In this document: in pieces, positions 1-64,000 of the stretch | Layout of the letters: each line of letters opens with the position of its first letter | Position numbering within the stretch: the first letter of the stretch is position 1 | Assembly (NCBI GenBank): GCA_043806035.1 | Contig: JAZDHK010000016.1 | Span: 2,963 to 66,962, forward strand | Direction of reading: 5' to 3' | Length of the DNA stretch: 64,000 nucleotides | Source of the DNA: an archaeon | GTDB taxonomy: Archaea; Nanobdellota; Nanobdellia; Woesearchaeales; UBA9642 | Made by a program: the position numbers and the translations under genes | The notes under the pieces: model-generated | Databases searched by the model: none | What the model was told of the DNA's origin: nothing | What the model saw: the letters and a program-made list of their open reading frames with translations, nothing else

Positions 1-171
1 AATCAGGATGCTGACTTCATCATCGGCGGCTTGCACGGAGTCATGTGTGGAGTTACTGGCAGCTATTTTGCGGCAAAGGAAATGAAGGCGATGATGGAGA
101 GCAAGTATTTCAACATGCCCCAATACAAATTAGCTGACCTTGGCGATCATTGCGGAGACTTAGGCGTATGA
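1..171 (+). CDS. 3' end of an upstream gene (partial, hypothetical); frame 1 open from window start to TGA at 169-171
   Basis: Open frame ...DADFIIGGLHGVMCGVTGSYFAAKEMKAMMESKYFNMPQYKLADLGDHCGDLGV*; no recognisable family. Confidence 0.3.
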   Translation, partial: NQDADFIIGGLHGVMCGVTGSYFAAKEMKAMMESKYFNMPQYKLADLGDHCGDLGV

Positions 172-770
172 AAAAAACAACCCTGCTTATCATTGCGTTA
201 TTGTGCTTGCAGGTAGCGTATGCCACGTGTGACCGGGAAGACTGGTTCTGCGATGCGAGCGAATACGGCTTACGATGGAGCAATAGTGCGGGAACGTGGG
301 ATTTCTTCCTCTGGGATCCTAAAGGGAGCTCTGCCGGCGACCCCACCAAGTATGACATGAACTGGTATCCGTTGGAGCAGTGGGAGTATGATGCGTGCAC
401 GGTCGATTTTAGCAGTGACATCCATTCGAGCATGGCAAGCAGTGACGTGAGCGGGGAGAGCAAAGTCTATGACATCACCATACAAGCAACTGCACTGAGG
501 AAGAACATCACACAGCTTTCTGAGAATCTCACGTTCGAGACCATGACTAGCTATGAGTTCGAATGGTACGTGCAGCCGCCGTACGGCGACCAAGCGTATC
601 AGGTTGTCCTCAAGTCAGGCAGCACAGAAACAGTCCTGAAAGAGGACACAGCAAACTACATTACCGGCAGCGCGGGCTACCATCAAGAATACACGATAAA
701 TCAGTATGACCGACTGCTCATAAAATACAATGATCAAGAGTTCAACATTCCTGTGAGGTGGACGCAATGA
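150..770 (+). CDS. secreted hypothetical protein (N-terminal signal peptide, several Cys)
   Basis: MRRLRRMKKTTLLIIALLCLQVAYATC... hydrophobic h-region after a basic n-region; first gene of a + strand operon with overlapping junctions. Confidence 0.5.
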   Translation: MRRLRRMKKTTLLIIALLCLQVAYATCDREDWFCDASEYGLRWSNSAGTWDFFLWDPKGSSAGDPTKYDMNWYPLEQWEYDACTVDFSSDIHSSMASSDVSGESKVYDITIQATALRKNITQLSENLTFETMTSYEFEWYVQPPYGDQAYQVVLKSGSTETVLKEDTANYITGSAGYHQEYTINQYDRLLIKYNDQEFNIPVRWTQ

Positions 771-1546
771 AGTTCTCCTTTGAGCGGCTGCCGCATGTGT
801 TTCTTGTTGACGTACTTTCCTTCTTCGTTGTCCTTCTAACAGTCATTCTTTTCAGCACGGGCCTGGCCAGCACCATTTTGAAGATCAGTCCTGCCGCAGA
901 GACCATACTCTCCTATCAAGCAGGAGGGATGAGCGAGGAAGCATTCACGACCGTGCTAGCATCGTATGAAAGCTCTATCAGGGCAGTTTTTGCCAGCATC
1001 ACCTTGCTGCTCGTCCTGTTCTTCCTGGTCTTGTGCCTCTTACTGGCCTTATTCAGGGGCATGTCTTGGTCGCTGCTCAAAAAACAAGAACTCACACTCA
1101 AGGGGCTGCTGCGAATAACCTTGGCTACGCTGTATTTCGGCATTGCGTCCTTGCTGCTCGCGGTCATCGTGCTCTTGCTTGTCATCAAGACCAGCACCGT
1201 CATCGGGGCAATACTCATTTTCATCTACGTGTTGCTCTTCCTGCACTTCAGCCCGTTCGTCTTCAGCGCCTTTAACCCGAAAATTGGCCCGTTCAAGAAC
1301 TTCTTGAGTGTATTCACGAAAGGCATACTCGTGCACAAGTACTGGCTGTTCTATCTGCTCTGCATTGCAGGGCTTGTCGCCTGCGCCATACTGACGTACC
1401 TTGCCCGGTTCATCCATGATGTTGCGAGCGTCATCGTCCTGCTCATCAGCGCCTACACGTACTGGTTCCTTGCACGACAATACCACGTACACATCACTGT
1501 CGGACGTGACAAGAAAAGAAAAATTATGCACAAGAGGAGAGCATGA
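767..1546 (+). CDS. polytopic integral membrane protein (hypothetical)
   Basis: ATGA overlap with the upstream stop; more than 6 predicted hydrophobic helices; basic C-terminal tail. Confidence 0.5.
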   Translation: MKFSFERLPHVFLVDVLSFFVVLLTVILFSTGLASTILKISPAAETILSYQAGGMSEEAFTTVLASYESSIRAVFASITLLLVLFFLVLCLLLALFRGMSWSLLKKQELTLKGLLRITLATLYFGIASLLLAVIVLLLVIKTSTVIGAILIFIYVLLFLHFSPFVFSAFNPKIGPFKNFLSVFTKGILVHKYWLFYLLCIAGLVACAILTYLARFIHDVASVIVLLISAYTYWFLARQYHVHITVGRDKKRKIMHKRRA

Positions 1547-3687
1547 AAGGGCAAGTGACGATTTTTGTGGTTATTGGCATCGTCTTGCTGCTTGCCGTGG
1601 GCATCTTCATCTTCGTCATCAGCAAGAGTAAGACTGCACCTCCTACCTTGCCTGAGGTGCCTAATGAATTCCAAGCAGTGAGCCAGGTCATGGAGCAGTG
1701 CACGAACCAGTTGGCGGAGCAGGCAGTTCGCAGCATTGGCGAGCATGGTGGCTATCTTGACCCGTTCGACAGGGCATATGCGAGAAGGGATTTCTTGTAT
1801 GACCCTGCAGACCCCACAGCATCAGAGCTCTTGCCGCTAAGCCAGGACTATGCCATTCCGTACTGGTTCCATCTCGAGCCTCCCAATGTGTGCAGGTACT
1901 GTGTCGTAACGTCTGACGCCCCGACGCTCGAGGAAATGGAACGCCAGATACGCTTGTATGTTGAGGAGAACATGGCGGACTGCCTCGACTTCAGCCAATT
2001 GCAGGACTTCACAATAGAAGAGGGCAACGACAGCATTGCCACGGCAAGCATCACTGAATCTGATGTGACTGTGCTCTACAACCACACTCTTTTCATTAAA
2101 AAGAGCGATGGCAAGCAGTACACGCTCAATGCAGTCTTCACAACAGTTAACATTCCGCTAAAAGAGACGTACGCCATCGCAGCGGGATTGACGCAAGGAG
2201 AGATAGAAGGGCAGTTCATCGAGAACCTCATCCTGTACGAGCTCAACACGTACGGCGGTCTGCAATCAAACCAGCTTCCTCCCATGACTGCGCAAATGAC
2301 GCAAGGATACTATTTTGTGCTGTGGAGCCAAACGCGATCAAAACTAAGAATGAAAGAATTGCTCTCCCGAGACATCCCTGCATTGCAAGTGCGAAGCTCT
2401 GCCAACAGCAAGCCAGTCTTAGCACTGAGTTCTGCAGAGCAAGGCTTCTACACGGCTGCGGCGCTTGACTTCTTCCCGAATATCAGCATTGAGAGAACGA
2501 GCATCGACTTCATCTACATGAACTGGAATCCGTACATGGTCATCCAACCCAATAGGGGAGACATCATTTACCCCAGCCAGTATGAGGACAACCCTCCACT
2601 GTACTTGCCTCCCAGCAGGTTCAGTACCTACCAGTACTTCTACGACATATCCGTGCCTGTAGCGGTAGAAATAACCAGAGCCATTCCAGGCAAGGAGCCG
2701 TTCACGTTCGTCTTTGCCCTCGAAGGCAATATCCGGGAGAACAAGCGCATCATGGAGTGGCTGCTCGGCTATGGCACCATCCCTTGGGAGAATGACTTCG
2801 TCAGCATAGGTCAGAACGTCACTGACCCTGGCACGAACAGGACGTATGCCACGCTGCCCTCTCCAAGACTGCTCTGTGAAAACAGGCTATCTTCCCTGAC
2901 GACAGTGCGAACGTATGATGCCAGAACAAGAACTCCCCTTGATAACGTGAGTGTCACGTTCGGCTGCGGCGACTTTGGCAGTTGCCCCATCGGAAGAACG
3001 ACACTGCGGGATGGAAGAGCATTGCTTGCAGCAAAGCTTCCTTTGTGCATGAACGGCTACGTACTGCTCAGCAAGGACGGCTACAGGCCGACCGTACTGC
3101 CATTAACTACACGGGAGACTGAGGAAGTGAGCACGTCAGGATTCCTTGAACGCATCATACAAAAGAATGTGAGCATAAGAGTCATCCCTCTAAACTGGAC
3201 AGGAAGCAGCTTTAGTGCAAGTCCCCAAAGGTCATTGCTGCAAGGAGAGACAGTGATTCTGAACATCATCAAGAACGTGTCAGGATTAGAGGAGGAACAG
3301 GCCAACTCGCTCATCTTTGAAGGGGACGAGGAAAAGACTGCAGACTTCATCACAGGCAAATACACGGTAGAAGGCTTGCTCTTTTCGACAAAAGAAGTCA
3401 TCATTCCAAAGAATTGCGCGCAGCAGTGCATACGCGAATACCCTGTAGTTGGCGGATGCGCAGAACACGCATTCTACCCTCCTGACGATCTCAACCTCAC
3501 CGGCATGCCAGTTGGAGGGATTAGCTACACGTGGAGAATCTACAATGACGACCTTGATGGGCAGAACAAACTCATCGTGTATATTCTTGCCTTGCCCGAC
3601 CCTCCGTGCGTGGCTCAGCTGGAGTGGCAGAACAACTTAGGACAGTATGCTCGGGACTTCATGGCCTTGCCCCGCTTCAGCCAATAA
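1543..3687 (+). CDS. large cell-surface protein with class III (prepilin-like) signal peptide MKGQ
   Basis: N-terminus MKGQVTIFVVIGIVLLLAVGIFIFVISK matches the archaeal type IV pilin signal (K-G|Q, Gln at +1) followed by one TM helix; 714 aa extracellular region with many N-glycosylation sequons and Cys pairs; ATGA overlap with the upstream gene. Confidence 0.6.
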   Translation: MKGQVTIFVVIGIVLLLAVGIFIFVISKSKTAPPTLPEVPNEFQAVSQVMEQCTNQLAEQAVRSIGEHGGYLDPFDRAYARRDFLYDPADPTASELLPLSQDYAIPYWFHLEPPNVCRYCVVTSDAPTLEEMERQIRLYVEENMADCLDFSQLQDFTIEEGNDSIATASITESDVTVLYNHTLFIKKSDGKQYTLNAVFTTVNIPLKETYAIAAGLTQGEIEGQFIENLILYELNTYGGLQSNQLPPMTAQMTQGYYFVLWSQTRSKLRMKELLSRDIPALQVRSSANSKPVLALSSAEQGFYTAAALDFFPNISIERTSIDFIYMNWNPYMVIQPNRGDIIYPSQYEDNPPLYLPPSRFSTYQYFYDISVPVAVEITRAIPGKEPFTFVFALEGNIRENKRIMEWLLGYGTIPWENDFVSIGQNVTDPGTNRTYATLPSPRLLCENRLSSLTTVRTYDARTRTPLDNVSVTFGCGDFGSCPIGRTTLRDGRALLAAKLPLCMNGYVLLSKDGYRPTVLPLTTRETEEVSTSGFLERIIQKNVSIRVIPLNWTGSSFSASPQRSLLQGETVILNIIKNVSGLEEEQANSLIFEGDEEKTADFITGKYTVEGLLFSTKEVIIPKNCAQQCIREYPVVGGCAEHAFYPPDDLNLTGMPVGGISYTWRIYNDDLDGQNKLIVYILALPDPPCVAQLEWQNNLGQYARDFMALPRFSQ

Positions 3688-4831
3688 CATCATCTAAAGT
3701 GTAGTCTGTCTCGTTTGCCGTTGCATTCACCGTAACATAAGTTACGTTCGTCAAGAGGAGAATCTCTTGCGTTTGATTGTTTTGGGCATAGTCAGAAAGT
3801 GTCTTGAAGTAGTAGAGCTTGCTGCACAATTCTGCAGTCGTTGCGTTCGTGAACAAGTTACAGACGGCATAGTTACCTTGGTTCATGAACTGCAACAGGC
3901 AGGAGTCCCTGTCCTCAGCATCAGTTATTGCAGAGCACACATACGGATTGTTGGTCATTCTTGCCTCATTGATGATGCAGCTGGACGTTGTACACGCTGC
4001 AGGGATGACGGGATTTTCATCAATGATGATATCATAATACTCATCAGGAAGACTACTGGGTAAGGGTGTGCTTGAGCCGTTACTTGCGTTCGTTGCGTTT
4101 TGCACGACAGGAGAAGGACGAGAGGGTGTGTTGCTGATGATAGTGATGGAAAAGCTTGCCGTTGCCGTCTTGTCCTCATATGCTGCTTCGGAAAGCACAG
4201 TATACTTGCCTGCCGGCACCCATTTAGGCAAGGTGAGCTCTACGCTACGCCTTACAGAGGTATCGACTGCTATGGTCTCTTTTGCCTCATCCAATACCAC
4301 AGCAGTGCTGTCTACTAGTTTGTGCGTCAAGGTAACGTCAAACCTGCCCTTTCCCAAATTCACCAGGTCTGCGGAAAAACGCACAGTATCTCCTGGAAGG
4401 AGTGTACTTTGCTTGTTGCTTAAGGAATAATCCAGAAGCCCTTGTTTTGTAAAGAGGTGTTGCACGGCAAAAAATCCCCCGCCGATGAACAGGCCGATGA
4501 TGAACAGCGCAAAAATGACTTTGACTATGCTGCCCGTCGCAATATGATGAACGTGCACACTTGTTCCAAAAGCAGCGTCAACGTCTGCAGAAGTATAGCC
4601 TTGCTGGAGCAGCCACTGCCTCACCTGCAAGGGCGCGTAGCCTCTTCTGAGCATGTCCTGGACGTATGAGACAAGTGGTGAAACTGCAGGACTGCTGATC
4701 TGCTGAGAACTTTGCTGAAAGGCAGAAGCTATATCTCTTTCCGCATATCCTGCCCGCTTCAAAGCGAGAATGATTTGTTCTTTAGCATATCCTGCATTGA
4801 GCTGCTGCCGAACGTAATCCTGTAAGCCCAC
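3677..4831 (-). CDS. single-pass membrane protein with N-terminal tandem GY-x3-QI helical repeats and extracellular Ig-like/Thr-Ser-rich region
   Basis: N-terminus contains two ~34-aa repeats (YVRQQLNAGYAKEQIILALKRAGYAERDIASAF / YVQDMLRRGYAPLQVRQWLLQQGYTSADVDAAF), then TM helix VIFALFIIGLFIGGGFFAV, then an S/T/N-rich extracellular tail. Confidence 0.55.
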   Translation of the reverse strand: MGLQDYVRQQLNAGYAKEQIILALKRAGYAERDIASAFQQSSQQISSPAVSPLVSYVQDMLRRGYAPLQVRQWLLQQGYTSADVDAAFGTSVHVHHIATGSIVKVIFALFIIGLFIGGGFFAVQHLFTKQGLLDYSLSNKQSTLLPGDTVRFSADLVNLGKGRFDVTLTHKLVDSTAVVLDEAKETIAVDTSVRRSVELTLPKWVPAGKYTVLSEAAYEDKTATASFSITIISNTPSRPSPVVQNATNASNGSSTPLPSSLPDEYYDIIIDENPVIPAACTTSSCIINEARMTNNPYVCSAITDAEDRDSCLLQFMNQGNYAVCNLFTNATTAELCSKLYYFKTLSDYAQNNQTQEILLLTNVTYVTVNATANETDYTLDDVIG

Positions 4832-4893
4832 GCCACACCCCTTTTTGTCTTCATCGCATTCTTTGTTTTAATGTTTTTCCATAAAGTTTATTA

Positions 4894-7800
4894 ATGTTGC
4901 ATTTGCCAAACGAAATCATGGCAGATGCGAAGAAAGTCACGGCTGAGGACCTTGCCAAGAAGCAGCGGGACATCAGTATCGCAGAGTTCTTCGAGAAGAA
5001 CAGGCACTTGCTCGGCTTTGACAATCTGAGAAAGGCATTGCTCACCACTATCAAAGAAGCGGTGGATAATTCCCTTGATGCCTGTGAGGAAGCAAGGATT
5101 CTCCCAGAAATCAACGTTGAAGTCACGGACATGGGCAATAATCGCTTCAAGGTCACTGTGGAGGATAATGGACCGGGAATCGTCAAAGAACAAATCCCGA
5201 AGATATTCGCCAAGCTCTTGTATGGCAGCAAATTCCATAGCCTGAAACAATCACTTACTGGTGATCAGCCCGTTCTTATAAAAGAAAAGGGCAGGATTCG
5301 AATCGTAAAGATAGGAGAGCTTATTGACAAATACATTCAAGGAGAGGGCGTGTACGATTGCTTTGAAAAAGACATATTCTCCTTATCATTCGATGATGCG
5401 TACAAGTATTCTTTTAGAAAAGTGAGCCATCTGATAAAGCACGGGCGCGAGAACGAGATAGTACACATTAAAACAAGCTACGGCAAGAGCATAAAGGTGA
5501 CTGGCTGCCACAGTATTTTTGGCATCGATCGGAAAACATTGACGGTGAAGGAAATCAGGGCACGCGATCTGAAAAAAGGAGATTTAATACTGGCTCCGAA
5601 GAGAGTAAGTTTTGAAGAAAACGAATGCCAAAGCGAAATCAATGTACTTGATTACATCGACGTTTATGAGGCTAAAAAGCAAGGTTGGTACCTCTATACT
5701 GACAAGGACGAAATAAAAAAAATATTTGCAACTGCAAAAATCGTCCATCAAAAAAAAGACAATGACAAATCAAGAAAACACTACCTTCTCACTAAAAATG
5801 GGAACACAGTTGAAGTGCTTGATGACTCCTATAAACAATATGTGACAAAGGGATTCCTGCCTGTGTGGCTGGCAAAATTTCTCAGAATGAATGAAGGAGC
5901 AATAAGAACATATTTTCACGGAAAAGAATATGCTATTCCAGTAAAATTGCAGGTAACGAATGGGCTTGCAAAGCTCCTTGGCTTATTTGTCGCAGAAGGG
6001 CACGTTGACAGCAGGCAGATTGGCTTCACTTTTTCAAGAACAGAGCGAGACCTGGTACGACTCGTTTGCGAACAGGCGTTCCTGCTCGGCTCAAGCCACA
6101 CTGTAGAAGAGCGACCTGAAAAGAATTGCGTTCGGGTCAAACTGTTCGGAGGCTTGCTGAGCCATCTTTTCCGGACGTGGTGCGGTAAGGGGGCTCACAA
6201 CAAGAAGGTCCCCGAGTTTATATTCACAAGTCCCACAACAATACGTCAAGACTTCATCGATTATCTTTATATTGGAGACGGTCATAACACAAAAAATAGA
6301 AACCAACTCATGCTGACGACAGTTTCAGAAGAGCTTGCAAACCAAGTTGTCTATCTGTGGCTCTTACAGGGTGTTGTTTCGAGCATAACCCGCAGGATAA
6401 GCAAAGGACTAGGAAAGACGCCAAGCAAAATGTGTGTGGTGAGCGTGTATGGGCTGGACATAAACGTTTCAAACTACTTTTCAACAAATAATACGAATCT
6501 AAGGAGAAAAAGAAGACTAACCATGAGTGCAACTAGTCTTGCTAATAAGCTAGGCGCACACATAACTCTTGAAGAAGCGGGCTATCTTGAAAAATTACAG
6601 CTGCTGGACTGGAATAAAGACTATTCTTATGCGGAAATGACTGAGTTTTTTGGCACAGATAAGCCAGGTTATAAACTCAGATACTTGCTCGATAGCAATC
6701 ATCTTACACAAAACTCCTCAAACGGCTATTGTGTGACCTTGCAGCTAGTACAAAGATGTAAAGCATTCGAGCAAATAAAAAAACTTGCCATGTCAGATTT
6801 CTTGTTTTTGGATGTAAAGGAAATTGAAGTAATGCACGATGGATACGAGCACGTTTATGATTTGTCTGTCCCTGCGTGCGAGAATTTCGTAGCAGGTTTT
6901 GGAGGCATAGCTGCCCACAATTCCCGTGGTCAGCAGGGCATTGGAATCTCTGCTGCTGTGATGTATGCACAGTTGACAACAGGCAGACCAGCAAAGATTA
7001 CGAGCAGGACCTCACCTAGCAAGCCTGCCCATTATTACGAATTGCACATCAACAAGCAGACGAACAGTCCTGACATTTTGAAAGATGAGGAACGGGAGTG
7101 GAAGAAAGAGCACGGTACAAAAGTAGAGCTTGATTTGGAAGCGAATTACTTGAAAGGATCACAGAGCGTCGATGAGTATCTCAAGCAGACGGCCATCATC
7201 AACAGCCACATCACCCTCATCTACCTGAATCCAAAAGGAGAGCAGAAGGTCTATGCTCGAGCAACAACCCAGCTTCCTCCTGAACCTAAAGAAGTGAAGC
7301 CTCACCCGCACGGCCTAGAATTTGGTATGCTGCAGAACTTGCTTAAGGGCACGGAATCACGGACGTTGCAGAGCTTCCTCACAAACGACCTCTCAAGAGT
7401 GGGAAGCCAGACGGCAAAGGACATCTGCGATAACGCCCTACTCGACCCGAAGATGAAGCCAGGAAAGCTCATGCATGCCGATGTTGAAAAACTCATCACT
7501 GCCATCAAAAATGCAAAAATAATGGCCCCTTCCGCAGACAGCATCTCACCCATAGGGACGGAGAGCATAGAAAAAGGCATCAGGAAGGAAATCAATGCTG
7601 AATTTTATTGCAGCGTCAGCAGGCCTCCCTCAGTGTATAGGGGAAATCCATTCCAGATAGAAGTTGCAATAGCGTATGGCGGCGAGCAGCCAGGCGACCA
7701 GACAGCGAACGTCATTCGATTCGCCAACCGCGTCCCACTACTCTATCAGCAAGGCGCATGTGCGATAAGCAAGAGCATCATGACCACGAACTGGAAAGCA

Positions 7801-8259
7801 TATGGCCTGAACCAGAGCAACAACCAACTGCCCGTGGGTCCCCTGACCATTCTCGTCCATATCGCAAGCGTCTGGGTTCCCTTCACGTCAGAGAGCAAGG
7901 AAGCCATAGCACACTACCCTGAAATCATAAAAGAAATTAAGCTTGCCCTACAAGAGGCGGGTAGAAAATTGCAGACGTACGTTCATAAGAAGAAAAGAGT
8001 TGGTGTTGAGCTGCAGAAAAGAAGCTACATAGAGAAGTACATTCCCGCGGTTGCCGAAAGCATCATCACCTTGGCTGAACTCAAGAAGGAAGAGAAAGGA
8101 AAGATTGAAGAACATCTCAAGGACATCCTGGAACGGCACAGAGGGGAGCTTGAGGACATGAGCTTTGATGAGGACAAGAATGCAGAGTACAAAGAGGAAT
8201 TGGCAGCAAGGCGTACAGCTGATCTGGACACGGATGATGAGCAGAAGGAGGATGACTGA
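4894..8259 (+). CDS. top6B: DNA topoisomerase VI subunit B, interrupted in-frame by a 557-aa intein (extein 564 aa)
   Basis: N-extein has DNGPGI (GHKL G1 box) and FAKLLYGSKFH. After the insertion the sequence resumes SRGQQGIGISAAV (ATP-lid G2 box). The remainder matches the Top6B transducer domain and ends in an acidic C-terminal tail. Confidence 0.9.
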   Translation: MLHLPNEIMADAKKVTAEDLAKKQRDISIAEFFEKNRHLLGFDNLRKALLTTIKEAVDNSLDACEEARILPEINVEVTDMGNNRFKVTVEDNGPGIVKEQIPKIFAKLLYGSKFHSLKQSLTGDQPVLIKEKGRIRIVKIGELIDKYIQGEGVYDCFEKDIFSLSFDDAYKYSFRKVSHLIKHGRENEIVHIKTSYGKSIKVTGCHSIFGIDRKTLTVKEIRARDLKKGDLILAPKRVSFEENECQSEINVLDYIDVYEAKKQGWYLYTDKDEIKKIFATAKIVHQKKDNDKSRKHYLLTKNGNTVEVLDDSYKQYVTKGFLPVWLAKFLRMNEGAIRTYFHGKEYAIPVKLQVTNGLAKLLGLFVAEGHVDSRQIGFTFSRTERDLVRLVCEQAFLLGSSHTVEERPEKNCVRVKLFGGLLSHLFRTWCGKGAHNKKVPEFIFTSPTTIRQDFIDYLYIGDGHNTKNRNQLMLTTVSEELANQVVYLWLLQGVVSSITRRISKGLGKTPSKMCVVSVYGLDINVSNYFSTNNTNLRRKRRLTMSATSLANKLGAHITLEEAGYLEKLQLLDWNKDYSYAEMTEFFGTDKPGYKLRYLLDSNHLTQNSSNGYCVTLQLVQRCKAFEQIKKLAMSDFLFLDVKEIEVMHDGYEHVYDLSVPACENFVAGFGGIAAHNSRGQQGIGISAAVMYAQLTTGRPAKITSRTSPSKPAHYYELHINKQTNSPDILKDEEREWKKEHGTKVELDLEANYLKGSQSVDEYLKQTAIINSHITLIYLNPKGEQKVYARATTQLPPEPKEVKPHPHGLEFGMLQNLLKGTESRTLQSFLTNDLSRVGSQTAKDICDNALLDPKMKPGKLMHADVEKLITAIKNAKIMAPSADSISPIGTESIEKGIRKEINAEFYCSVSRPPSVYRGNPFQIEVAIAYGGEQPGDQTANVIRFANRVPLLYQQGACAISKSIMTTNWKAYGLNQSNNQLPVGPLTILVHIASVWVPFTSESKEAIAHYPEIIKEIKLALQEAGRKLQTYVHKKKRVGVELQKRSYIEKYIPAVAESIITLAELKKEEKGKIEEHLKDILERHRGELEDMSFDEDKNAEYKEELAARRTADLDTDDEQKEDD
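5251..6921 (+). mobile_element. intein with LAGLIDADG homing-endonuclease domain inside top6B
   Basis: Junctions KQ|SLTGDQPVLI ... FVAGFGGIAAHN|SRGQQ. Splicing blocks: A (SLTGDQPV), B (VTGCHSIFGI), F/G (VYDLSVPACENFVAGFGGIAAHN followed by +1 Ser). Two LAGLIDADG motifs (LAKLLGLFVAEGHVD, FIDYLYIGDGHNT). The central part is conspicuously A-rich compared with the host gene. Confidence 0.85.
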
Positions 8260-9341
8260 TGAATCCTGTCGTTGAGAAGATGATGAAGCTGGCAAAGGAC
8301 ATGCATCAGGACATTCTCAAGGATAACCAGCCGAAGATAACCTCTCCACTGCGAAGCTTGAACAATGTGACGTATGATGACAAGAAAGGTTATTTTGAGT
8401 TGCTCGGCAAGGTCAAGACAAGAACGCTCACGGCAAGCAGTATGAAGACGTTTGCGCAGACGCTCAAGATGATGGAGCTCAGCAAGCAGCTCATCAACAC
8501 AAAAGACATTGCAGCAAAGAGGGACGTGTACTATCAGAGCAAGAATTGGGGCGATGCCAAATTTACTGAGCAGCCTGAGTCTGACGCGATTATGGATGAT
8601 GTCGAAGCCATGCTTACTGTGAACAGGGAACAGCTTGGCTTTGTCCCCGATGAGGACGGTTCGTCCGTTGCTGGAGAACTCATTATTGTCGACAAAGATC
8701 CGGAAACGGGCAACCCAGTCGAGATAGACTGCACAAAGCTAGGCACGGGTGGCTATAACATCCCGAATAGTGTCGAGCATTTCAAGTTCAAAACGAAGGC
8801 AAAGTTTGTATTGGCTATAGAGACGTCGGGTATGTTTCAGCGCTTGAACTACCACAAGTATTGGAGGAAGCAGAACTGCATCCTTGTTTCACTTAAAGGC
8901 GTGCCGAGCAGGGCTACACGGCGGTTCTTGAGGAAGCTCAGTGATGAGAATGCCCTGCCCATCTACGTGTTCACGGACGGCGATCCATACGGATACTTGA
9001 ACATCTACAGAACGCTGAAAGTTGGTTCGGGTAATGCCGCACACATTAACAAGTTCTTCTGCGTGCCCAACGCAAAATATTTAGGAGTCACTCCTCAGGA
9101 CATCATCGATTACAAGTTGCCGACACACGCGCTCAAGGATATTGACATCAAACGAGTGAAGGATGGCATGAAGAACGATCCATTCGTCATGCACTATAAA
9201 GAATGGCAGAAAGCGCTCAAGCAGCTCGTGGACATGAAGAAGAGAGCTGAGCAGCAGGCTCTTGCAGCATGGGGCCTCAATTTCGTGATGTCAGACTACC
9301 TGCCACAAAAGCTCAAAAACCCGAAGAGCTGGCTGCCGTGA
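8259..9341 (+). CDS. top6A: DNA topoisomerase VI subunit A (Spo11 family)
   Basis: 360 aa; start codon overlaps the top6B stop (ATGA); Toprim/winged-helix regions typical of Top6A (e.g. YVFTDGDPYGY). Confidence 0.9.
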   Translation: MNPVVEKMMKLAKDMHQDILKDNQPKITSPLRSLNNVTYDDKKGYFELLGKVKTRTLTASSMKTFAQTLKMMELSKQLINTKDIAAKRDVYYQSKNWGDAKFTEQPESDAIMDDVEAMLTVNREQLGFVPDEDGSSVAGELIIVDKDPETGNPVEIDCTKLGTGGYNIPNSVEHFKFKTKAKFVLAIETSGMFQRLNYHKYWRKQNCILVSLKGVPSRATRRFLRKLSDENALPIYVFTDGDPYGYLNIYRTLKVGSGNAAHINKFFCVPNAKYLGVTPQDIIDYKLPTHALKDIDIKRVKDGMKNDPFVMHYKEWQKALKQLVDMKKRAEQQALAAWGLNFVMSDYLPQKLKNPKSWLP

Positions 9342-9404
9342 ACACGTAGTTCTTGCATAGCTTATTTCACAGCATATTTAAACCATCAACCACTCACTTT
9401 TTCC

Positions 9405-10133
9405 GTGTTAAAAGCAGACTTCCACTTGCACGCGAAAGAGGACACGCAGGATTGGATTGCATATACTGCCAAAGAACTGGTAGACCTGGCTGTCAACAAG
9501 GGCTTCTCGGTTTTGAGCTTTACCTTTCACGATGTCTGTTTCTACCCAAAAGAACTGGTCACGTATGCGAGAAAGAAAGGCATACTGCTTCTGCCCGGCA
9601 TTGAAAAAACCATCGAACACAAACACGTGTTGCTTATCAACTATCCCTTGCGGGACAAGAAAAAGATCGAGCAAATAGATAATTTCTCCACCTTACGAAA
9701 ATACCTGAATTCACTGAAATTGGTTGAAAGAGAGTCTCTGTTGACTGTTTTTGCCCATCCTCGATTTTGGTTCATAGGCATGAGCAAAAGCGTGTTCAGG
9801 AAGAACATAGACCTTGCAGACGCTTTAGAATACCAAAGTTTCAGACATGTCCTGTACGATTTCAACGAAGATATACTTCGACTTGCAAGCAAATACCACA
9901 AGAGAACGATAGGCAATACGGATGCACACCTGCTCAATCAATTTGGCCATACGTACACGAATATAGTTGCAAAAAAAGAAGCAAAAAGCATAATACAAGC
10001 GATAAAAAGGGGAAAATCCAACATAACGAGCAGGTCCTTGTCTACAATGATAGTGCTCGCACGCATATACCTCGACGTGAAGACCATTCTGCGGCAGACC
10101 TGCTTTCTGCTTGGCCTCAGAAAGACACTTTAA
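9405..10133 (+). CDS. PHP-superfamily metal-dependent phosphoesterase; possibly RNase P protein subunit Rpp30-like
   Basis: GTG start; N-terminal DFHLHAKED... and SFTFHD motifs typical of the PHP / RNase_P_p30 clan; 242 aa. Confidence 0.45.
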   Translation: MLKADFHLHAKEDTQDWIAYTAKELVDLAVNKGFSVLSFTFHDVCFYPKELVTYARKKGILLLPGIEKTIEHKHVLLINYPLRDKKKIEQIDNFSTLRKYLNSLKLVERESLLTVFAHPRFWFIGMSKSVFRKNIDLADALEYQSFRHVLYDFNEDILRLASKYHKRTIGNTDAHLLNQFGHTYTNIVAKKEAKSIIQAIKRGKSNITSRSLSTMIVLARIYLDVKTILRQTCFLLGLRKTL

Positions 10134-10176
10134 CTGCAGCACAATATTTAAAAAGCCTGCAAAGAGAAAGTGAGTT

Positions 10177-10749
10177 ATGATCAGGAAAGGCGATGAACGG
10201 GATATTCTTGTAACAAAATTCGAGATAGATGTCGATGACGTTTTCCACCTAAAGAACCTCTATAAAACTATCTACGAATGGACAAAAATAGAGGGATGGA
10301 AGGCAGCGGATGGCAACGGAGAACCAGAAATGCTCTATTGGGAACGCAGAACACAAGTGACTGAGCACCAGATTTGGTGGAGATTCATGATGAAGCCAGA
10401 CAATAATACCTACTTCACGTATTTTCTCAAGATAGACTACCAGACGCTGGCCATGGGAGGAACAGAAGTCCCTTACGATGGGAAGAAGATAAAGAGCAAT
10501 AAGGGAGAGGTTATATTGCGTGTACAGGCGTGGCTCCTTGTCGATCCCGATAACAAATGGGACGATGCCACATTTCTTAAACAGATTGAGCGCATATTCA
10601 GAAAGCGCATTTACAAACAACAGATTGAAGATTACAAGAAAAGATTGGAAATAATTACTGAACGGCTGCGAAACACGATAAAGACATACCTGCAACTGCA
10701 GATGCCATACACGCCACTCAAACCGTTCATGCCTGAACGCGGCGTATAA
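10177..10749 (+). CDS. hypothetical protein
   Basis: 190-aa ORF with coding-like composition, Trp-rich, no recognisable motif. Confidence 0.45.
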   Translation: MIRKGDERDILVTKFEIDVDDVFHLKNLYKTIYEWTKIEGWKAADGNGEPEMLYWERRTQVTEHQIWWRFMMKPDNNTYFTYFLKIDYQTLAMGGTEVPYDGKKIKSNKGEVILRVQAWLLVDPDNKWDDATFLKQIERIFRKRIYKQQIEDYKKRLEIITERLRNTIKTYLQLQMPYTPLKPFMPERGV

Positions 10750-10778
10750 TTTTTATACTGTTACTGATTCTTCAAGAT

Positions 10779-11600
10779 ATGGACGTCGTGCGTGAAGTGC
10801 TTGCCATACTGGGTGAACAGGCAGCAGATAAGCTTACGCCAGCACCAGAGATAGCATCACTCCCTGCTGCACGGCCACATCTTTCTTTTTTCATCGATGG
10901 CAGTCATGCAGAGATGGGAAAACTCACATTCGTACGGACGATAGCGTTTGCCTACAAGGGAAACATTCAAAAAAAGTTTAAGAGAGAATTTTATGTTATA
11001 GGACAGCAAAGCATTCCTGCACAAGATAGCTCTGGCAGAGAAGACGCTGGACTCATGCGCCGCCTTGCCGAGCTTCGACTTGCAGAAGACATAGCAAAAC
11101 AGCATGAAAACGCACTTATCGTTCTTGATGGAAGCCTCGACAGCCCTACTGTTGAAGAGCAAAACTCACTTTTGCGCCTTGAAAAGACATGCATATCTAG
11201 GAACAATACGCTCGCAGGCATATCAAAAACGTGTTCCTACACGTTACAAGGTAAGCTCGTCACGAATGTTGTTGAGCATTGCTGCAAAACAGGATATATT
11301 CCCTTTGGAGAGAGTTTCATCGTGAAACTGCACGAGAAGGCAACATACGCGTTCCGTCTGGATGTGAAGGGAGATTTCATGCAAGCACTACAGGCACTTC
11401 GCTACTATGCGAATGACCCGTCTTTTTTCGGCTATCCGTATCCGCTCATTCGCGCAGACGCACAAGCAAAAATTACGCAGAAAGAGATACAAGCAAAGAA
11501 GAGTCTCCTAGCAAGCAGGGCAGGAAAAGACTGGTCACGGATAAAAGGGCTGTTACAGGATGCGCACGTAATTATAGACAAAATAAACAAAAATGGTTAA
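10779..11600 (+). CDS. putative NurA-like nuclease domain protein
   Basis: Two DGS motifs (FFIDGSH, IVLDGSL) spaced as in the NurA 5'-3' nuclease / RNase H-like fold; 273 aa; no adjacent HerA. Confidence 0.35.
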   Translation: MDVVREVLAILGEQAADKLTPAPEIASLPAARPHLSFFIDGSHAEMGKLTFVRTIAFAYKGNIQKKFKREFYVIGQQSIPAQDSSGREDAGLMRRLAELRLAEDIAKQHENALIVLDGSLDSPTVEEQNSLLRLEKTCISRNNTLAGISKTCSYTLQGKLVTNVVEHCCKTGYIPFGESFIVKLHEKATYAFRLDVKGDFMQALQALRYYANDPSFFGYPYPLIRADAQAKITQKEIQAKKSLLASRAGKDWSRIKGLLQDAHVIIDKINKNG

Positions 11601-11805
11601 AAGAGACGTTCTATCAACCAATTTCTCAATATTTTATCAAAAAAGACTTTCTTTCAAAAAGAATGCGTTTTCTTCCCTGTTTATATCAAACATGCAACAA
11701 AAAACATAAGCAAATTCATCAGAAAACAAGGTTTCAGACGTTCTACTAACCATTTTCACTAGTTTAGAAAAAAAGATGAACTAGATTGACTGAAACACAT
11801 ATCCT

Positions 11806-12819
11806 TTGCCACCCACAACATTTTTAAATAATTCGAACTCTGAACTAAATATGCAGTATGATGTCATTTCCATTGGTAGTGCAACTGTCGATGTGTTCAT
11901 CAAAACCGCCATCTCGGACATCATAGATCCATCCGAAAAGAGGGGTGACGAATTGCTCTGCTATCCGTTGGGAGAAAAAATTCTCATAAATCATCTTGAA
12001 TTCCAGACGGGAGGGGGAGGAACCAATACATCAGTTGCTTTTGCTCGTCTAGGACTTAAAACTGCTTATCTTGGCCAGCTAGGTGAAGATGATAATGCAG
12101 ACCGTGTTTTGGCTGTGCTAAAGAGAGAAAAAGTGACCTTTCTAGGCAGCAAAAAGGGAAAGACGGGCTATTCTGTGATACTGGACAGCAAAGCAAAGGA
12201 CAGGACAATTCTCACTTATAAGGGGGCAAATGATGCATTCCGTTTCAAACCGCCAAAAGAAAAAACAACGTGGGCATACTGTGCGAGCATGACAGGAAAT
12301 AGCTTCAAGGAACTCGTCAAGGCAGCGACGTATTTCAAAAAAAAAGGGGCAAAAATTGCGTTCAATCCAAGTATGTACATTGCAAAAATGGGCAAAACTA
12401 TTTTGTCAAAATTGCTCAAGCAATGTGATGTTCTTATCCTCAATAGAGAAGAAGCAATGGCGCTGCTTGGGCAAGAAATGGACATTCCACGGGCAGTATG
12501 TGCTCTCAGAGCGCTTGGTCCAGGGATTGTGGGCATTACCGATGGCAATAGGGGTGCGTGGGCGGCAGATGCAAATAATGCATTTCATGTCAATCCATTG
12601 CCAGTAAACGTGTGTGAGACAACGGGTGCTGGAGATGCATTTGCAAGCAGTTTTGTTGCGGGTCTTTTCTATGGATTGTCTCTTCAAGATTGCATGCGGC
12701 TGGGCATGACTAATGCGGAAAGCGTCATAACTCACTATGGCGCAAAAAATAATCTGCTTACGAAGAAACTCGCTTTCGCTCAGCTAAAACGGGATGCACA
12801 CTCCTTTTCTAAAGTCTGA
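11806..12819 (+). CDS. PfkB-family carbohydrate/nucleoside kinase (ribokinase-like); true start probably the internal Met at about 11851 (MQYDVISIGS)
   Basis: N-terminal GG-type motif (YDVISIGSATVDVF); C-terminal anion hole/ATP motif ETTGAGDAFASSFVAGL diagnostic for the PfkB family. Confidence 0.8.
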   Translation: MPPTTFLNNSNSELNMQYDVISIGSATVDVFIKTAISDIIDPSEKRGDELLCYPLGEKILINHLEFQTGGGGTNTSVAFARLGLKTAYLGQLGEDDNADRVLAVLKREKVTFLGSKKGKTGYSVILDSKAKDRTILTYKGANDAFRFKPPKEKTTWAYCASMTGNSFKELVKAATYFKKKGAKIAFNPSMYIAKMGKTILSKLLKQCDVLILNREEAMALLGQEMDIPRAVCALRALGPGIVGITDGNRGAWAADANNAFHVNPLPVNVCETTGAGDAFASSFVAGLFYGLSLQDCMRLGMTNAESVITHYGAKNNLLTKKLAFAQLKRDAHSFSKV

Positions 12820-12975
12820 CTTAAAAAGATGTGTTGTGAAGATACAGGCAATAATAAAGAAAACAAACAACATAAACGGTTTGAAGAGGCTCTCTTTTAA
12901 CCAAATCTGTTATCTTTCACAAAACACATCAAATAAGGACAACCCACGTGAATAACAAGAAAAGGTAATCCCGTA

Positions 12976-12990
12976 CAAAGATTTAAAAAG
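12976..12990 (+). promoter_or_regulatory. TATA-like box (gatttaaaaag) about 25 nt upstream of the RNase P RNA 5' end
   Basis: AT-rich TATA-like element at the canonical archaeal distance from the predicted P1 helix start; coordinates approximate. Confidence 0.3.
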
Positions 12991-13010
12991 ATGCAATGAT
13001 TCTTCGAAAG

Positions 13011-13313
13011 AGATAGGCGGGGGGCTGATCATCGGGCAACTGAGGAAAGTCCACCCACGCGCCCGCAAGGGAGGTCACTCTTTGAGCTCCAGAAATGGAG
13101 GGCAACCGCGCAAGAAACGACACGGCCTTTGAAAGGGAATGACATGGCGAAGATCCCTGTAAGGGGATTGAGTTAACCCGTAGACGTCTTCAAGGGATGC
13201 GGTGAAACGGCGAGTCCTGACCTGTGCAACCATAATGGGCTAAGTTGAATATCAGCACAATCCCTTCACAAAAGTGAGGATTGACAGAAGGTGGCTTATA
13301 CCTCGCCTATCTT
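13011..13313 (+). ncRNA. rnpB: RNase P RNA (archaeal type)
   Basis: ORF-free region carrying a CR-I-like GAGGAAAGUCCACCCAC and a CR-V-like ACAGAAGGUGGCUUA whose variable positions co-vary to keep the P4 pairing (GUCCACC with GGUGGCU). A P1 helix joins the termini (GAUAGGCG ... CGCCUAUC) and is followed by a T-rich tract. Coordinates approximate (+/-3). Confidence 0.75.
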
Positions 13314-13405
13314 CTTTTTCAAAAAAAAGTTAAGCAGCCAAGAATATCTTAAAGAAACATTTTACTTTCACAACCTTTTTATACTTCCCCTCTTTCCGTA
13401 TAGTC

Positions 13406-13585
13406 ATGTCTAGAGATGATAAGATTAACATGCCCAGTTCTACTGCTGGCCTAACGCGGTTCTTTGACGATTATCGGAGCAAAATAAGCATCAAACCCGC
13501 TCACGTTATCATTCTTATCATCATCGTCATTGCCATTGAAATATTCCTACACATGCAAGGAAATGCCCTTCTCGGTCTAGGATAA
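13406..13585 (+). CDS. secG: Sec61-beta / SecG-type preprotein translocase subunit (59 aa, below ORF-track cutoff)
   Basis: MSRDDKINMPSSTAGLTRFFDDYRSKISIKPAHVIILIIIVIAIEIFLHMQGNALLGLG: conserved SxAGLxRFF(D/E)E motif plus a single C-terminal TM anchor, immediately upstream of nac. Confidence 0.7.
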   Translation: MSRDDKINMPSSTAGLTRFFDDYRSKISIKPAHVIILIIIVIAIEIFLHMQGNALLGLG

Positions 13586-13586
13586 G

Positions 13587-13922
13587 ATGATTCCCAACAT
13601 TAACAGCAGACAAATGCAGCAGGCCATGAAACGCATGGGGATCAAGCAAGATGATATTCCCGCGAAAAAGGTCATCATTCTTTTGGAGGACTCTCAAATC
13701 ATCATCAATCATCCAAACGTCGTCAAAGTGAATATGGCGGGGCAGGAGAGCTACCAAATAACAGGTAACGAGACTCTGCTTCCCTTAGACACCACTCCCG
13801 ACATCAATGAGGAGGATCTCAAAACAGTAATGGATGCAACGAACTGTTCACGCGAACAAGCCATGACTGCAATCCTCACTACGAAGGGAGACCTCGCACA
13901 GGCAATCCTCAACCTTAAGTGA
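13587..13922 (+). CDS. nac: nascent polypeptide-associated complex alpha subunit
   Basis: N-terminal NAC domain (MIPNINSRQMQQAMKRMGI...) and C-terminal UBA-like domain (EEDLKTVMDATNCSREQAMTAILTTKGDLAQAIL). Confidence 0.9.
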   Translation: MIPNINSRQMQQAMKRMGIKQDDIPAKKVIILLEDSQIIINHPNVVKVNMAGQESYQITGNETLLPLDTTPDINEEDLKTVMDATNCSREQAMTAILTTKGDLAQAILNLK

Positions 13923-13926
13923 TATC

Positions 13927-14406
13927 ATGGAGAAATTCCAGGAAGCCCTTTCCTTAGCAGCTAAAAAAGTACAAGTTGCAGACCATTTACTCAACCAGAC
14001 CTATCCCTTAATTAACGACCCAAAGCTCCTTTTGGGAATCATGGAAACGATGAATGATGCCGTGCAGTTGGCAATAACCGGAATTCTTGAACATGATCTG
14101 TTGTGGAAGAGGATAACACCGTACAATGCATCATCAAAAGCAATTACCTTCTGCCAAAAAATAATTCCCAAGTATGACTTGCCGAAACAGTATGCTGATC
14201 TCGTCCTTGACCTGCAAGAAACCATCAACGAGCACAAGAAGGCGAGTGTGGAATTCATACGCAGGAGTCAATTTGTCATTAGTGATGACACGTATACCCT
14301 CAGAACCTTGAGCGTTGACAAGACGAAAGCCTACTTGACGCAAGTCAAGCAGTTCGTAAGAGATATACAGACATTGGTAGAGAAGAATGATAGAATCACT
14401 CGATGA
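13927..14406 (+). CDS. hypothetical alpha-helical protein (paralog 1 of a tandem pair)
   Basis: 159 aa, all-helical composition; shares an N-terminal pattern with the downstream 161-aa gene. Confidence 0.45.
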   Translation: MEKFQEALSLAAKKVQVADHLLNQTYPLINDPKLLLGIMETMNDAVQLAITGILEHDLLWKRITPYNASSKAITFCQKIIPKYDLPKQYADLVLDLQETINEHKKASVEFIRRSQFVISDDTYTLRTLSVDKTKAYLTQVKQFVRDIQTLVEKNDRITR

Positions 14407-14872
14407 ATCTAAAGAAGAAATGAAACGCGTAGAACATTTAATCTATGTCAGTCTCAAGTACACGCGAACAGTCGACGTACTCGTCAACATCATCAACCGG
14501 ATGATGGATGCATATGATTTCCTCATTCAAGCACTGCTCAAGTATGCACTGAGCAGGAAGATGATTACCTCTTTGCCAGAAACTCCCATCGAACGCGAAC
14601 AGCTTGCAAAAGACATGTTCACCGATGATATAGTGCTGAAGAATATAGATCTTATCAACATGTACAGGAAGATACTCAAAAGCCCGCTACAGCGCATCAA
14701 CGAATATAGAAGACATGTGACGCTAATCGCAAAAATGGATGGAAAAGAAGAACGCATTGACATAGACAACATTTCTGCATATCACGAACTGCAAAAGGAA
14801 TTTGTAGAATATGTTGAACGACTCATCAGAGGCCCAAAAGACGAGTTCATGCTAAGAAAACTGCATAGGTAA
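14387..14872 (+). CDS. hypothetical alpha-helical protein (paralog 2 of a tandem pair)
   Basis: Overlaps the upstream gene by 20 nt; similar size and helix pattern (EHLIYVSLKYTRTVDVLVNIINRMMDAYDFLIQALL resembles ADHLLNQTYPLINDPKLLLGIMETMNDAVQLAITGIL). Confidence 0.45.
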   Translation: MIESLDESKEEMKRVEHLIYVSLKYTRTVDVLVNIINRMMDAYDFLIQALLKYALSRKMITSLPETPIEREQLAKDMFTDDIVLKNIDLINMYRKILKSPLQRINEYRRHVTLIAKMDGKEERIDIDNISAYHELQKEFVEYVERLIRGPKDEFMLRKLHR

Positions 14873-14874
14873 CC

Positions 14875-15897
14875 ATGGAAGCTGTTCTCATCACACATCC
14901 TGGTCTCGAGGAAGAGGCGGTACACGAGCTCAAAAACAAGTCCATACTCGCCACACCTCTTTCTGGAGGTAGAGTCGAGTTCTCTGGCAACTGCGAAGAA
15001 ATCATTGCTGCATGCCATGCGCGACTTGCACGAACGGTTCTTTTGTACTTGCACAAAGCAACAATAACAACGACAACAGAAGAGGCCATACAAGAATTCT
15101 GCAATGCTATGCCCACTATCAACGTTGAACAACCATTCAAGGTAGCATGTGAGCGTCATGGCAATCATCTCTTCACGAGCGCTGAAGTAGAAAAAGTGGT
15201 GGGAAATGGCATTGTAGGCAAGGTGGACCTCACTGAACCTACAACGATAGTGTGTGTGTATATTTGGCAGGATGAGTGGTTGTTAGGCATCGATTTGTGT
15301 GGCAAAGACCTTTCCAAACGCACGTACAAGATCATGCATAACCAACAAAGCATTAAAGGTAGCATCGCCTACGGGTTGTTGAGCCTTGCAGGATACCTGC
15401 CCGGAATGACTGTGCTTGAACTGCTTACAAATGATGGCTGTATCGCCATCGAGGCTGCCCTCCCTACACGTAATGAACGTCTTGCATATGCTCGGCTTAC
15501 ACCGTTCAAAGATGTCATTTTCCATGAAACGCGTCCCATGCTCGGAAAGATTTATTGTTTGGGCACTGATTTTCGTTGGGTTTCTCGTGCAAAAAAACAT
15601 GCAAAAATTGCAGGTGTGGAAAAAGATATTCAGTTCTCACGTATGCCGTTGCTGGATACCGATCTTAAAATAGAAAAGAACAGCGTGCAGCTCATTGCAT
15701 GCGGAATCATCACACGCGACCAAGAAGACGAACTGTTTCATCAGGCAGACCTTGCTCTGACAAAGAAAGGGAAACTCGTCTTCCTCGCACGTCATGCGCC
15801 AAAGACAAACTTTTTGAAGCAGGAGTGTACAAGAGTCATTCAGACAGAAAAATCAAGCATAACAGCATACGTGTGGGGGAGAGAACATGACGTGTGA
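14875..15897 (+). CDS. THUMP-domain protein, putative RNA methyltransferase with a degenerate SAM motif
   Basis: N-terminus MEAVLITHPGLEEEAVHEL typical of THUMP-containing Trm14/TrmN-like enzymes; the expected motif I (DPxCGSGT) appears as ELLTNDGCIAIEAAL. Confidence 0.5.
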   Translation: MEAVLITHPGLEEEAVHELKNKSILATPLSGGRVEFSGNCEEIIAACHARLARTVLLYLHKATITTTTEEAIQEFCNAMPTINVEQPFKVACERHGNHLFTSAEVEKVVGNGIVGKVDLTEPTTIVCVYIWQDEWLLGIDLCGKDLSKRTYKIMHNQQSIKGSIAYGLLSLAGYLPGMTVLELLTNDGCIAIEAALPTRNERLAYARLTPFKDVIFHETRPMLGKIYCLGTDFRWVSRAKKHAKIAGVEKDIQFSRMPLLDTDLKIEKNSVQLIACGIITRDQEDELFHQADLALTKKGKLVFLARHAPKTNFLKQECTRVIQTEKSSITAYVWGREHDV

Positions 15898-16336
15898 AAT
15901 GTGCGGCAACAAACCTGCCTCGTATCAGGTTGAAGTCGAAGGCACAAGTATGCTTCTTTGTGAGCAATGTGCTACATTCGGAAAAGTAGTAGGCAAGTTG
16001 GTAAAATACAGTCCTGAGAAAAAACAGAAAAGGACAGTACCTACAGAAACTGCTCGTGAGGAAAGAGTACAAGTAATCATTGCACGTGCGGGAAGAGCCA
16101 TTAAAGAGAAACGTGAGCAGCTCGGATTGAAGCAGGAAGAGCTTGCAAAACGGTTAAACGAAAAGGAATCTCTCCTTCATCAGATCGAGTCCAGCAAATT
16201 CATACCGAGCATAGCGCTTGCGAGAAAGTTTGAAAAGGCGTTAGGACTTGTTCTCGTCGAAGAGCACACAGAGAAACACGATCAGGTTATACGTGCAAAG
16301 GATGAGACGCTAACTATTGGCGATTTGATGAAATAA
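15887..16336 (+). CDS. mbf1: multiprotein bridging factor 1 (Zn-ribbon plus HTH XRE)
   Basis: N-terminal CxxC...CxxC (MTCEMCGNK...CEQCATFG) followed by a Cro/C1-type HTH (IKEKREQLGLKQEELAKRLNEKESLLHQIESSKFIPSIALARKFEKALGL). Confidence 0.85.
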   Translation: MTCEMCGNKPASYQVEVEGTSMLLCEQCATFGKVVGKLVKYSPEKKQKRTVPTETAREERVQVIIARAGRAIKEKREQLGLKQEELAKRLNEKESLLHQIESSKFIPSIALARKFEKALGLVLVEEHTEKHDQVIRAKDETLTIGDLMK

Positions 16337-17606
16337 ATGTATTTGCTGCTGCAGCATCAAATTTCCAAACAGTTATCCCTTGTACATCGTAAATGTTCGT
16401 GTAGATGCCTCCGTATTGGAGAATGAAAAAAATGCCTGTTTTTTGGGCTATATTGAGTTTTTGATTCATTTCCGGGTCGAAAAGCAGGTGCGTTGCACCG
16501 AGCGCAGTCATGTATTCTATGGTCTCAGCTATGCTTCGTGAGGAATACAATTCAGTAGTTATCTGCAATGTGCGTGTGTCCTCTAAAAACACCTGAGGCG
16601 AGGGCGTGGCTTGCCGCTGAGCAAAATAGAGGACATAATCGTAATATGCCGGTGCTGAAAGGATGATGCTGTCGTTGGGTGTTTGCCGCAAATACATGAG
16701 ACCTTGCACTAATGCGGGAGTTGGTTGCTGTTTGACAAGGATGTTCGTATATGCTGCAAGGGAAAAAAACATGCTACAAAAGACGAGGAGTATAGTCACA
16801 TCTTTCAATAATTTCAAGGACCATTTACGATTGTACAAAAACCACGCGCCTTTTCCAGCGAGCAGACCGACTGCTAAAGCAACGACGGGCAGAAGCGGTG
16901 GGCAAAAATAGGAAAGAACAAACAAGACGAGCAATGTCGTGCTGCGTACAATATGGGCTACCGTGTTCTTCCAGAGCACATAAAATCCAATACAGGCAAG
17001 CAACAATAGCGGAAGAGAATATCCTGCACTTCCAAACTCCGACATGAATGAGCTGAGTGCAGACTCGGGAAGCATAAAAGAAAATGCGTGTTTGCCAAAA
17101 AGAACCAATGCAGCGCCACTACCCGCTGCCGCTCCCACAAGAGGCAAGTACCCATTTTTTGGCACATACACGAGGAAAAGCACGGCTGCGGCCACTGCCG
17201 TATACGGATGGAGTGCTGCTGCAATACAGAAGAATCCTGCTTGAACATAGATGTTTTTGATGAGCAGCGCTAACAAAATAATATCTAGCGCTAACAGAGC
17301 AACGCTGAATGATGTGAACGTGCCGAAGAAGAATGGGCTTAAAATGATGATGAGCGTAGTGATGAACCATTGTGATATTTGCAAATGTTGTTCCAGTAGC
17401 TTTATCAGCAGCAGTACGGCAACGATGCCGAGGACTATGGCGAGCCCATACATAACGAAGGGAGGCGTGTGAAAAAAGACAGCAGAAGCGTAGTTGGAAC
17501 TGCCATAGATGTATGGATTATTCCAAGAAAAACGCAAAAGTTGTGGGAGAAGCAAGGCACAGAGAGCAAGCAAGATGAGCAGTAGTTTTTTCATGATACA
17601 CCACAC
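16314..17606 (-). CDS. polytopic membrane protein, GT-C-like glycosyltransferase candidate
   Basis: At least 10 TM helices with a large C-terminal extracytoplasmic domain; overlaps the upstream paralogous-architecture gene (operon). Confidence 0.4.
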   Translation of the reverse strand: MWCIMKKLLLILLALCALLLPQLLRFSWNNPYIYGSSNYASAVFFHTPPFVMYGLAIVLGIVAVLLLIKLLEQHLQISQWFITTLIIILSPFFFGTFTSFSVALLALDIILLALLIKNIYVQAGFFCIAAALHPYTAVAAAVLFLVYVPKNGYLPLVGAAAGSGAALVLFGKHAFSFMLPESALSSFMSEFGSAGYSLPLLLLACIGFYVLWKNTVAHIVRSTTLLVLFVLSYFCPPLLPVVALAVGLLAGKGAWFLYNRKWSLKLLKDVTILLVFCSMFFSLAAYTNILVKQQPTPALVQGLMYLRQTPNDSIILSAPAYYDYVLYFAQRQATPSPQVFLEDTRTLQITTELYSSRSIAETIEYMTALGATHLLFDPEMNQKLNIAQKTGIFFILQYGGIYTNIYDVQGITVWKFDAAAANTFISSNRQ

Positions 17607-19087
17607 GTGAACGCATAAATCATGACCGTTTTATTATAGACCAGAGATAGACACGTCGTGTCTTTTGCATACGGGAGGTTTTGCAGACCATACAACTCCT
17701 TGTATTTTTTTGAAAGATAGATGTACTCTATGTGATTTTCCTTGAGTGCATTTACCGCATTTGCGGCAAGCGGGGTACTGAATATGGTATTTGCAGCAGC
17801 GTATCGCTGATTGACGTCAGTGCTCAGTAAGAAATTGATGTCCATGAAATTTTTTCGTTCTGCAACGAAGGCAATGATGCTCCCTTCCTGCACCGTTCCG
17901 AGAACAACACTCTCTTTCGGGGTGTTGTCACGAATCCACAGCAGCGCCTCTTTTTCTTGCGGAGAGGGTGTTGCCGTGGTCGAGGTGAATGCCGTAACCA
18001 GTGCAGGGATTGCCGAAGAGACAAGAAAGAGTATGATGACGACAATGAATACGTGCGGGCGATATCGCTCGAAGCGTGTCTTACTAAGATACAAAAAGAG
18101 TGCCCTGAATGCGTGAGCGCTAGCAATGACGAGCAGTAAGCCGAGAAGGAGCAATCCCTCGCTTAAGGGAACGAGTCTAAACCAGAGCAGTATGAATGAG
18201 CACATGATGCCTGCAACGAGCAGCAGAAGTTTTTTTGATGGTTTCTTGGAAAAGGCCTTGTATATGACGTAAATACCGAAGAGCAAAGGTATGACTCCAA
18301 CGGTGTAGATGCTGTCGAGAAAACTGATTTTTGAAAAGAAATTTTGCAGCATGCCTGCAGGGAGGTTTTGCCAGATGATTGCCGGGCCGTGCGCAAGCAG
18401 TGCTTTTTTGAAGACCACCAAATTGACCCAAAGTACCAAAAAGAAGGTGAAGAGCACTATCTCTCGTTCTTGTCCAGGAGAGGGTATCGCTTCTGTCTTG
18501 AGCAGAATTAAGTATAATAAATAGACCAGCAACAGTATCAGGGCGAGCGGTGTTGTGAATGCGAGAATGAAGGTGAAGATGAGCACAAGGGAGGGATGGT
18601 TTTTTTGTTCAATGCTCATGAAATAATAGAGTGCACCGAGCAACGCGGGTATTCCCAAGGAGAGCGGTGTTGCGCTATTGAGGAAGAATGACGAATTATT
18701 AAACGTGAGCGTTATGGGAAGGAAGCTTGCAAATGACGTGATAAGCAAGGCAGTAGGTTCGTTATTGGTGAGTTTTACGGCGAGTGCAAAGACAAAATAC
18801 AACGTTACGCCAAAAAAGAGTATCGGCAGCATTTTTATGACAAATAGTGCTGGAAGGATGAACGCGAAGCCCGCAAGCACATAATAAAAGAAAGGAAGGA
18901 AAAGATTGATTTTCCCCCCATAACTGTATGGATCAGTATAGAGCGGCAGTCCCGTGTGGGTTATGCTGTCTACTTGTCTGAGAGCGAAGTAGCTATCATA
19001 ATTAATATCTGGTGTCGAAAGTGAAATGAGCAATCTCAGTCCCACGGTGAGCAGGACCAAGATGAGCAAGATAGTTTTTATCTTCAC
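17591..19087 (-). CDS. polytopic membrane protein, GT-C (PMT/ArnT-like) glycosyltransferase candidate
   Basis: N-terminal loop DSYFALRQVDSITHTGLPLYTDPYSYGG after TM1 resembles the GT-C family first loop with an acidic residue; 12+ TM helices; C-terminal soluble domain. Confidence 0.4.
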   Translation of the reverse strand: MKIKTILLILVLLTVGLRLLISLSTPDINYDSYFALRQVDSITHTGLPLYTDPYSYGGKINLFLPFFYYVLAGFAFILPALFVIKMLPILFFGVTLYFVFALAVKLTNNEPTALLITSFASFLPITLTFNNSSFFLNSATPLSLGIPALLGALYYFMSIEQKNHPSLVLIFTFILAFTTPLALILLLVYLLYLILLKTEAIPSPGQEREIVLFTFFLVLWVNLVVFKKALLAHGPAIIWQNLPAGMLQNFFSKISFLDSIYTVGVIPLLFGIYVIYKAFSKKPSKKLLLLVAGIMCSFILLWFRLVPLSEGLLLLGLLLVIASAHAFRALFLYLSKTRFERYRPHVFIVVIILFLVSSAIPALVTAFTSTTATPSPQEKEALLWIRDNTPKESVVLGTVQEGSIIAFVAERKNFMDINFLLSTDVNQRYAAANTIFSTPLAANAVNALKENHIEYIYLSKKYKELYGLQNLPYAKDTTCLSLVYNKTVMIYAFTCGVS

Positions 19088-19122
19088 AACAGGTCAGAAT
19101 GCAAAGAGAGTTTATAAATGTT

Positions 19123-19713
19123 TTAGAAACGGGACAAAAATCTTTTCTTCGCCTCTACGGGAAGCACGTCTGCCATGATGTACTGGTAAAGTTTGTTTTC
19201 CTTTACTGCAGTAGTTCTCGATTGCACATAATGCTCATGCATAATGAGATCGTGGGAGTTCAACCACTTTTTTCCATCAACGCTCACAAAGTAATCCCTG
19301 CCATACTGGGCAACGAGTGCCTTGAGCTCAGAAAATCCTCTGACACGAGTTCCTTTTAGCTGTGGCAAACTGTCTTTGGGCACATACGTATAGGTGGTTA
19401 TATTATCTTTTTCATCATCCAGCAGGTTGTGTGAGGCATCATGGTCACGATAGATTTTGACGATGCGTTCATCACTGTCAGCGAGGATGAGTTCTATTTT
19501 GTCGACTCTTGCCCGTTTTTTTCCTTTTACCGTGACTTCTTGTACTGTTGGCGTGTAGGTGATGATGTAGTCCTTATCGAGCAGCGGATAGTCGTGTTTG
19601 GTGACGTGGCGGGTTAATTGTGCATGTTGAGCTATGTATTCTGGAAGTGGCCCGGGACTTTTGCAGCCGAGTATGATGCCCATCGAAAGGAAGAGGAGCG
19701 TGCGTGCATTCAT
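19123..19713 (-). CDS. lipoprotein (lipobox LGC), hypothetical
   Basis: MNARTLLFLSMGIILGC|KSPG signal peptide with lipobox Cys. Confidence 0.5.
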   Translation of the reverse strand: MNARTLLFLSMGIILGCKSPGPLPEYIAQHAQLTRHVTKHDYPLLDKDYIITYTPTVQEVTVKGKKRARVDKIELILADSDERIVKIYRDHDASHNLLDDEKDNITTYTYVPKDSLPQLKGTRVRGFSELKALVAQYGRDYFVSVDGKKWLNSHDLIMHEHYVQSRTTAVKENKLYQYIMADVLPVEAKKRFLSRF

Positions 19714-19788
19714 ACGTGAGGGGAATGCGTTTGGATTAAAAAAGGTATTGGCACAATCCTTTTAAACGAGTCTCAATTACCTGTTGTC

Positions 19789-20481
19789 ATGGATCGTATT
19801 TCAACGGGCAGTTCTGCGTTTGACTGGCTTCTTGATGGGGGATATGAACGGGATGCCATAACGACCATTTATGGTCCTGCTGGCAGTGGAAAAACGAATC
19901 TGTGCATTCTTGCCATGGTGCAGATGGCGAGGAATTTTCCTGAGAAGAAGGTCATCTACATTGATACTGAAGGAAGTTTTAGTGTTGAGCGGCTAAAGCA
20001 GATAGCCCCTGATGTTGAAGCAGTGTTGAAGTGTGTGGCATTTCTTAATCCGACAACATTTGAAGAACAAAAAAAAGTGTTCTTGCGCCTTAATGAACTC
20101 GTCACGGACAAAGTGTCACTCATTATTTTTGATAGTGTTGCCCTGTTGTATCGTCTGGAGATTGGGCGCGCGAGCGATGTGTATAATGTGAACAGGGAGC
20201 TGGGCATTCAGATAGGCATTCTCAGCCAGATTGCACGCAAAGTGAACATCCCTGTGCTTATCACTAACCAGATCTATGCTGATTTCGAGGACAAGAACAG
20301 AACGAACATGGTGGGAGGGGATTTGCTCAAATACCAAAGTAAATGCCTCATCGAATTGCAAAAATTCAAGGACAGAGTTGTACGGAAGGCCATCCTGCGC
20401 AAACACAGATCTCTTCCCGAAAATAGAGAGATACAGTTCTATATCGTCAACGAAGGCATTTGTGACGTCAAGAGCGAATAA
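19789..20481 (+). CDS. radB: RadB recombinase paralog (RecA-family ATPase)
   Basis: 230 aa with no N-terminal HhH domain; Walker A GPAGSGKT; RadB-like overall pattern (FDWLLDGGYERDAITTIYG). Confidence 0.85.
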   Translation: MDRISTGSSAFDWLLDGGYERDAITTIYGPAGSGKTNLCILAMVQMARNFPEKKVIYIDTEGSFSVERLKQIAPDVEAVLKCVAFLNPTTFEEQKKVFLRLNELVTDKVSLIIFDSVALLYRLEIGRASDVYNVNRELGIQIGILSQIARKVNIPVLITNQIYADFEDKNRTNMVGGDLLKYQSKCLIELQKFKDRVVRKAILRKHRSLPENREIQFYIVNEGICDVKSE

Positions 20482-20513
20482 ACAGGCAAAAGTGGATGCA
20501 ACAAAATCCATAA

Positions 20514-22148
20514 TCAGATGAGATAATCCTGAATTCTTCTCGAAAATTCACTACGTTCGTTCGCGAACTTGGGCAAGTAGAGTGCTGCCATGCGCTTGTC
20601 CTGGACTATCCGTTTATTGTCAAAGACTGCTTTGATAAACCGTATGAATCCATTATAGCCTCGAACGACGTGTCTGTCTGCCTGCCAAGGATCTGCGTCG
20701 ATGACGAGCAAGGTATTCTCGCCCATGCGTGTGACTATGGTTTTGAGGGTGTTATAGCTGAAGTTCTGGGCTTCATCAACGAGGAAGGCAACGTCGTCAT
20801 AGGTCGTTCCGCGAAGATAGTTTGCAGGGATGAGTGAGAGCTTTGCATTGCCTGTTTTGTGTGCGATGCCGTCCTTGTTCTTGATTCCTAGAAGATCATC
20901 GAGGCCTGTTTTGTTCGGGATGAGTTTACTAAGATTGGCAAGTATCGCTTGTTGGTAGGGTCCTGTTTTCTCGTCCACCCCTCCCGGCAAGTAGCCTATA
21001 TCTTCCTCAACTGCAGAGAGTGGATAAAGTACGATGCCCTCTTGCTTGAGCATGCTTCTCTTGATTTGTTTGTTCAGATGCGGCTTGATGGGACGCTCGA
21101 TGGCGTCAAGCATATATGCCAGGGGAAGGAAGCTTTTCCCCGTTCCCGCGGGGCCAAAGCCAACAACCATGTCCAGATCGTTCAACAGTAGCTCAACATA
21201 CATGACCTGGAAGACATTCCTTGGCTTTGCTCCACGAAGGTTTTCTGTTTCCTTAATGAACGTTTGTCGTAGGTATTGCTTCCAGACGGGTGTTCGCATG
21301 AAGCAGTTCCCCTTCCTGTCTATGCCGTGATAGAGGACGATCATTTCATCCTTATTCGGGATGAGGATGAAGCTATTGACGCGTAGCTGTCGTTCAAGAA
21401 GGTCTTGAACAAGTTCCGGGTTTACGTTGTTTATTTCCTTTGTAGGGTCAATGGATGCGATGAGCTGGTCTAATTTTTTCACATAACTTGGTGAGGTGAT
21501 GACATCGGTGTTTTTGTCGAGCGTCCTCTGGTCGCTTTCGTCGATGACGAGTTTTGTAGTGTTGTGGTCAAGCCGCCAATTGAGGAAGTCGTCCTCTTTT
21601 TTGAGTATGGTCCATCCAGCAGGAAGATTGTCATAGGAGTTGACGCTGACTTCCTGCCACGTGTCTGCAGCCATGCCTTCTCTTTTGATCTGGAGCAGTT
21701 CACTTTTGTCGAGGCTGATGACCTCAACATCTGCGCCCCGTAACGTCTTTTGTACTGCAGCACACATTTGCTTTATTGCAGTTACTCGCTCTTCTGCAGT
21801 CTTGCAGTCAGGGATGCTCAGGAATTTTATGTATTTCTTCTTCGCTGGTTCGTTAATGATGGTGTGCAGTCCGTTCTCTGTCAAGTTCTGAATGGAGAAC
21901 AGCGTATCATAAAACATATCGGCTGCTTCCTGGAGATGCGGATTTTTTTCTGACCGATATGCTGCGCTCAGGATAGGATCGATAACGCCATCGCCGTACA
22001 AGAGCAGTGTCGAGCTGTCTTTTTTGGTGAAGCTGTACTGTCCAAGTGCTGCCTTCGCGTCAGCTAAGAGTACGGATGGTGTGAGGATGATTACTTTTTT
22101 CACTTCTGGCAAATGCTGTAGTTGTTCTTCAAGTGTCATGGTCATCAC
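20514..22148 (-). CDS. PIN-domain plus PhoH-like ATPase (PhoH2-type)
   Basis: N-terminal PIN-like region; C-terminal PhoH Walker A GFGPAGTGKSFL and Walker B DEAQN. Confidence 0.7.
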   Translation of the reverse strand: MMTMTLEEQLQHLPEVKKVIILTPSVLLADAKAALGQYSFTKKDSSTLLLYGDGVIDPILSAAYRSEKNPHLQEAADMFYDTLFSIQNLTENGLHTIINEPAKKKYIKFLSIPDCKTAEERVTAIKQMCAAVQKTLRGADVEVISLDKSELLQIKREGMAADTWQEVSVNSYDNLPAGWTILKKEDDFLNWRLDHNTTKLVIDESDQRTLDKNTDVITSPSYVKKLDQLIASIDPTKEINNVNPELVQDLLERQLRVNSFILIPNKDEMIVLYHGIDRKGNCFMRTPVWKQYLRQTFIKETENLRGAKPRNVFQVMYVELLLNDLDMVVGFGPAGTGKSFLPLAYMLDAIERPIKPHLNKQIKRSMLKQEGIVLYPLSAVEEDIGYLPGGVDEKTGPYQQAILANLSKLIPNKTGLDDLLGIKNKDGIAHKTGNAKLSLIPANYLRGTTYDDVAFLVDEAQNFSYNTLKTIVTRMGENTLLVIDADPWQADRHVVRGYNGFIRFIKAVFDNKRIVQDKRMAALYLPKFANERSEFSRRIQDYLI

Positions 22149-22774
22149 CGGTAAAGTTCTTGTACTACTATTGTATATTCTTGCGCGAGATGCTTACTTC
22201 TGCCCGTGTTCGTCCCTAGAGCTTGTTTGTGCTTGTCCGCTCCGTTGAGAATGTCTTTGCCTATGTCCGCATAGGTTTTGCTTTGCAGTGCCGTAGCGAG
22301 GGCATCCTCGAGTGAGCCGTGTATGTGACGTTTTTTTCTGATTGCCTGCGCAGCACGGTCTGCTTGTTCTGCAATGGTGCGGATGTCTATTGCTCGTGCG
22401 CTGTTCCCGAGATAGGAGAGAAGTCCTTGTCTGAGGTATTCTATTGCACGCGCCTGTCGTTTGTGGACTGCTCTGTCGTTCTTTTTCTTCAGGTTGCTGA
22501 CCGTTTGTCCTGTGGAGAATGAGCTGACGAGGATGAGTGTTGCTTCAGCGACGTGTTCAAGGGTGGCGGGACCACGTTCAGGGATAAATCCCTCATAGGA
22601 TTGGAGCAATTCTCGAATTTGGTCAGCGAGTTCAAGATAACGTACCACTCCCTTCTTCCCCCTCAACAAGAAAGAGGGAAGGCACCACCATAATAAAAAG
22701 GTTACGTTTTGAGTACACTCAAAAATGGTAACAAAAAAGGGTAACGGAAATGATGAAAAAAGAAAAAAAATCAT
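22145..22774 (-). CDS. hypothetical protein; annotated ATG start overlaps the rps2 stop (ATGA), but the N-terminal 42 codons are low-complexity/promoter-like and a GTG start near 22648 is plausible
   Basis: Helical protein ...YLELADQIRELLQSYEGF...RKKRHIHGSLEDALA; lies between rps2 and the PhoH-like gene on the same strand. Confidence 0.4.
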   Translation of the reverse strand: MIFFLFSSFPLPFFVTIFECTQNVTFLLWWCLPSFLLRGKKGVVRYLELADQIRELLQSYEGFIPERGPATLEHVAEATLILVSSFSTGQTVSNLKKKNDRAVHKRQARAIEYLRQGLLSYLGNSARAIDIRTIAEQADRAAQAIRKKRHIHGSLEDALATALQSKTYADIGKDILNGADKHKQALGTNTGRSKHLAQEYTIVVQELYR

Positions 22775-23385
22775 ACTTCCGTGAATTCATCGATAGTTGT
22801 GGTAAACTCATCTTCCTTGATCAAGCCTTTCAACATGAGAAATTGTTTTGTGAGCAGATAGAAAAACAGGCCTAATGACTTTTTTCCTTTGTTGTTGCAA
22901 GGAACGACAAGGTCGATGAAATTGGTCTGGTTGTTCGTGTCACAGAGTGCAATGACGGGTATGCCGACACGTTGCGCGTCCTCGACGGCATTCTTGTCTG
23001 GCCACGGGTCAACAACGAGCATGATTTTTCCTTCTCTGAAGATGTCTAGCGCAGGATTGGTGAGCACGCCAGGAGGGTAGCGTCCTGCAAAGGTCGTTGC
23101 TCCAGTGAGTTTGCCGAACAGTTTAACGGGTTTCCATCCGTTCTCTCTTCGTGAAACGACAATGATGTCCTCAGGAGAATAATGACTGAGCAGATTGGCT
23201 GCCGTGCGTATTCGGTCATCGATTTGCTGGATGTTCAGCACCGACAGCCCGTCTGGTCGTGTCTTGTAGATGAAATGGTTCATGTATGCCGTTCTGAACT
23301 TTGTCCCTATGTGGATGCCTGACTTGAGGTATTCATCGTTGGGTACAAGGAGTGGTTTTTCCGTCATGATTTCACCTTCTACCAA
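22771..23385 (-). CDS. rps2: 30S ribosomal protein S2 (uS2)
   Basis: Archaeal uS2 motifs: LKSGIHIGTKFRTAYMNHFIYKTRPDGLSVLNIQQ, VDPWPDKNAVEDAQRVGIPVIALCDTNN. Confidence 0.9.
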   Translation of the reverse strand: MVEGEIMTEKPLLVPNDEYLKSGIHIGTKFRTAYMNHFIYKTRPDGLSVLNIQQIDDRIRTAANLLSHYSPEDIIVVSRRENGWKPVKLFGKLTGATTFAGRYPPGVLTNPALDIFREGKIMLVVDPWPDKNAVEDAQRVGIPVIALCDTNNQTNFIDLVVPCNNKGKKSLGLFFYLLTKQFLMLKGLIKEDEFTTTIDEFTEV

Positions 23386-23525
23386 AGCTAACTGAGAATC
23401 GTCGTTATTTTCACCTCAGACGCGTTGGTAATAACAGTGGTGAACCTGCAATCATTTAAAAAGATGATGAAAATGACCTCAACACAGGTCATTCCGGGAG
23501 GCCGTTCCCCCCTCTATACCAAAAT

Positions 23526-23831
23526 TTATTTCTCTTCCTCTTCGCCGAAGTCCTCAGAGTCAAGGGAAGGATCGTATTCTATCTCTTCCTGTTTTGGCTC
23601 TTCTTTCTTCTCCTTCTTAGAAACGACTTCAGCAAATCCTGATTTTTGCAAGACTTTAGTAACGCGAATGTGCACTTCATCGCCAACTTTGACGTTGGGA
23701 ACGAACAGGACAAAGCCCTTGTGTCGGGCCATGCCGTCTCCCTTGCTGCCTACAGCTTCTATTCTGACATCTAACGTTTCTCCTTCTTTAACGGGAGCGG
23801 TGCTTTCTGTTCTCATATCATATTCCTCCAA
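23526..23831 (-). CDS. TRAM-domain protein with acidic tail
   Basis: GETLDVRIEAVGSKGDGMARHKGFVLFVPNVKVGDEVHIRVTKV matches the stand-alone archaeal TRAM fold. Confidence 0.8.
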   Translation of the reverse strand: MEEYDMRTESTAPVKEGETLDVRIEAVGSKGDGMARHKGFVLFVPNVKVGDEVHIRVTKVLQKSGFAEVVSKKEKKEEPKQEEIEYDPSLDSEDFGEEEEK

Positions 23832-23936
23832 CTAAGGTAGATACTTCCACACGCGCAGAAGTTGCATCCATAGTACTCTTCCTCTGTAGAAGTTTGTTTT
23901 TAAATTTTGTGCTTGAAAAGGTAAAAAAACAAAAAA

Positions 23937-24926
23937 TTACTCGTCCCTGATGCCTTTTTCATCGACGAAGAAGACACACTCGCTGTCCTCGAGGCTTGGG
24001 CTGTCCACAAGTTTCGCCACTCTGCTGCCCTTCTTGCCCCTTCGCAAGTACAGCCTGAAAGTCGAATTGTGGGCAACGATGTGGCCGCCGATTGCTTCCG
24101 TTGGGTCTCCAAAAAATTGGTCTGGTTTGGCCATGACTTGGTTGGTCACATAAACGATAATATTGTGGCTCTCTGCAAGACGCATCAGCGTGTGCATGTG
24201 CTTATTCAGCTTTTGCTGTCTATCCGCCAATGTCCCTCTGCCAACGAATTCTGCCCTGAAGTGCGCGGTAAGACTGTCAACGATGATGAGCCCGACTTTT
24301 GTGCCATTCCTAATGAGATCCTCAACTTTTTCTGCAAGAAGCATCTGGTGGTCTGAATTGTACGCTCTTGCAGCTTTTATCCGCTTCAGCACTGCAGTGG
24401 GGTCGAGTCCTCTTCCCTCTGCGATTTGAATGATTCGTTCAGGCCTGAATGTGCTTTCCGTGTCAATAAATACCACAACGGAATCATCGTCCCTGGCTAT
24501 CCTGCCAACGGCGAGTGTGTGAGCAAGTTGTGTCTTTCCAGAACCATATTGGCCAAAGACTTCATTGATGGCTTTGCTTTCAAATCCTCCACCCATGAGC
24601 TTGTCAAGCGCCTTGCTTCCCGTTGTGAGCTTGATGATGCTCTTTCTTTGCTCAAGGACTTCGTTGCCATCCTTGAAACCCATATCAAGGCTGTCTCGTG
24701 CTGCTGTAATCATTTTCCTTGCGACGAGTTCAGATACACCTGCCGCATCGACAAGCTCTCCTGGAGTGGCTACAGCAACGGAAAGCAAATCAGCATAGCC
24801 TGCGCCATAGAGCTTTTCGGCAGTTGCCGCTCCCACTCCGGGCAGATTGGTAAGCGAATCTGCCTTGTCTGATCGTTCAGCAATAACGTCTTGGTCTTCG
24901 CTTTCTTCCATTCTTTTTCGTGCCAT
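23937..24926 (-). CDS. radA: DNA repair and recombination protein RadA
   Basis: N-terminal HhH ([20 protein letters not shown]), Walker [10 protein letters not shown], Walker [16 protein letters not shown]. Confidence 0.95.
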
Positions 24927-24936
24927 GTTTTAACCT

Positions 24937-25233
24937 CTAATCATCATCCGTTGCATCGTTGAGAGCAAGGTGTTCATACGCCTTGCTCAGCACAAGAATT
25001 GCCTTTGGCACATCACCCAACCTGAGCGTACTCGTAGTCTGCCAGGTGTCGTTCTTGTCCTTGTAGTTTCTTTCCAAAGAAATGGTGTTGTACGTTGCTA
25101 CTTTACCATCTCGAGTTGTGGTGTTTGCCCAAATCGTTGCAGAAACCGCTCCCGCCCTGAATTTCTTTTCTGGCAGGTTCTTTCCCATAACTTCCTGTAC
25201 GGTAGGTATTTTTGTTGGTGTCTTTTCCTTCAT
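24937..25233 (-). CDS. small putative ssDNA-binding protein (PC4/YdbC-like or OB-like)
   Basis: 98 aa; pattern ...TYNTISLERNYKDKNDTWQTTSTLRLGDVPKAILVL resembles PC4-like ssDNA binders; sits between radA and rpa. Confidence 0.35.
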   Translation of the reverse strand: MKEKTPTKIPTVQEVMGKNLPEKKFRAGAVSATIWANTTTRDGKVATYNTISLERNYKDKNDTWQTTSTLRLGDVPKAILVLSKAYEHLALNDATDDD

Positions 25234-25436
25234 GTTCTTCTCTCCGTTCCTTTCGGTTCTTATTTCATCATCCTCCTTGCGGAGAATGGGAGGCTGCGTT
25301 GTGTACGCAACAAACGGTGTAGAGTTGACTTTGTTTATATAGTTTGGGAGGACTTGACCAGTGGTTTTTTCGAAACAATGGGAAGAAAAATGGTGCGTTG
25401 TTAGTGAGAATTACTCGGGAGGGACTTTTTTCTGCT

Positions 25437-26519
25437 TTAGATAACTTCTTCTTCGTATGTTTCCGGCTCATCAGCTGCAATGGCCTGTTTTTTGCTTTCC
25501 ACCTTCGTTTCAGGCGTTTTCTCTTCTGGAATGCTTTGTAACGGTTCGATTGTTGTGAGCTTGGAAAGTTCTTGCTTTGGATCGGGAGAGGGATTTGCTG
25601 AGAAAGCAACGATCTCTAGTCTGTCGAACATGGCGTTCTTATTCACTTTGCCTCTGATTTGTACTATGCTGCCGAGCAAGTTTTTTTTGATGATGTCCTG
25701 GGCTTCAGGAGCTAAACGCATGGCTTTCAGGGGTTCGTCCTGCATGGCAAGGAGCTGCCGTACTTGTTCGTTGAAGAACACGACACGGATGTTGCCGCTG
25801 CCATCGTCAAGGAAACAATTAAGGACGTAACCCGTGTTTGGCGTTATGCTGCCGTGCGTTTCGCACTGTGCTTGCTGGACTTTCTTGTTACATCTTGGGC
25901 AGGTGTCATAGAAGCGCATGTCAAAAACCTGTACGATGGTTGCGAGTATTTCGACTGAGAAGTCTTGTTCGGTGAGTTGTACTACGAGTTTTCTCTTGCT
26001 CGTTGCTGGAGCTTGCTGGGCAATCTCTGTTATATGTACGCCTGAAGGGTTTATAGAGATTTTGCTCGTGTCGTTCAGGTGCAGTTCTGGTCTGTCCTGG
26101 TTTGCTCTGACGAAGCCACCGATGACCTTGACAATATCTCCTTCATTGAAGAGGGAAAAGTTTTCTACTTGCTTGTTCCAGAGGACTACACGGATGCTTC
26201 CTGTTTCATCCCCTATGAGGAAGTTGGCGACTTTGCCTTCTCTGCCTGCGGTGTTGAACGTTCTTTCTTCGTATTTCTTGATGACTCTGCCCGCAAGGTC
26301 TATGCTGCGCATGCCTATGATGACGTCCTTCACTTTTAGGTTAGTAGGGTCGAATAGTTTCACGCCAAGCTCGTTGGCGATGATGTGTGCTGCACCTTCT
26401 TCGCTGATGAGCCCTGCGAGGGTTGTCAGCTTTTCTTGCATGCGCTTGTTCAGCTCTTCATCAGAAAGCCCCGTCTTTGCCTTTATTTTCGCTTTGATGT
26501 CTCCAACGCTCATTTGCAT
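25437..26519 (-). CDS. rpa: replication protein A (two OB folds plus C4 zinc ribbon)
   Basis: Tandem OB-fold regions and Zn finger CPRCNKK...CETHG typical of euryarchaeal RPA. Confidence 0.85.
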   Translation of the reverse strand: MQMSVGDIKAKIKAKTGLSDEELNKRMQEKLTTLAGLISEEGAAHIIANELGVKLFDPTNLKVKDVIIGMRSIDLAGRVIKKYEERTFNTAGREGKVANFLIGDETGSIRVVLWNKQVENFSLFNEGDIVKVIGGFVRANQDRPELHLNDTSKISINPSGVHITEIAQQAPATSKRKLVVQLTEQDFSVEILATIVQVFDMRFYDTCPRCNKKVQQAQCETHGSITPNTGYVLNCFLDDGSGNIRVVFFNEQVRQLLAMQDEPLKAMRLAPEAQDIIKKNLLGSIVQIRGKVNKNAMFDRLEIVAFSANPSPDPKQELSKLTTIEPLQSIPEEKTPETKVESKKQAIAADEPETYEEEVI

Positions 26520-26578
26520 GCAAATCGGAAGAGGTTGTTAGTTTATATGTTTTTTCACGAAGGGCAGAATTGTTGAAT

Positions 26579-28453
26579 TCAGACGATCGATACAGGCACG
26601 GTCTCACTTTCGGGCGTGTTGTAGTATGCATCATCAGGAATGACCAGAATTTCATACGTGCCTAAGGGAACATCTGATATGATGAAGAATTCTTTGTCTG
26701 GCGTTTTGTATAGGTTTCCAGGTGTGACGATGTCTATTCCTGCAAAGCAGACTTGCTGGCAAACCACTTGGGAAGAGGCTGCAGGAAGCGCCTCGTTTTC
26801 CTGCAGTATTGACTGCACGAATTCTTGGCCTGCAAGGAACAACGTGATATTGTAGCTGTACACGTGTTCTTCTGCGGAGGGTGTGGGCCAGGTGACAATG
26901 ACATTTCCACTTTCCGGCGTTAGTGGCTGGTATGTTACGCTGACGTCAAGGGCTGCGGGAGGCACAGTATCAGTCAGCGTTATCCCTATTCGTATGGGGA
27001 CTGCTTCTCTGCTCCTTGTCGTTCTGCCGTTGCTTGTTCTGAGCACTTCTGTCTGGCTTCCGTTCGTGAAGCTCAAGCAGAGCGGGTAGTGTTGTTTTTG
27101 TGGCCTGCACAGTCGTTGATTGGTGTACTGAGAGAAGGTAATCCCTTGTTCGCTCCTCACCAAGACGGCATTGTCTAGTGTAGAATCCGGGTCTTCTGCA
27201 CTATAGGAAAGCGTATTCCCAAAGGAGAGATGCTGTACGCTTGGCATGCCTGCTTGCCCCTCGACTTTTGTGTGGAAGGGGATATTGAATGCATACTCTC
27301 CTCCTTGTGCAGTCATGGTTGCACTGCCTTCAAGGGTTATTTCTCCTTGTCCTGAAAGTGGGCAGTAGCAGTTGGTGTCATTGATGTAGTTGCAGTCGTA
27401 GAGTTGTTCGATGAATGTGAAGAAAGGGTCATCGCTGCAGTGCTTGGAAAGCTCGTACGTTGCATTGTCTGTCGTGACATGTTCTGTAAAGCACTGCTCG
27501 AGGTTGTCGTTACAGTCGTGGACGATCTCTGTTGAGAATTCTTTGAGATGATTGTATGCTGCAAAGTCGTACTGTACTGTCCTGTCAATAAATGGCAAGT
27601 AGGAGTAACTGCCGAGGTATTCACCTGCAACTTTTTGCGTTTTTCCTGGTTTCTCTCCAAGAAGAGGTGTGCCTCCAGGAATGGCTGGAGGGAATGGGTC
27701 ATTTTTGGGAAACACCCACACTTTGGGGTTTTTGCCAGACACCCAATCCATGCCACTTTGGAATGCAGGATTTGATTCTTTGCCAATACCAACATAGACG
27801 TCGATGTGAGACGTGCAGTACAGCGCTCCTCCTGTGTCTTCGGCAACATACCATCCCGTCCAAGGATTGTCAGGCTCGTCAAATTCCAAATACACTTTCG
27901 AACCATAAGGAATGTTGCAGTTCAGGCAACGATACGGGCTATCAGCGTTATAATTTTTTGCTGTACAGGTTTCTGGGCCGAACGGATTTACGGCGATTGT
28001 TCTTCCTACGATGGGTGGTTCCGAGGAATGATATGCCTTTCCGAGAGTGGGTGCTGCTGTGGAGTCTGCTTTTGATGGCTTTATCCTGATGGGAGATTTT
28101 CCATCACCCGTGTATGCCTCGCCGTTTGTCCCTATTCCTCCCCCTTGGCAGAGCACTTCCTCATAAAAGCCGACAAGTTGGGGATTGTGTCTGTTCCTGT
28201 CAGCGAAGACACAGGCGGCTTGGCTGCTGGTTATGTCGCAGCCAACACACCAAGCATCATATTCGTCCTCCAATGGAGTGTTGTAGATGGTGGTGTATGC
28301 CTGTCCTGATCCTGGATAGTTAGGGGGTCCAGTTGGGTGTGGGTCTCTGATGATTTCGCCTGTTATTTGCTGTGTTGCTTGTTGGTGGGGCCAGAGCAAG
28401 ACAACTGCTATTGCAAAAAGAGCAAGTACTGCTACAATGATTGTTGTTTTCAT
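26579..28453 (-). CDS. large secreted Cys-containing protein (hypothetical), last gene of the surface operon; start taken at MKTTIIVAVLALFAIAVVLLW
   Basis: Signal/anchor helix followed by about 600 aa with many Cys/Asn/Thr; ATGA-type overlap with the upstream M15 peptidase gene. Confidence 0.5.
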   Translation of the reverse strand: MKTTIIVAVLALFAIAVVLLWPHQQATQQITGEIIRDPHPTGPPNYPGSGQAYTTIYNTPLEDEYDAWCVGCDITSSQAACVFADRNRHNPQLVGFYEEVLCQGGGIGTNGEAYTGDGKSPIRIKPSKADSTAAPTLGKAYHSSEPPIVGRTIAVNPFGPETCTAKNYNADSPYRCLNCNIPYGSKVYLEFDEPDNPWTGWYVAEDTGGALYCTSHIDVYVGIGKESNPAFQSGMDWVSGKNPKVWVFPKNDPFPPAIPGGTPLLGEKPGKTQKVAGEYLGSYSYLPFIDRTVQYDFAAYNHLKEFSTEIVHDCNDNLEQCFTEHVTTDNATYELSKHCSDDPFFTFIEQLYDCNYINDTNCYCPLSGQGEITLEGSATMTAQGGEYAFNIPFHTKVEGQAGMPSVQHLSFGNTLSYSAEDPDSTLDNAVLVRSEQGITFSQYTNQRLCRPQKQHYPLCLSFTNGSQTEVLRTSNGRTTRSREAVPIRIGITLTDTVPPAALDVSVTYQPLTPESGNVIVTWPTPSAEEHVYSYNITLFLAGQEFVQSILQENEALPAASSQVVCQQVCFAGIDIVTPGNLYKTPDKEFFIISDVPLGTYEILVIPDDAYYNTPESETVPVSIV

Positions 28454-29601
28454 CCTGCACCGCACCTTCCTATTCTTCCTTGCTCGCACAGGTTTTGTTT
28501 TCTGGCAGAGTCCCACATTCTCGTTCCGTACTCGAAATGCCACCATTCCTCACCGTATCTCACCCAGCCAATGTCACACATGAAATCCTCGAGTTGGTTC
28601 TGGAGCGCGCACTGCTCATCAGTAAAGGAATACTTTGCGTACGTGTAGCTTGCCCCTCTAGGTCCTAGATTCACTTCGTGATCAGATGCATCATACAAGG
28701 CAATGTCTATCGCACCCCCAGTCATGTGCGGGGCTGTAATGGGCCTGTCAGGTGTGCCGCAGCGTGGCTGGGCAACCCCACTGCATCTGCCAGTGAATGG
28801 CTCGTTGGGACAGTAGCTTCTCCAGATGCTTTTCTGCTTTTCAAGGCTCCTAAAGCCGCTTACGATAACTAACTCGTATGTCTGCCCATTAGGAAGCCCT
28901 TGTTCTTTGAGCAGTTGGGCAGTTTCCTGGATTTTTTTCTCAACTTCAGGGAGGACTCTGCAGCCGTCTGCTCCCGCAGTGCAGCGCACGTTCTCTATGG
29001 GGACGAGTTCGTTGTCAGTAGGACAGTAGATGGCTATTGCTTCCGTTAGTGAGGATGAAATGTATCGGAGGCTTTGTTCGAGTTTTCCTGCGCCGAGAGG
29101 GATAATGAGTGGTTGTATTGCTGTTGCAAAGATACGATATTGTGCTGGCAGTTCTGAGATCTTCTGCAAAGTAAAAGTAATGAAGGGATCGCTGAGTGAA
29201 ATGAGTCTTTTGTGATTGGAAAGGAACGGATCTAGTGCGTTGTTGAAGAACTCTGCCAGGCTTGTGGGTATATCTGGTGTGCAGTCGTTCCCTTGCCCGT
29301 TCCAGAGGTTGTACATGTACTCGCCACAGGGGCTGCCACCACCATCCTCGCCAGGCATGATGCCTCCATTGTCTGCCATTTCCGAAATTGCATAGTCGAG
29401 CGCATGTGGTGTTGCAATATCCAGATACGTTTGCGCTTCGCTGCCTTGCAGGTATGCGTTGATGAGTGCTGCTTGCTTTGTACCTATTGCTTTGGCTGCA
29501 TTTTGCGGGCTGTCGTACTTGCTGCTGAGCAAGGCCCAGGCAGTGAAGAGTGCTATGATTACCATGATGACGACGGCAGGGAGGAAAAAGTGGGCTTTCA
29601 T
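28450..29601 (-). CDS. M15-family (VanY-like) zinc D-Ala-D-Ala carboxypeptidase, membrane-anchored; start taken at MKAHFFLPAVVIMVIIALF
   Basis: C-terminal motifs SGFRS, HMTGGAIDIAL (H-x6-D zinc ligands) and EWWHFEY characteristic of Peptidase_M15 / VanY. Confidence 0.6.
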   Translation of the reverse strand: MKAHFFLPAVVIMVIIALFTAWALLSSKYDSPQNAAKAIGTKQAALINAYLQGSEAQTYLDIATPHALDYAISEMADNGGIMPGEDGGGSPCGEYMYNLWNGQGNDCTPDIPTSLAEFFNNALDPFLSNHKRLISLSDPFITFTLQKISELPAQYRIFATAIQPLIIPLGAGKLEQSLRYISSSLTEAIAIYCPTDNELVPIENVRCTAGADGCRVLPEVEKKIQETAQLLKEQGLPNGQTYELVIVSGFRSLEKQKSIWRSYCPNEPFTGRCSGVAQPRCGTPDRPITAPHMTGGAIDIALYDASDHEVNLGPRGASYTYAKYSFTDEQCALQNQLEDFMCDIGWVRYGEEWWHFEYGTRMWDSARKQNLCEQGRIGRCGAG

Positions 29602-29602
29602 G

Positions 29603-30121
29603 TCATACCTTGCTGGGCAGTTGTTGTATGTTCTTGTACCCTTCAGCAGCAACGTTACCTGGCTGTATGATTCGTAATCTTAACGTTATTGCATTCCCAT
29701 CAGCTAAAGGGAGTTGCACGTGGACGCTCTCTTCGTCTGAAAGCGAGATAGTGCAGCAGTACTTGTCGTTGTTCACGCCAGGCCACTGTTCGATGGACAG
29801 CCGCCATTCTGTTGATGGATAATGACTGGAGAGTCTTCCTGTGATTATACCTTTGAGGTCGTTTGCACTCTGCTGATCTTGCGTGAGCACTGCTCTGCCG
29901 ATGAGTTCGCCGAGAGTAGTGAGTCCTTCCCGCACAAGCACTTGTTCCTTGAGAAGGCTTATGAGATAGAATTGCGCTTCATTACTTGTGGTTATCTGCG
30001 CTATTGCACGATGCTGTGCTGCCGCGCCCGCAAGCTTGAAAATGACGTAGAATGCGATGACAACTATGACGAAGATGAAAATGGCCAGGAGATCTGCGAT
30101 AAAGCTTAGTCCGCGTTTCAT
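29603..30121 (-). CDS. pilin-like protein with class III signal peptide (MKRG|LS...)
   Basis: MKRGLSFIADLLAIFIFVIVVIAFYVIF: short basic n-region, Gly, then a hydrophobic helix; 172 aa. Confidence 0.55.
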   Translation of the reverse strand: MKRGLSFIADLLAIFIFVIVVIAFYVIFKLAGAAAQHRAIAQITTSNEAQFYLISLLKEQVLVREGLTTLGELIGRAVLTQDQQSANDLKGIITGRLSSHYPSTEWRLSIEQWPGVNNDKYCCTISLSDEESVHVQLPLADGNAITLRLRIIQPGNVAAEGYKNIQQLPSKV

Positions 30122-30125
30122 GTTT

Positions 30126-30671
30126 TCAGCTGTTCGGGGTGATGATGTGGACGAGCAGGGTGCCTCGTTCCTCGCCCATTATCGTTGAAAAAGTAACGGG
30201 GACGTCTCTGATGAGGATGCTTGCAGAGCCTTTGCCCGTGATGCCTGTCTCTACATAAGGACAGAGTTTCGTGTAGAGTGCTTTGTTGAGGTATGTGGTC
30301 TTGGCAAATGTGCCATTACGTTCTGTACAGGGAGCTCTGTCGTGGTCGTCAGAACTGGCGAAGTCATTGCGTATGAAGGTTATTTTTGCTGCGATGTGTT
30401 CTTGTGCCGTGTAGTGTATGCCAGAAAGCGTGCTGCTCGAGATGTCATCCCAGGAGATGAGGCCTATGTTTGGCCGGTTCAGTCCTTCGTGAGATTCCCA
30501 CAAATCAGGTGAGTAGTATATTCTGTAGAACAGGACGTCTCGGGAGACTTCTTGCACGTCAAGTCTGGTGAGGATGTAGAGTTCGATGAGCAGGATGACT
30601 GCAGTGAATGCGAAGATGAGGACCAATACTCGTATAACGTGCTCAAAATAGTATTTGACCTGACCTTTCAT
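30126..30671 (-). CDS. pilin-like protein with class III signal peptide (MKG|Q...)
   Basis: MKGQVKYYFEHVIRVLVLIFAFTAVILLIELYIL: KGQ motif with Gln+1 as in Methanococcus EppA-dependent pilins. Confidence 0.6.
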   Translation of the reverse strand: MKGQVKYYFEHVIRVLVLIFAFTAVILLIELYILTRLDVQEVSRDVLFYRIYYSPDLWESHEGLNRPNIGLISWDDISSSTLSGIHYTAQEHIAAKITFIRNDFASSDDHDRAPCTERNGTFAKTTYLNKALYTKLCPYVETGITGKGSASILIRDVPVTFSTIMGEERGTLLVHIITPNS

Positions 30672-31519
30672 GTGTAGTACTCCATGAGCGTTTCCTTGAT
30701 TGCCGTGGTGAGTTGTTCCTGTCCTGTATTGTCAAGCGGTGGCGTGAGGATGACGATGGCTATTTCTGCATTGATGTCTTGCACTCCTCTGACGGGGAGT
30801 TCTTGCATGCTGAGTATGCTCGTCACATCAAGATCGTATCTTTTTTTGAGGATGCAGGTGAATTTTTGCATGCCGAACACATTTGGCCCATCGAGATAAT
30901 AGAGTTTAGTGGCGGTGTAGGAGCTGTTCTGGAAGAGTGCTATCCTGACATCTGCCGTATCCCAGGCAACACCAAGATGCTCAAGAGGGAGGTCGAAGCG
31001 GAATTGGGCAAGCAGGTGGCTTTGCATGCTTTCGTCAGCATCGAACGCTATTCTTTTTTCGCTAATGTTTGCGCTTGTGGAGAAATCAATACATCCGGAG
31101 AGGGAAAGTTGCTGGCTGACTTCTATGCGGTTGCCATTCTTGTTCAAGTAGATGATGTACGGCACGAATGTCTCAGGGAGCAAATAGGTGAGTCTGTTGT
31201 CCGTGGCGTATGGGAAGTTTGCGGGTGAGTTCTTTTTCTTGTCTGACTGCTCGTACACGCTCACCCGGTCCGTGCCGAATTCTATGAAGATGCCTTGCTT
31301 GAGATCCACTTGCGGAATCTGCTGGTAGGTGAACGCGACATCACCATCTGCCACAGGCAGGAGGTCCATGATGAGCGCTGTATCTCGCGCAAAATAATTC
31401 CTCCAATAGGTTGTGTCATTGACCTCGCCCCTGACATAAATCATAAGAGCAACGGCGACAACGCCGAGCATGACGAGCTCGAAGATGAAATACCACGGCA
31501 GACTCATCTGACCTTTCAC
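30668..31519 (-). CDS. pilin-like protein with class III signal peptide (MKG|Q...)
   Basis: MKGQMSLPWYFIFELVMLGVVAVALMIYV; 283 aa; overlaps the downstream pilin-like gene by 4 nt. Confidence 0.6.
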   Translation of the reverse strand: MKGQMSLPWYFIFELVMLGVVAVALMIYVRGEVNDTTYWRNYFARDTALIMDLLPVADGDVAFTYQQIPQVDLKQGIFIEFGTDRVSVYEQSDKKKNSPANFPYATDNRLTYLLPETFVPYIIYLNKNGNRIEVSQQLSLSGCIDFSTSANISEKRIAFDADESMQSHLLAQFRFDLPLEHLGVAWDTADVRIALFQNSSYTATKLYYLDGPNVFGMQKFTCILKKRYDLDVTSILSMQELPVRGVQDINAEIAIVILTPPLDNTGQEQLTTAIKETLMEYYT

Positions 31520-31592
31520 AACCCACCTCTCAGTCCTCTTCCGAGAGGAGCATTAAAATGTTTTTCGTTTAAGGGCGCGTGCGGTAACCTGT

Positions 31593-31931
31593 TCATCGCA
31601 GAATGATTGATGTGAAGTACTTTTCTTGGAATTCAGTCATTGCACGTATTTGATCGTCCGTGTATGTTTTTCCTTCGGGAACGATGACGAGTTTGTCCTC
31701 GACATCATCGAGTCTGTGGATGACCGCTATGCACTCGCCAGTAAATTCTTGGACGGGTTCGAAGACACCGAGAACGTAGGCATCGAGATCTTCTCCGTCA
31801 GGCGCGGGAACACCCGGCAGATATCCGTAATTGTAAACGTAATAGATGTCATGAATCCTCGGGTGCCTGCTTCCCATTGGCCGGTCAATTTTCACATGTA
31901 CGACTTTTCCGAGAAATTCTTTTGATTCCAT
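31593..31931 (-). CDS. miniature inorganic-pyrophosphatase-like protein (112 aa)
   Basis: Matches the family I PPase core: YVYNYGYLPGVPAPDGEDLDAYVLG (cf. E. coli [23 protein letters not shown]), KLVIVPEG (cf. KLVAVP), EFQEKYF (cf. HFFEHYK); lacks about 60 aa of the canonical enzyme. Confidence 0.55.
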   Translation of the reverse strand: MESKEFLGKVVHVKIDRPMGSRHPRIHDIYYVYNYGYLPGVPAPDGEDLDAYVLGVFEPVQEFTGECIAVIHRLDDVEDKLVIVPEGKTYTDDQIRAMTEFQEKYFTSIILR

Positions 31932-31932
31932 G

Positions 31933-32940
31933 TTACATCAGAAACATCACGGCATACCCCACAAGGCAGCCTATGGTGAGAAAGGGCATGGCGGGATAGA
32001 ACTTGTCTTTCTTTGCAAAATAGAAAAGCAGACCGAGTGCAAGTGCTGCTCCTAACACAACGGGGGTGGTGTGCAGGAATGCGGCTGATTTTGTCATGCC
32101 TGTGCTGAAGAGTTGGGTGAGTGCAGTTCCTGCGAACAAAAGAGGGAATGCAATGTCCCCGCCGCCGAGAATGGCGTGCTTGTGCTTTCCTGGCAAGAGG
32201 GGTGTTGCATGGTGCGTGCTTGCATGTACTGCGTGCTTGCTTGCGTGTTCTTTTTGCTTGTAGGGAAAGTAGAGTCCTGCAAAAAGGTTGCTTTTCGTCT
32301 GGAATTGGGCCATTTTGACCATGTGTTTGCTCTTCCACACTGCATATGCGTCATACAGTGATACGGCGAGCAGAAGTAGGAGCGCCCATAGCACGTTGAA
32401 AAGGGGAACAAAGAGCAACGCTATGCCTCCGTACATGAATATTTCTGTGAGGTTGTGGATGATGAGATTGGGTTTCCAGAGCTTCCATGCTGCAAGAGCT
32501 GCTGCAATGAGCAATGCAATGAAAGCGGGGAAGAAAACGCCCAGCGTTACGGTTATTGCAAACCACACGGCGAGGAAGAACCAGAACTTCCATATGCCTA
32601 TCTTGTTGAATTTCATGAGTAAGAGCAGTAGAATTGTCCCTATGCCAACGCCGATGACGACGAGCAGGAAGCTCTGGCTACCCTCCGTCTTTGGTCGTTC
32701 TCCCAATGCTGTGTCTCCGTATTGGACTGTTATAGTGCCGTTCACCGTCTGTACGTTCGCCTCTTTCGTTATGAGAAATAAGCCAAAAAACTGTGCGGCG
32801 AGAAATGTTGCCAATAAAGCGAAAGTAACGAGCCAAGAGTGCTTCATACAGAGATAGTGTTCGTTTGATTTATAAGCATTTGTATCTGCAGCATGCTGCG
32901 CAAGACATTCGTTCGCGTCATCGTTGCAATGACACTTCAA
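31933..32940 (-). CDS. presenilin / signal-peptide-peptidase-like intramembrane aspartyl protease (A22-type, GxGD)
   Basis: Nine predicted TM helices; YD in TM6 (LAVSLYDAYAV), hydrophilic loop, GxGD in TM7 (ILGGGDIAFP), PAL-like PAM in TM9. Confidence 0.6.
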   Translation of the reverse strand: MKCHCNDDANECLAQHAADTNAYKSNEHYLCMKHSWLVTFALLATFLAAQFFGLFLITKEANVQTVNGTITVQYGDTALGERPKTEGSQSFLLVVIGVGIGTILLLLLMKFNKIGIWKFWFFLAVWFAITVTLGVFFPAFIALLIAAALAAWKLWKPNLIIHNLTEIFMYGGIALLFVPLFNVLWALLLLLAVSLYDAYAVWKSKHMVKMAQFQTKSNLFAGLYFPYKQKEHASKHAVHASTHHATPLLPGKHKHAILGGGDIAFPLLFAGTALTQLFSTGMTKSAAFLHTTPVVLGAALALGLLFYFAKKDKFYPAMPFLTIGCLVGYAVMFLM

Positions 32941-35032
32941 TTATTCCCAAAGTGTCTTCTTTGTAATCTATTTGGTATTTGTCTGTCCCTGACAGTCCGT
33001 ACGTTCGTTTATAGATGGGCGTGTCTGTTATGTGAAGAAGTGGCAGGACGTTCTTGAGTGAGGCGGAAATGCCGAGTTCTCCGAAAGAGAATGGTTTTGT
33101 GTAGCCTATTCCCGCTCCCAGCTCGAAGCTGGGAGGCAACCGTTTTCCGTTTCTCATTTCATTTTCGAGAAAGCTCACCTCACCTATGCCGGGAATGGTT
33201 ACCCGTCCTACCCGTTTATCCGTGTAGGGAAATCCATCCCTAAAACTGAAGTTGGTGAAGACGCGCCAGGGCTTGACGTGATAATCTAGGCTCAGTCCGC
33301 ATTCAAAACGGCGATCTTTGTCAATGAAAGAGGGGATTGTTCCTTTTTCTCCTAGTCTCGTCGTTCCCAAGAGGGCATAGCTGCCTATCGTCCACTTTTT
33401 CATAGTTAGGTCGTATTGGAGCAACGACCATGTGCTGTAGCCGTACAACGATGTGCCTTTGCTCTCGACCGCATCCATGCGCGCACCAGCGCATTCCACA
33501 CGAAGAGAACCAGTGTACACGCGTCTAGAATATGCTGTGCTCGCTCCCGTTGTTGTCGTGAAGACTGCCGTTTTGTTCAGGTCAGCATCCTCTCCAGCAA
33601 AGGTTGATCCGCCTATCGAGTAGACGTTGTGGCGGAGCATGCGCAGTTCAAGAATGTATGTTGGTGTCATTCTTGTCCATGTCGCTTCAAGTGCAGGTTT
33701 AATGTCCCTGCTTTTTTTGTGCACGAGTGTTTGGTCTATCCTGCCCCCTAGCGTCAGTGTTCCTGGGCCAAGAGAAACTGCCGTCTCCCCTCCCGCTGCA
33801 AGAGTAGTTATGGACATGGTGTCTCTGGTTTGATTTGCGTCAGCTGCCGTCAGATCTTTTCGTACGGCATTTCCTTCTTGGACAGAACCATCAATGACGA
33901 GGAGTGTTTGTTTGCTATGCCTCCAGATGAACTTTCCGAACTGTTGCTTGAGTTTTGCCGTGCTTTCTCTCCGAAAACTGACTTGTGATGTGCCTACTGA
34001 TTCTTCGCCGTCCGTTGTGTAGTTAAGGTAACTGTCGAGCGAGGAAAAGGACATAGACAGTGTGTCGTTGGAAAAGAAGGTTGTTGCTGTTGCGTGCAGG
34101 TTTGTTTTTCCTTCTTTAGCGTCTAGGACAGCGTCTAGGTATTTGTCCCTGCTGCCATAGACGTGCGTTCTGCTTTTGTCTTGCTCAAAACCAAGTTCGA
34201 ACTTTCCTCGTCTTGACTCGCCGAAGAGGTAGTGGAGCAGATTTTCTGATGCGGGGAGCACCGTGTTGCGCGGCAGGGAATACATCGTGCCTGCAATCCA
34301 TTGGTACGTTGTCTGTCCGTAGTCTGTCTCTGCTGCAATGCTGCCCCTCTTTCCTGATACAAGAGGGTATGCTACGCGTATGCTCGATGCAGGAATGCCC
34401 GTCTTTACCGAGTATGCTATGCGTTCTGGTTGGTCGAGCGCCGTGAAAACACAATAATCAACGCCATATGCGGGATAGGCAATGGATCCGTGCCGCACTG
34501 TTTTTTGTGCAGAAAGCGGTTGTATCCCTGTCCAGCGCCCTGCGAGAGGATGCTGTTGGTGCACGCCTATCCCTCCGGGCGTGTATTCAAGAACATCTAT
34601 GCCTCTGATGGTGACGTCAGCGTCGAGCGTTGGCTTATTGTCTATGACTCTATTCTCTAGTCTGAGCTGGCCTTGTTCGTTGAAGCTTCCCGAAAGAGAC
34701 AGGGGTATGTGGGGCTGCTCGGCAACGATGAAGACTTCTTGAGCGAACAGCGGAATGTCAAGAAGCACAATGCTATCCAAGCTGGCTATTGGGACGTTTT
34801 GGAGTTGCTTGCCGATGCATCTGATCGTGACGCTGTCGATGGGCTGTGCAGTGTTAAGCACGAACACGCCTTGCTCGTTTGTGCTCACGAACCCAGAATG
34901 TGATGGGTCGAGGACGGTTGCTCCAACAACAGGGCGTCCTTCCTTGTCGACGACCTTTCCCGTATACACGTCCGCTATTGTCGTCGAGACGAGTAGCGAG
35001 GACGCGAGCAGCAATGATAATAATTTCCCCAT
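32918..35032 (-). CDS. large secreted beta-rich protein with N-terminal carboxypeptidase-regulatory-like (CarboxypepD_reg) domain; first gene of the surface operon
   Basis: Signal peptide MGKLLSLLLASSLLVSTTIA; VYTGKVVDKEGRPVVGATVLDPSHSGFVSTNEQGVFVLN matches the CarboxypepD_reg fold; remainder has alternating beta-strand-like pattern; start codon shares CATG with divergent nucS. Confidence 0.55.
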   Translation of the reverse strand: MGKLLSLLLASSLLVSTTIADVYTGKVVDKEGRPVVGATVLDPSHSGFVSTNEQGVFVLNTAQPIDSVTIRCIGKQLQNVPIASLDSIVLLDIPLFAQEVFIVAEQPHIPLSLSGSFNEQGQLRLENRVIDNKPTLDADVTIRGIDVLEYTPGGIGVHQQHPLAGRWTGIQPLSAQKTVRHGSIAYPAYGVDYCVFTALDQPERIAYSVKTGIPASSIRVAYPLVSGKRGSIAAETDYGQTTYQWIAGTMYSLPRNTVLPASENLLHYLFGESRRGKFELGFEQDKSRTHVYGSRDKYLDAVLDAKEGKTNLHATATTFFSNDTLSMSFSSLDSYLNYTTDGEESVGTSQVSFRRESTAKLKQQFGKFIWRHSKQTLLVIDGSVQEGNAVRKDLTAADANQTRDTMSITTLAAGGETAVSLGPGTLTLGGRIDQTLVHKKSRDIKPALEATWTRMTPTYILELRMLRHNVYSIGGSTFAGEDADLNKTAVFTTTTGASTAYSRRVYTGSLRVECAGARMDAVESKGTSLYGYSTWSLLQYDLTMKKWTIGSYALLGTTRLGEKGTIPSFIDKDRRFECGLSLDYHVKPWRVFTNFSFRDGFPYTDKRVGRVTIPGIGEVSFLENEMRNGKRLPPSFELGAGIGYTKPFSFGELGISASLKNVLPLLHITDTPIYKRTYGLSGTDKYQIDYKEDTLGIIEVSLQR

Positions 35033-35846
35033 GCTGTTGTCTTTACGGGAGAGGTATAAAAACATTTCCAAAAACATTAAATACGTCATCATCGTCTTTT
35101 GCTTCGTGCAAAAGCATACAACCTTCCTCGAAGAGTGCAAGTTGGCTCTGCAAAACGATGCCACCCTCGTTCTGTGGGTGCGCTGTGAAATAATGTATAG
35201 TGGCCGTGCCGAAAGCCATTTGGCATCCGGAGATAGGCTCATCATCATCAAGAGCGACAAGACCATTCTCGTCCATCAACCGAAAGGGAGCTCGCCCATC
35301 AATTACATGAAGGCAGGATGCGAACACACACTTGAACCCGTCGAGGGGACGGATGCATTCATCCTGCACAGTAGACAGGGGAAGGAATACTTGGATGTGT
35401 TCATCGAGCAGGTGTATGACCTTTCCACGAAAAAGCTTGAAGATCATGCGACACTACAGTTGGTGGGGAGTGAACGGGACATGAGTGACATGCTGTATCA
35501 CAATCCTGAGCTTATCGAGAAAGGATTCACGCCATTGAGTAGAGAAGAGCACACCAAGTATGGATTCATTGACGTCTTTGGCTATGACAAAAAAGGCATT
35601 CTCGTCGTGGTCGAATGCAAAAGGTATATGGGGGATTTGGCAGCAGTCACCCAATTACGCAGATATGTTGAGAAGATAAAAGCATCGAAAGGGCTTGCTA
35701 CTGTACGCGGCATCCTTGCCTGTCCCGCAATAACACCGAATGCAAAAAAGATGCTCGAGGATTGGAAGTTCAGCTACGTGCACGTTCACCCCCCTAAATA
35801 TTTGGAGAAGCACCGCAAGAGTCAGATGAAACTCGGGGAATACTGA
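35031..35846 (+). CDS. nucS: endonuclease NucS / EndoMS
   Basis: N-terminal domain ATLVLWVRCEIMYSGRAESHLASGDRLIIIKSDKTILVHQP; C-terminal RecB-like nuclease motif GFIDVFGYDKKGILVVVECKR. Confidence 0.85.
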   Translation: MLLSLRERYKNISKNIKYVIIVFCFVQKHTTFLEECKLALQNDATLVLWVRCEIMYSGRAESHLASGDRLIIIKSDKTILVHQPKGSSPINYMKAGCEHTLEPVEGTDAFILHSRQGKEYLDVFIEQVYDLSTKKLEDHATLQLVGSERDMSDMLYHNPELIEKGFTPLSREEHTKYGFIDVFGYDKKGILVVVECKRYMGDLAAVTQLRRYVEKIKASKGLATVRGILACPAITPNAKKMLEDWKFSYVHVHPPKYLEKHRKSQMKLGEY

Positions 35847-35954
35847 TTTCTCTTATTGTTCGATAACGCAGAGGTATTGAACGAAATATTTTCGGAAAAA
35901 CAGTAGCAAAGCATATCTTTCCTTTCTTCATTCACCGTCCGAAGAGGTGAGTGC

Positions 35955-37370
35955 ATGATGCGTACATGTGCTAGCGTGCTGTTTAGCATATTTTTCATCA
36001 GTAGTGTAGTGTGTCTGTTGACGATTGACGTGCAGGCGAGGCCATCAAACAACAGTCCATATTTATTCGTACCCATTCATCCAGGGTGGCCGCAAACAAT
36101 AATAGGACAAGAGGATGTTTGGTTGGGGCTGGTTGCTCCTGTTTCTCAAGATTTTGATGGAGATGGGCGACAGGAGGTGTTCGTTGCCCTGCCCGGCATT
36201 CCTTCATCACAATTGTTCCTGTTCAGAGAGGATGGTTCTGTAGTGTGGCAGAGGAATGTGTCGTGCGTTATCGAACCGAGCAGCACACCTTCTGTGGGTG
36301 ATGTTGCATCGTTTGCTGGAGAGGAGATTATCTTTCCCTGCAGGAATTGGACGTCCGCTGTGCTCATCATCGGGAATGCCGGAGATGTAGTCGTGCAAGG
36401 AGTTCCGTTGAAACTGTCTGACACATCGTTTGGCGCGATTGTACTCAACGACATTGATCGCGATAGCAGGCTTGATCTCGTGTACGGAGGGGATAATGCT
36501 TCTGGCAGTTATCTCGTTGCAATGCGTGCAGATGGAAGTCTCTTATTAGGATTCCCTCTGTTTGTCGAGGGACCTTATTCAGAAGTGAACACGCCCGCAA
36601 TAGGCGATCTTCTTCAAGAAACCATAGTCGTCGTGTCCCGCCCCAACAACGCAGAGCCTGGCTCTCGGATACGTGCAGTTTCAACGAACGGCAGGATACT
36701 GTGGACGATCGACTATGCAGGATATCTTTTCGGTGATCCTGTCATTGCAGACGTCACCGGAGATGGGCTGAATGATGTTGTCGTCGCTTCGGAACAGAGT
36801 GTGCTTGTGCTGAACGGCACGGGCGATGTTGTTCGTGAAATTACATTAGGAGATTTTGCAATAAGTACACCGTTAGCAATTGCCGATCTGGATGCAGCAC
36901 CAGGTAAAGAAATCATTGTGGGACGCAATACTCAGCTATTCATCATTGCAAACCTTTCCGTGCAGCGTACGCTAGAACTGCAATCGTCCATCACGAGCGT
37001 TCCTGTCATCGGAGAAACAGATAATACTGGTCGAGAAGACATATTCGTAGTAGCGGGTAATGCAGTGTACGCAGTCACGTCTGAAGGCATGCTGCTTCGC
37101 GGATTTCCCTTGCCTCTTCCTTTCTTTTCTACAAGCGTTCCGAGCATCGCAGACCTGGATGGGAATGGTGCGCTTGAGCTTTTGCTGTCTTCTACCCGGA
37201 ATGGAGAGGAGCCATCTGCACGTATTTTCGTGTGGGACCTTCGTGGTGAACAGGCATCCTGGCCACACTATCAACAAAACATACGGCGGGCGGGGAGTAT
37301 CGATGATGCGGGAGGCAGTTCTCTGCCAAAACAAAAAATGTGCACTGCGCACGTGACTGCCGTTGACTGA
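35955..37370 (+). CDS. secreted FG-GAP / beta-propeller repeat protein
   Basis: Signal peptide; repeated Ca-binding-like D-x-D/N-x-D-G motifs (DFDGDGRQEVF, DIDRDSRLDLVYGG, DVTGDGLNDVVVAS, DLDGNGALELL) with FG-GAP spacing. Confidence 0.6.
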   Translation: MMRTCASVLFSIFFISSVVCLLTIDVQARPSNNSPYLFVPIHPGWPQTIIGQEDVWLGLVAPVSQDFDGDGRQEVFVALPGIPSSQLFLFREDGSVVWQRNVSCVIEPSSTPSVGDVASFAGEEIIFPCRNWTSAVLIIGNAGDVVVQGVPLKLSDTSFGAIVLNDIDRDSRLDLVYGGDNASGSYLVAMRADGSLLLGFPLFVEGPYSEVNTPAIGDLLQETIVVVSRPNNAEPGSRIRAVSTNGRILWTIDYAGYLFGDPVIADVTGDGLNDVVVASEQSVLVLNGTGDVVREITLGDFAISTPLAIADLDAAPGKEIIVGRNTQLFIIANLSVQRTLELQSSITSVPVIGETDNTGREDIFVVAGNAVYAVTSEGMLLRGFPLPLPFFSTSVPSIADLDGNGALELLLSSTRNGEEPSARIFVWDLRGEQASWPHYQQNIRRAGSIDDAGGSSLPKQKMCTAHVTAVD

Positions 37371-37399
37371 ATGACGAAAGAAATCTTTATAAACTGACG

Positions 37400-37669
37400 A
37401 TGCTTGTACGCAGAAGAGGTGAGCTCGTGTTCAAGGTCGCTCCGTTAAGTAGCAGTTTTATGATGGTGAGTCTCATAGGCTTTGTCATCAGTGCATTCAT
37501 GCTGGATACCTTTCCCACGTGGGCATTCACGCTCATGTTCTTCTTCGTACTCATGTTCATTTCCAGCATCGTCAGTATGAACCATGCGAAGATTGGCGTG
37601 CACGACCATCTTGAGGAGCTTGCCGTACATGACAAGCCGCACGGGTTAGGATATCATAAGAAGAAATGA
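37400..37669 (+). CDS. small membrane protein (hypothetical)
   Basis: Two hydrophobic helices, His-rich basic C-terminus; short and uncertain. Confidence 0.35.
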   Translation: MLVRRRGELVFKVAPLSSSFMMVSLIGFVISAFMLDTFPTWAFTLMFFFVLMFISSIVSMNHAKIGVHDHLEELAVHDKPHGLGYHKKK

Positions 37670-38974
37670 TTAGAAGTTTGTTTCTTTGATTGCCGTGGGT
37701 GCTGAGCCGCCATGCCACGTGAACCTTGGGCGTATGGCGATGGGGAAGAGTTTCTCATTGTTGTCGTCGAAGATGAGCGCTGCTCCGCTTATTCTGGGTA
37801 GGTCGTCGAGCTGCTGGACGAGGCCTTCGCGCATGTAGCTCTGCATCAACGCACCCAATGACTCCGTGTCTATCTTTGCCGTGATCCTGTGCGCAATAAC
37901 CGTGTCCGCTTGCGTCATGACGTCCGTGTGGATTTTTCCCGGCTGCTGCGTTGCCAGAATTAATGAAATGCCCGGCTGCCTGCCTTCTCGGAGGATGGTG
38001 ATGAGCGGCTCTGTGGCGAGCGTCTTGCCCTGGTTGGGTAGGAATTCGTGTGCCTCGTCGATGATCAACCACACCATGGGGAAGCTTTCCTGCTTCTCCT
38101 CCTCGCCAAAATAATTCACGGTTTTGTGTATTGCCTCGTATTCTTCGTCTTTCCTTGCGAGCATGCGCTGCACGAACAGTTTTTCTGCAACGAGTCCGAC
38201 GATAAGGTTTTTGATGTTCCACGAATTTTCAACGGTCGCATAGCAGGATAGATCGAGGACGGTTATTTGGCCTCCGCGGACGAGATCAGTCAGCGGTGTT
38301 CCTTTGTTGCTGAAGATGCCCCAGCGTGCTGCGGCCTGGAAGAGGTTGAGTGCTGACTGCTTGACGTGCTGTTCTTCTTTGTCATCAGCGGAGATGTTCT
38401 TGATGATGTCCTGCATCGTATAGGGATTGCCTGCGTCTTGCATGTCCTGAATGATTCGTTCGACAAAAACACCCACTGGTTCTGTTGTGCTCAGGCTGAA
38501 TGTACTGCACCAATCACTGCCCTCCAGCTCTGACGGTTGCAGGCTGAACGGGTAATCAGTGGGAATTCCTTTTTTCATGTACTCATCGTAATAGCCGCCT
38601 GGTGTGTAAATCTTGATGTCCAATCCTTTCGCATCGAGCCCCCATTCCTTGAGGAGTTGCTTGTCCTTCTGGTTGGGATATTTCATGGTCCAGTACACTC
38701 CCATGGTGTCGAGCAGGATGACAGATATGTTTTTCTTAATCTCAATAGGGACGTCAGCAACGCCTTCTGCAATGACGCCCATGGTGTAGCTCTTTCCAGA
38801 ACCTCGCTTGCCTACGACGAAGACGACATGGCTTCGTACCATGTCTAGGTAGACGTTGCTCGACAAAGAGGTAGTCATGCCCATCTTGACATAATGCCTG
38901 CCTAAGAACACAGCTCCTTTGAGACCGTATGCCTTCTTGTCTGCTTCTGTTCGGCCGATGACGATGTCGTACAT
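37670..38974 (-). CDS. HerA/FtsK-like P-loop ATPase (DUF87 family); start taken at MYDIVIGRT
   Basis: Walker A VVGKRGSGKSYT; Walker B WLIIDEAHEF; overall DUF87/HerA-like order of motifs. Confidence 0.55.
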   Translation of the reverse strand: MYDIVIGRTEADKKAYGLKGAVFLGRHYVKMGMTTSLSSNVYLDMVRSHVVFVVGKRGSGKSYTMGVIAEGVADVPIEIKKNISVILLDTMGVYWTMKYPNQKDKQLLKEWGLDAKGLDIKIYTPGGYYDEYMKKGIPTDYPFSLQPSELEGSDWCSTFSLSTTEPVGVFVERIIQDMQDAGNPYTMQDIIKNISADDKEEQHVKQSALNLFQAAARWGIFSNKGTPLTDLVRGGQITVLDLSCYATVENSWNIKNLIVGLVAEKLFVQRMLARKDEEYEAIHKTVNYFGEEEKQESFPMVWLIIDEAHEFLPNQGKTLATEPLITILREGRQPGISLILATQQPGKIHTDVMTQADTVIAHRITAKIDTESLGALMQSYMREGLVQQLDDLPRISGAALIFDDNNEKLFPIAIRPRFTWHGGSAPTAIKETNF

Positions 38975-39090
38975 GCTGTGCTTATGACGGGAGAGCTTTA
39001 AAAACTTATTGCTCCTTGTTGGGGAGTGACAAATCACAAACTTTAAATAACCTCAGCGAATACGAAACCGAGAGGTGAGGAGGGGGAGGC

Positions 39091-40446
39091 ATGGATTCTA
39101 CGTCCAAGAAAGATATAGACCACATCAACAAGCTTGCAAAGGCACAGAAAAGACCAAGTAAGGCTGTTCACAAAACACATCGGCGAAAAGTCGAGAAGAA
39201 AGAGCCAAAAAAGAAATCGCTCACGTGGCTGTGGATTGTACTTGGGGTTGTTGTCGTTGCCGTGGTCATCGCATTTATCTATTCGCAAGTACAGCAGCCT
39301 CCTGCTCCTTCGCAGAACACTGCTAAAATCGCTGCTATCGTGAATGGTGAGAAGATCATGCTAGATGATCTCCAAGACCAGTACGACCGACTGCCCGCTC
39401 AAATCAAGAGTCTGTACACGCTGTCAAGTTTCCTCAACCAGACCATAGAAGAAAAACTCCTCCTCCAGGAAGCAGCACGGCAGGACATCATAACGACTGA
39501 CGATCAGGTGCGGGAAGCACTTGATTCGTTCATCACGGAACGAGGGCTCACGCAAGCTGACCTTGAGGGATTGCTCGCACAACAAGGAGTAACGATGCAG
39601 TACTTCACGGATCTCATCAAGAAGCAACTCACTCTCACGGCGTTGTTCAACAAGACCATCTTCAACGAAATAACGGTGTCTGATGAAGATGTGCAAGCGT
39701 ATTATGATCGCAACAGCGCAGCGTTCGAAGCGCCGGAGCAAGTGACGGTGAAGCACATTCTTGTCAGCAATGCAACACAGGAAGAACCAGCTGCGCTTGT
39801 TGAGGAGCTCAAGGCAAACATCAGTGATGGCGCTGATTTCTGCACGCTTGTCACAGAATATACGGAAGATCCTGGAAGCAAGGACAAGTGTGGAGAGTAC
39901 ACCTTCCCTCGTGGCGTGATGGTTCCCGAATTCGAGGATGCAGCATTCTCGCTCGATGATGGCGACATGGCTATTGTGCAGACCCAGTTCGGCTACCATC
40001 TCATCTTGAAAGTGGAGACTATTGCAGCAAACCCTCGCCCCTTCTCTGAGGTCTCCGATGAAATAAAGAACCAGCTTACTCAAGAAAAAAGCCAACAGGC
40101 GTACATAGCGTACCTGGATGAGCTCAAAGCAAAGGCGAACATCCTCATCCTGCTGGATGAGGAGATAGTCAGCCCTGCAAAGCTTGCTGCGTGCCTTACT
40201 GCGCAAGGTGCAAAAATGTACGGTGCATACTGGTGCGGCCATTGTGCAAACCAGAAGGAACTCTTCGGAGATGCTGCACAAGATATGCCTTATGTGGAAT
40301 GCGCAATTGCAGAAAATCCCCAAGAACAGACGGATGCGTGCAAGGAAGCGGGCATCAGCGGCTATCCGACATGGATAATCAATGGGCAGAAGTATGAGGG
40401 CGAGCAATCGCTTGAGAGCCTCAAGAGCATCTCTGGTTGTGCGTAG
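39091..40446 (+). CDS. membrane-anchored SurA-like chaperone / parvulin PPIase fused to a C-terminal thioredoxin-like CxxC domain
   Basis: Basic N-terminus plus TM; PpiC domain (VKHILVSN...FGYHLILKV); C-terminal AKMYGAYWCGHCANQKELFG...GISGYPTWIINGQ resembles the Trx-like partner domain of VKOR proteins. Confidence 0.65.
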   Translation: MDSTSKKDIDHINKLAKAQKRPSKAVHKTHRRKVEKKEPKKKSLTWLWIVLGVVVVAVVIAFIYSQVQQPPAPSQNTAKIAAIVNGEKIMLDDLQDQYDRLPAQIKSLYTLSSFLNQTIEEKLLLQEAARQDIITTDDQVREALDSFITERGLTQADLEGLLAQQGVTMQYFTDLIKKQLTLTALFNKTIFNEITVSDEDVQAYYDRNSAAFEAPEQVTVKHILVSNATQEEPAALVEELKANISDGADFCTLVTEYTEDPGSKDKCGEYTFPRGVMVPEFEDAAFSLDDGDMAIVQTQFGYHLILKVETIAANPRPFSEVSDEIKNQLTQEKSQQAYIAYLDELKAKANILILLDEEIVSPAKLAACLTAQGAKMYGAYWCGHCANQKELFGDAAQDMPYVECAIAENPQEQTDACKEAGISGYPTWIINGQKYEGEQSLESLKSISGCA

Positions 40447-40475
40447 CACGCAAGATTTAAATACTTCAAACGGCG

Positions 40476-41129
40476 TTGGAAGAGAAAAGAGGGGAGAACT
40501 ACATGGGAATATTTGATAAAAGGAAGACGCCAGCACCACCTTCTGAATTACCTTTTACCCAAGTCAGAGCGATGAAAGCGCAAGGCTACACAAATAATCA
40601 GATCATTCAGTCACTGCAGCGAGATGGCTTCACTTCGAGCCAGATATTTGATGCACTCAATGGCGTCGAACAAGGTGCAGGACCTGTGGAGGAGCAACAA
40701 CCCATGGAACAACCTATGCCCGAATACCAACAATATGCTGAACCGCAACAACCCATGCCCCCTCCTCCCTTACAACAGCAGTATGCAGCCGCTGCACCCG
40801 CATCTGAGGATGTTGAGGAACTTGTAGAAACCATCATTGATGAGAAATGGAACGAGCTGGTAAAAGACATCAGCAAAATCATTGATTGGAAGAACAAGAC
40901 AGAGAACAGGATGACGCAGCTTGAGCAGCAATTCACTGACCTGAAGGCAGACTTTGATAAAGTGCATGCTGCAATTCTCGGCAAAATCGGCGAATATGAC
41001 AAGAACATACTCGAGGTGGGCGCTGAAATCAAGGCCATGGAGAAAGTGTTCTCAAAAGTGTTGCCGCAGTTCACAGATAATGTGAACGAGCTCTCAAGGA
41101 TTACGGAAAGTTTTAAGAAGAAACCTTAG
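40476..41129 (+). CDS. protein with one GY-x3-QI helical motif, Pro/Gln-rich linker and C-terminal coiled coil
   Basis: FTQVRAMKAQGYTNNQIIQSLQRDGFTSSQIFDAL matches the repeat unit of the 3677..4831 protein; PQQP-rich linker; heptad-like C-terminus. Confidence 0.5.
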   Translation: MEEKRGENYMGIFDKRKTPAPPSELPFTQVRAMKAQGYTNNQIIQSLQRDGFTSSQIFDALNGVEQGAGPVEEQQPMEQPMPEYQQYAEPQQPMPPPPLQQQYAAAAPASEDVEELVETIIDEKWNELVKDISKIIDWKNKTENRMTQLEQQFTDLKADFDKVHAAILGKIGEYDKNILEVGAEIKAMEKVFSKVLPQFTDNVNELSRITESFKKKP

Positions 41130-41737
41130 CCCATCTGCGATTTTGTCATGAAGACTATCGTGAATACTCCGACGAGCATGAGAAAGACGAACCCGAGAAC
41201 TTTCGGATGGAAGATTGCATCATAGACGTTTTCTCTATAGGTGTTGCCCGCAGAAACACTTTCGTTAGTGATAGAACCATCCCCTGCTGAAGCACTATCG
41301 CTTCCCGTAGTAGTGCTTGTTGTTGAACTTCCTCCTTTAGAAAGGAACTGCTGGCCAAAGACCGTTCCTAAGGCAATGACAACGAAGACGATGGCAAAGA
41401 CGATGATGAAGGTGTAAATGGTGGTGTCATGTTTTACTGCACTCAAGAAGTCTTTTTCCTTGAGCCCAAAAATGCCAAGGGTGAAAAGAATGAAAAAAAT
41501 GACAATGGCCATGATGAGAAACCAAGGTGCCAAAAAGCTGATGATGCCCACTGCGGGTTTGTAAACCACCGTAAGAATGGAAATGCAGAGAGCAATCATG
41601 GCATGCCAACCCTTGTTGGCCTTGTCGCTGAATGGCTTGACGTATTCTAGGAGAGCATAGACGAGAACGAAGGCGAAGAGGAACGTAAACATGACACTGA
41701 AGTAACCCGTCAGGCTGACGTCAATCGTTCCCGCCAT
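41126..41737 (-). CDS. membrane protein, paralog A of a tandem triplicated family
   Basis: About 200 aa, 4-5 TM helices, S/T-rich extracytoplasmic loop; N-terminus similar to the two upstream genes. Confidence 0.5.
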   Translation of the reverse strand: MAGTIDVSLTGYFSVMFTFLFAFVLVYALLEYVKPFSDKANKGWHAMIALCISILTVVYKPAVGIISFLAPWFLIMAIVIFFILFTLGIFGLKEKDFLSAVKHDTTIYTFIIVFAIVFVVIALGTVFGQQFLSKGGSSTTSTTTGSDSASAGDGSITNESVSAGNTYRENVYDAIFHPKVLGFVFLMLVGVFTIVFMTKSQMG

Positions 41738-41749
41738 TGCTCCACCTCT

Positions 41750-42358
41750 TTAGTCGTTTTTCTTGCCCATGACCTCGCCGAACGTATCCAAGAATGTTTT
41801 CTTCTTGTCCGTTTCCTTCTTCGGCTCTTTTGTCACGAACCAGATGACGATGGCAAATACCAAAATCACAACAACCAATGCTTGCGTGTCCGGATCTTCA
41901 AGGAAGTAAAGCCAATCTGGCATCCTCCCAAACCATCCCGCTGCACCACCAAACGTCACGAGTACGGTGATGATGGCGAAAAGCACTGCCCAGCCAGCAA
42001 GTCCTGTGCCTGCAAACTTGATCTCCCCACCAAAGACGCCGATGACGAGCAACAGCATGACGATGGCAACGACAACGATGCTGATGTTTGGCAGCGCCTG
42101 ATTGATGATGTTCACAACGTCTTGCTCAGGGGCATAATAGCCCATGACGTGTGGCACGACCACCGCAAGACCCATGATCAGGGCGATGATAACGTTGAAG
42201 TTTTTCTTGGGGGCCTTGTCCTTGTCCACACCAAGAATCTTTGTCTTCTGGAGCACTGCAAAGACGATGGTGAAAATAAGAACGAACGGCACCAAAACGT
42301 CCATGACTCCGAGGTTTCCTATTGTGTATAACGCGTCTACTAAGTACGCCATGTTCAC
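41750..42358 (-). CDS. membrane protein, paralog B of a tandem triplicated family
   Basis: N-terminus LGVMDVLVPFVLIFTIVFAVLQKTKILG and C-terminal KEPKKETDKKK tail shared with paralog C. Confidence 0.5.
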   Translation of the reverse strand: MNMAYLVDALYTIGNLGVMDVLVPFVLIFTIVFAVLQKTKILGVDKDKAPKKNFNVIIALIMGLAVVVPHVMGYYAPEQDVVNIINQALPNISIVVVAIVMLLLVIGVFGGEIKFAGTGLAGWAVLFAIITVLVTFGGAAGWFGRMPDWLYFLEDPDTQALVVVILVFAIVIWFVTKEPKKETDKKKTFLDTFGEVMGKKND

Positions 42359-42927
42359 TCACCTTCCTTCTTTTCCTCTTTCGCAGGTTCTTTTACAACA
42401 TAAAACATGACACCGACCATGACGATGACGAGCACGATGCTTGCAACTGCCGTGCTGCTCCAGTTGCTGATCAGATAATTGTACATGAGCTCAAGCCAGC
42501 CGAGGGCATTGAGGAATATCAGGATTATGCCTACAAACATGATGCCCATGAAGAGCTTGTAGTAGACACTATTTTTTTCGAGAAAGAATCCTTCTTTCGT
42601 CTGCTTGTGGAAACTTCCGGCGAGGAGCATGAATGCAAAGATGAGGATGAGCAGGAGCACGCCGTGCGCGAGTGCTTTGTTGATGACTGCCACGAGCTGA
42701 CTGCTCGCAACGACCAGGAATGCAAGGACGAATGCCGTCATGGCATTGAGGTTTTTTCTGGAATATTCCTTGTCGCCTATCTGCTCCGTTCCATAGACTC
42801 TGCTTTTCTCGAGAAAGGCAAAGACCAGAGTAAAAACAAGCAGGAAAGGTAACACTACATCGTATATTCCTAATTGTACAAAAAAGTCCAGGGCATTCCT
42901 GAACACGCTACCTTCCATATACGCCAT
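42355..42927 (-). CDS. membrane protein, paralog C of a tandem triplicated family; start taken at MAYMEGSVF
   Basis: N-terminus LGIYDVVLPFLLVFTLVFAFLEKSRVYG and C-terminal KEPAKEEKKEGE tail; TATA-like box upstream of the chosen start. Confidence 0.5.
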   Translation of the reverse strand: MAYMEGSVFRNALDFFVQLGIYDVVLPFLLVFTLVFAFLEKSRVYGTEQIGDKEYSRKNLNAMTAFVLAFLVVASSQLVAVINKALAHGVLLLILIFAFMLLAGSFHKQTKEGFFLEKNSVYYKLFMGIMFVGIILIFLNALGWLELMYNYLISNWSSTAVASIVLVIVMVGVMFYVVKEPAKEEKKEGE

Positions 42928-43049
42928 TCTTGCCCACCCGAGTATATAAAGCTTTTCTTTTTGTTGTCGAGGAGAATTTAATAAAAAAAGGAAAGGCAAC
43001 GCAAGTTTTATAAACGAAAAACATTCAGGACACAACAAGAAGGGGTGAG

Positions 43050-43772
43050 TTGTTGAGAATCCATCTTGCAAAACTTTTGAGAAATGGCAGAGCATTCTGG
43101 CTCGCCGCCGATGCTGGTAGTAGAGATGTAAGCCAAACATTCGACCTCAAAACGATCGAACCAAAATTCTTGCTTGACCTTGCACTGGAAGGGAGCTATA
43201 CGGGCATCGTGCTCAATCCGGGCATTGCAGAAAAGTATCATCATACCTACTTCAAGGATGTGTCGCTCATTGTTGCACTGAACCAAGGGGAATGGCATCT
43301 TGCAAGTGTTGAGCGTGCACTTAAGCTTGGCGCGCACGGCGTGCTGTACGATTTCGGCATGATTCCTGCACAGTGTCAGTTCTTAGCTTCAGTTGTTGAG
43401 AAAGCACATGATTATGGCCTTCCCGTAATAGCAAAGATGCAGCCTTCTCTCTCAACAGACGGCATGGCAAAGTCTGCACGGTTTGCGTTAGAGCTCGGCG
43501 TTGATGTTGTCGTACTCCCCCACCATTACGATTCGAAAGGGTTCGAATGGGTGGCAAAAAGTGCGGGAGTAGTCAAGATTGTTGTAGAGGCTCAAGGTGC
43601 TCCTCGGGATCTAGCAAGAGCTGCACATGAGGCAATGGCTGCAGGAGCTGCTGGCATCGTTGTTGGTAAGCAGGCCTGGCAGCACGAACAGCCATTCGTG
43701 TTCAGCAAGGCATTGCGTCGCATCGTTCTAGAACGCATTGACGTCGATGAAGCGTTGAAGGGCAACATTTAA
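43050..43772 (+). CDS. class I aldolase-like TIM-barrel protein (DeoC/FbaB/LacD family)
   Basis: 240 aa with alternating beta-alpha pattern, candidate Schiff-base Lys in PVIAKMQ, Gly-rich phosphate-binding C-terminus (AAGAAGIVVGK). Confidence 0.45.
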   Translation: MLRIHLAKLLRNGRAFWLAADAGSRDVSQTFDLKTIEPKFLLDLALEGSYTGIVLNPGIAEKYHHTYFKDVSLIVALNQGEWHLASVERALKLGAHGVLYDFGMIPAQCQFLASVVEKAHDYGLPVIAKMQPSLSTDGMAKSARFALELGVDVVVLPHHYDSKGFEWVAKSAGVVKIVVEAQGAPRDLARAAHEAMAAGAAGIVVGKQAWQHEQPFVFSKALRRIVLERIDVDEALKGNI

Positions 43773-43788
43773 AAACCATGCTTGTCCT

Positions 43789-44202
43789 GTGGCTAGCATG
43801 GAAGGTCACAGCGTTGAGGCAATCGTTGAGTTGATTCGCACGTTGCGCAAGGAGGTAGACGCATTCATTACCTGCATTGAACAGAACGATATTGCGGACA
43901 AGGAAGAAAAAGCAAACAACGTGTACGACACGCTCGTGCACCTGAAGACGGAAGCGGAACTGCAGATTAAGGCGCTCGATGATAAGCCGCAACTTTCTCC
44001 TGATGAAGGCAACATGAAAAAAGTATTGATTAGTATCAATGGCCACATAGGGACGCTGATTGATATTCTCGACGAAAATCCCAATCTCACCGATTACAAA
44101 GAGGGACTGCTGAAAACGGTCATCGACGACATCAATGAAGTGATCAGATCCATGAATGCTCTCGTGCTAGAGCACGAACAGCTCAAAAAGTATTTTTCGT
44201 GA
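43789..44202 (+). CDS. hypothetical coiled-coil protein
   Basis: 137 aa, helical, heptad-like. Confidence 0.4.
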   Translation: MASMEGHSVEAIVELIRTLRKEVDAFITCIEQNDIADKEEKANNVYDTLVHLKTEAELQIKALDDKPQLSPDEGNMKKVLISINGHIGTLIDILDENPNLTDYKEGLLKTVIDDINEVIRSMNALVLEHEQLKKYFS

Positions 44203-44659
44203 ACCTTGCCAGCACAGGAGAAACGGCACGGACATAGTCTCGCGGGTGGAGTCGTATGCTGTCATGATGCGTGCCCGCACTGAATACCACATAGTCTTTC
44301 GTGAGTAAGTCCTCATCCATGATGACCTGCATGCCAAAGAGCTGGCCAAAGGGAGGAACGCTACCTATGGTGCAGCCCGTTAATGCAAGTACCTCTTCCG
44401 GGCTGGCGAGTGCGACGTTCTTGACATCAAGAATTGTTTTCACCCGTTTCAGATCTGCGCGTTGCGCTCCGGAAAGAACTATTTGGACGAATGTGTTCTG
44501 GTCTGTTTTGAGCACGAGGGCCTTGGCAGCATTCTCTATGCTCGTCCCTCTTGTTCTGGCGGCGTCTTCAGATGTACGGACGTAGCCGTGCTGCAAGTGC
44601 TCATATGCGATATTGTGTTCGTTGAGCTTGTTTTTGATGTCGTCGAAGACTGCCATCAC
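44183..44659 (-). CDS. ybaK: YbaK/ProX-family aminoacyl-tRNA deacylase
   Basis: NAAKALVLKTD...GCTIGSVPPFG...VFSAGTHH matches the YbaK/EbsC editing-domain signature. Confidence 0.8.
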   Translation of the reverse strand: MMAVFDDIKNKLNEHNIAYEHLQHGYVRTSEDAARTRGTSIENAAKALVLKTDQNTFVQIVLSGAQRADLKRVKTILDVKNVALASPEEVLALTGCTIGSVPPFGQLFGMQVIMDEDLLTKDYVVFSAGTHHDSIRLHPRDYVRAVSPVLARFTKNTF

Positions 44660-44708
44660 TGACCACGAGACCGCTACCTTTTTATGCCTGTTGTTTTTTC
44701 ATGCAATC

Positions 44709-44867
44709 ATGCCTTTCCTCGTCAGATGTCCTGCCTGCAAAAACACGATGCTCGTCCAGCCGAGACTGCAGCCAGGTGAGGAACTTGCGCCAAAACGGAA
44801 GGTGTGCGTCTACTGCGGAAAGAGCTTTTCTGTGAGAAAACAAGCGCTAAAATACCTCATTCGTTGA
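44709..44867 (+). CDS. small C4 zinc-ribbon protein (52 aa)
   Basis: [14 protein letters not shown]...CVYCGKSF; start chosen at the Met directly before the first CxxC. Confidence 0.4.
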
Positions 44868-44947
44868 GAGGAACAGCGTCAGAAAAAAAGCAAAACACTT
44901 ATAAACCGGGTTGGTTTTTCAGCGTCGATAAAAACAGGAAGACCCCC

Positions 44948-47392
44948 ATGACGAACACGCCATCACAAGAACCATCTGTCCCGCACGAATCACGCATTCT
45001 CAAAGAGATTGTTGAGCAGAAAATGAAGTCTGCATACATAGATTATGCCATGTCCGTCATTGTCAACCGTGCCTTGCCCGATGTGCGTGACGGCCTAAAA
45101 CCAGTCCATCGCAGAGTATTGTATGCCATGAATGATCTAGACTTGGCACACAACAAAGCACACAAGAAGTGTGCAAGGATTGTCGGAGAAGTCTTGGGAA
45201 AGTACCACCCCCACGGTGATAGTGCCGTGTATGAGACATTGGTGCGCATGGCACAGGACTTCTCGCTGCGCTACCCTCTCGTCGATGGACAGGGAAATTT
45301 TGGTAGCATCGATGGGGATAATGCTGCTGCGATGAGATATACGGAAGCACGACTCAGCAAGATTGCAGGAGAAATGCTGCTGGACATTGACAAAGAAACC
45401 GTTGATTTCAAGGACAATTTCGATGCCACCCTGCAAGAGCCCGACGTGCTACCCTCACGCATTCCCAATCTCATCATGAACGGCAGTAATGGCATAGCAG
45501 TGGGCATGGCGACGAACATTCCTCCACACAATCTTCAGGAGATAGGGAAGGCAATCATTGCACTCATTGACAACCCTGAACTGAGCGTTGCCGAGATTAT
45601 CACACACGTGCAAGGTCCTGACTTTCCTACGGGGGGCATCGTCGCTGGCAGGAGCGGCATCGTGTCCGCCTATACGACAGGAAGAGGCATCATCCAGCTG
45701 AAAGGCGTCATGCAAGTACATGAGGTTAAGGAGAAAAAGCGCATCATCATTTCTGAAATTCCCTACCAGGTAAACAAGGCGCAACTCATTGAGGAAATTG
45801 CAGGATTAGTACGTGACAAAAAAATCACGGACATCAGTGACATGCGTGACGAAAGCAATCAAGAGGGCATACGTATCGTGCTTGAGCTGAAGCGGGATGC
45901 ACATCCCGACATCGTCATGAATGTCTTATACAAATTCTCGAGAATGCAAGTGAGTTACAGCATCAACATGCTTGCTCTTGTCGACAATGAGCCGAAGCTG
46001 CTTTCACTGAAGCACGCACTCGTACACTATATCGATCATCGAAAAATTATTGTTGTCAGGAAAGCTCAGTTTGAGCTCAAAAAGGCACAGGAACGGGCAC
46101 ATATCCTTGAAGGTTTGCAGAAGGCCTTGCAGCACATTGATGCCGTCGTTGCGCTCATCAAGAAAGCCGCAAAGGTTGAAGATGCAAAGCAGAAGCTGAT
46201 TGCAGAGTACGGATTGAGTGATGTACAGGCACAAGCCATTCTCGAAATGCGCCTGCAAAGAATCGCCCAGTTGGAACAGGAAAAAATCGTGCAGGAACAT
46301 CAGGGACTCGTGAAAACCATCAGGCAACTCCAGCACCTGCTCTCACACGATGAAGCCATACGTGATGTCATGAAACAGGACCTGGTTGAGGTGATGAAGC
46401 TGTATGGAGATGATCGGAAGACAGTTATCAGCGATGAGGATGAGTCCCTTGAGCTAGAGGAACTCATACCTGACACGATGCAGGTCATCACCCTGACGAG
46501 ATCTGGGTATATCAAAAGAACAGCGCTTGACATTTTCAAGGTGCAGCGACGAGGAGGCAAAGGAGTCATTGGTACGGACAAGAAGGATGAGGATGTTGTC
46601 GAGCACATTTTCGTGGCAAGCACCCGTGCGTCATTGCTCATCTTCACTGACAAAGGGCTGGTGCATTGGCTCAAGATCTGGAAAATCCCTGAAGGCAACA
46701 GATATGGTAAGGGCAAAGCTCTCATCAATCTCGTTGAGCTTGACAAAGAGCAGGTCACGGCAGTCATTCCCGTCAAGGAATTCACGGACAAGGAATGCTT
46801 GATCATGGCGACAAAGCGTGGTGTCGTCAAAAAAACGAACCTGAACGAATATGCAAATCCTCGACGAGGGGGTATCAAGGCCATCGCTTTCGACGAGGGT
46901 GATGTCCTCGTTAATGTCATAAAAACAAAAGGCAATGCAACACTCATCCTTGCAACAAAAAAAGGCATGGCGAGCAAGTTCAGTGAGCATGATGTACGTA
47001 GCGTTGGGAGGACTGCGCGAGGTGTGCGAGGTATACGCTTGCGTCAAGGTGATGCTGTGGTGGGTATGGTTATTGGGGAAGACACCAAAAAGTTGCTGAC
47101 CGTTACCGAGCATGGGTTCGGTAAAAAAACGCTTATCAGCGAATACCGCTGCATCAACAGAGGGGGCAGTGGCGTCATTAACATCCGTTGTGGGGAGCGA
47201 AATGGACCTGTTGCGTGCGTTCGCAGCATTACGGATACGGACGAATTGTTGTTTGTTTCTAAGAATGGCATCATGATCAGGACTTCTGCAGCAGACATTC
47301 CCACAGTAGGAAGAAATACACAGGGTGTGCGTATCATGAAACTCGATCAAGGAGACATCGTGGTAAGCGCTGCAAAAATTTATGGTGAGTAA
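44948..47392 (+). CDS. gyrA: DNA gyrase subunit A (no intein); start at [10 protein letters not shown]
   Basis: [24 protein letters not shown]; catalytic region [10 protein letters not shown]; C-terminal beta-pinwheel repeats. Confidence 0.95.
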
Positions 47393-47601
47393 GAAAATGA
47401 CTCTGGAGCGTCTCTGAACTCCAGAGCCGATGCGGTGATGTATGATTCCGTCGTTTTCTTGACAAGTACGTTTACAAACACCAAAAGTGAAGTTAATGTG
47501 TATCTTAGTATACACATTAAGGTACGAGTATGGTGTGTTGAGTTGTTCTTGTATATAAAACTTTCGAAAAAACATATAAATCAGAACCCCAGAGGAGAAA
47601 C

Positions 47602-48114
47602 ATGCATGTAGACTATGCCCTCCTCAAAGAAAAGGGATGGACTCCTGAAGAAATAGAAAAAACAGGACGCATCATCGAAAGCATAGAGCGGGCGCACCAT
47701 GCAACGAACAAAAGACATCATAACCTGCTCTATGTGCTGGTTGTGTTCTGCGTGCTTGTCGGGAATTTGTTCTTTGCCATATTTCTCATACCGCTCTTCA
47801 GCACGCTGGACATCATCAGTCTGCTCATCATCATCGGCATTCTCGGCATCATCTATGGCTTGATCTTTGCGTTGCTCATCAACGATCTTGAGAAGCTCGA
47901 ACCTATCCACCAGTACAGTGCAACGCTCATCGTTGCAGCAACTGCATTCATCAATTTTTATATCGTCGTGCGATTCTCCCAGGAATTGTTCGTCCTGCCT
48001 GGCTTCCACAACAGCAACAGCCCCCTCATCGTGGGAATCATCTATACACTGGCATTCATCATGCCGTACGCGAACCAGCTCGTAAAACAAAGGTCAGCAC
48101 ATGCAACTCATTGA
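47602..48114 (+). CDS. membrane protein (hypothetical, 4 TM)
   Basis: Hydrophobic helices; no recognisable motif. Confidence 0.4.
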   Translation: MHVDYALLKEKGWTPEEIEKTGRIIESIERAHHATNKRHHNLLYVLVVFCVLVGNLFFAIFLIPLFSTLDIISLLIIIGILGIIYGLIFALLINDLEKLEPIHQYSATLIVAATAFINFYIVVRFSQELFVLPGFHNSNSPLIVGIIYTLAFIMPYANQLVKQRSAHATH

Positions 48115-48538
48115 ATGGACAACGAGATTCATTAAATTCAAGGATGCCATGGAGCGAAAGCTCCAGAGTATGAAAGAAGAGAACAACAAGATTATTTGCC
48201 AGTTCAAGGACAAGACGCTGACGTACGTGTGTGGCCAGCTTGCAGACTTTGTTCCCGAAGATGCTATTTTTGTGTGTGAGAACACCCCAGAAAACCTTGA
48301 CGTGCTGATAAAGAAGTGGGATGCGTACACGCAATGTAGGAAGCTCATGATCATCTTCGTGAATCTTGCACGGAATGAGAAGTGGAGCATCATCCCCTAC
48401 ACGCACAGTCTTATAGCAGAACGAGAAAGCCTCGAGCAAGGACTACGAACACTGTTTGACAACTGCAATGGCGCAGTCGAGAAGATTCCTAAGGCGAAAA
48501 AGAAGATGTTTGAGGAGCCAGAAGATACTGAGAATTAG
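48101..48538 (+). CDS. hypothetical protein
   Basis: 145-aa ORF overlapping the upstream gene by 14 nt. Confidence 0.4.
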   Translation: MQLIEWTTRFIKFKDAMERKLQSMKEENNKIICQFKDKTLTYVCGQLADFVPEDAIFVCENTPENLDVLIKKWDAYTQCRKLMIIFVNLARNEKWSIIPYTHSLIAERESLEQGLRTLFDNCNGAVEKIPKAKKKMFEEPEDTEN

Positions 48539-48891
48539 CGGAAGAAATTGAAATAGACGTCCTTATTGGGCAGTTTGAGTTTCCAAGAATATCCCCCGCG
48601 TTCAAGCAATAGGTGGTGCACATCTACCTTGAAAATAAGTGTCTTAAAATCTTGAGCTGCTACTTTGATAGTGAATTTTCCGCCTGTAATGAGAATGTGT
48701 AGTTTAGGGTTATTTTTGATGTAGTCAAAAGAAAGCCCCGCTACAGTATCACCCTCAACAAAAGTGATGTGCACATAGCTTATATTGTACATTTCTTCGA
48801 TGCCATACTCTACGTTAGCTTTTGCTTGGGCATACTGGTGTGAGAATTGCTTCACGAAATTGTCATTAGACAACGTCAATTCAGTACTCAT
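48535..48891 (-). CDS. hypothetical protein
   Basis: 118 aa; ATGA overlap with the upstream PRC-barrel gene. Confidence 0.4.
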   Translation of the reverse strand: MSTELTLSNDNFVKQFSHQYAQAKANVEYGIEEMYNISYVHITFVEGDTVAGLSFDYIKNNPKLHILITGGKFTIKVAAQDFKTLIFKVDVHHLLLERGGYSWKLKLPNKDVYFNFFR

Positions 48892-49223
48892 GCTTCGTCG
48901 TCAGCAGGCATGCCTCCTTCGCCAGAAGGAACTGCGGTCTTGCTGATGATCATAATGTCTCCTATGCTCTTGACGAGCTGGTGCGGCACGATAACACCCT
49001 TTGCCGAGCCGAGCACTTTGTTCAGGAAGCTGTTCTTTGTCGAGCGGACTCGCCAGCCAAAGACCTTGGTCTGCACCAGGATGGCCTCCTCGATATCGCC
49101 AAAATACTCGCCAGAATCAGTGAATACTCGCATGTCGTACGTCTCGGAAATTCGTTTCATCTTCAGCATACTACCACCTTTACTGCGCAATAGATACACT
49201 TCTTTAAATACGTTTCGCTTCAC
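48888..49223 (-). CDS. PRC-barrel domain protein
   Basis: MKMKRISETYDMRVFTDSGEYFGDIEEAIL...KVFGWRV pattern of stand-alone archaeal PRC barrels. Confidence 0.5.
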   Translation of the reverse strand: MKRNVFKEVYLLRSKGGSMLKMKRISETYDMRVFTDSGEYFGDIEEAILVQTKVFGWRVRSTKNSFLNKVLGSAKGVIVPHQLVKSIGDIMIISKTAVPSGEGGMPADDEA

Positions 49224-49297
49224 GAGAATGCATAGAAAACTTTAAATAGAGGCAGCATCTCTAAGCTACTGCTTTAACTTAAGAGAAGTTACAAAGG

Positions 49298-49576
49298 GTG
49301 AATGTCATGGCCGAATCATTGGATGAAAAAAAATTCTCAAAGCAACTCTTGGGCAAGACGATTGTCTCTAAGACGGGAAAAAGGTTCGGTGACGTTGGTG
49401 ACATTGTCTTCGAGACAAGGTCTGGAGAATTAATCCATCTCGTGCTGGCCAACCCGACAAGCTACACGGAGAAGCTTGAGCTGGAAAGGACGAAGGAAGG
49501 CAATCTCCTCATCCCCTTTAGCGCCGTGATTGCCGTTGGCGATTTCATCGTCGTTGCTGAAGAAGATATTATCTAA
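49298..49576 (+). CDS. PRC-barrel domain protein (divergent from the other PRC-barrel gene)
   Basis: LLGKTIVSKTGKRFGDVGDIVFETRSGELIHLVL matches the PRC-barrel pattern. Confidence 0.5.
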   Translation: MNVMAESLDEKKFSKQLLGKTIVSKTGKRFGDVGDIVFETRSGELIHLVLANPTSYTEKLELERTKEGNLLIPFSAVIAVGDFIVVAEEDII

Positions 49577-49950
49577 GAGCAAGGCACTTCTTGCAGAGGC
49601 TCTATAGTGTGGTTATGCACGTAGCAGGCGCTACGCACGCCAATGCATTCACTATACCCCCATGAGTCTTCAATAACGCCGATACAGGTACAACTTTGCT
49701 CCCAGAACCCCTTTGGATTAATATCACACGTTGGAAACGGAATGAAGGTAAAAAATATGATGAAGACAAAGAGTCCCACCATCCAGAATGCATACTTTCT
49801 CTCGAACCGACGAACAAAAAGCACAGTAAGTAACGCATACGGAAGAAACACAATCAACGTCAGTAGAGAGAAGCTTGCCGTCAAAAAGAACACAACGACA
49901 GGGAATGTGCCAAGCAATACTATTGCGAGTAGAATTTTAGGAATATCCAC
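49573..49950 (-). CDS. small Cys-containing membrane protein (hypothetical)
   Basis: Three hydrophobic helices; C-terminal CxC...C cluster. Confidence 0.35.
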   Translation of the reverse strand: MDIPKILLAIVLLGTFPVVVFFLTASFSLLTLIVFLPYALLTVLFVRRFERKYAFWMVGLFVFIIFFTFIPFPTCDINPKGFWEQSCTCIGVIEDSWGYSECIGVRSACYVHNHTIEPLQEVPCS

Positions 49951-50023
49951 ACTACATAACGTGCTTCCCTTTATTAAAATTTTTTCATAACCTATTTAAA
50001 CAATCCCCTGTTTTCTAATCTTC

Positions 50024-50974
50024 ATGCACGACATCTGGACGGAAAAGTACAGGCCGAAGACGTTTGCTGAGGTGAAGGGCCAGCAGGAAGTCATCAAGAG
50101 AGTAGAGGCGTTGGTCAAGCAAAAAAACTTACCTCATCTCATGTTTGCAGGCCCTGCTGGCGTTGGCAAGACAACTCTCGCACTCGTCGTGGCACATCAG
50201 CTGTACGGCAAAGACTGGAAAGAGCACGTTCTTGAACTCAACGCCTCTGACGAGCGAGGCATCGACGTCATCCGTGTTAAAGTGAAAGAGTTCGCAAGGA
50301 CAAAAGCTATAGAGGCAGTCCCCTTCAAGATCATTTATCTCGACGAATGCGATGCACTGACGAAAGAGGCCCAGCAAGCGCTGAGAAGGACCATGGAGAA
50401 CTACACGCAGACGTGCAGGTTCATCCTCTCCTGCAATTACTCAAGCAAGATTATCGATCCGATCCAAAGCAGGTGCATGCTCTTCAAGTTCAAGCCATTG
50501 AGTCAAGAGGACATTGAAAACGTTATAGACAACATCGCCAAGCAGGAGAAGCTGCATATGAGCAAGGAAACAAAAGCTGCCTTGTACGAAGTGACCCGAG
50601 GTGATTGCAGGCGTGCAGAGAACGTCCTGCAAGGGGCAGCAGCCCTCTCGACGACCATAACGGAAAAGGAAATATACGAAGTGGCTAGTGTCGCAAAGCC
50701 CAAGGAGATCATTGATGTGCTGGAGCTTGCAGCAAAAGGCAGATTCTTGGATGCGAAGCAGCGGCTGCTCGATACCATGCTCAAACACGGCCTTGGCGGG
50801 CTTGATGTCATCAAGCAAATGCAGCAGAGCGCCTGGCAGCTCTCCTTGTCAGATCATGCGAAGCTCGAGCTGGTCATGCTCTGTGGAGAGATAGAATTCA
50901 GGATGGTTGAGGGCAGCGATGACTTCATCCAGCTAGAAACACTGCTTGCAAAAACGGCACTTCTCAAAAAATAA
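50024..50974 (+). CDS. rfcS: replication factor C small subunit (no intein)
   Basis: WTEKYRP box, Walker A GPAGVGKTT, DEAD-like YLDECDAL, SRC motif (QSRC). Confidence 0.95.
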   Translation: MHDIWTEKYRPKTFAEVKGQQEVIKRVEALVKQKNLPHLMFAGPAGVGKTTLALVVAHQLYGKDWKEHVLELNASDERGIDVIRVKVKEFARTKAIEAVPFKIIYLDECDALTKEAQQALRRTMENYTQTCRFILSCNYSSKIIDPIQSRCMLFKFKPLSQEDIENVIDNIAKQEKLHMSKETKAALYEVTRGDCRRAENVLQGAAALSTTITEKEIYEVASVAKPKEIIDVLELAAKGRFLDAKQRLLDTMLKHGLGGLDVIKQMQQSAWQLSLSDHAKLELVMLCGEIEFRMVEGSDDFIQLETLLAKTALLKK

Positions 50975-51000
50975 AAAAAGAAAAAAATATCACGTAACTA
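50975..51000 (-). terminator. T-rich tract on the minus strand immediately downstream of the lipoprotein cluster
   Basis: Minus strand reads TTTTTTTCTTTTTTTATTTTTT directly after the stop of 51001..51963. Confidence 0.3.
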
Positions 51001-51963
51001 TCACTCATTCTCTCCGCTTGACTTCACAAGGATTTTCGTGATGATCGATTCCTGGAAGTCATAGTCAATCCAGATATTGACGAGTTTCGTCTTATCCTGA
51101 CGCTCTGATTCGGGGATTTGCTGCACGCAGCTCACTGTCCTTGAGCCACTGACCAGTTTCACGACACCAGAAGCCACACCATCAGAGTCTGTGGTGAATC
51201 CTTGGCAGGAGAAGTCTCCTTCGATGCCCGTCTTGACACGCACCATAACTTTATCCTCTGCGGCTCTCGCCTGCGCGTTCGTGAAGCCGTATGCGCATTC
51301 GGTGCCGTTCTCGAAGACCTTGCCTGCTCCTCTGCTGACTTCGAACGTGAACCTAATCTTATCAGATCCTTGCGTGTATTCTTGGAAGTTAGCTATAGCG
51401 ACCGGTGCTCCGGAATATTCGAACTTTTTCGGACCCGAGACGATGCAGACCTTGGTGTTCTTGCTGTCGAGGAGGTTTTTCTTGATGCACAATTCTCCGA
51501 TTGCTCTTGTCTGGTAGACGTAACACGCATCTATGACGATGGGAAATTCGTGATTACCAGGAAGATCCTCGACGTGGTTAAGCGCGAAGTATTCTGAAAC
51601 GGGGGCGAAGCTCTCTATCTTTCCCGTGTCAGGATTCAGACGGACAGCGAGAAGATCATCATCTGCTGTGCTTCTGAAGTCATCGCTGTTGTTGACACCG
51701 AATTCTCTGGCATCAAGTCCTTTAAGTTCGATATGCATGTCATCCATGTCAACAGTAGTCTCTCCTTTGTTTTCCATGCGGATGCCGACTTCGAACGGGA
51801 AGTCCCCGCCAGCCGTGACATAATCGGGAGGTGCGTCTGGCTCGAAGCTGATGACTACTCCGGCATTTCCACCCGCATAGAATCGGGTGTTTGATGGTTG
51901 CTGCGAACCACAGGCAGTGACGAGGAATGCAAGCACAAGCAAGGGTATAAAGAGTTTATTCAT
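51001..51963 (-). CDS. lipobox lipoprotein, paralog 1 (signal MNKLFIPLLVLAFLVTAC)
   Basis: Lipobox LVTAC|GS; body shares the ...F(E/K)PDAPPD..FPFEVGIRMENKGET pattern with the two upstream lipoproteins. Confidence 0.5.
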   Translation of the reverse strand: MNKLFIPLLVLAFLVTACGSQQPSNTRFYAGGNAGVVISFEPDAPPDYVTAGGDFPFEVGIRMENKGETTVDMDDMHIELKGLDAREFGVNNSDDFRSTADDDLLAVRLNPDTGKIESFAPVSEYFALNHVEDLPGNHEFPIVIDACYVYQTRAIGELCIKKNLLDSKNTKVCIVSGPKKFEYSGAPVAIANFQEYTQGSDKIRFTFEVSRGAGKVFENGTECAYGFTNAQARAAEDKVMVRVKTGIEGDFSCQGFTTDSDGVASGVVKLVSGSRTVSCVQQIPESERQDKTKLVNIWIDYDFQESIITKILVKSSGENE

Positions 51964-52021
51964 GAATTCTACCTCCTTCTGTGTCTTTCTGTGACGAATG
52001 GTTTTTTATAGTTTGTCCTTT

Positions 52022-53317
52022 TTAGCCTGCCCGCTTCACGTACACGTGCCTTTCTATCGTTTCCGAATAGCCATACCAGAGCTCGATGATGAGCGGTGTG
52101 GTGTAGGCACTGCGCATGGTCGCGTATTGTAGGTCGTATGTGCAGACGATGGTGCCTGTCTTTGTTTTTGGATCGAGCCTGATGAAGTCTTCATTGCAGG
52201 TGAGCCTGCTGCCTCGAGATGGCGCATTGTCCCTGCTGCCCGCTATGCGTATATCTCCCAGATAGATGACGTTCAGATGCTTGCTGCGTAAGTCTCCTGG
52301 ATAGTAGGGAGAGCACCTTTCCAGATAACCTGGGTCTATAACATCTCCTCTGCCTATGTTCTTGACGGTTATGGTGAAGACGACACTCTGTGGGGTGGGT
52401 TCTGCATCGATGTGCGTTATTGCCACGGGTGCTCCTTGGCTGCCTTTGAGATTCACTTGGTTTGCCCTGCATACCTTCCTGTCCTCGGAGAAGGGTGCTG
52501 GGTCTATGCATATGTCTGGGCTGGCGTACGTTGCGTACGCGTAGCAGTTCGTCACGAGGAATGTTTGTTGGGTGTGGTCGAGATTGGATGGCCAGTTGTA
52601 AATGCGCCCGTTGAACGTGATGTAGTCCTGCTGACCTCCAGGATAGTATTGCGTGTTCCCCGCAAGTAAGTATTCTTGGCCGTTGTACCTGCTGAGGTTC
52701 ATGCCTGCGAGCGCGAAAAGCAGACCTCTACCGTAGTTGAGTATGTCGACGTTGATGCCTGCCCAGTTCAGATGCACCGCTCCGTTGTTACCATTTTGGT
52801 CATACTCTATCTGAAAGTCGTTAAGCCAGGTCCAATCATCGTTGCTTCTCGTTATCTTGTTGAGAAAATCACCAATTCTGTTGAGTTGTATGCCCCAGTG
52901 CGTGTTGTCCTGATATTCGGCATGAACGCCGTTGCAGACGAAGGATATGAAGAAGCTCGTCCAGTCGCTCATTTGGTTGAAGTCAAAACCACAGTCCGAC
53001 ATGCCCGTGGGATCGACGCTGAATTCCTGGAAGCGCATCATGCCCGGGTCAAAACCGCTCACGAAGACTGCCCCTCTCGTATAGCTTGCTCCTTTATCGT
53101 GTAGAATCATGCTCACGGTGAAATCGTTGGGAGCATCCCGTGCCTGTGTCGGCGTAAAATAGTACAGCCTAACGGGGGGACTGCCCGAGTCGGCAAATTC
53201 CATTCTTACTCCTTCTGTTCCTGTAAAGTATTGCTTGTCAGGATTTTGCTTGTTGCTGTAGCTGCCACATCCTGTTAGAAAGAGCAAAAACACCAATGCC
53301 AGAATAACTCGCCTCAT
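52022..53317 (-). CDS. lipobox lipoprotein, paralog 2 (signal MRRVILALVFLLFLTGC)
   Basis: Lipobox LTGC|GS; beta-rich with W/Y/N-rich repeats. Confidence 0.5.
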   Translation of the reverse strand: MRRVILALVFLLFLTGCGSYSNKQNPDKQYFTGTEGVRMEFADSGSPPVRLYYFTPTQARDAPNDFTVSMILHDKGASYTRGAVFVSGFDPGMMRFQEFSVDPTGMSDCGFDFNQMSDWTSFFISFVCNGVHAEYQDNTHWGIQLNRIGDFLNKITRSNDDWTWLNDFQIEYDQNGNNGAVHLNWAGINVDILNYGRGLLFALAGMNLSRYNGQEYLLAGNTQYYPGGQQDYITFNGRIYNWPSNLDHTQQTFLVTNCYAYATYASPDICIDPAPFSEDRKVCRANQVNLKGSQGAPVAITHIDAEPTPQSVVFTITVKNIGRGDVIDPGYLERCSPYYPGDLRSKHLNVIYLGDIRIAGSRDNAPSRGSRLTCNEDFIRLDPKTKTGTIVCTYDLQYATMRSAYTTPLIIELWYGYSETIERHVYVKRAG

Positions 53318-53349
53318 ACCTCTTTCTCCATCTTCAGGGTTTATAAATT

Positions 53350-54921
53350 TTATCCGACGTTCAGGCGTATCTCCTTCGAGAGGAGTGCTTCATTGCCGTT
53401 TTGGACATACGCATTGAAGTGCAGTCTGTACTGCATGTTGTGTTCTGTCTGCAACGTTAGTTTGTGCTGGAGCGCTTGCTGCTCCCCTCCCTGCTCTGAA
53501 TTGCAAGGATAGTTGTCTTGACTCAATTGTGTACCGTTACGCGTGGTTAAATCTATAGCACAGGTAGTGATGCCCGGCCCCCCCGCGTATCCCCAAAATT
53601 CGTATTCGGTATTTGCTGCAAGAGTCATGGGACTCCTGACGTCCTGCTGCTGCACACCGCCTATTTGTTTCATTTTCAGGACGAGGAATCCTCTATCTGA
53701 CGATTCGCAGCAATATTTGTTGCCTGGGCAGTAATAGCCCGTAACACACTTGCCTTGGCTCCTGAGTGCATTGCATTCCTGCTCGGTGCAGGAGCAGGAA
53801 AAGGTTGGTGTTAACCATGCATTCTGGCAGAGTGCAGCATCAGGATTATCGACGCAATAGTAGCATTTGCTGATGCACTCGTTTGCCCTGCAGACCATGA
53901 TGCTGTTGAAGCACAATTCTCCATCAGGCCTGTTCAGGCATTCGTTCGGAGGATTGATGATCGTGTCTCCCTCTATTGTGCTTCGTTCGATGCGCACTTT
54001 CGCCTGTGCACCTGACTGATAGACGTACGTGAGCGTAATGAAGAGGTTGCTTTCGTAATTGTCGCTCACACCGAGAACGACGTCGTCGTCTCTTGCCGTG
54101 CATCGTGTGAATCCCTTGTCATCGATGAGTTTAATGTTTTGTGGGCTGCACTGTAATTCTCTGCTGCCCAATGCTGCACTGACGCGAACCACGTCTATTT
54201 CGGATCTGTTGAGTCCTTGGAGGAAGCATGCGCTATCGAAATCTTCAGGATCTCCCGGATTGAGCACGGTGCCGCCTCCGACGTTAGAAACATCTATCTT
54301 GAATTGTGGTTTGTAATAGTCGCCTCCTTGTACGGGATAAATTTCTGGGCTGATCATGGTTACGGCGATGGGTGCTCCTTGTGATGAGAGCGAGAGCTGT
54401 TTTGCCGTGCATACTTGCTTCCGATAATTCTCGGAATACTTGCTCGTGTCTACGCACACGGTCTGGGAAACGCTTGTTTGGTAGGGAAAGCAGAGTACGG
54501 CAGAGATCGTTGTTTCCGGATGCTCACGCTGGCCTTTGATGCTCTTGAAGTGCAAGATGCCTTGCATGATTGTGCTGTCACCATTGGGATAGTAGAGCGA
54601 CTTGCCATACAACAATCCTATCCCTCGGGGAAAGGGAGGTATGCCGTTGTCCTCGCTTACTTCGAGATAATAGGGATCGTAGCTCAGGCTGAGCTTTGCA
54701 CGTGTATCATTGGCCATGTTGAACGTGCCTTTGTTCTCAACGAGCAGTGCGAAAGGGACGTAGCTGCTTTCCAGCACATCTTGGGGAGGCTGCTCTTTCA
54801 AGAAGGAAACGACCAATCCGTCCTTGCCTGTGATGATGTTTCTATCCACATCGGTAAGTCTGCAGGCGCTGAGCATGAGTAACAGACAGGATAAAACGGC
54901 AAGGAGGGGAAGTGCACGCAT
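53350..54921 (-). CDS. lipobox lipoprotein, paralog 3, with a Cys-rich module (start at MRALPLLAVLSCLLLMLSAC)
   Basis: Lipobox LSAC|RL; N-terminal domain related to paralogs 1-2; central region with more than 20 Cys in CxxC/CxC spacing. Confidence 0.5.
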   Translation of the reverse strand: MRALPLLAVLSCLLLMLSACRLTDVDRNIITGKDGLVVSFLKEQPPQDVLESSYVPFALLVENKGTFNMANDTRAKLSLSYDPYYLEVSEDNGIPPFPRGIGLLYGKSLYYPNGDSTIMQGILHFKSIKGQREHPETTISAVLCFPYQTSVSQTVCVDTSKYSENYRKQVCTAKQLSLSSQGAPIAVTMISPEIYPVQGGDYYKPQFKIDVSNVGGGTVLNPGDPEDFDSACFLQGLNRSEIDVVRVSAALGSRELQCSPQNIKLIDDKGFTRCTARDDDVVLGVSDNYESNLFITLTYVYQSGAQAKVRIERSTIEGDTIINPPNECLNRPDGELCFNSIMVCRANECISKCYYCVDNPDAALCQNAWLTPTFSCSCTEQECNALRSQGKCVTGYYCPGNKYCCESSDRGFLVLKMKQIGGVQQQDVRSPMTLAANTEYEFWGYAGGPGITTCAIDLTTRNGTQLSQDNYPCNSEQGGEQQALQHKLTLQTEHNMQYRLHFNAYVQNGNEALLSKEIRLNVG

Positions 54922-54981
54922 GTCGTTCTTGTGTTGCAGAGGGGTTATAAATGTTTTGGCTGCAATCATGCTTCACTGTGC

Positions 54982-57102
54982 TCAGTATACTCTGACGCTG
55001 ATGTACTTGCTCATCGTGTACACGTATGATGATTCTACGAGGATGGTGTTGATGGCAAAGGGTGTATTTTGTGGCAGCAAGGGATAGTCAAGCGCGTTCT
55101 CCTGCTGGAGCCTACACGTGACGCTTCTGAATTCTTGCATGCCTAGTCCTTCCATTCCTCTCGTGAATTGGTAGCTGTTGAATTCTACAAAGTCGGGATT
55201 GCCATCCTGGTAGCTTTGTGGAGTTGCAGGTCCGAGGTCGCAGCTGCGGAGGATGAGCGGGCGTGGCATGCGGATGATGAATTGCTCTACCCTGCTAAGA
55301 TTTCCTTGCTGCCAATTGTTATCAAGAGTGACACCGAAGATGCCAAGGTTGCCATCATCACCAACTCCGATGGGAAGTTCTCTGCTGATGATGCCAATTT
55401 TTACAGGGCCGTTCGTGAATATGGCCTGGCTTTGTTTGGGAATCTGATATTTTTTATTAACGTCCATGCCTTGGCTCTGGAGGCTGCGCAGGGCCGTTTT
55501 GTCCATAAAATACAATTCGGTATCCGCCCACGTCTCAAACGCGAAGGTTGCTGCGAAGGTGATGGTGTAGCTGCCCGCTTCGAGATGGTCGAACGAACAC
55601 ATGACCGTTTCCTCACCAAACTTTTCGAGCGAAATATCGTCAGGAGGGTCAAGGCGTCCTTCAATTTCTATCTTGCCTTTGCGAGCATAACAGAGTGGAC
55701 GCACGGTGATGTCTTTGTTGAAGCTTTTTCCTTTGATGGTCGCCCAAACGATGACGGGGCTGTCCGCATAGAATTTCGTCGCCGCAGGCCTAAGATTGTC
55801 AATGTACACGCCAAGCTGCTCATTCTCGTTGTCTTCTACTTTGCCGCCATACAATTCCTGGATCATCCGCGACTTGGTCTTGTTATACTCTTGCTTGAGC
55901 GTCTCGGGACTGTGCAAGACGGCAGTCCACACTTTCGTCCATGCCTCTTTTACCATATCTAAGAATACGTTGAGGTCTTGTATGGGGTTGAAGCTCGTGC
56001 TGCCCTGCCCTAAGTTGACATTGAAGCTGAGGTTTGCGATGATGAGCAGGATGACGGCAAGAATGAGCAGGTTGAAGTAGCGTCTCGTCCATTTTTCGAT
56101 GGATGCATTCACTGAGTTCATGCCCAGATAGAATACCCAGATGGGAACGAGGAAGAGCACAACACCAATGAACCAGGGATCGATGAGACCCATGCTGATG
56201 ACGAATGATCTGATGAAGTCAGCGATTGTCGGCAGAAATGCTGCCGCAAGACTTATCCCCAAAAACACCCCTGTCTGCCGGACATCTCGCAGTCCCGTCT
56301 TGAATACCATGAAGCTTGCAATGAACCAGATAACAAGATATATGGCGAGTCGAGTCTTCCACGCTGCGGGGCTGAAGCCATAAATGTAGCCATCGATGAG
56401 GAAGTGGTAAATTGCCACGATAAGCAAAAACCATACTGGTGATTTGCTTCTGATTGCTTCTGCCGTGTTACCGATGCCTCGCTTGATGCCCCCTGCCGTG
56501 GCAAGTGCCCCTGCGCCAACGACAGCTCCTGCCATGAGTGCACCTCGACCCACTTTCCCTGCAACTTTTCCCGTCGCTTCCCTTGCCCCCTGTGTCTTGT
56601 CCCACGCCTTGCCCGCAACATCCTTCGTCTTGTCCCACGCATCGCCCGCCTTTTCTTTCGCATTGCTGGCTTTTTCTTTTGTTTTCTGCCAGGCATTTTT
56701 GAGCTTTTCTGACTTTTTCTCTGCTGCTTGTTGAATTGACTGTTGTTGGTGTTGCTGTTGCGCTACCGATTGCTGCTGAACCAAAGAACCAAGAACCATG
56801 CCTTCAGGTCCCGCCATGCTCAGTGCAGCACCTGCCATTTTTCTTTTTTGTCCTTGCGCTGCGCTTTTTCTCAGTTTCGTTTCTGTCTCTTTGCGCAATT
56901 CAGCAAGTTTTCTTTGTTCATCTGCTTCTTCTTCGCGCCAGCTCTGTGCTTCCTGCAATTCAGCAGTTCTCTCCTTGTGCTCTTCGAGAAAGGCTTCGCG
57001 TGCACTAGAATCATCAAAGTGAGTTGCTGCGGCTTGTTCTATATTTCTTGCACGTTCCATGGCAAGTTCTGCAGAAGTCTTAAGCTGGACATTTGACGGC
57101 AT
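54982..57102 (-). CDS. polytopic membrane protein with N-terminal cytoplasmic coiled coil, K-x-AG-x-AWDKT repeats and a large extracytoplasmic C-terminal domain
   Basis: Acidic/basic heptad N-terminus; repeats KAGDAWDKTKDVAGKAWDKTQGA; Gly/Ala-rich helix; at least 6 TM helices; about 350-aa C-terminal domain. Confidence 0.5.
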   Translation of the reverse strand: MPSNVQLKTSAELAMERARNIEQAAATHFDDSSAREAFLEEHKERTAELQEAQSWREEEADEQRKLAELRKETETKLRKSAAQGQKRKMAGAALSMAGPEGMVLGSLVQQQSVAQQQHQQQSIQQAAEKKSEKLKNAWQKTKEKASNAKEKAGDAWDKTKDVAGKAWDKTQGAREATGKVAGKVGRGALMAGAVVGAGALATAGGIKRGIGNTAEAIRSKSPVWFLLIVAIYHFLIDGYIYGFSPAAWKTRLAIYLVIWFIASFMVFKTGLRDVRQTGVFLGISLAAAFLPTIADFIRSFVISMGLIDPWFIGVVLFLVPIWVFYLGMNSVNASIEKWTRRYFNLLILAVILLIIANLSFNVNLGQGSTSFNPIQDLNVFLDMVKEAWTKVWTAVLHSPETLKQEYNKTKSRMIQELYGGKVEDNENEQLGVYIDNLRPAATKFYADSPVIVWATIKGKSFNKDITVRPLCYARKGKIEIEGRLDPPDDISLEKFGEETVMCSFDHLEAGSYTITFAATFAFETWADTELYFMDKTALRSLQSQGMDVNKKYQIPKQSQAIFTNGPVKIGIISRELPIGVGDDGNLGIFGVTLDNNWQQGNLSRVEQFIIRMPRPLILRSCDLGPATPQSYQDGNPDFVEFNSYQFTRGMEGLGMQEFRSVTCRLQQENALDYPLLPQNTPFAINTILVESSYVYTMSKYISVRVY

Positions 57103-57147
57103 GCTTACCTCTTTTTAGCAATTCTCGAGAAAGGACTATTTAAATGT

Positions 57148-58818
57148 TTAGGCTTTTTTCTTTAACTTAATAGTGATGCTGGCAATCTCGACGGTAGACC
57201 GAGGGATGAGCTCGATGCTGTTGCTGCCGCTGCGCACGTCAGCATCAATGAGCCTTGAGAAGGTTAGCCTGTTCGTGTCAATGCTGAAGCGGTTGCCGTT
57301 GACACTGACATCGAGTTTCTTATCATCGCTTGTCGCAAACTGCACAGTAAAGTTGACATCGTACTTGCTGCCCAAGTATTCTTCCGTGTCGTCCTGCTGT
57401 GCGGGGCAGTTCGGCCTGCCTCCGCCCTCTCGCCTGTATCCTGAAGGGCAGTCGAAGCAGCTCTGACCACTCACGCTTGCTCTGCACGTGTTAGACTGTC
57501 CGGTGAAGGGCACTTCTTTGCACCAGTAATTGTCCTCATTATCTTCGTAACAGCAGTCCTTGTCATAATAGATGGAGCAGCCGCTCGGGCAGGAATCATC
57601 CGTGTCGTCACCACAACGGTCCTCGCACGCATTGGGTGGATTTCCTGATTTTTTTTGGTAACCTGCATCGCATCTGTCACAGTCTTCCTCATAGACGTAG
57701 TCGACGCAACGATCACGTACGTTCTGTGTTGGTGTAGGGCACCAGTACGTGCTTTCTGCATAGCAGCAGTCCGGATCCCGATCTGCTTCGCAGTTTGCTG
57801 GGCAAATGCTGTCTGCCTCACCGCATTGTCCTTGGGCAGAACGGGCACCGAACAAATCTTCGTCCAATGTGAAGTAGTAGACGGGATACGTGAGGTTTTT
57901 GAGGACGGTTTTGATTTGTATTCTGTCAACGAGGAATCTGCCTTCAGTAGCAGTGAATTTTATGGTGTTGTCTCCTTGCTGCAATAATTCCTGGTCGAGT
58001 TCGATGTGGTTGAGTAAGCCGCAATCTGGAACGCCCGAATATATTTGCTTGTCGTTGATGCGTATTTGCAATTGTCCGAGTGTTGTTTGATCGCAGTCAG
58101 GGTAGAAGTACAGCAGTGCCCTGTCGAACTGTTCCTGCTCGAGTTCCGTGAGGGAAAAGTGCTGCTCTGCCTTGCTCCTGCTTCTATCCGTGATGTCAGC
58201 AACGATTTGCACGTTTTCGAGGATGAACTGGTGGCTTCTCCAGAATGCCCATCCAGTGCTGCTTGCTTCGAACGTCAACAAGTTATTGTCCCCGAGAAAT
58301 TCATCAGGAATTGCCAGAGGGGCAGGGTTGCCTTGCACGACTTCGCTGTTGTAGATGTCGTGGTTGTTGATGCGGATAATCAGCCTACCATCAGGGCTTT
58401 TTACGCCAAAAACCAACCGGACATTTGCCGTGTTCGTTAAGTCCGTGCTAAAGGTGATATTGGCCGTCGTCTTACCCAGCCAGGAGTTCTTCACGAAGAG
58501 TGCTGCAATGTTCTTTATGAGTTGCGGTTCTGTTGTGCTCGTGATAGTGAATGAGGGAATGTCGTGCTCTTGCTCAGAAAATCGCAGGTAGTTGAGCTTG
58601 CCAACCTGCTCGTCAAGCAGTGTTGTCGTTGTTGTTTTTCCGGAATCTGGCTCGAGACCAATGCCTGTTCCCGAATTGTCTTTGAGCAGATCGTTGCGTA
58701 CTTCTGGAGGGAGGAACAGCAAGTAGAGAATAACCAATGCCGTGATGATGATGACAACCACGGCAGCACTGCCTCCCGATGTTGGCGCCGCAGCCCCTCT
58801 TTTTCCTGTTCGTGTCAT
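57148..58818 (-). CDS. Cys-rich surface protein with N-terminal signal-anchor (start at MTRTGKRGAAAP...)
   Basis: TM anchor VVVIIITALVILYLLF; C-terminal half with about 30 Cys in repeated CxxxC/DxDxDC modules. Confidence 0.45.
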   Translation of the reverse strand: MTRTGKRGAAAPTSGGSAAVVVIIITALVILYLLFLPPEVRNDLLKDNSGTGIGLEPDSGKTTTTTLLDEQVGKLNYLRFSEQEHDIPSFTITSTTEPQLIKNIAALFVKNSWLGKTTANITFSTDLTNTANVRLVFGVKSPDGRLIIRINNHDIYNSEVVQGNPAPLAIPDEFLGDNNLLTFEASSTGWAFWRSHQFILENVQIVADITDRSRSKAEQHFSLTELEQEQFDRALLYFYPDCDQTTLGQLQIRINDKQIYSGVPDCGLLNHIELDQELLQQGDNTIKFTATEGRFLVDRIQIKTVLKNLTYPVYYFTLDEDLFGARSAQGQCGEADSICPANCEADRDPDCCYAESTYWCPTPTQNVRDRCVDYVYEEDCDRCDAGYQKKSGNPPNACEDRCGDDTDDSCPSGCSIYYDKDCCYEDNEDNYWCKEVPFTGQSNTCRASVSGQSCFDCPSGYRREGGGRPNCPAQQDDTEEYLGSKYDVNFTVQFATSDDKKLDVSVNGNRFSIDTNRLTFSRLIDADVRSGSNSIELIPRSTVEIASITIKLKKKA

Positions 58819-58876
58819 GCTCTTTTTATCGAGCCAACCAATAACCTTTATATATATAAATGTTGTCATTGCTTTT
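58819..58876. promoter_or_regulatory. compact divergent promoter region with alternating TA tract (TTTATATATATAAATG)
   Basis: 58-nt gap between the divergently transcribed surface-protein gene and pelota, containing a TATA-like palindrome. Confidence 0.35.
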
Positions 58877-59911
58877 ATGAGGTTATTGTCGAGAAAAGAG
58901 GGTTCTGTGCGTCTTTTTGTTGAAGACAAAGATGATGTCTGGCAATTGTCGCAGCTCATCGAGCAAGGAGATCACATTCGGGGAAAAGTAGAGCGGAAGG
59001 TAAGCCTGAGTGATAGGACGAGCGAGAAGGCTCGCGTGGAACGGAAGATCTATACGCTCTCTCTGCAAGTAGAAAAAGTGGAATGGACTGATGCCTGCGC
59101 ACGTGTCATCGGCGTTGTTCTTGATGGGAATGATGAGGTTGCTCGCGGCAGCCACCAAGGCATGCAGGTTGAGGAAGGGTCCACGCTGGACTTGGCTAAA
59201 GAGTCGTGGGCCGCATATCAGGAGGAGCGCTTGCGGGAAAGCCTTGCCGAAAAGAAAAACATGCTGCTCGTCATTTTTGACAGAGAAGACGCATTATTTG
59301 TCCTGCTCAAAAAGCAAGGTCATATCGTCCTGAGCAAACTGAAAGGCAGCGTTGCAAAAAAAGCCATGCCCACTGCTGCAAAGAATTTCTATCACGACAT
59401 CAAAGAATTGCTGGAAACCTATGATGCACGATACACGCCAACGAACATCATCTGTGCCAGTCCCGCGTTCTGGAATGAGTACTTGCTGAAGGAATTGCCT
59501 GATGCATTGCGAAAAAAGGCTGTCGGCGTAAACTGCAGCGGGGTTGATGAGCAGAGCATTCCCGAAATCCTGAAAAGCGCTGCGCTGCAACGTGTGCTCG
59601 AGCATGACACCTTGACAAAGGAGCTCAAGCTGCTTGCCGAACTCATGGCAGGCATAGCGCATGATGTGGCAGCATATGGCTTACAAGCTACCGACGAAGC
59701 CATAACCTCTGGCAATGCACGATGCGTTCTCGTGAGCGAGGACTTGCTGAAAAAATACAAGTTGGCAGGCAAGCACAAAGATCTGGAACGATTGCTGCGA
59801 CGCGCAGAGCAGATGAAAGGTCAAGTGCACATCATCACGAACAAGGATGCGTTGCAGCAGCTCAACAAGCTCGGGGGTGTTGCATGTCTCTTGCGCTGGC
59901 AGCACTCATAA
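58877..59911 (+). CDS. pelA: Pelota (Dom34) ribosome-rescue factor; start at MRLLSRKEG
   Basis: N-terminus SVRLFVEDKDDVWQLSQLIEQGDHIRG typical of Pelota; central and eRF1-like C-terminal domains. Confidence 0.9.
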   Translation: MRLLSRKEGSVRLFVEDKDDVWQLSQLIEQGDHIRGKVERKVSLSDRTSEKARVERKIYTLSLQVEKVEWTDACARVIGVVLDGNDEVARGSHQGMQVEEGSTLDLAKESWAAYQEERLRESLAEKKNMLLVIFDREDALFVLLKKQGHIVLSKLKGSVAKKAMPTAAKNFYHDIKELLETYDARYTPTNIICASPAFWNEYLLKELPDALRKKAVGVNCSGVDEQSIPEILKSAALQRVLEHDTLTKELKLLAELMAGIAHDVAAYGLQATDEAITSGNARCVLVSEDLLKKYKLAGKHKDLERLLRRAEQMKGQVHIITNKDALQQLNKLGGVACLLRWQHS

Positions 59912-59919
59912 CGTCAATA

Positions 59920-60705
59920 ATGGAAAAGCGCGAGCTTGCGTCGCTGGATTCATCGTTCATCGCACGCCTGCTGGATGAGCATCTTACGCCGCAAGTACAA
60001 GCTGTTCTCGACAGTGATCTTACGCAAAAGCAAGTGCTGAGGAATGCACAGGTCATCGCTCTTATCAAAGAAGTAAGAAGTATCCTGCATGAGACGTATG
60101 GCATGTTCGTGCTCGAGAAGACAGGGCAGAAAGAGAAATTGCTGGACAAGTATGTCAGACATGAGTTGTCGTTGGATGCACTGGACGCGGCACTGTTGTC
60201 GTTGCATCGTTCCTCGAAGGAGCGACTGCCGTTCTATCCCCGCTTGTATGCCGAGCTCTTCGCCATAATCGGCATGCCAAACTCTGTCGTTGATCTCGCG
60301 GCAGGGATGAATCCGTGCAGTTACGGTTTTCTCGGCTGCTCACCACACTATATTGCCGTCGAGCTTTCCAAAACGCATTGCACATTTCTGAATACGTATT
60401 TTGCACGAACGAAAAGGAATGGTGAGGCACGCGCGCAGGACCTCACGAGAGGCAAAGAACGTATTGTCGGAGATCTTTGTCTGCTCTTCAAGACCGTTGA
60501 CACGTTGGAGAGTCTCGAGCGTGGATCATCCATTCGTGTATTGCAGCGCATTCACGCCAAGCATGTCGTCCTGAGCTTTCCCACGAGGAGTCTGGGAGGG
60601 AAGCGGCTTGCCATCCGTGAGCCGTGGATCCTTAAGCACATCCCGTACAGCGTCGTGGGAATGGTGGAATTGCCGAACGAACGATGTTACGTGCTTACTC
60701 GGTAG
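59920..60705 (+). CDS. hypothetical protein, possible Rossmann-fold methyltransferase-like; start at MEKRELASL just after the pelota stop
   Basis: 261 aa; VVDLAAGMNP resembles SAM motif I; function not assignable. Confidence 0.4.
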   Translation: MEKRELASLDSSFIARLLDEHLTPQVQAVLDSDLTQKQVLRNAQVIALIKEVRSILHETYGMFVLEKTGQKEKLLDKYVRHELSLDALDAALLSLHRSSKERLPFYPRLYAELFAIIGMPNSVVDLAAGMNPCSYGFLGCSPHYIAVELSKTHCTFLNTYFARTKRNGEARAQDLTRGKERIVGDLCLLFKTVDTLESLERGSSIRVLQRIHAKHVVLSFPTRSLGGKRLAIREPWILKHIPYSVVGMVELPNERCYVLTR

Positions 60706-60839
60706 TGCGCAGTGCATTCTTCTCATATGTTGGTAGTAAAAGAAATTGTATCATTAACCAGTAAAAAATCACAAGCTATATAAAGTAGTGAATGCGTAGT
60801 GATGAAAAAGGGGTGATTCCTTACATCGGAGGTAAGACG

Positions 60840-61664
60840 ATGATTATAAAGGAAGAGTTCTTGAGTAAACTAAGGCGCCATTTCGGCCTCAATCTTTACG
60901 AGGTCAAGATATGGACTGCGCTGTTGAGCAGAGGCGTCAGCACCGCAGGAGAATTGAGCGACATCGCCAACGTGCCTCGCAGCAGAAGCTACGACATCCT
61001 CGAGAGTTTGGAGAAAAAAGGCTTCATTGTCATGAAGCTCGGCAAACCAATAAAGTACATTGCCGTTTCTCCCAAGGAAGTCGTCGAGCGCGTGAAGAAG
61101 AATGTGAAGTCTTCAGCGGAAGACAACATCAAGCAGCTCGAGGAGCTGAAGAGCACGGATGTCATCGGGGAATTGAACAACTTGCACACGCAAGGCGTTG
61201 AGCTCGTCGAGCCGACGGACTTGAGTGGTAGCTTGCGCGGCAGGCATAACTTGTACAACCACATCGACCTCACCATCAGAAATGCGGAGTCGACCGTAAT
61301 TATTATGACGACGTCGCAGGGCTTGATGCGTAAAGTTGAGGGGTTAAAGCCTGTTTTTGAGCAGTTGAAGAAGCGCGGTGTGAAGATACGCATTGCCGCA
61401 CCCATAACGAAGGAAACACTGAACGCGGTCAAGGACATTTCGGGAGTTGCCGAAGTAAGGCACACGGTCAGTAAGGCCAGGTTCATTGTTGTGGATGGCA
61501 AGGAGCTTATCTTCATGGTGATGGATGATACAGAAGTGCATCCTACATACGACATCGGCATCTGGGTTAATACGCCCTTCTTCGCCGGCGCACTTGAGGA
61601 GTTGTTTGAGCTCGCATGGAAGGAAATGAAGCCTGCAAAGGCAATGATTCCTGTCAAAAAGTGA
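60840..61664 (+). CDS. TrmB-family transcriptional regulator
   Basis: GGAGGT 8 nt upstream of ATG; N-terminal wHTH LNLYEVKIWTALLSRGVSTAGELSDIANVPRSRSYDILESLEKKGFI; C-terminal TrmB sensor-like domain; TATA box (CTATATAAAG) about 60 nt upstream. Confidence 0.8.
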   Translation: MIIKEEFLSKLRRHFGLNLYEVKIWTALLSRGVSTAGELSDIANVPRSRSYDILESLEKKGFIVMKLGKPIKYIAVSPKEVVERVKKNVKSSAEDNIKQLEELKSTDVIGELNNLHTQGVELVEPTDLSGSLRGRHNLYNHIDLTIRNAESTVIIMTTSQGLMRKVEGLKPVFEQLKKRGVKIRIAAPITKETLNAVKDISGVAEVRHTVSKARFIVVDGKELIFMVMDDTEVHPTYDIGIWVNTPFFAGALEELFELAWKEMKPAKAMIPVKK

Positions 61665-61777
61665 AAAATTAACCACTTTTGAATGAATTTTTTTTCTTTT
61701 TTTCCCTTCAACAACACCAGTTTATTTATAAATACCACCAATAAGTATATATAGGTGTTCCTTGAATACTGGCAGGC

Positions 61778-63301
61778 ATGGGGGGTGTTATTGACCAATT
61801 GCACCAGCTAGAGAGAAAAATTCTGCCGCTCCTGGCTAAGCAGCATTCTTTCACGGATATCGTCAAGGAAAGCGGCCTGAAAGAGGTAGAGGCCAGCAGA
61901 GCAGTACAGTGGCTTCAGAACAAGGAATTGGTAAAGGTGCAGGAAGCGGGCAAGGAGTTCATCATCCTTGACAAGAACGGTGTCATTTACCTCAGGGATG
62001 GCCTTCCTGAAAGGAAAGTGCTCAATGCATTAAAGCAGGCAAAAGGCATTTCCTTGCATGAATTGGCGGGCAAGGCGAAGATTGACAAGAGCGAAATTGC
62101 CATTAGCTTGGGCGTGCTCAAAAAACGGGCTGCCATTGATGTGACGAAAGGCACGGTTAGCCTTACCGTTCCGGGAAGGCAGCTTGCGGATAAGGACTTG
62201 CTGGAAGAGAAATTTCTGAGGAGAAAATTTCCCTGCACACAAAATGACCTCTCTCCAGAGGATAAGTTTGCGTACAATGAACTCATCAAGCGAAAGCAGA
62301 TCATCAAGAAGGACGTGCTGAAGAACAAGACCATAACGCTGACAGAAGCTGGAGAAGAATTGCTCAAGCACAACCTCGATGCGAGCGGCATGCTGGAAGC
62401 CGTCACGATTGACATTATCAAGAACAGGGCATGGAAGGACCAGCAGTTCAGAGCGTACGATGTCAAGACGAACGTGCCCAAGATCACGTATGGCAAGGTG
62501 CATTTCGAGCAGCAGGCCGTCGAGAGCGTCAAGAAGGTTTTTTTGGAGATGGGCTTCACGGAAATGAGAGGGAATATCGTGCAGACTGCATTCTGGAACA
62601 TGGATGCACTGTTTGTCCCCCAAGACCATCCTGCAAGAGAAATGCAGGACACATTCTACCTGAAGAACCCAGAACGGGGGAAGCTGCCCAAGGATGTCGT
62701 GAAGAAAGTGAAGGATGCCCACGAGCGCGGAGGGGATACGGGCAGCACGGGCTGGGGTGGCGAGTGGAAGGAAGAGATAGCCGAGCAGCTCCTGCTCAGG
62801 ACGCACGATACGGTTCTTTCCGCGCATAAGCTGGTGGAGCTCAAAGGCAAGCCTCTGCCCATCAAAGTGTTCAACATCAGCAAGGTGTTCAGGAATGAGA
62901 ATCCTGATTGGAAGCATCTGTTCGAACTCTACCAAGTGGGGGGATTTGTTGTTGATGAGCGAGCAAATTTTTGTCAGCTCATTTTTTATCTGAAGCAATT
63001 CTTCAAGAAGATGGGTTATGATGATATCAAGATAAAGCCGAGCTTCTTCCCGTTTACTGAGCCGAGCATCGAAGTGCTGGGATTCAATAAGGAAAAAAAG
63101 CAATGGGTTGAGTTGGCGGGCGCTGGCATCTTCCGCCCAGAGCTCGTCAAGCCACTGCTGGGAAAAGATGTGCCCGTCCTTGCGTGGGGTTTGGGGCTTG
63201 CGCGCATCATCGCGCCATACTATGGTATTACGGACATTCGTGACCTGTACCGGAACGACATCAAACAACTCAGAGAAATAAAGGCGTGGTTGCAATGCTA
63301 G
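61778..63301 (+). CDS. pheS: phenylalanine--tRNA ligase alpha subunit (archaeal type with N-terminal wHTH repeats)
   Basis: Class II aaRS motifs (FRNE, GAGIFRPE, AWGLGLARI) and an archaeal-type N-terminal extension. Confidence 0.9.
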   Translation: MGGVIDQLHQLERKILPLLAKQHSFTDIVKESGLKEVEASRAVQWLQNKELVKVQEAGKEFIILDKNGVIYLRDGLPERKVLNALKQAKGISLHELAGKAKIDKSEIAISLGVLKKRAAIDVTKGTVSLTVPGRQLADKDLLEEKFLRRKFPCTQNDLSPEDKFAYNELIKRKQIIKKDVLKNKTITLTEAGEELLKHNLDASGMLEAVTIDIIKNRAWKDQQFRAYDVKTNVPKITYGKVHFEQQAVESVKKVFLEMGFTEMRGNIVQTAFWNMDALFVPQDHPAREMQDTFYLKNPERGKLPKDVVKKVKDAHERGGDTGSTGWGGEWKEEIAEQLLLRTHDTVLSAHKLVELKGKPLPIKVFNISKVFRNENPDWKHLFELYQVGGFVVDERANFCQLIFYLKQFFKKMGYDDIKIKPSFFPFTEPSIEVLGFNKEKKQWVELAGAGIFRPELVKPLLGKDVPVLAWGLGLARIIAPYYGITDIRDLYRNDIKQLREIKAWLQC

Positions 63302-63531
63302 AACTGCTCAGACTAAAATATGAGACGCTGGAAAAGATTATGCTGTTCGAGCTTGCGCTCGCATTTGCAGGCGTGCTGCACTTTGCCATAACCTACACTT
63401 TTTTTTCGGAACATCTCATGCGGGCGTTCATCATGGCTATGCTCATGATCCTTGCAGCAGTCATTACATTCATAATAACCTACACGCTGGCCATGCGTGT
63501 GCTGGAGAAGGAAAAACATGCCAACAGTTAA
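63286..63531 (+). CDS. small two-helix membrane protein inserted between pheS and pheT (hypothetical)
   Basis: Overlaps the pheS stop and the pheT start; two hydrophobic helices. Confidence 0.35.
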   Translation: MVAMLELLRLKYETLEKIMLFELALAFAGVLHFAITYTFFSEHLMRAFIMAMLMILAAVITFIITYTLAMRVLEKEKHANS

Positions 63532-64000
63532 GCTTGACAGGAACACCATCTACAAGAAGATAGGGAAGAAACTGAACGATGATCAGCTCTTCGACCGCAT
63601 CAGCTATTTGGGCCAGAGCCTCGAGGATATTCAAAAGGATGAAATCACTGTCGAAATAAACCCGAACAGGCCTGACTTGTTGAGCGAGCAAGGGTTTGCG
63701 AGAGCGCTGGGAAGTTTCATAGGGACAAAAAAAGGACTCAAGAAGTACACGGTCAAAAAGAGCTCAGTCAAGGTCATCATCCACCCTTCAGTCAAGAAAG
63801 TGAGACCGTGTACGGCGTGTGCCATCGTCAAAGGATTGAAACTGAATGATGAGCTCATCAAGGAAATCATTTACTTGCAGGAGAAGCTGCACATCACGTA
63901 TGGCAGGAACAGGAAGAAGACAGCCATAGGCATCTATCCGTTGGAGCACATCTCACCACCCATAACATTCATTGCGAAGAAGCCTCAGGAGATCAAATTC
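63518..64000 (+). CDS. pheT: phenylalanine--tRNA ligase beta subunit, 5' part (continues beyond window)
   Basis: MPTVKLDRNTIYKKIGKKLNDDQLFDRISYLGQSLEDI... matches the archaeal PheT B1 domain. Confidence 0.85.
   Translation, partial: MPTVKLDRNTIYKKIGKKLNDDQLFDRISYLGQSLEDIQKDEITVEINPNRPDLLSEQGFARALGSFIGTKKGLKKYTVKKSSVKVIIHPSVKKVRPCTACAIVKGLKLNDELIKEIIYLQEKLHITYGRNRKKTAIGIYPLEHISPPITFIAKKPQEIKF

Follow-up and report, generated by a model that had tools for sequence, protein, structure and literature searches.

Positions 5251-6921 of the 64-kb stretch of DNA analysed here (the window) encode, with a probability of about 93%, a canonical class-1 intein with a LAGLIDADG homing endonuclease, located in the ATP-binding GHKL domain of the B subunit of topoisomerase VI (Top6B) and belonging to the published top6B allele. 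The original prediction had already read this segment as a LAGLIDADG intein, and the precision of the site, the splicing residues, the endonuclease motifs, the predicted fold and the sporadic distribution all support that reading. The 1121-aa open reading frame that it had singled out was confirmed, and the insert of 557 aa that it had placed between KQ and SRGQQGIG is correct to the base and in frame. The gene, its parts and the partner gene are as follows.

4894..8259, + strand: top6B precursor ORF, 1121 aa plus stop
4894..5250, + strand: N-extein, 119 aa, with HATPase_c at 47-108, ending in LLYGSKFHSLKQ
5251..6921, + strand: intein, 557 aa (Ser1 ... His556-Asn557), defined by profiles, PDB sequence matches and an AF2 model
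6922..8259, + strand: C-extein, 445 aa plus stop, matching Topo-VIb_trans (6.2e-61)
8259..9341, + strand: top6A, the partner subunit, 360 aa, with Pfam TP6A_N, Topo_VI_alpha and TOP6A-Spo11_Toprim

An alternative start of top6B, the ATG at 4918 (M9), gives a product of 1113 aa and agrees better with the N-termini of the homologues. The N-extein is the N-terminal part of the GHKL ATPase and carries the N box and the G1 box (DNGPGI), whereas the C-extein begins with Ser+1 (6922-6924) and continues with the G2 box GQQGIG (6928-6945), the rest of the GHKL domain, the H2TH and the transducer domain. The insert itself occupies residues 120-676 of the precursor, in frame, and its junctions read LLYGSKFHSLKQ / SLTGDQPV...AGFGGIAAHN / SRGQQGIGISAA. 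The insertion point lies between Gln and Ser, so that after excision ...FHSLKQ is followed by SRGQQGIGIS.

As had been claimed, excision restores a contiguous Top6B. The resulting product has 564 aa, matches NCBIfam PRK04184 TopoVI-B in a single stretch (4-529 of 539, 717.5 bits) and contains LKQSRGQQGIGISAAV, a 16-mer that is identical in the M. mazei Top6B 2q2e, whereas the unspliced precursor matches the same profile in two stretches (693 bits). The insertion had been placed at the ATP lid and the G2 box. It does adjoin the lid, although the actual site precedes the first Gly of GxxGxG by two residues, corresponding to Q108/S109 of M. mazei and to Q103/T104 of S. shibatae. The latter pair lies in the loop 97-106, which adjoins the ATP lid 107-111 (PMC1616964).

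Alignment with intein-free Top6B orthologues showed that the insertion is precise and that the flanking extein motifs become continuous on excision. In the closest extein relative (P0019, 79% identity) the locus is collinear and the site is empty. In the collinear locus L053 the matches of the N- and C-exteins, queried separately with tblastn, abut at 6324/6325. A MAFFT alignment against L053 had placed the gap differently (5239-5464 + 5480-6924), but there the N-terminal junction was misplaced through chance similarity, while the tblastn junction is clean. Default blastn of the window against L053, at about 68% nucleotide identity, returned no matches.

Within the intein, the splicing regions, the endonuclease and two further modules could be delimited.

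5251..5610, + strand: N-terminal splicing (Hint) region, intein aa 1-120, TIGR01445 intein_Nterm 6.6e-12
5611..5958, + strand: alpha/beta insertion, aa 121-236, separating the Hint N-lobe from the endonuclease, from AF2 secondary structure
5959..6462, + strand: LAGLIDADG homing-endonuclease core, aa 237-404, Pfam LAGLIDADG_3 in two stretches
6529..6789, + strand: winged-helix (wHTH) module, aa 427-513, from models, family profile and Foldseek
6796..6921, + strand: C-terminal splicing region, aa 516-557, TIGR01443 intein_Cterm 7e-05, above the cutoff

All the splicing blocks that had been proposed are present. Block A starts with Ser1 (SLTGDQPV; Ser1 at 5251-5253), block B is T84-G-C-H87 (5500-5511), block F is VYDLSVPACENFVAG and block G is GGIAAHN, with His556-Asn557 at 6916-6921, and the intein C-terminus VYDLSVPACENFVAGFGGIAAHN is followed by Ser+1. 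Together with the Hint fold, these are the sequence features of a class-1 intein: Ser1, T-x-x-H, blocks F/G, HN and Ser+1. The profiles point in the same direction, as both NCBIfam intein_Nterm and intein_Cterm exceed their cutoffs and Pfam Intein_splicing scores about 80 bits (79.7-80.8; 2.6e-22) against a cutoff of 35.8. The sequence matches in the PDB are PI-PkoII (3.6e-31), TFIIB mini-inteins and VMA inteins. The AF2 model (pLDDT 88.8, pTM 0.86) is all-beta over aa 1-120, and its Foldseek matches are intein structures at probability 1.00, namely 2cw7 (7.7e-31), 7qss, 1dq3 and PI-SceI. A Hint domain of the BIL or Hedgehog type was ruled out by the HN plus Ser+1 and by the presence of a homing endonuclease. 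Residue 555 is Ala here and Cys in 33 of 38 relatives; we know of no catalytic role for this position.

The two LAGLIDADG motifs of the original prediction were recovered by Pfam LAGLIDADG_3 with E between 6.9e-14 and 3.4e-13, above the gathering score. Motif 1 is LAKLLGLFVAEGHV (5965-6006), where LFVAEGH carries E249 at 5995-5997, and motif 2 is FIDYLYIGDGHN (6253-6288), where YIGDGH carries D343 at 6277-6279. The secondary structure of the model over aa 237-406 fits an alpha-beta-beta-alpha-beta-beta-alpha pseudo-dimer, as in the monomeric two-motif class, and the Foldseek matches of the core are I-DmoI and I-Tsp061I.

The look-up of the site among known inteins showed that it is not a new insertion site but that of the top6B intein described in haloarchaea by Soucy, Fullmer, Papke & Gogarten 2014 (PMC4071816), whose hosts include the halophilic archaeon DL31 (YP_004808658.1) as well as Haloquadratum walsbyi. 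We read the published site from the supplementary alignment of that paper (supplementary file 12). The junctions are ...SRFHAREQ/SLTPDQ...SVKN/SRGQQGIGIS in DL31 and ...SKFHSLKQ/SLTGDQ...AAHN/SRGQQGIGIS in the window, both following the pattern ...LLYGS[KR]FH..[KE]Q / SLT.DQ ... / SRGQQGIGIS. The DL31 intein is homologous from end to end (BLASTP, residues 1-557, 239 bits, E 3e-76, at just 32% identity) and shares Ser1, Ser+1 and the domain order, including the long segment after the endonuclease. It differs in ending with Lys-Asn and in a block B of TGNH, where the window intein has His-Asn and TGCH, and its hosts are Halobacteria, whereas here the host is a DPANN/Woesearchaeota-like archaeon. 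Judging by its sequence, then, the window intein is the Woesearchaeota-lineage version of the published top6B allele, an ordinary and well-formed known mobile element.

Among solved structures the best match is PI-PkoII (PI-TkoII; the Pol-2 intein of the Thermococcus kodakarensis DNA polymerase; 2cw7), with a TM of 0.62-0.64. In PI-PkoII, too, a LAGLIDADG endonuclease interrupts the Hint domain and an additional module follows its N-terminal lobe, but this intein differs in host protein and insertion site and is about 20% identical. PI-SceI (yeast VMA1), archaeal VMA inteins (7qss) and PI-PfuI (1dq3) are also bifunctional two-motif LAGLIDADG inteins with accessory DNA-binding regions. These are distant, at 10-17% identity, with a lower TM for PI-SceI, Cys1 nucleophiles and other hosts.

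Regarding the accessory modules, the alpha/beta insertion of aa 121-236 recurs in every full-size member of the family, measuring 113-123 aa, and may be a module like the DNA-recognition region, as its position relative to PI-PkoII suggests. The segment of aa 427-513 follows the endonuclease and precedes the C-terminal splicing region; in two models it folds as three helices and a beta hairpin, with a long helix at the end. This is the topology of Sso10a, HTH_45 and MarR-type winged-helix domains, although those are free-standing, while this one is embedded in an intein, and the likeness to Sso10a and MarR is weak: the family profile matches Sso10a 1r7j with E 0.0019, and the top Foldseek matches, with few exceptions winged-helix proteins of the MarR, IclR or Sso10a type, reach a TM of at most 0.70 and E of 0.02-0.17. 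Pfam HTH_45 matches the segment in 9 of 19 members; the window's own segment alone gave no Pfam match, the support coming from family profile and structure. The module is found only in the long family members (549-591 aa, including the present one and the haloarchaeal DL31), whereas the short ones (463-489 aa) do without it. From motif 2 to the C-terminal splicing block there are about 80 residues in PI-PkoII and about 140 here, so the sequence alignment leaves no space in PI-PkoII for a counterpart of some 90 aa. We suggest, as a tentative and rather doubtful idea, that this wHTH of about 90 aa is an accessory DNA-binding domain gained or lost within the family. Our literature search on winged-helix modules in inteins, far from exhaustive, returned only unrelated restriction-enzyme papers. 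If the idea is true, the module could alter the length or affinity of the endonuclease target, or tether the precursor or the free intein to DNA, and the top6B inteins would be a natural series for how homing endonucleases acquire specificity modules.

The junction pattern ...HN/[S/T]RGQQGIG found top6B-site inteins in 52 GTDB species genomes, a lower bound, because the scan demands exact His-Asn plus SRGQQGIG and thus misses haloarchaeal inteins ending in Lys-Asn. In the 37 of these inteins that are complete, Ser is always first (as 'SL' in 36) and T84, H87 and D537 are always kept. Twelve homologous inteins occupy the identical site in metagenome proteins. Across 38 family members there is no variation at S1, T84, H87, Y536, D537, N545 or F546. 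The distribution is sporadic: the closest extein relatives are intein-free, none of the best 120 extein homologues (64-79% identity) having it. Within the window, a family HMM run on the six-frame translation of all 64 kb found no second copy, and a second intein was therefore rejected. GyrA (44804..47392, 862 aa) and the RFC small subunit (50024..50974, 316 aa) are indeed free of inteins, as had been stated.

This recurrence bears on whether the long gene could be an assembly chimera, or a top6B pseudogene inactivated by a non-splicing insertion. The only point in favour is that the exact product of 1121 or 1113 aa is absent from the protein collection. The reading frame is open over both junctions, all the splicing residues are intact, the same architecture recurs independently in the genomes and metagenome proteins counted above, and top6B is directly followed by top6A in an operon arrangement, the start of top6A overlapping the top6B stop (TGATG at 8257-8261). 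We consider this explanation extremely improbable.

The insert had also been described as A-rich relative to its host gene. Long A runs do occur, with two A8 at 5715 and 5750, but the A content is 33.8% in the intein against 32.5% in the exteins, so the compositional signal was misidentified. The real one is low GC (41.8% against 49.0%) and low GC3 (0.434 against 0.590), with more T (24.5% against 18.5%). The GC of the intein falls in the lowest 0.6% of the 1671-nt windows across the 64 kb, while its GC3 is just 1.8 SD below the mean of the 47 ORFs in the window. The shift in GC3 is uneven internally, the alpha/beta insertion being the most AT-rich part (GC3 0.345), and could therefore partly reflect amino-acid content, as in Lys/Asn-rich modules.

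Is the endonuclease still functional, or does the intein splice with an inactive one and persist, late in the homing cycle, as a fixed passenger that is inherited vertically? Decay within the family is clear: two mini-inteins of 216 and 264 aa are without endonuclease, one member has E249G and another D343N, and the metagenome homologues P0002 and P0008 look frameshifted or truncated. The best intein match (L043) is 65% identical and we found no near-identical copy, so this comparison gives no sign of recent mobility. On the other side, E249 and D343 are each conserved in 35 of the 36 endonuclease-bearing members. Both residues, together with the Gly/His beside them and the K318/P321 block, are preserved in the window intein and in some 35 of 36 full-size relatives, which points to purifying selection acting on the nuclease. 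Furthermore, the absence of the intein from the closest extein relatives and a GC3 unlike that of the host gene do not suit a vertically inherited passenger. Intein identity only weakly tracks extein identity (Spearman rho 0.33), which is consistent with horizontal movement. On balance we regard an inactive endonuclease as possible but unlikely, and favour an intein whose endonuclease is active.

For such an intein, the residues suggest the following course. The 1121-aa precursor would be translated and would undergo an N-O acyl shift at Ser1, then attack by Ser+1 would give a branched intermediate, and cyclisation of Asn557, assisted by His556, would release the intein. Ligation of the exteins would yield the 564-aa Top6B with the KQ-SRGQQGIG loop and the G2 box intact, the ATP site being presumably unable to form before splicing. 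The freed 557-aa intein would be a monomeric two-motif LAGLIDADG enzyme, with E249 and D343 as predicted catalytic residues, that would cut intein-less top6B alleles across the junction; with the intein-bearing copy as the repair template, the element would then spread. Additional DNA contacts probably come from the DRR-like and winged-helix modules. Splicing, cleavage and the roles of the accessory modules are all proposed here from the sequence.

The location of the insert could also suggest a co-opted intein that acts as a conditional switch, with stress-, redox- or DNA-gated release of the Topo VI ATPase (the 'panic button' of Novikova et al. 2016). It lies in a nucleotide-binding loop beside the ATP lid, which must leave the precursor inactive; inteins are enriched where replication proteins bind ATP (PMC4760082); and a putatively DNA-binding winged-helix module is present. 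Nevertheless, no sequence feature points specifically to regulation, Ser1 and Ser+1 offer no redox handle, most close relatives do without the intein, and insertion in a conserved active site is equally explained by the need of the endonuclease for a conserved target. We therefore think a switch improbable, and retain the reading as a splicing intein with a homing endonuclease.

Although no new question on inteins or topoisomerase VI is opened, these results are worth taking into account in annotation. The gene should be labelled an intein-containing Top6B precursor and not mistaken for a fusion or a protein of double length; anyone building Top6B phylogenies or structural models must take the intein out first. 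The known haloarchaeal top6B allele is now extended to DPANN archaea and, since it occurs in many archaeal lineages and in some MAGs labelled as bacterial, it is a useful marker of gene flow.

The insert that interrupts the top6B gene was delimited by translation of the open reading frame, as follows:

4894..8259, + strand: top6B precursor ORF, 1121 aa
5251-6921, + strand: insert (intein), 557 aa; SLTGDQPV begins at residue 120 and AAHN finishes at residue 676

These limits agree exactly with the original prediction. The insert starts with SLTGDQPVLI after LLYGSKFHSLKQ and ends with AGFGGIAAHN before SRGQQGIGISAA, and its removal leaves a product of 564 aa. That the excision rebuilds a contiguous Top6B, as had been proposed, was borne out by two results. 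The excised product matched the NCBIfam equivalog PRK04184 (DNA topoisomerase VI subunit B) in one stretch, 4-529 of 539, with 717.5 bits, while the precursor scored 693 bits split over two stretches. Furthermore, the restored LKQSRGQQGIGISAAV corresponds to residues 106-121 of Methanosarcina mazei Top6B (PDB 2q2e), all of them identical. Regarding the start codon, the ATG at 4894 puts MLHLPNEI ahead of a second Met (MADAKKVTAEDL...). Since the homologue alignments begin at about this second Met, the true start may be 4918, which would give a precursor of 1113 aa. A GyrA gene (44804-47392, 862 aa) is encoded in the same 64-kb window as top6B and top6A, which means that gyrase and Topo VI occur together in this DPANN-like archaeon.

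The empty site was found in close relatives. The intein Pfam domain was sought in the best 120 homologues of the spliced extein (64-79% identity, 542-700 aa, mostly labelled Woesearchaeota or Nanoarchaeota) and occurred in none of them (0/120). In an alignment with intein-free orthologues (A1) the gap falls cleanly and precisely between Q119 and the +1 residue. The closest of these 120 homologues, P0019 (79%), is encoded on L053, a JGI contig with a gene order collinear with window 150-12800. There the N-extein matches 6007-6324 and the C-extein 6325-7602, therefore the two are contiguous, and a search of L053 with the window's intein gave no match. The 1-base overlap between top6B and top6A (TGATG, 8257-8261), an operon arrangement, is also kept in L053.

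The insert was recognised by Pfam Intein_splicing (1.3e-22, 80.8 bits, gathering 35.8) and, in two stretches, by LAGLIDADG_3 (6.9e-14), and both NCBIfam intein_Nterm and intein_Cterm exceeded their cutoffs. All the motifs that had been claimed could be located in it. The splicing residues are complete, namely Ser1, block B T84-G-C-H87, block F VYDLSVPACENFVAG, block G GGIAAHN (His556-Asn557) and Ser+1, and VAEGH (E249) and GDGH (D343) stand at the ends of the two LAGLIDADG helices. The closest solved relatives by sequence were PI-PkoII (3.6e-31), TFIIB mini-inteins and archaeal VMA inteins. A confident AlphaFold2 model (13 sequences, pLDDT 88.8, pTM 0.86) gave PI-PkoII again as the best Foldseek match (7.7e-31), followed by the Tli/Pho VMA inteins, PI-PfuI and PI-SceI, and its central domain resembles I-DmoI and I-Tsp061I. 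The insert is thus an ordinary, intact-looking intein; the original finding was real and its interpretation correct. The complete conservation of the catalytic residues suggests that it is active in both splicing and homing. The modules of the model, in intein residues, are:

1-120: Hint N-lobe
121-236: alpha/beta insertion
237-404: LAGLIDADG core
405-426: low-confidence linker
427-513 (window 6529-6789): helical module with beta hairpin
516-557: Hint C-lobe

Regarding the composition, the insert had been described as A-rich relative to the host gene, which did not hold (A 33.8% in the intein, 32.5% in the exteins), although two A8 runs, at 5715 and 5750 within a Lys-rich stretch, do lie where A runs had been noted (around 5690-5770). 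It is GC, T and GC3 that differ: 41.8%, 24.5% and 0.434 in the intein against 49.0%, 18.5% and 0.590 in the exteins. The GC of the intein falls within the bottom 0.6% of equal-sized windows of the 64 kb and its GC3 is 1.8 SD under the mean of 47 ORFs, therefore the low-GC signal is real but modest. Within the intein, GC3 is 0.35-0.36 in the 121-236 module and the 405-515 segment (window 5611-5958 and 6463-6795) and 0.52, near the host gene, in the LAGLIDADG core (5959-6462). This mosaic may reflect either differing module histories or simply Lys/Asn-rich sequence. There is a second low-GC stretch at 10200-12820, where 1671-nt windows fall to 41.3% GC. It includes a NurA-domain gene (10779-11600, GC3 0.43) and a PfkB-family kinase gene (11806-12819, GC3 0.405, the window minimum). 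Since the locus is collinear with L053, a recent insertion is unlikely here.

The intein splits the host between Gln and Ser, two residues ahead of the first Gly in GQQGIG, which is the GxxGxG G2 box (in the usual naming of GHKL ATPase motifs, motif III of the Bergerat fold). The aligned positions are Q108/S109 in M. mazei and Q103/T104 in S. shibatae. In S. shibatae topoVI-B' the ATP lid comprises residues 107-111, and the adjoining loop, 97-106, makes contact with the ribose and the beta-phosphate and helps in dimerisation (Corbett and Berger, PMC1616964). Since the aligned site falls in 97-106, the intein occupies the loop adjacent to the lid, at its edge, and the placement at the ATP lid and G2 box was a fair description. 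In the unspliced precursor no competent ATP site could then form.

Top6B inteins have been reported before. The allele was listed in 8 halobacterial genomes, without the newly-discovered mark (Soucy et al. 2014, PMC4071816), 15 Top6B inteins were counted in Euryarchaeota and "other Archaea" (Novikova et al. 2016, PMC4760082), and inteins were stripped from Top6A/B sequences ahead of phylogeny (Villain et al. 2022). The intein of the halophilic archaeon DL31 (...GKLLYGSRFHAREQ|SLTPDQRLLV...NEGALSVKN|SRGQQGIGIS in the Soucy supplementary alignment) is at the same site and aligns with residues 1 to 557 of the window's intein (BLASTP, 32% identity, E 3e-76), although it ends in Lys-Asn instead of His-Asn. 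The shared site and the end-to-end alignment therefore identify the window's intein as a new, divergent member of the published allele in a new host lineage.

When the intein was used as the query, 12 metagenome proteins proved to carry a homologue of it (37-52% identity), inserted at the same position in Top6B. In two metagenome proteins, P0002 and P0008, the frame is lost close to the C-terminal junction: P0002 stops ahead of block G and P0008 reads HNSRDSRALAF... past the junction, which points either to decay of these copies or to errors in assembly. We also scanned one genome per GTDB species with a DNA pattern encoding HN-[S/T/C]-RGQQGIG. This gave 52 loci, all 52 with a block-G-like sequence ahead of HN; 37 were complete, with a Ser start in 37/37 and "SL" in 36/37, directly after ...LLYGSKFxxxxQ. 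The archaeal labels include Woesearchaeota/Nanoarchaeia, Aenigmatarchaeota, Parvarchaeota, Hadarchaeota and uncultured Methanosarcinales. No Halobacteria were returned by this His-Asn pattern because the haloarchaeal intein ends in Lys-Asn.

S1, T84, H87, Y536, D537, N545 and F546 are invariant in 38/38 complete inteins, and among those retaining the endonuclease E249 is kept in 35/36 and D343 in 35/36. By length there are two mini-inteins that lost the endonuclease (L036, 216 aa, and L025, 264 aa), a short class of 463-489 aa, two intermediate inteins of 515 and 529 aa, and a long class of 549-591 aa. The nearest to the window's intein, L043, is 65% identical, and intein and extein identities correlate weakly (rho 0.33). 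Such a pattern is typical of a homing element, with invasion, persistence, decay and onward movement. The +1 residue (window 6922-6924) was Ser or Thr in every intein-bearing allele seen, while intein-free alleles have Ser, Gln (Woesearchaeota P0021, P0023, P0044) or Asn (Haloarcula) in A1 and the Soucy supplementary alignment. Gln or Asn could not support splicing, so such alleles may be refractory to productive invasion.

The long inteins, the window's included and apparently also that of DL31, contain a further stretch of about 100 residues after the endonuclease and ahead of the C-terminal splicing lobe. Four results agree and point to a winged-helix domain in aa 427-513, a module that the short inteins lack. 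Both the full model and one built separately from aa 418-515 (pLDDT 80.5) show this segment as helices, a beta hairpin and a long helix; a profile built from 19 long-form segments matches the winged-helix protein Sso10a (1r7j, E 0.0019); Pfam HTH_45 is found in 9/19 of these segments; and the top Foldseek matches of the isolated model are nearly all MarR, IclR or Sso10a winged-helix proteins, with TM at most 0.70 and E of only 0.02-0.17. Judging by its fold, it would be an accessory DNA-binding module.

Finally, some of the loci from the scan, with the same intein, are in MAGs labelled Acidobacteriota (Vicinamibacteria), Eisenbacteria and Planctomycetota (L014, L020, L022, L024, L028, L034, L037, L038, L050 and L051), at the same Top6B site. 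The two Eisenbacteria contigs measure 2.3 Mb and 512 kb. With 515-591 aa, these inteins are long forms, and their hosts are high in GC; the metagenome proteins P0006-P0008 seem to belong to that clade. Provided that the binning is right, the top6B intein allele crosses the boundary between archaea and bacteria along with bacterial Topo VI.

Follow-up and report, generated by a model that had tools for sequence, protein, structure and literature searches.

A predicted cell-surface murein hydrolase cassette next to rpa in a DPANN archaeon

Organization of the locus

The window, a 64-kb stretch of DNA from a small-genome archaeon, carries eight co-directional open reading frames on its minus strand (G1 to G8, 26579-35032), flanked by a divergent nucS gene (Pfam NucS_N/NucS_C) and, downstream, by rpa. 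Both the eight genes and these boundaries agree with a preliminary description of the DNA, which read the block as a single unit with gaps or overlaps of 0-4 nt throughout. The features are as follows.

32918..35032, minus strand: G1, secreted beta-rich protein of 704 aa, with its own TATA-like box at -30; neighbour outside the cassette
31593..32847, minus strand: G2 and G3, 1 nt apart; neighbours outside the cassette
31933-32847, minus strand: G2, presenilin/SPP-type intramembrane protease (Pfam), motifs YD, GGGD and PAM
31593-31931, minus strand: G3, truncated family-I pyrophosphatase-like protein of 112 aa (Pfam)
31520..31592, minus strand: intergenic stretch upstream of G4, in which a TATA-like ATTTTAAT can be read some 40 nt upstream of the start
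30668..31519, minus strand: G4 (cassette protein A, 283 aa), N-terminal MKGQ leading into one hydrophobic helix
30126..30671, minus strand: G5 (cassette protein B, 181 aa), N-terminal MKGQ leading into a helix; 4-nt overlap with G4
29603..30121, minus strand: G6 (cassette protein C, 172 aa), N-terminal MKRG leading into a helix
28450..29601, minus strand: G7 (cassette protein D, 383 aa), with MKA-HFFLP as its class III-like signal, a carrier domain and a VanY/M15 D-Ala-D-Ala carboxypeptidase
29002..29601, minus strand: N-terminal carrier domain of G7 (aa 1-200), motif IG..Q..L..AY...E..L.Y.D..A ... CG.Y..LW....C.P.
28516..28941, minus strand: VanY/Peptidase_M15 domain of G7 (aa 221-362), with SGFRS at aa 248, HMTGGAID at aa 292 and EWWH at aa 352
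26579..28453, minus strand: G8, cassette protein E, 624 aa, its start overlapping the G7 stop (ATGA)
27689..28336, minus strand: catalytic region of G8 (aa 40-255), Pfam 3D match at aa 181-228, with AEDTG and HIDVY

The tight spacing holds at the G2-G3 junction and from G4 through G8 (1-4 nt apart or overlapping), but not between G1 and G2, which lie 70 nt apart if G2 is taken to start at the ATG consistent with the PSH model, or between G3 and G4, separated by 73 nt. Both gaps contain TATA-like boxes approximately 28-40 nt upstream of the following start, that of G2 being TTATAAAT at 28 nt. Such boxes were found only before G1, G2, G4 and rpa, the junctions within G4-G8 having none, and a Shine-Dalgarno-like GAGGTG can be read immediately 5' of the GTG start of G4. 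Because of these two gaps and their boxes, the eight genes appear to fall into three blocks (G1, G2-G3 and G4-G8) and not into one tight operon. The stretch at 31520..31592 would then be the promoter of the G4-G8 unit, whose genes are presumably co-transcribed.

The enzyme assignments of the neighbours fared unevenly. G2 clears the Pfam gathering cut-off as an SPP/presenilin protein (53.9 vs 23.9 bits), and with its motifs can be accepted as the presenilin-type GxGD protease first described. The pyrophosphatase-like reading of G3 likewise passes (27.7 vs 23.5 bits), with a match confined to model positions 30-114 of 153, while the CarboxypepD_reg/SusC-N-terminal-like domain attributed to G1 is sub-threshold (CarboxypepD_reg 25.2 vs a Pfam cut-off of 32.2 bits).

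The cassette in related archaea

The gene order A-B-C-D(-E), then rpa, recurs in eight loci (the window, L002, L004, L009, L010/L015, L013, L017 and L018) of Woesearchaeota/Nanoarchaeota-type archaea, whose GC content ranges from 31 to 56%; the cassette lies directly upstream of rpa. Members of the G4 family, which share the motif ARDxAL..D....PG.v.F.Y, occupy the same position in L002, L004, L005, L009, L010, L013, L017 and L018, and G5 is characterized by R..YSP..FAY.D..T.R.YPG.ID. Local profile searches and alignments back membership in both families, whereas G6 would be the positional orthologue of the relatives' third cassette gene with weak sequence support. The globular part of G4 has no recognised fold; neither G4 nor G5 matched Pfam or the PDB, and a word-indexed search of 5.8 billion proteins returned no homologue of G4. 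Beyond the signal, no similarity among the cassette families was detectable. 

Gene order is thus kept for G4-G8, but none of the ten related loci contains a homologue of G1, G2 or G3. In light of this absence and of their own promoter-like elements, G1-G3 are placed outside the conserved unit: judged from gene order and sequence, they are unrelated neighbours, and the unit consists of the five genes G4-G8 (26579-31519), a cassette that is putatively a lineage-specific module of these DPANN archaea. The same evidence removes the basis for the single eight-gene unit. A single 8.4-kb transcript, in which the products of G1-G3 would share a function with the M15 peptidase and the pilin-like proteins, is improbable: it draws on the shared direction of all eight genes between nucS and rpa and on G2 being a GxGD protease, the catalytic class of prepilin peptidases, but it must contend with the two gaps and their boxes, with the recurrence of G4-G8 alone, and with the membership of G2 in the SPP/PSH family, no Peptidase_A24 match being reported.

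Murein hydrolase domains and the G7 carrier domain

The identification of G7 as a VanY/M15 carboxypeptidase holds: it passes the Pfam gathering cut-offs for VanY (30.7 vs 25 bits) and Peptidase_M15 (28.9 vs 27 bits), and its catalytic motifs (SGFRS, HMTGGAID and EWWH) are intact. G7 itself also bears a pilin-like signal and a widespread murein-hydrolase carrier domain, features absent from the preliminary description. A protein 46% identical to G7 (P0035) begins MRKG-HFFLP where G7 begins MKA-HFFLP. The carrier domain has no match in Pfam, NCBIfam or the PDB, and its AF2 model has a pLDDT of 47.6, too low to inform on the fold. A profile search with the domain retrieved 1,232 cluster representatives at E<=1e-3, of which 536 reach E<=1e-10; in all 150 matches listed the domain is N-terminal, starting within residues 1-33 and ending by about residue 200, and all five matches with an organism named in the source are archaeal. 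Its partners among the top 92 members are M23 (18), VanY (13), SLT (12), M15 (11), glucosaminidase (6), 3D (3), Lysozyme_like (3) and Amidase_2 (2), with NlpC/P60, CHAP and M15_2/3/4 also represented; a recognisable C-terminal partner is, by sequence match, almost always a peptidoglycan hydrolase.

G8, described previously as a Cys-containing secreted protein, does have a Cys-rich linker, but that reading overlooked a 3D/MltA-like lytic transglycosylase region, which lies between an N-terminal membrane helix and the linker and is followed by C-terminal Ig/FN3-like domains. The 3D domain scores 33.8 bits (gathering cut-off 23.8). E205 is invariant and D206 and D218 are near-invariant among 15 homologues. 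Averaged in blocks of 10 residues, the pLDDT of the AF2 model is 66-89 between aa 41 and 250, with a dip to 53-56 at aa 161-180, and the best Foldseek matches of the model are MltA 7esj_A (E 5e-4) and 2pnw; PDB sequence searches gave no matches for the cassette's hydrolases, identity to solved structures being too low. From domain match and model, G8 is predicted to be a membrane-anchored MltA-like lytic transglycosylase. Although G7 and G8 are separate genes in the window, in relatives the carrier domain is fused to 3D, with or without a second enzyme domain: M15_4+3D (P0011), Amidase_2+3D (P0010), M23+3D (P0016) and 3D alone (P0018). These fusions argue for a functional linkage between G7 and G8.

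Two other settings for such enzymes can be weighed here. Enzymes of the M15, MltA, M23 and amidase types are known classically as autolysins, and a SurA_N/parvulin foldase is encoded in the window, so that the cassette might remodel a murein-like sacculus of the archaeon itself, for example for passage of an appendage. This is very improbable: no murein synthesis gene was detected among the 56 ORFs scanned in the window, although 64 kb of sequence makes this a weak exclusion, and published surveys treat these DPANN hydrolases as bacteria-directed and describe no pathway for murein (PMC8204110, PMC9723730). An origin in an integrated virus or other mobile element, with the cassette serving lysis or entry (an endolysin plus a tail-associated lysin), is scarcely credible, even though M15 peptidase and lytic transglycosylase domains are common among the lysis and tail proteins of phages: G7 and G8 had no match in 50,697 phage records or in IMG/VR viral contigs, GC content is flat over the region, there is no integrase or tRNA nearby, and the cassette keeps a fixed chromosomal position by rpa-ssb-radA in genomes across the GC range given above.

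Class III-like signals, proposed function and known systems

In each of G4, G5, G6 and G7 a short basic leader ending in Gly or Ala directly precedes one hydrophobic helix of about 20 residues, an arrangement that looks like an archaeal class III (prepilin-type) signal and may be cleaved. The pairing of pilin-like N-termini with a peptidoglycan-type peptidase, as initially noted, is therefore present within G4-G8. Of the three prepilins proposed for G4-G6, the leaders and single helices stand, but no Pfam or NCBIfam pilin or class III model matched any of 68 cassette proteins, and pilin identity is unproven. The 64-kb window has no small major-pilin gene. No FlaI, FlaJ or PibD homologue occurs in G1-G8, in agreement with the earlier reading that the block has no assembly ATPase or platform gene, nor in the 48 neighbouring ORFs scanned across the window, nor, at any of the loci, closer than 10 kb to the cassette. 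The gene content also bears out the stated difference from Epd/Aap pili.

These negative results lend weight to a simpler scheme, in which the cassette proteins are plain membrane-anchored exo-enzymes: the signals would be uncleaved anchors, G4-G6 unrelated accessory or structural membrane proteins, and the hydrolases would act at the cell surface, still on bacterial murein, with no pilus-like assembly. G8 without a K/R-G motif before its helix is consistent with this scheme, as is the Pro-containing linker that parts the G7 helix from the next, unlike the continuous alpha-1 helix of pilins. In G5 charged residues follow shortly after the putative cleavage site, and only 9 of the 68 cassette proteins meet a strict FlaFind-type pattern. 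Against plain anchors, [KR][GA] stands directly before the helix in 78-84% of the proteins (57 of the 68 from the cassette or upstream of it, 114 of the 146 with the carrier domain), mostly as KKA or KKG and most commonly with Q at +1; a simple anchor does not need Gly or Ala there. Moreover, relatives' cassettes adjoin runs of up to 14 genes with such signals, including pilin-sized proteins of 43-126 aa. The plain-anchor scheme is accordingly a serious contender, though on the unlikely side.

We lean towards G4-G8 as an apparatus for degrading bacterial murein that is displayed at the surface, perhaps mounted on a pseudopilus, with G1-G3 as unrelated neighbours. The N-terminal helices would insert the proteins into the archaeal membrane, and the four pilin-like proteins G4-G7 could form a small complex of the minor-pilin/pseudopilus or bindosome type, built by machinery encoded elsewhere and presenting both hydrolases away from the cell surface. 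There G8 would cleave the glycan strands of murein, and G7, as a zinc D-Ala-D-Ala carboxypeptidase, the peptide stems. Because Archaea are not known to have murein, the target would be the wall of a bacterium. Such an activity could breach the sacculus at the point of contact, where the archaeon attaches to a host or prey cell, or free pieces of the wall for use as nutrients, or do both. The cassette is thus probably a surface tool to attack or feed on bacteria, and the earlier suggestion of a surface apparatus acting on the wall of another cell is reasonable.

Several known systems resemble the cassette in part; a search of the literature found no description of its organisation. G8 shares with bacterial MltA (GH102) a 3D domain with conserved acidic residues, and G7 shares with VanY/M15B the zinc site (H-x6-D, E-x2-H) and SxxR motif; unlike the bacterial enzymes, both belong to an archaeal host with lineage-specific N-terminal carrier and C-terminal Ig/FN3-like domains. 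For the large lytic transglycosylases of Woesearchaeota and Pacearchaeota, bacterial walls have been suggested as the substrate (Castelle et al. 2021, PMC8204110; Vigneron et al. 2022, PMC9723730). These enzymes resemble the cassette in lineage, in being extracellular and anchored, and in the inferred degradation or binding of bacterial murein by a murein-free archaeon. They are GH23/SLT-type giants described singly, whereas here an MltA/3D-type enzyme and an M15 peptidase sit in a five-gene cassette with class III-like signals and an N-terminal carrier domain that elsewhere bears SLT, M23, amidase and further modules. Archaeal peptidoglycan hydrolases shown to kill bacteria (Strock et al. 2025, PMC12352652) likewise carry bacterial-type murein hydrolase domains used outside the cell. 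That survey assigned Sec or Tat signals to 32% of its enzymes and left many of the others unaccounted for; neither class III signals nor pilin-like carriers came into it, and DPANN were barely covered.

As in the modular type IV pilins PilB and PilC of Streptococcus sanguinis (Raynaud et al. 2021, PMC8179133), a functional module stands behind a pilin-type N-terminus, and effector modules are swappable on a constant carrier; the row of about four pilin-like genes of low similarity recalls the four-minor-pilin tip complexes (GspH-K, FimU-PilVWX, ComGD-G). Unlike bacterial modular pilins, the cassette has no IPR012902-type motif (G|F..E5), pilin HMM match or proven pilin fold or filament, and its murein hydrolase modules are not among the 15 most frequent architectures in that study (PMC8179133). 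In archaea, enzymes and binding proteins that are not pilins can also carry class III signals (PMC2910488, PMC3047682). In the Sulfolobus bindosome (Bas; PMC3047682, PMC2910488), much as proposed for the cassette, non-pilin archaeal proteins with class III signals and small pilin-like partners are held at the surface without a visible pilus. Bas has adjacent FlaI/FlaJ homologues (BasEF), which the cassette does not have alongside, and its cargo is sugar-binding proteins, whereas the proposed cargo of the cassette is hydrolases.

Organisation and conservation of the gene block

Eight co-directional genes lie between the divergent nucS and the downstream rpa, with starts assigned by signal and model fit:

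32918-35032, minus strand: G1, 704 aa, CarboxypepD_reg-like protein
31933-32847, minus strand: G2, 304 aa, presenilin-type protease
31593-31931, minus strand: G3, 112 aa, truncated pyrophosphatase-like protein
30668-31519, minus strand: G4, 283 aa, first protein of the cassette (G4-G8)
30126-30671, minus strand: G5, 181 aa, second cassette protein
29603-30121, minus strand: G6, 172 aa, third cassette protein
28450-29601, minus strand: G7, 383 aa, carrier domain (aa 1-200) followed by a VanY/M15 domain
26579-28453, minus strand: G8, 624 aa, 3D-domain protein

The preliminary description treated these genes as a single tightly packed operon. Tight packing holds at G2/G3 and through the cassette (G4/G5, G5/G6, G6/G7 and G7/G8), where genes lie 1-4 nt apart or overlap, but not between G1 and G2 or between G3 and G4, where the gaps are 70 and 73 nt. 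In the upstream sequences, TATA-like octamers were read 28-40 nt 5' of the G1, G2 and G4 starts and none before G3, G5, G6, G7 or G8. The GTG start codon of G4 is immediately preceded by GAGGTG, and rpa is preceded by a similar TATA-like element, ACATATAAAC. From this layout we infer three transcription units, G1, G2-G3 and G4-G8.

In a word-indexed homologue search G4 retrieved nothing beyond itself and G7 two distant relatives, one of them P0004; exact-sequence contig look-ups with G4, G5 and the related proteins P0001 and P0002 gave no record. Because word-indexed matches for G4 and G7 were so few, synteny was traced through the 14 relatives of G8, several of them with a fused Peptidase_M15_4, Amidase_2 or M23 domain and one carrying the name '[Candidatus Woesearchaeota archaeon]'. 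The loci compared were the contigs of these relatives together with loci from genome and metagenome scans. P0004 is encoded on a metagenome contig of 10.8 kb (L001), where a VanY gene is followed by a gene for a 929-aa 3D-domain protein. Before this VanY gene stands a series of genes, each with a product that starts with ...KKG or ...KKA and a hydrophobic helix.

The recurrent order is a G4-like protein (about 140-320 aa, or 635 aa as a GDSL lipase fusion in L004), a G5-like protein at position 2 (about 150-200 aa), a small protein in third place, a protein that has the N-terminal domain of G7, either alone or fused to hydrolase modules and 3D, and then rpa. It was found in the window and in L002, L004, L009, L010/L015, L013, L017 and L018, at GC contents of 31-56%. 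Local profile searches placed the G4 and G5 families at the expected positions with coherent alignments, and the orthology of G6 is backed mainly by position. The same searches detected no homologue of G1, G2 or G3 in any related locus, so that the conserved unit is G4-G8. Gene order is thus kept in relatives for the cassette but not for its three neighbours, and an eight-gene operon is not supported, given the promoter-like gaps and the restriction of conservation to G4-G8. The original observation is to this extent partly confirmed and its interpretation partly supported: a conserved G4-G8 stands and the eight-gene unit does not.

As G7 and G8 are often one polypeptide in relatives, the two window proteins are probably functionally tied. 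An unrestricted iterative profile started with G7 aa 1-225 pulled in 3D-domain proteins through the full-length fusions that it contained, and trimmed alignments were used instead. When the G4, G5 and carrier families were compared profile against profile, only the KKG-plus-helix signal aligned, and at this level the three families are without detectable paralogy.

Wherever the cassette occurs it is directly upstream of rpa and co-directional with it, a fixed position that may be inherited gene order. In several loci, as in the window, rpa is followed by a conserved protein of about 100 aa and then radA, and the content of the interval between rpa and ssb/radA varies among loci. The intervening protein, a probable small DNA-binding partner of RPA/RadA, has no Pfam match and occupies the same position in L004, L009, L010 and L013 (58-77 bits):

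24937-25233, minus strand: 98-aa protein between rpa and radA

Right after the cassette, a Polysacc_deac_1 gene overlaps the 3' end of rpa in L002 (8939-9676) and L017 (14047-14769). Polysaccharide deacetylases are another enzyme family acting on peptidoglycan or chitin.

The archaeal origin of the window follows from an archaeal RNase P RNA (13013-13310) and genes for RadA, RadB, RPA, NucS, Topo VI and NurA. Several related MAGs (L006-L009 and L011) are labelled 'uncultured Methanosarcinales archaeon'; their gene content and named proteins indicate Woesearchaeota/Nanoarchaeota instead, and the labels look like placeholder or wrong taxonomy. Three genes for DNA-associated proteins deserve separate mention, the 27-kb separation of the last two being unusual for a HerA-NurA pair:

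4894-8259, plus strand: topoisomerase VI subunit B with a LAGLIDADG homing-endonuclease intein, 1121 aa in total
10779-11600, plus strand: NurA, sole gene
37670-39037, minus strand: DUF87/HerA-like ATPase with a Zot-like segment, alone and adjoining nucS

Predicted murein hydrolases and the carrier domain

The assignment of G7 as a VanY/M15 D-Ala-D-Ala carboxypeptidase was borne out. It scores above the Pfam gathering cut-offs for VanY (30.7 vs 25 bits) and Peptidase_M15 (28.9 vs 27 bits), and its motifs SGFRS (aa 248), HMTGGAID (aa 292) and EWWH (aa 352) are intact; we take these to be the M15 zinc ligands and catalytic Glu (H-x6-D, E-x2-H) and the SxxR element.

G8 had been described as a Cys-containing secreted protein; the description overlooked a 3D domain (Pfam, 33.8 vs 23.8 bits) with AEDTG and HIDVY present. 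E205 never varies across 15 homologues, and D206 and D218 are nearly invariant. An AlphaFold model built from a 15-sequence alignment has usable confidence over most of aa 40-255 only. The top two Foldseek matches of this model in the PDB are both MltA (7esj_A, E 5e-4, probability 1.0; 2pnw, E 9e-3), yet TM-scores are low (0.13-0.28) and the whole-model mean pLDDT is 60.7. The C-terminal half of G8 is Ig/FN3-like. By sequence, the cassette thus carries two intact murein-hydrolase domains, with G7 predicted to act on peptide stems and G8 on glycan.

G7 contains 12 Cys and G8 18. Cys-rich secreted proteins of this kind fit with a nearby likely extracellular foldase/oxidoreductase:

39091-40446, plus strand: SurA_N and parvulin PPIase fused to a thioredoxin domain

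A profile of G7 aa 1-200 and five relatives was scored against 1.84 billion cluster representatives. With a cut-off of E<=1e-3 it gave 1,232 matches, and with E<=1e-10, 536. In the best 150 of the 1,232 the match starts no later than residue 33 and stops at about residue 200 or before; these proteins are 110-1334 aa long. Pfam partners among the best 92 of the 1,232 were M23 (18), VanY (13), SLT (12), Peptidase_M15 (11), glucosaminidase (6), 3D (3), Lysozyme_like (3) and Amidase_2 (2), together with NlpC/P60, CHAP, M15_2/3/4, phage-tail lysozyme and also FN3. All five matches with a named organism are archaeal (two Woesearchaeota, one Nanoarchaeota and two 'archaeon' only). The domain itself has no match in Pfam, NCBIfam or the PDB. 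Its N-terminal placement, hydrolase partners, archaeal sources and helix signals mark it, on sequence criteria, as a lineage-specific N-terminal module bearing murein hydrolases of nearly every catalytic class.

The three neighbours fared variously. G2 is predicted to be a presenilin/SPP-type (A22) intramembrane aspartyl protease, as proposed: it matches Pfam SPP (53.9 vs 23.9 bits), carries YD (aa 165), GGGD (aa 228) and PAM (aa 285) as the YD/GxGD/PAL-type motifs, and falls under the NCBIfam PSH equivalog cut-off (69 vs 125 bits). G3, which starts 1 nt from the stop of this presenilin homologue, had been called a mini-pyrophosphatase; it passes the Pfam Pyrophosphatase cut-off (27.7 vs 23.5 bits) and has DGEDLD, but covers only the central model positions 30-114 of 153 and is missing the N- and C-terminal portions of that fold. 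The CarboxypepD_reg domain claimed for G1 is under the Pfam cut-off. PDB searches by sequence and profile with G1, G7, G8 and the G4, G5 and carrier families yielded nothing of relevance to the uncharacterised domains: FN3 repeats and one SusC N-terminal domain were the sole matches, with no profile match for the three families.

N-terminal signals and the pilin question

G4 (MKG|Q), G5 (MKG|Q), G6 (MKRG|L) and G7 (MKA|H) begin with a short basic leader ending in Gly or Ala, followed directly by a hydrophobic helix of about 20 residues; G8 is without this leader motif. An N-terminal hydrophobic helix is present in all 68 cassette and upstream proteins, 57 of which have [KR][GA] directly before it, and their alignment gives the consensus M....KKG. 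The MKA-HFFLP of G7 aligns with MRKG-HFFLP of a 46%-identical relative. Among carrier-domain proteins, 144 of 146 start with a hydrophobic helix, preceded by [KR][GA] in 114 (KKA in 48, KKG in 43), and the commonest next residue is Q. Archaeal class III signals are found on pilins, archaellins, sugar-binding proteins and proteases (PMC2910488, PMC3047682). Judged by these features, the N-termini of G4-G7 resemble archaeal class III signals in form. Archaeal peptidoglycan hydrolases without Sec or Tat signals may rely on class III-type signals in their place.

The earlier view that G4-G6 are pilin-like finds support in their K/R-G leader and helix, but not in curated pilin or class III models, as no pilin family was among the Pfam or NCBIfam matches of the 68 proteins or of G4-G7. 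A strict FlaFind-type pattern fits 9 of the 68 and, among G4-G7, only G4; against the DUF361 pattern QxSxExxxL, G4 has Q+1 and S+3 and is without E+5. The AF2 model of G7 aa 1-200, from a 6-sequence alignment, has a pLDDT of 47.6. As the preliminary description stated, no pilus assembly ATPase or platform protein accompanies the block, and these and a prepilin peptidase were absent from the window and from within 10 kb in L001, L002, L004, L005, L017 and L018; no small pilin gene was found in the 64-kb window. G2 was rejected as a prepilin peptidase because its match is to SPP/PSH, with no Peptidase_A24 match reported, and because the relatives' loci lack it. The main alternative to a pilin-type assembly, and a plausible one, is a set of plain signal-anchored enzymes with no filament.

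Relatives have small Cys-rich proteins (43-126 aa) upstream of the cassette, with ..KKG[DEV].S. and helix N-termini, which are candidate major pilins; no gene of this type occurs in the 64-kb window. They are encoded at:

L001, 258-1682
L005, 3929-4473
L009, 6476-6760
L017, 4063-4979
L015, 115-297

Similar signals occur on larger proteins elsewhere in the window:

1543-3687, plus strand: 714-aa protein, start MKGQVTIFVVIG... (MKGQVTIF...), textbook class III-like signal, no Pfam match
51001-58818, minus strand: second surface-protein cluster, syntenic with L008 3903-10662

A homologue of the 714-aa protein (L011, 2001-3998) lies directly upstream of a 2149-aa 3D-domain protein. The second cluster encodes a 556-aa class III-like protein (57148-58818; MTRTGKRG and a helix), a 706-aa protein and three paralogous lipobox proteins, all without Pfam matches. 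In L008 the 660-aa homologue ends in a 3D (MltA-like) domain, and the window cluster is a possible second module directed at murein.

The closest non-self relative of the G7 VanY domain (P0003, 1.1-kb contig, 36% identity) joins VanY to PF18895, which we take to be a pilin-like domain of type IV secretion, frequent in CPR bacteria. On that basis P0003 would be a parallel pilin-peptidase fusion in bacteria.

Proposed target and known systems

Archaea are not known to possess murein, and the 64-kb window showed no gene for its synthesis; the target of the cassette hydrolases would for these reasons be the bacterial cell wall. We infer that the enzymes would be displayed at the cell surface, possibly on an assembly of the pseudopilus/minor-pilin or bindosome type. 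That they are autolysins for the organism's own wall is unlikely, an alternative weakly excluded because only 64 kb were seen. A lysis module of a virus or mobile element is likewise unlikely, since phage and viral-contig searches gave no match, the cassette keeps one chromosomal position and GC does not shift across the region.

A bolder, rather improbable version of surface display makes G4-G7 the four minor-pilin-like subunits of an archaeal type IV filament or pseudopilus whose tip bears interchangeable murein hydrolases, a 'wall-drilling' appendage by which Woesearchaeota-type DPANN archaea would breach bacterial hosts. On this bolder version, the invariant place upstream of rpa-ssb-radA could, speculatively, mean that the appendage is coupled to taking up host DNA and recombining it, the analogy being with competence pili and the Sulfolobus Ups/Ced systems. 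Should the pilin-like reading in general hold, the cassette would be, as far as we found, the first case of a type IV filament whose subunits include wall-degrading enzymes.

In DPANN archaea, G4-G8 is best seen as a conserved arrangement of murein hydrolases that had not been described before. In the literature no description was found of pilin-signal-linked murein hydrolases or of the cassette, and neither appears in a recent census of type IV filament systems in archaea. The cassette bears on whether some of the abundant, uncultured Woesearchaeota-type DPANN archaea parasitise bacteria. The analysis turns scattered reports of murein hydrolases from DPANN genomes into a defined, searchable module of five genes and a carrier domain. 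The cassette and the domain (about 1,230 protein clusters) provide a genomic marker for candidate bacteria-targeting archaea, and the cassette offers concrete proteins to express and try on bacterial sacculi.

The cassette reading agrees with proposals that large lytic transglycosylases of Woese- and Pacearchaeota act on bacterial walls (PMC8204110, PMC9723730), and with the demonstration that archaeal peptidoglycan hydrolases are able to kill bacteria (PMC12352652). In concept, the cassette resembles the modular pilins of bacteria (PMC8179133).

Follow-up and report, generated by a model that had tools for sequence, protein, structure and literature searches.

A candidate murein hydrolase pair of a Woesearchaeota-like archaeon, encoded beside RPA and RadA and probably directed at bacteria

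Among the described systems closest to the locus analyzed here are the large extracellular lytic-transglycosylase proteins of Woesearchaeota and Pacearchaeota, for which an attack on bacterial walls has been proposed (PMC8204110, PMC9723730), and the archaeal peptidoglycan hydrolases that were shown experimentally to kill bacteria (Strock et al. 2025, PMC12352652), with Nanoarchaeota a prominent group among the modular archaeal enzymes (PMC12352652). The DPANN archaea account for much of archaeal diversity, and this locus bears on which hosts the Woesearchaeota have and how they attach to them; the giant lytic-transglycosylase proteins were an earlier hint that some of these archaea attack bacteria. 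With murein hydrolases already published for Woesearchaeota, Pacearchaeota, and Nanoarchaeota (PMC8204110, PMC9723730, PMC12352652), a sequence-only reading of the present locus went too far in calling an M15 peptidase unexpected in an archaeon. Like the enzymes of Strock et al. 2025 (PMC12352652), the M15 protein is an archaeal protein with a murein hydrolase domain of bacterial type and is predicted to be exported, but that survey demanded a recognized cell-wall-binding domain (LysM, PG_binding_1, SH3 etc.) together with a Sec or Tat signal. Pfam recognizes VanY and Peptidase_M15 in the M15 protein and no cell-wall-binding domain, and the protein has no Sec or Tat signal, so the survey would miss it.

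The window, by which we mean the whole stretch of 64,000 nucleotides that was analyzed, contains archaeal RNase P RNA, RadA, RPA, NucS, Topo VI, and RFC, and the best named matches of its RadA are from Woesearchaeota, Nanoarchaeota, or Nanoarchaeia. By these markers the genome is archaeal and Woesearchaeota/Nanoarchaeota-like (DPANN), the same lineage that contains the fam00969 large lytic transglycosylases. The M15 gene (28450-29601, minus strand) encodes a protein of 383 aa with two domains, a carrier module followed by an M15/LAS zinc peptidase, and in the ORF list of the window it starts with the ATG at 29601. A longer, TTG-started ORF that reaches 29652 intrudes into the upstream gene and was rejected as the start for that reason.

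The catalytic domain, at approximately aa 215-372 (28486-28959, minus strand, as delimited by Pfam, alignment to VanX, and Foldseek), scores above the cut-off of both relevant Pfam models, with 30.8 bits against 25 for VanY (PF02557, E 2.8e-7) and 29.1 bits against 27 for Peptidase_M15 (PF01427), which on profile score is a match far beyond chance. The three motifs from which the M15 assignment had originally been made are all located in the 383-aa translation: SGFRS at aa 248-252, with R251 encoded at 28849-28851; HMTGGAIDI at aa 292-300, with H292 at 28726-28728 and D299 at 28705-28707; and EWWHFEY at aa 352-358, containing E352 and H355. Residues H292, D299, E352, and H355 align one by one with H116, D123, E181, and H184 of VanX, and the complete set of zinc ligands (H292 and D299 of the His-x6-Asp motif and the distal H355), catalytic Glu (E352, in ExxH), and transition-state Arg (R251) is present and nearly invariant (at least 90%) among 17 homologues. 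In the AF2 model the pLDDT is 85-98 across aa 200-370, and the top Foldseek matches of the model, at a probability of 1.0, are LdcB (4mph/4jid/4ox3), VanXYc, VanX, and VanY, while the family profile matches LdcB 4ox3 at 2.5e-10 and VanX 1r44 at 4e-10 in the PDB. The solved LdcB, VanY, and VanX enzymes are only approximately 16-21% identical to the window protein, which has the LAS fold of LdcB/VanY (MEROPS M15B) and VanX (M15D), the same zinc ligands (H-x6-D...H), the Glu of ExxH, and the Arg of S-x-x-R-S. It differs from bacterial LdcB and VanX in its archaeal host and in a 195-aa module unknown in bacteria, and its locus, unlike the Van systems, has no vancomycin-resistance or cell-wall-recycling gene context. 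The family assignment and the zinc ligands of the sequence-only reading are thus borne out; profile and model together identify the C-terminal domain as a bona fide M15/LAS zinc peptidase with an intact active site, apparently catalytically active.

The LD-carboxypeptidase LdcB and the DD-dipeptidase VanX match the profile equally, and the scissile bond therefore cannot be read from the sequence; the domain would hydrolyze D-Ala-terminated stem peptides as a carboxypeptidase or a dipeptidase, and it may possibly cleave murein cross-links. The top NCBIfam match is a DdpX-type D-Ala-D-Ala dipeptidase (PRK10178, 34.6 bits) and the best alignment of the C-terminal part, including EWWH, is to VanX, and both are in keeping with a nutritional role in place of attack, wherein the enzyme would release D-Ala, in the manner of E. 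coli DdpX, from D-Ala-D-Ala or from free muropeptides that bacteria have shed, for scavenging by an auxotrophic archaeon with a small genome. Scavenging is widely inferred for DPANN archaea (PMC8204110, PMC10936187). The DdpX-type score, however, is far under its equivalog cut-off of 176 bits, as are those for VanX (18.4 against 320) and VanXY (16.9 against 250). Furthermore, DdpX and VanX are cytoplasmic enzymes, whereas the M15 protein carries conserved cysteines and a membrane segment at its N-terminus; its gene is coupled to that of a glycan-cleaving enzyme, and its module is common to endopeptidases, amidases, and muramidases that act on the polymeric wall. We consider the nutritional role improbable as a replacement for attack on a wall, though the two are compatible.

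The first 195 residues of the M15 protein (29017-29601, minus strand) have no Pfam family and no fold match in the PDB. They consist of MKA followed by a hydrophobic helix at aa 6-29, which is the N-terminal membrane anchor that had been proposed, then a long helix at 41-77, a helix at 111-128, and a beta-hairpin at 140-161, with a loop delimited by the invariant cysteines C92 and C107; several Cys positions (C92, C107, C207, and C214) are kept across the family. The module occurs in 81 of 151 relatives, invariably at the N-terminus, including P0050, P0052, and P0055, and among 35 atypical members its Pfam partners are VanY (11), M23 (10), SLT (8), and NlpC/P60 (6), with single cases of muramidase, Amidase_3, CHAP, and glucosaminidase. 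From these comparisons it is a lineage-specific carrier module, previously undescribed in the searchable literature, and we infer that it displays varied murein hydrolases on the surface of related archaea. The M15 protein begins MKA|HFFLPAVVIMVIIALFTAW, with a K/R-G/A/S-type motif directly before the hydrophobic helix, and in all 74 module proteins compared G (31), A (27), S (15), or T (1) comes after the final K/R ahead of the hydrophobic segment, often with Q next. In the proposed arrangement the prepilin-type motif, hydrophobic helix, and cysteine-bearing helical domain would together present the hydrolase at the cell surface.

Five genes are packed tightly on the minus strand, the M15 gene being the fourth. 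Upstream of the first, the intergenic region at 31520-31592 was marked by sequence inspection as a putative operon promoter and ribosome-binding site, with an A/T-rich TATA-like cattttaatg and a Shine-Dalgarno-like GAGGTGG just before the GTG start. Gene 1 (30668-31519, 283 aa) has a class III signal-like N-terminus, MKG|QMSLPWYFIFELVMLGVVAVALMI, and orthologues at the same position in the related archaeal contigs L002 (32% identity, E 1e-42), L083, L085, and L004, but no Pfam, NCBIfam, or PDB match. Gene 2 (30126-30671, 181 aa), with the N-terminal hydrophobic helix MKGQVKYYFEHVIRVLVLIFAFTAVILLI, has orthologues in L002 (30% identity, E 2e-24), L083, and L085, and gene 3 (29603-30121, 172 aa), with the class III signal-like N-terminus MKRG|LSFIADLLAIFIFVIVVIAFYVIF, has weak orthologues in L002 and L004; neither has a family match in Pfam or NCBIfam. 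Genes 1 and 2 overlap by 4 nt, genes 2 and 3 are separated by 4 nt, and gene 3 and the M15 gene by 1 nt, and the stop codon of the M15 gene overlaps the start of gene 5 (ATGA), implying translational coupling.

The earlier description of an archaeal pilin-like operon holds for the tight operon, while its pilin-like part extends to the N-terminal K/R-G/A/S motif and hydrophobic stretch and to no pilin profile or fold. A possible alternative is that the five products are not simple membrane-anchored ectoenzymes but pilin-like subunits cut by prepilin peptidase, so that a type-IV-filament-like fiber or tip would bear the hydrolases outward to the bacterial wall (a "drilling pilus" or "hydrolasome"). 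As in class III signal proteins (type IV pilins, archaellins, and the Sulfolobus bindosome), a charged N-terminus and K/R-G/A/S precede an approximately 20-residue helix, and the gene clusters with several others of like N-terminus. The motif immediately precedes the hydrophobic helix throughout the 74 module proteins and recurs in genes 1 and 3, the window's other secreted proteins rely on lipobox or Sec-type signals, and in L002, L083, and L085 the cluster continues upstream as 8-14 consecutive genes with a class III-like N-terminus, including 77-92-aa proteins (MKKG|VELSLNVIIIA...) that resemble major pilins. Class III signals on proteins that are not pilins have a precedent in the sugar-binding proteins of Sulfolobus. 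However, neither the M15 protein, nor the three upstream proteins, nor the small proteins of the relatives match any pilin, archaellin, or Class_IIIsignal profile in Pfam or NCBIfam, even at E <= 1, and the window proteins are without homology to the Pilin_N, Class_IIIsignal, or archaellin families. In its predicted fold the M15 protein is not recognizable as a pilin (a long N-terminal helix on a beta-sheet), and the 3D protein encoded by gene 5 is without the G/A/S motif. A scan of window ORFs of 150 aa or more turned up no prepilin peptidase, secretion ATPase, or platform protein, nor did the sequence up to 10 kb from the cluster in L001, L002, L083, L084, and L085 contain one. The term pilin-like is thus supported by the signal motif only, processing is a prediction, and we regard the filament as a tentative alternative to membrane-anchored enzymes.

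Gene 5 (26579-28453, minus strand, 624 aa, from the ORF list and Pfam) encodes a protein with a hydrophobic N-terminus that would be an anchor or a signal, followed by an MltA-like/3D domain and a C-terminal region that is conserved. The 3D domain, the core of MltA-type lytic transglycosylases (PF06725; 27770-27913), scores 33.8 bits against a cut-off of 23.8, and it keeps, as the MltA/3D enzymes do, the second and third conserved Asp (VAEDTGG and HIDVY), including the equivalent of the catalytic Asp. In contrast to those enzymes, the domain is one part of an archaeal protein of 624 aa whose C-terminal region is large, and in the window, as in L002 and L001, Asn (AVNP) replaces the first of the three Asp, which makes it less certain that the partner is active. 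If active, it would cleave MurNAc-GlcNAc bonds. The C-terminal region, aa approximately 280-540 (26834-27616), matches by blastp/tblastn P0055 (L083_1280) at aa 766-1030, P0022 (L085_1015) at aa 594-687, and L004_558; the giant M23+SLT and M15+SLT proteins of related archaea have a homologous C-terminal part. Taken together, the module, the intact M15 domain, and the coupled 3D gene point to a membrane-anchored, extracellular M15 and 3D murein hydrolase pair directed at bacteria, a reading to which we give a probability of roughly 0.65. Produced from one operon, the two proteins would jointly attack bacterial murein, with the M15 enzyme as an extracellular, membrane-anchored zinc peptidase, and they may serve to open the wall of a bacterial host or prey, to attach to it, or to feed on it.

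The setting of the pair is conserved. In five further archaeal contigs, all distantly related, the five-gene block adjoins RPA and RadA, and the order [~285 aa][~180 aa][~170 aa][hydrolase] followed by RPA is common to the window, L002, L004, L083/L084, and L085; the five-gene block is also found in L004, and the M15 gene is likewise followed by the 3D gene in L001 and L002. It is the last position that varies, being occupied by M15+3D, by an M15-SLT fusion, as in P0022, where both domains are fused in one 1015-aa protein at the equivalent locus, or by a giant M23+SLT protein. The M23+SLT proteins are 1000-1500 aa long, carry the same N-terminal module as the window M15 protein, and are likened to fam00969 by published description, and they share with the 3D protein both the C-terminal region and the RPA-adjacent position. 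By gene order, then, the M15+3D pair occupies the place that in related archaea is taken by the giant M23+SLT proteins. It differs from them in using two genes instead of one and M15 with 3D (MltA-type) instead of M23 with SLT (GH23); the large proteins have an SLT/GH23 domain in more than 1000 aa, and Pfam finds no SLT domain in the window proteins of 383 and 624 aa. The best reading of the pair is as an extension of the known large lytic-transglycosylase proteins of these archaea. A more elaborate version, which we consider less likely, makes the site by RPA/RadA that of a dedicated surface apparatus, a cross-domain "cell-wall drill" of archaea against the walls of bacterial hosts or prey, in which a prepilin-like fiber or tip would bear a murein hydrolase as its exchangeable payload; M15+3D, M15-SLT, M23+SLT, NlpC/P60, amidase, or muramidase would then be attached to a terminal subunit through the carrier domain, put at 175 aa in this version.

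The same synteny bears on the origin of the gene. The catalytic domain is of bacterial type, an NJ tree without support grouped it with Patescibacteria-type sequences, and phage endolysins (Ply500, LysB4, and LysECD7) are among its weaker structural and sequence matches, as might be expected of a gene imported recently from a bacterium or virus (through contamination, mis-binning of the contig, or a provirus endolysin cassette) and with no role in the archaeon. However, archaeal core genes surround the M15 gene on its contig, with RadA and RPA downstream and NucS and Topo VI elsewhere, and there is no integrase, capsid, or terminase gene nearby. Its GC of 0.508, GC3 of 0.536, and codon divergence resemble those of its neighbors, and the RPA-adjacent locus recurs in archaeal contigs whose M15 proteins are only 25-34% identical. 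Composition and synteny effectively refute a recent import, and the horizontal acquisition from bacteria that the sequence-only reading put forward is plausible as an old event.

That reading had also offered pseudomurein as a target, such that the enzyme would remodel the archaeon's own pseudomurein or murein-like wall, and a 64-kb window leaves room for the synthesis genes elsewhere; no Mur-type or pseudomurein synthesis gene is present among the scanned window ORFs. Pseudomurein peptides contain L-amino acids only, and the C6 carboxylate of N-acetyltalosaminuronic acid prevents lytic transglycosylases from making a 1,6-anhydro product. Because every catalytic partner of the N-terminal module is murein-specific, a self-directed role is very unlikely, and of the targets proposed the evidence favors bacterial peptidoglycan. 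Archaeal peptidoglycan hydrolases are, moreover, rare in the pseudomurein-making classes (PMC12352652).

The pair makes the hydrolase repertoire of these archaea wider than published, adding M15 stem-peptide peptidases and MltA-type enzymes. Neither the shared module, nor its prepilin-like signal, nor the conserved three-gene upstream block is described in the searchable literature, and the lineage-specific module with its signal provides a sequence handle for finding the hydrolase arsenal in metagenomes. The enzymes themselves are candidate antibacterials, and the pattern of payloads exchanged at one conserved place in the chromosome suggests an adaptation to bacterial walls of different kinds.

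The gene at 28450–29601 on the minus strand begins with an ATG at 29601 and encodes 383 residues; a TTG start, with the ORF extending to 29652, was rejected because it overruns the end of the upstream gene and homologs begin at the equivalent of the ATG. A protein identical to the product is present in NCBI, and an exact-sequence lookup in the contig index gave no match. The motifs on which the sequence-only reading based its assignment to the VanY/M15-type carboxypeptidases are all in place (SGFRS, aa 248–252; HMTGGAIDI, aa 292–300; EWWHFEY, aa 352–358), and residues 221–362 clear the Pfam cut-offs of 25 bits for VanY (30.8) and 27 bits for Peptidase_M15 (29.1). The His/Asp/His zinc ligands are intact after alignment, with H292, D299, and H355 falling on H116, D123, and H184 of VanX, and in pairwise alignment E352 falls on VanX E181; the former three VanX residues are its known zinc ligands and the latter is its catalytic base. 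In an alignment of 17 full-length homologs, R251, H292, D299, E352, and H355 are nearly invariant, and Q256, W354, and E357 are invariant. The AlphaFold model has a pLDDT of 85–98 over residues 200–370, and Foldseek matches it at probability 1.0 to LdcB (4mph, 4jid, 4ox3), VanXYc, VanX, and VanY, with phage L-Ala-D-Glu endopeptidases and hedgehog N-domains, the usual LAS neighborhood, at lower ranks. A word-indexed homology search returned only three relatives, and an exhaustive search of representatives was needed to reveal 867 at E ≤ 1e-3, just six of them below 1e-30. Likewise, a single-sequence PDB search produced only a marginal VanX match, and a family profile was needed to reach B. subtilis LdcB (2.5e-10) and VanX (4e-10), which it matches about equally well. 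The protein scores far under the NCBIfam cut-offs for the DdpX, VanX, and VanXY equivalogs. It is a real M15/LAS peptidase, probably an active one, and it is not orthologous to any characterized subfamily.

The M15 gene stands fourth in a series of five minus-strand genes: gene 1 (30668–31519, 283 aa), gene 2 (30126–30671, 181 aa), gene 3 (29603–30121, 172 aa), the M15 gene itself, and gene 5 (26579–28453, 624 aa). From gene 1 to gene 5 the junctions are −4, +4, +1, and −4 nt, and before gene 1 lies a 73-nt spacer with two putative signals, the TATA-like TTTTAATG and GAGGTGG. The overlap of the M15 stop codon with the start of gene 5 (GGATGAAA) implies coupled translation. Pfam recognizes a 3D domain in the gene 5 product (33.8 bits, cut-off 23.8). 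This domain forms the catalytic core of MltA-type lytic transglycosylases; here its second and third signature Asp residues are kept (VAEDTGG, HIDVY) and the first is Asn, as it is in orthologs; a PDB sequence search with this 3D protein gave no informative match. Directly upstream of the cluster are two further minus-strand genes (31593–32940), one for a presenilin/signal-peptide-peptidase-type intramembrane aspartyl protease (335 aa, PF06550, 53.9 bits) and the other for a short inorganic-pyrophosphatase-like protein (112 aa); neither sits there in related loci, so their adjacency to the cluster is probably not functional. The 782-aa ORF at 32918–35266 (minus strand), as called, overlaps the NucS gene on the opposite strand, and its true start is probably internal, at the signal peptide MGKLLSLLLASSLLV; it specifies a large secreted protein with a CarboxypepD_reg/SusC-N-terminal-like domain under the Pfam cut-offs and no further match.

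The five-gene block was found at five further places. In the JGI metagenome locus L002 the gene order is that of the window (288, 176, 167, M15 356, and 634 aa, followed by genes for RPA, a 98-aa protein, RadA, and ribosomal protein S2), and the M15 proteins are only 32–34% identical. A Nanoarchaeia MAG (L004) has genes of 284, 193, and 162 aa, an M15 gene of 328 aa, and one of 558 aa, followed by RPA, and L001 has a 152-aa gene, an M15 gene of 371 aa, and a 3D protein of 929 aa. In the remaining loci three genes precede a single giant protein: in L083/L084 (NCBI and ENA MAGs) genes of 311, 170, and 202 aa precede a 1280-aa M23+SLT protein, with RPA next and RadA further on, and in L085 genes of 290, 187, and 208 aa precede a 1015-aa protein composed of the N-terminal module of the M15 protein, M15, SLT, and a C-terminal region, again followed by RPA. 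In blastp comparisons genes 1 and 2 are linked across the related loci, the N-terminus of the M15 protein matches that of the giant proteins, and residues ~280–540 of the 3D protein match their C-terminal part. Together with the locus order, these links indicate that the M15 and 3D genes jointly fill the slot of the single giant murein hydrolase of the relatives.

The N-terminal module (aa 1–195) has no Pfam match, and a local HMM detects it, invariably at the extreme N-terminus, in 81 of 151 representative relatives and shows only the one copy in the window. Its model is confident (pLDDT 83, pTM 0.70, 42 sequences) and predicts a hydrophobic helix (aa 6–30), a long helix (aa 41–77), a loop between the invariant C92 and C107, a helix (aa 111–128), and a β-hairpin (aa 140–161). 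When the 35 members other than simple 330–380-aa M15 proteins were scanned with Pfam, the partners were VanY in 11, Peptidase_M23 in 10, SLT in eight, and NlpC/P60 in six, with N-acetylmuramidase, Amidase_3, CHAP, glucosaminidase, GDSL lipase, and a TPM domain in one each, proportions that are biased because the set of relatives was seeded with the M15 protein. Nearly all recognizable partners are murein hydrolases, and of the indirect evidence for action of the M15 domain on murein this is the strongest.

The sequence-only reading had also placed the gene in a pilin-like operon, and here the evidence divides: a class III-like signal is accepted, but membership of the pilins is not. In 74 of 74 module proteins, the last Lys/Arg ahead of the hydrophobic segment is followed by Gly (31), Ala (27), Ser (15), or Thr (one), and the next position is most commonly Gln; since the rest of the N-terminal signal region is poorly conserved, the motif resembles the constraint that cleavage by a prepilin (class III) peptidase would impose. 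This type of N-terminus is shared by genes 1 and 3, and in L002, L083, and L085 the block is extended upstream by 8–14 consecutive genes that also have it. The other exported proteins of the window instead have lipobox or Sec-like signals. The products of the upstream genes include paired 77–92-aa proteins (L002, 2020–2492; L083, 3974–4515; L085, 2855–3407) that start with MKKG-VELS-x-NVIIIA(A/V)I, have Cys-rich C-terminal halves, and look like major pilins; regex and tblastn searches found no such KKG-VELS genes in the window. Against pilin membership, Pfam and NCBIfam scans taken to E ≤ 1 gave no match to pilin, archaellin, or Class_IIIsignal profiles for the three upstream proteins or the small pilin-like proteins of the relatives, and none was found for the M15 protein, while structure comparison of the module model revealed no recognizable pilin fold. 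In profile–profile comparison the gene 1 family and the module have only the KKG motif in common, and a PDB profile search with the gene 1 family returned only noise. Searches for a prepilin peptidase, a secretion ATPase, and a platform protein gave no match among the scanned ORFs of the window (at least 150 aa) or up to 10 kb away at L001, L002, L083, L084, and L085. The 3D protein of the window has Lys-Thr at the motif and resembles a plain signal or anchor.

Elsewhere in the window, a 714-aa protein (1543–3687, plus strand) without a Pfam match begins MKG|QVTIFVVIGIVLLLAVGIF, which fits the class III pattern, and an HMM search found no N-terminal module in it. Another row of five genes in one orientation (51001–58959, minus strand), also without Pfam matches, has ORFs of 603 (556 from an ATG at 58818), 706, 539, 431, and 320 aa; the first has a class III-like N-terminus (MTRTGKRG|AAAPTSGGSAAVVVIIITALVILYLLF), lipobox-like signals are seen in the last three (LSAC, LTGCGS, VTACGS), and the 539-aa gene has a weak tblastn match (31% identity over 80 aa) to a 447-aa gene of the L002 pilin-like cluster. 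This row could be the upstream half of the relatives' surface-protein cluster, moved to another place.

An archaeal RNase P RNA (13013–13310), the sole Rfam match at gathering thresholds in the window, and genes for RadA, RPA, NucS, both Topo VI subunits (A and B), NurA, RFC, and TrmB, together with best lineage-named RadA matches that are all Candidatus Woesearchaeota, Nanoarchaeota, or Nanoarchaeia MAGs (64–79% identity), identify the host as a Woesearchaeota-like DPANN archaeon. An intein (Intein_splicing) bearing a homing endonuclease domain of the LAGLIDADG type (LAGLIDADG_3) interrupts the Topo VI subunit B gene (4894–8259, plus strand), and a bacterial-type DNA gyrase subunit A (44804–47392, plus strand; PF00521, E 2e-163) with six GyrA C-terminal repeats is present besides Topo VI. 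At 37670–40446 a HerA/DUF87-Zot-type ATPase (455 aa, minus strand) adjoins a divergent membrane-anchored SurA-like PPIase–thioredoxin fusion (451 aa, plus strand); these could form an export or chaperone pair, and in the relatives the pair is not conserved beside the hydrolase cluster. ARAGORN found no tRNA genes in the 64 kb.

Horizontal acquisition from bacteria had been suggested for the M15 gene, and a recent event does not agree with its GC content (0.508), GC3 (0.536), or codon usage (JS 0.049), which match those of neighboring archaeal genes. Synteny of the locus holds across proteins down to 25% identity, and with the composition this excludes recent transfer, contamination, and a provirus for practical purposes. 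In a genome scan, the relatives that have only the catalytic domain come from bacteria, including Patescibacteria, Acidimicrobiia, Brevibacillus, and Desulfovibrionaceae. A neighbor-joining tree, midpoint-rooted and without support values and hence used as an affinity hint only, places the module-bearing archaeal M15 domains with Patescibacteria-type sequences, apart from Firmicutes/Actinobacteria VanY, a hint of an old exchange between two ultra-small radiations. One sequence of that bacterial type, the 328-aa homology-search relative P0002, fuses a T4SS_pilin membrane domain (VirB2/TrbC-like, PF18895) to VanY and is 36% identical in the catalytic part, possibly a parallel in Patescibacteria-like bacteria in which a peptidase is borne on a pilin-like anchor.

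DPANN archaea are known to encode murein hydrolases that are possibly aimed at bacteria (PMC8204110, PMC9723730, PMC10936187), and in haloarchaea peptidoglycan hydrolases kill bacteria in experiments (PMC12352652). The literature that could be searched gave no description of an M15 and MltA-type pair, of a common carrier module with an invariant K/R-G/A/S motif, of a fixed RPA/RadA-adjacent locus with an exchangeable payload, or of the three conserved upstream proteins. Pseudomurein (the sequence-only reading had offered a pseudomurein-like substrate) was rejected as unlikely: it contains L-amino acids only, its uronic acid sugar is unable to form the 1,6-anhydro sugar that lytic transglycosylases produce, and the partners of the N-terminal module are nearly all murein hydrolases. 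The data establish the enzyme family, the active site, the operon, the synteny, and the domain combinations; we infer the topology, substrate bond, cooperation, and target of the two enzymes as follows. The five genes would be transcribed as one unit, and the M15 and 3D proteins would be exported and retained on the cell surface by their N-terminal helices or, alternatively, by pilin-like assembly after class III processing. The 3D protein would then cleave glycan strands while the M15 domain removes or cuts D-Ala-terminated stem peptides, and together they may take apart bacterial murein locally, which would serve attachment, entry, or feeding.

Follow-up and report, generated by a model that had tools for sequence, protein, structure and literature searches.

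Type I inorganic pyrophosphatase (InPase) domains without the β2-β3 hairpin of the canonical enzymes were described by Iyer, Burroughs, Anand, de Souza and Aravind (2017, J Bacteriol 199:e00245-17; PMC5512222), who treated them as a monophyletic group in phage polyvalent and portal proteins. Related versions were found fused to NUDIX and GNAT domains or encoded beside them, or linked to TmrB P-loop proteins, and stand-alone "related" forms were mentioned briefly. Two candidate roles were put forward, action on a nucleotide-like substrate, which was named first, and the clearing of pyrophosphate (PPi); no experiments were given (Iyer et al., 2017). A literature search for assays or other biochemistry of hairpin-less members found nothing beyond that study.

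The protein considered here, a product of 112 aa, is encoded in the window, that is, the whole stretch of 64 kb of DNA that was analysed, whose gene content is archaeal (RadA, RFC, Topo VI-A, NucS, RPA, TrmB). By its residues and predicted fold it belongs to the computationally recognised hairpin-less InPase clade, and it is called mini-PPase below. An identical protein carries the NCBI name 'inorganic diphosphatase [archaeon]'. The original prediction, made from the DNA alone, had proposed a miniature family I PPase-like protein of this length, and exactly that open reading frame was recovered (Table 1), with a match to PF00719. The ATG (31929-31931) lies 1 nt past the TAA (31933-31935) of an upstream gene for a protease of the signal-peptide-peptidase (SPP) type and is the first possible start after an in-frame stop, so that an N-terminal extension is impossible. 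A spacer of 73 bp separates the mini-PPase stop from the next gene.

The short length, and nothing else, would suit the idea that the gene is a piece of a full-length ppa, left by a frameshift, an assembly error or pseudogenisation, as the original prediction had itself considered. This is extremely improbable. The reading frame is bounded by the stop of the SPP gene 1 nt upstream and by its own stop, no PPase-like coding sequence occurs nearby or in any other frame of the window, homologues fall into more than 1,000 clusters of which the 120 closest are equally long, and the AlphaFold2 model is compact and confident. A frameshift or fragment was rejected on the clear ends of the frame, the other frames and the homologues of the same length, and mini-PPase is, as judged from these data, an intact and fairly ordinary gene, neither broken nor a regulatory relic.

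Table 1. Features of the mini-PPase locus, with coordinates in the window, and residue equivalences to E. coli PPase.
Feature	Coordinates	Strand	Remarks
Mini-PPase CDS, 112 aa + TGA stop	31593..31931	(-)	Stand-alone hairpin-less type I inorganic-pyrophosphatase-fold (InPase) protein; full translation MESKEFLGKVVHVKIDRPMGSRHPRIHDIYYVYNYGYLPGVPAPDGEDLDAYVLGVFEPVQEFTGECIAVIHRLDDVEDKLVIVPEGKTYTDDQIRAMTEFQEKYFTSIILR
Residues 15-24, IDRPMGSRHP	31860..31889	(-)	End of strand 1 + short loop replacing canonical β2-β3 hairpin
Residues 30-55, YYVYNYGYLPGVPAPDGEDLDAYVLG	31767..31844	(-)	Core PPase signature; hhalign, phmmer and hmmsearch alignments to PDB PPases
Residues 71-85, IHRLDDVEDKLVIVP	31677..31721	(-)	Second acidic cluster + lysine; hhalign
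Residues 92-106, DDQIRAMTEFQEKYF	31614..31658	(-)	Helix corresponding to PPase helix A; DSSP helix 92-103
Presenilin/signal-peptide-peptidase-type GxGD protease, upstream	31933..32940	(-)	PF06550, 53.9 bits; listed TTG start uncertain
Three consecutive pilin-like genes	30668-31519, 30126-30671, 29603-30121	(-)	No Pfam match
VanY/peptidase M15 (D-Ala-D-Ala carboxypeptidase-like) protein + 3D-domain protein	26579-29652	(-)	Directly after the pilin-like genes
D16 = E. coli E20			105/105 relatives
Y31 = E. coli Y51			hhalign
Y35 = E. coli Y55			105/105 relatives
D45 = E. coli D65			105/105 relatives
E47 = E. coli D67			Glu in 81, Asp in 21 of 105 relatives
D50 = E. coli D70			105/105 relatives
D75/D76 = E. 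coli D97			hhalign
E78/D79 = E. coli D102			D79 in 104/105 relatives
K80 = E. coli K104			105/105 relatives

Mini-PPase matches Pfam PF00719 and no other Pfam family (27.7 bits, E 2.7e-6, residues 27-108), above the gathering score of 23.5. Searches against PDB sequences returned family I PPases only, both with phmmer (best E 1.4e-3) and with a profile of 60 family sequences (best E 2.5e-7); all matches with E <0.01 were PPases of 167-214 residues, and no hairpin-less member was among them. The probability given by hhalign was 92% against E. coli PPase, and 96.8% in a global comparison with a small alignment of five canonical PPases (the E. coli enzyme and four others), the fine detail of that alignment being approximate. 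For the AlphaFold2 model, which was computed from the family alignment, mean pLDDT is 95.2 and pTM 0.87; read with DSSP, the model presents the PPase OB-fold barrel plus helix A. Judged from these searches, the resemblance of the residues to those of PPases is well above chance. Features of the DHH/DHHA2 (family II) enzymes, or of the ~700-aa multi-span membrane H+/Na+ PPases (PF03030), are absent from the protein. The NCBIfam equivalogs of housekeeping Ppa were missed, PRK01250 with 19.6 bits against a cut-off of 246 and PRK02230 with 16.7 against 200, in agreement with the earlier view that this is not the canonical housekeeping ppa.

The residue equivalences in Table 1 rest on profile alignments (hhalign, E. 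coli numbering), and conservation was counted in 105 close relatives. In canonical PPases, the electrophilic phosphate is bound by Y55 and K104, and the leaving-group (P1) phosphate by K29, R43, Y141 and K142 (E. coli numbering). The equivalents of the metal-binding acids, of E20 and of K104 are 95-100% conserved in the relatives, and the window protein has every family-invariant residue. The same core residues recur in six full-length stand-alone bacterial copies of 40-50% identity, from C. acetobutylicum, Listeria, L. plantarum, Priestia and Phaeobacter. The core motifs quoted in the original prediction were found at residues 34-41 (NYGYLPGV), 45-55 (DGEDLDAYVLG) and 80-85 (KLVIVP). The C-terminal FFEHY-type element that it had also named is present as EFQEKYF at 100-106, with F101-Q102-E103 invariant in the relatives; FQEKY is a plausible counterpart of FFEHY, but the register is ambiguous and the global hhalign alignment places the element differently.

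Compared with E. coli PPase, the protein is missing about 14 N-terminal leader residues, the β2-β3 hairpin that carries K29, E31 and R43, and the C-terminal helix B. These losses account for the third of a normal enzyme that had been described as lacking, and the deleted hairpin for the substrate-binding residues said to be absent from the N-terminal half. The global hhalign alignment is gapped where E. coli PPase has its K29-R43 hairpin region, sets D16 against E20 and matches P18-x-G20-S21 to the canonical EIPxGS motif; in the AlphaFold2 model, DSSP assigns a 16-residue loop at 18-33 and no hairpin. The leaving-group ligands and E31 are all affected, K29, E31 and R43 by deletion, Y141 by replacement mostly with Phe (87 of 105 relatives; Y105 in the window protein) and K142 by Phe (F106), the register of this helix being uncertain. 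The family has also gained basic residues. R73, at the place of the canonical Met95 (visible as Met in three PDB alignments), is found in 105/105 relatives and is kept in all divergent members too, and R17 (104/105) and H23 (105/105) are invariant or nearly so in the subfamily of the window protein. The H23-P24 motif is specific to this subgroup, and the subgroup of Listeria and L. plantarum does not have it.

The family is large and widely distributed. Homologues of mini-PPase formed 1,483 clusters at 90% identity; the 120 best-matching ones have 98-157 aa (mostly 111-119 aa) and are 62-73% identical to it. A profile search of 1.84 billion representatives gave 2,254 clusters at 50% identity with E<=1e-3, of which 1,314 had E<=1e-10 and 301 had E<=1e-30. 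In a genome scan, the family was found at no fewer than 586 species-level loci of bacteria and archaea, with carriers among the Chloroflexota, Clostridia, Bacilli, Mollicutes, CPR phyla, Latescibacterota, Gammaproteobacteria, Methanosarcinales and DPANN archaea. Among cultured organisms, copies occur in C. acetobutylicum (on pSOL1), on plasmids of Priestia megaterium and Phaeobacter inhibens, and in L. plantarum, S. suis and Listeria. The mini gene occurs together with a full-length family II PPase in the records of L. monocytogenes (NZ_CP030101.1) and F. vincentii (NZ_CP084075.1), and is thus an accessory gene in both; in these two bacterial records, it encodes an accessory enzyme beside a canonical PPase.

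The nearest relatives of the window protein are bacterial (69-70% identity), other archaeal copies reach 58-65%, and the archaeal sequences do not group together, which suggests horizontal spread of an accessory gene. Recent transfer could not be read from base composition, as the gene has a G+C content of 46.6% against 47.8% for the window. An origin from phages or defence systems was likewise discarded: phage sequences gave three weak BLAST matches only (~41% identity), no match was obtained among PHROG families (E 0.047) or PADLOC models, and structural matches in BFVD, to InPase domains inside phage portal, 'mega' and polyvalent proteins, were remote.

The partners of the family are best seen in its fusions, which are stronger evidence than enrichment among neighbours. 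Of 99 long representatives, 22 are fused to NUDIX, the commonest partner, at least 12 to GNAT and six to P-loop kinases of the AAA_33 type; further partners are Zeta-toxin-like kinase, glyoxalase, HIT, APH, GrpB and HAD domains. Among the immediate neighbours at 74 loci, NUDIX was again the commonest Pfam family (11/142), followed by SAM methyltransferases (9) and GNAT (5), although its local enrichment is modest, since control genes at positions +/-4/5 already include 4/142 NUDIX genes (one-sided Fisher p = 0.054 against the 11/142 at +/-1). The closest named relative, with 70% identity, lies in a tight gene row, miniPPase-MBL fold-NUDIX-tRNA_bind-HAD, which was present on four contigs. Near this row, a contig labelled Candidatus Parcubacteria carries an archaeal-type dehydroquinate synthase (PF01959), and given this gene the Parcubacteria label of the bin may be doubtful.

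Other surroundings differ. The copy of L. monocytogenes NCTC7974 ends an LXG polymorphic-toxin locus (1870-5980) with DUF3130, an LXG toxin, small hypothetical genes and a bacteriocin immunity protein, which is a conflict-system context, unlike those with NUDIX and GNAT. On a Phaeobacter inhibens plasmid (67-8318), a mini-PPase gene lies beside radical-SAM/SPASM, GNAT, MATE efflux and dehydrogenase genes, and on an L. plantarum plasmid (3611-4312) beside radical-SAM/SPASM genes; these surroundings look like a small biosynthetic or resistance cluster. The InPase-NUDIX fusion of E. eligens (WP_012740636.1, 290 aa; 3992-4864 of its locus), annotated merely as 'NUDIX domain-containing protein', no longer has counterparts of D45, Y35 and K80 in its InPase part. 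Its InPase domain may be inactivated, and not all members of the family need therefore be active.

In the window, mini-PPase follows the SPP-type protease gene, which is intact, with YD (SLYDAYAV), GxGD (LGGGDIAFP) and PAL-like (PAMP) motifs, and precedes three pilin-like genes. In view of the 1-nt gap between the protease stop and the mini-PPase ATG, these two genes are probably co-transcribed, and the row of pilin-like genes is probably transcribed with them. The N-termini of the pilin-like proteins resemble archaeal class III (type IV pilin-like) signal peptides (MKGQ/MSLPWYF..., MKGQ/VKYYFEH... and MKRG/LSFIADLL...), and all three lead into a hydrophobic stretch; the GxGD protease might act on these adjacent proteins. 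The VanY/M15 and 3D-domain proteins encoded further on are hydrolases of the bacterial-murein type, and their presence on an archaeal contig hints at a DPANN-type way of life in which bacterial walls are attacked. The placement between an intramembrane protease, here matched to PF06550, and pilin-like genes was correctly recognised at first, but it does not serve as a clue to function, because homologues of the SPP protease, the pilin-like proteins and the murein hydrolases were found at 0/80 related loci. A functional tie of mini-PPase to any of these neighbours was set aside for this reason. The partners seen elsewhere in the family are missing here: no NUDIX, GNAT or kinase gene lies near the window copy, and a regular-expression search of the window found no Nudix box.

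Some other genes of the window deserve mention. A bacterial-type DNA gyrase A (44804-47392, (+)) and an archaeal Topo VI A (8259-9341, (+)) are both present. An rRNA methyltransferase of the FmrO family, which is known from 16S rRNA methylases of aminoglycoside resistance, is encoded at 59722-60705 (+) (PF07091, E 1.4e-26). The listed reading frames 32918-35266 (-) and 34755-35846 (+) overlap by ~500 nt; the NucS domains of the (+) frame start only at residue 138, and the (-) frame, of 782 aa, has a signal-peptide-like Met at 79, so that the true genes probably do not overlap.

The invariance, or near-invariance, of the metal cage, of Y35 and of K80 argues for an active metal-dependent phosphoanhydride hydrolase, and mini-PPase is probably such an enzyme. 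With somewhat less assurance, though still as the favoured account, it can be described as a stand-alone hairpin-less InPase, a minimal OB-fold hydrolase dependent on divalent metals, whose likeliest substrate would be PPi or a PPi-like terminal diphosphate from nucleotide-processing partners. In this proposal, the cage formed by D16, D45, E47, D50, D75/D76 and E78/D79 is kept, and a metal-activated water would attack the terminal phosphate as in canonical PPases. R73, two residues before the D97 equivalent on the same strand face, is expected from the alignment to point into the active site and may stand in for the lost leaving-group ligands, to which the basic loop residues R17, R22 and H23 may also contribute. 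PPi, the most economical substrate, could be supplied for example by NUDIX-type NTP pyrophosphohydrolases or by nucleotidyltransferases. As all four P1 ligands are absent or replaced, efficient hydrolysis of PPi is not guaranteed.

Owing to this loss of every classical leaving-group ligand, a nucleotide-like substrate stays a serious rival. In that case, mini-PPase would be an active hydrolase of a nucleotide-like or organic pyrophosphate and not of free PPi, acting for example on what NUDIX, GNAT or kinase partners produce or consume, or on a nucleotide induced by infection, and the missing hairpin would open the leaving-group site to a bulkier group. Fusion or adjacency to NUDIX, GNAT, AAA_33/Zeta-type kinases, HIT, APH and GrpB points in this direction, as does the occurrence of the domain inside phage portal and polyvalent proteins, and this role is the first of the two proposed earlier (Iyer et al., 2017; PMC5512222). 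Against it, the invariant new basic residues R73, R17 and H23 could rebuild a site for PPi, and the window holds no partner gene. NUDIX NTP pyrophosphohydrolases release PPi, so that the clearing of PPi explains the NUDIX association equally well, and the nucleotide-like substrate is on the whole somewhat unlikely. A broader scheme, slightly more probable than this but still tentative, would make mini-PPase a second-step enzyme of NUDIX/GNAT/kinase 'house-cleaning' or conflict pathways, cleaving nucleotide-derived pyrophosphate at a site built from R73 and the DRPxGSxHP loop; in a variant of it, the enzyme would be fully competent and the only PPase of CPR/DPANN cells.

A related suggestion, that mini-PPase is the sole housekeeping pyrophosphatase and suffices for a DPANN-type archaeon of reduced genome, is unlikely. 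It would agree with the frequency of the family in CPR bacteria and DPANN archaea, with the typical G+C content of the gene, and with the lack of a second family I PPase in the 64-kb window and of a family II or membrane PPase among the large ORFs checked. However, so little of a genome fits into 64 kb that the lack of a second PPase carries hardly any weight; a full-length family II enzyme coexists with the mini gene in both bacterial chromosomes checked, many copies are plasmid-borne, and the ungrouped archaeal copies with their bacterial best matches suggest an accessory gene acquired horizontally. It is very unlikely that the protein has the PPase fold but a regulatory or otherwise non-catalytic role, for instance as a binding module; such a role had been the functional proposal of the original prediction. 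About a third of the canonical enzyme, substrate ligands included, is indeed lost, and the NUDIX-fused E. eligens copy has degenerate catalytic positions. Yet the acidic ligands, K80 and Y35 vary little or not at all in close relatives, the window protein has all of the family-invariant residues, and conservation of the catalytic residues at 95-100% in 105 relatives, together with their retention in the six full-length stand-alone bacterial copies at 40-50% identity, is the signature of an enzyme; the proposal was abandoned.

The preferred reading, an active hydrolase of PPi or a PPi-like diphosphate, concerns more than 2,000 clusters (50% identity), which come from bacteria and archaea alike, include plasmid-borne copies and are uniformly auto-annotated as 'inorganic diphosphatase'. 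If 112 residues without K29, R43 and K142 hydrolyse PPi, they define the minimal catalytic core of family I PPases, and if the protein is the only PPase in CPR and DPANN cells, it would be the smallest natural pyrophosphatase. Should another substrate be preferred, thousands of database entries are wrongly annotated, and the recurrent fusions to NUDIX, GNAT and kinase domains indicate a step of nucleotide processing that has yet to be characterised. The window copy itself adds little to this, being one more stand-alone gene in a context that is not conserved.

Beside the canonical family I PPases (E. coli Ppa, S. acidocaldarius 1qez and P. aeruginosa 4xel), the window protein is ~60 residues shorter, lacks the K29/E31/R43 hairpin and helix B, and has Arg for Met95, with Phe/Tyr and Phe at the places of Y141 and K142. 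NUDIX-InPase fusions such as that of [Eubacterium] eligens (WP_012740636.1) contain the same InPase domain, but covalently joined to a NUDIX hydrolase. With the clade of Iyer et al. (2017), the window protein shares the absence of the hairpin between core strands 1 and 2 and the retention of the acidic metal-binding residues and, at the level of the family, the fusions and neighbours of NUDIX, GNAT and P-loop type, which were reproduced independently here; it differs in being free-standing on an archaeal chromosome-like contig, and not part of a phage polyvalent protein. Short 'inorganic diphosphatase' genes of bacteria, such as those of C. acetobutylicum pSOL1 (WP_010890780.1, 110 aa), L. monocytogenes (WP_014600483.1) and the plasmids of Priestia megaterium and Phaeobacter inhibens, differ from it in often being plasmid-borne or in variable regions, beside GNAT, peptidase E, radical-SAM genes or an LXG toxin locus, but agree with it in domain, length and conserved residues, at 40-50% identity.
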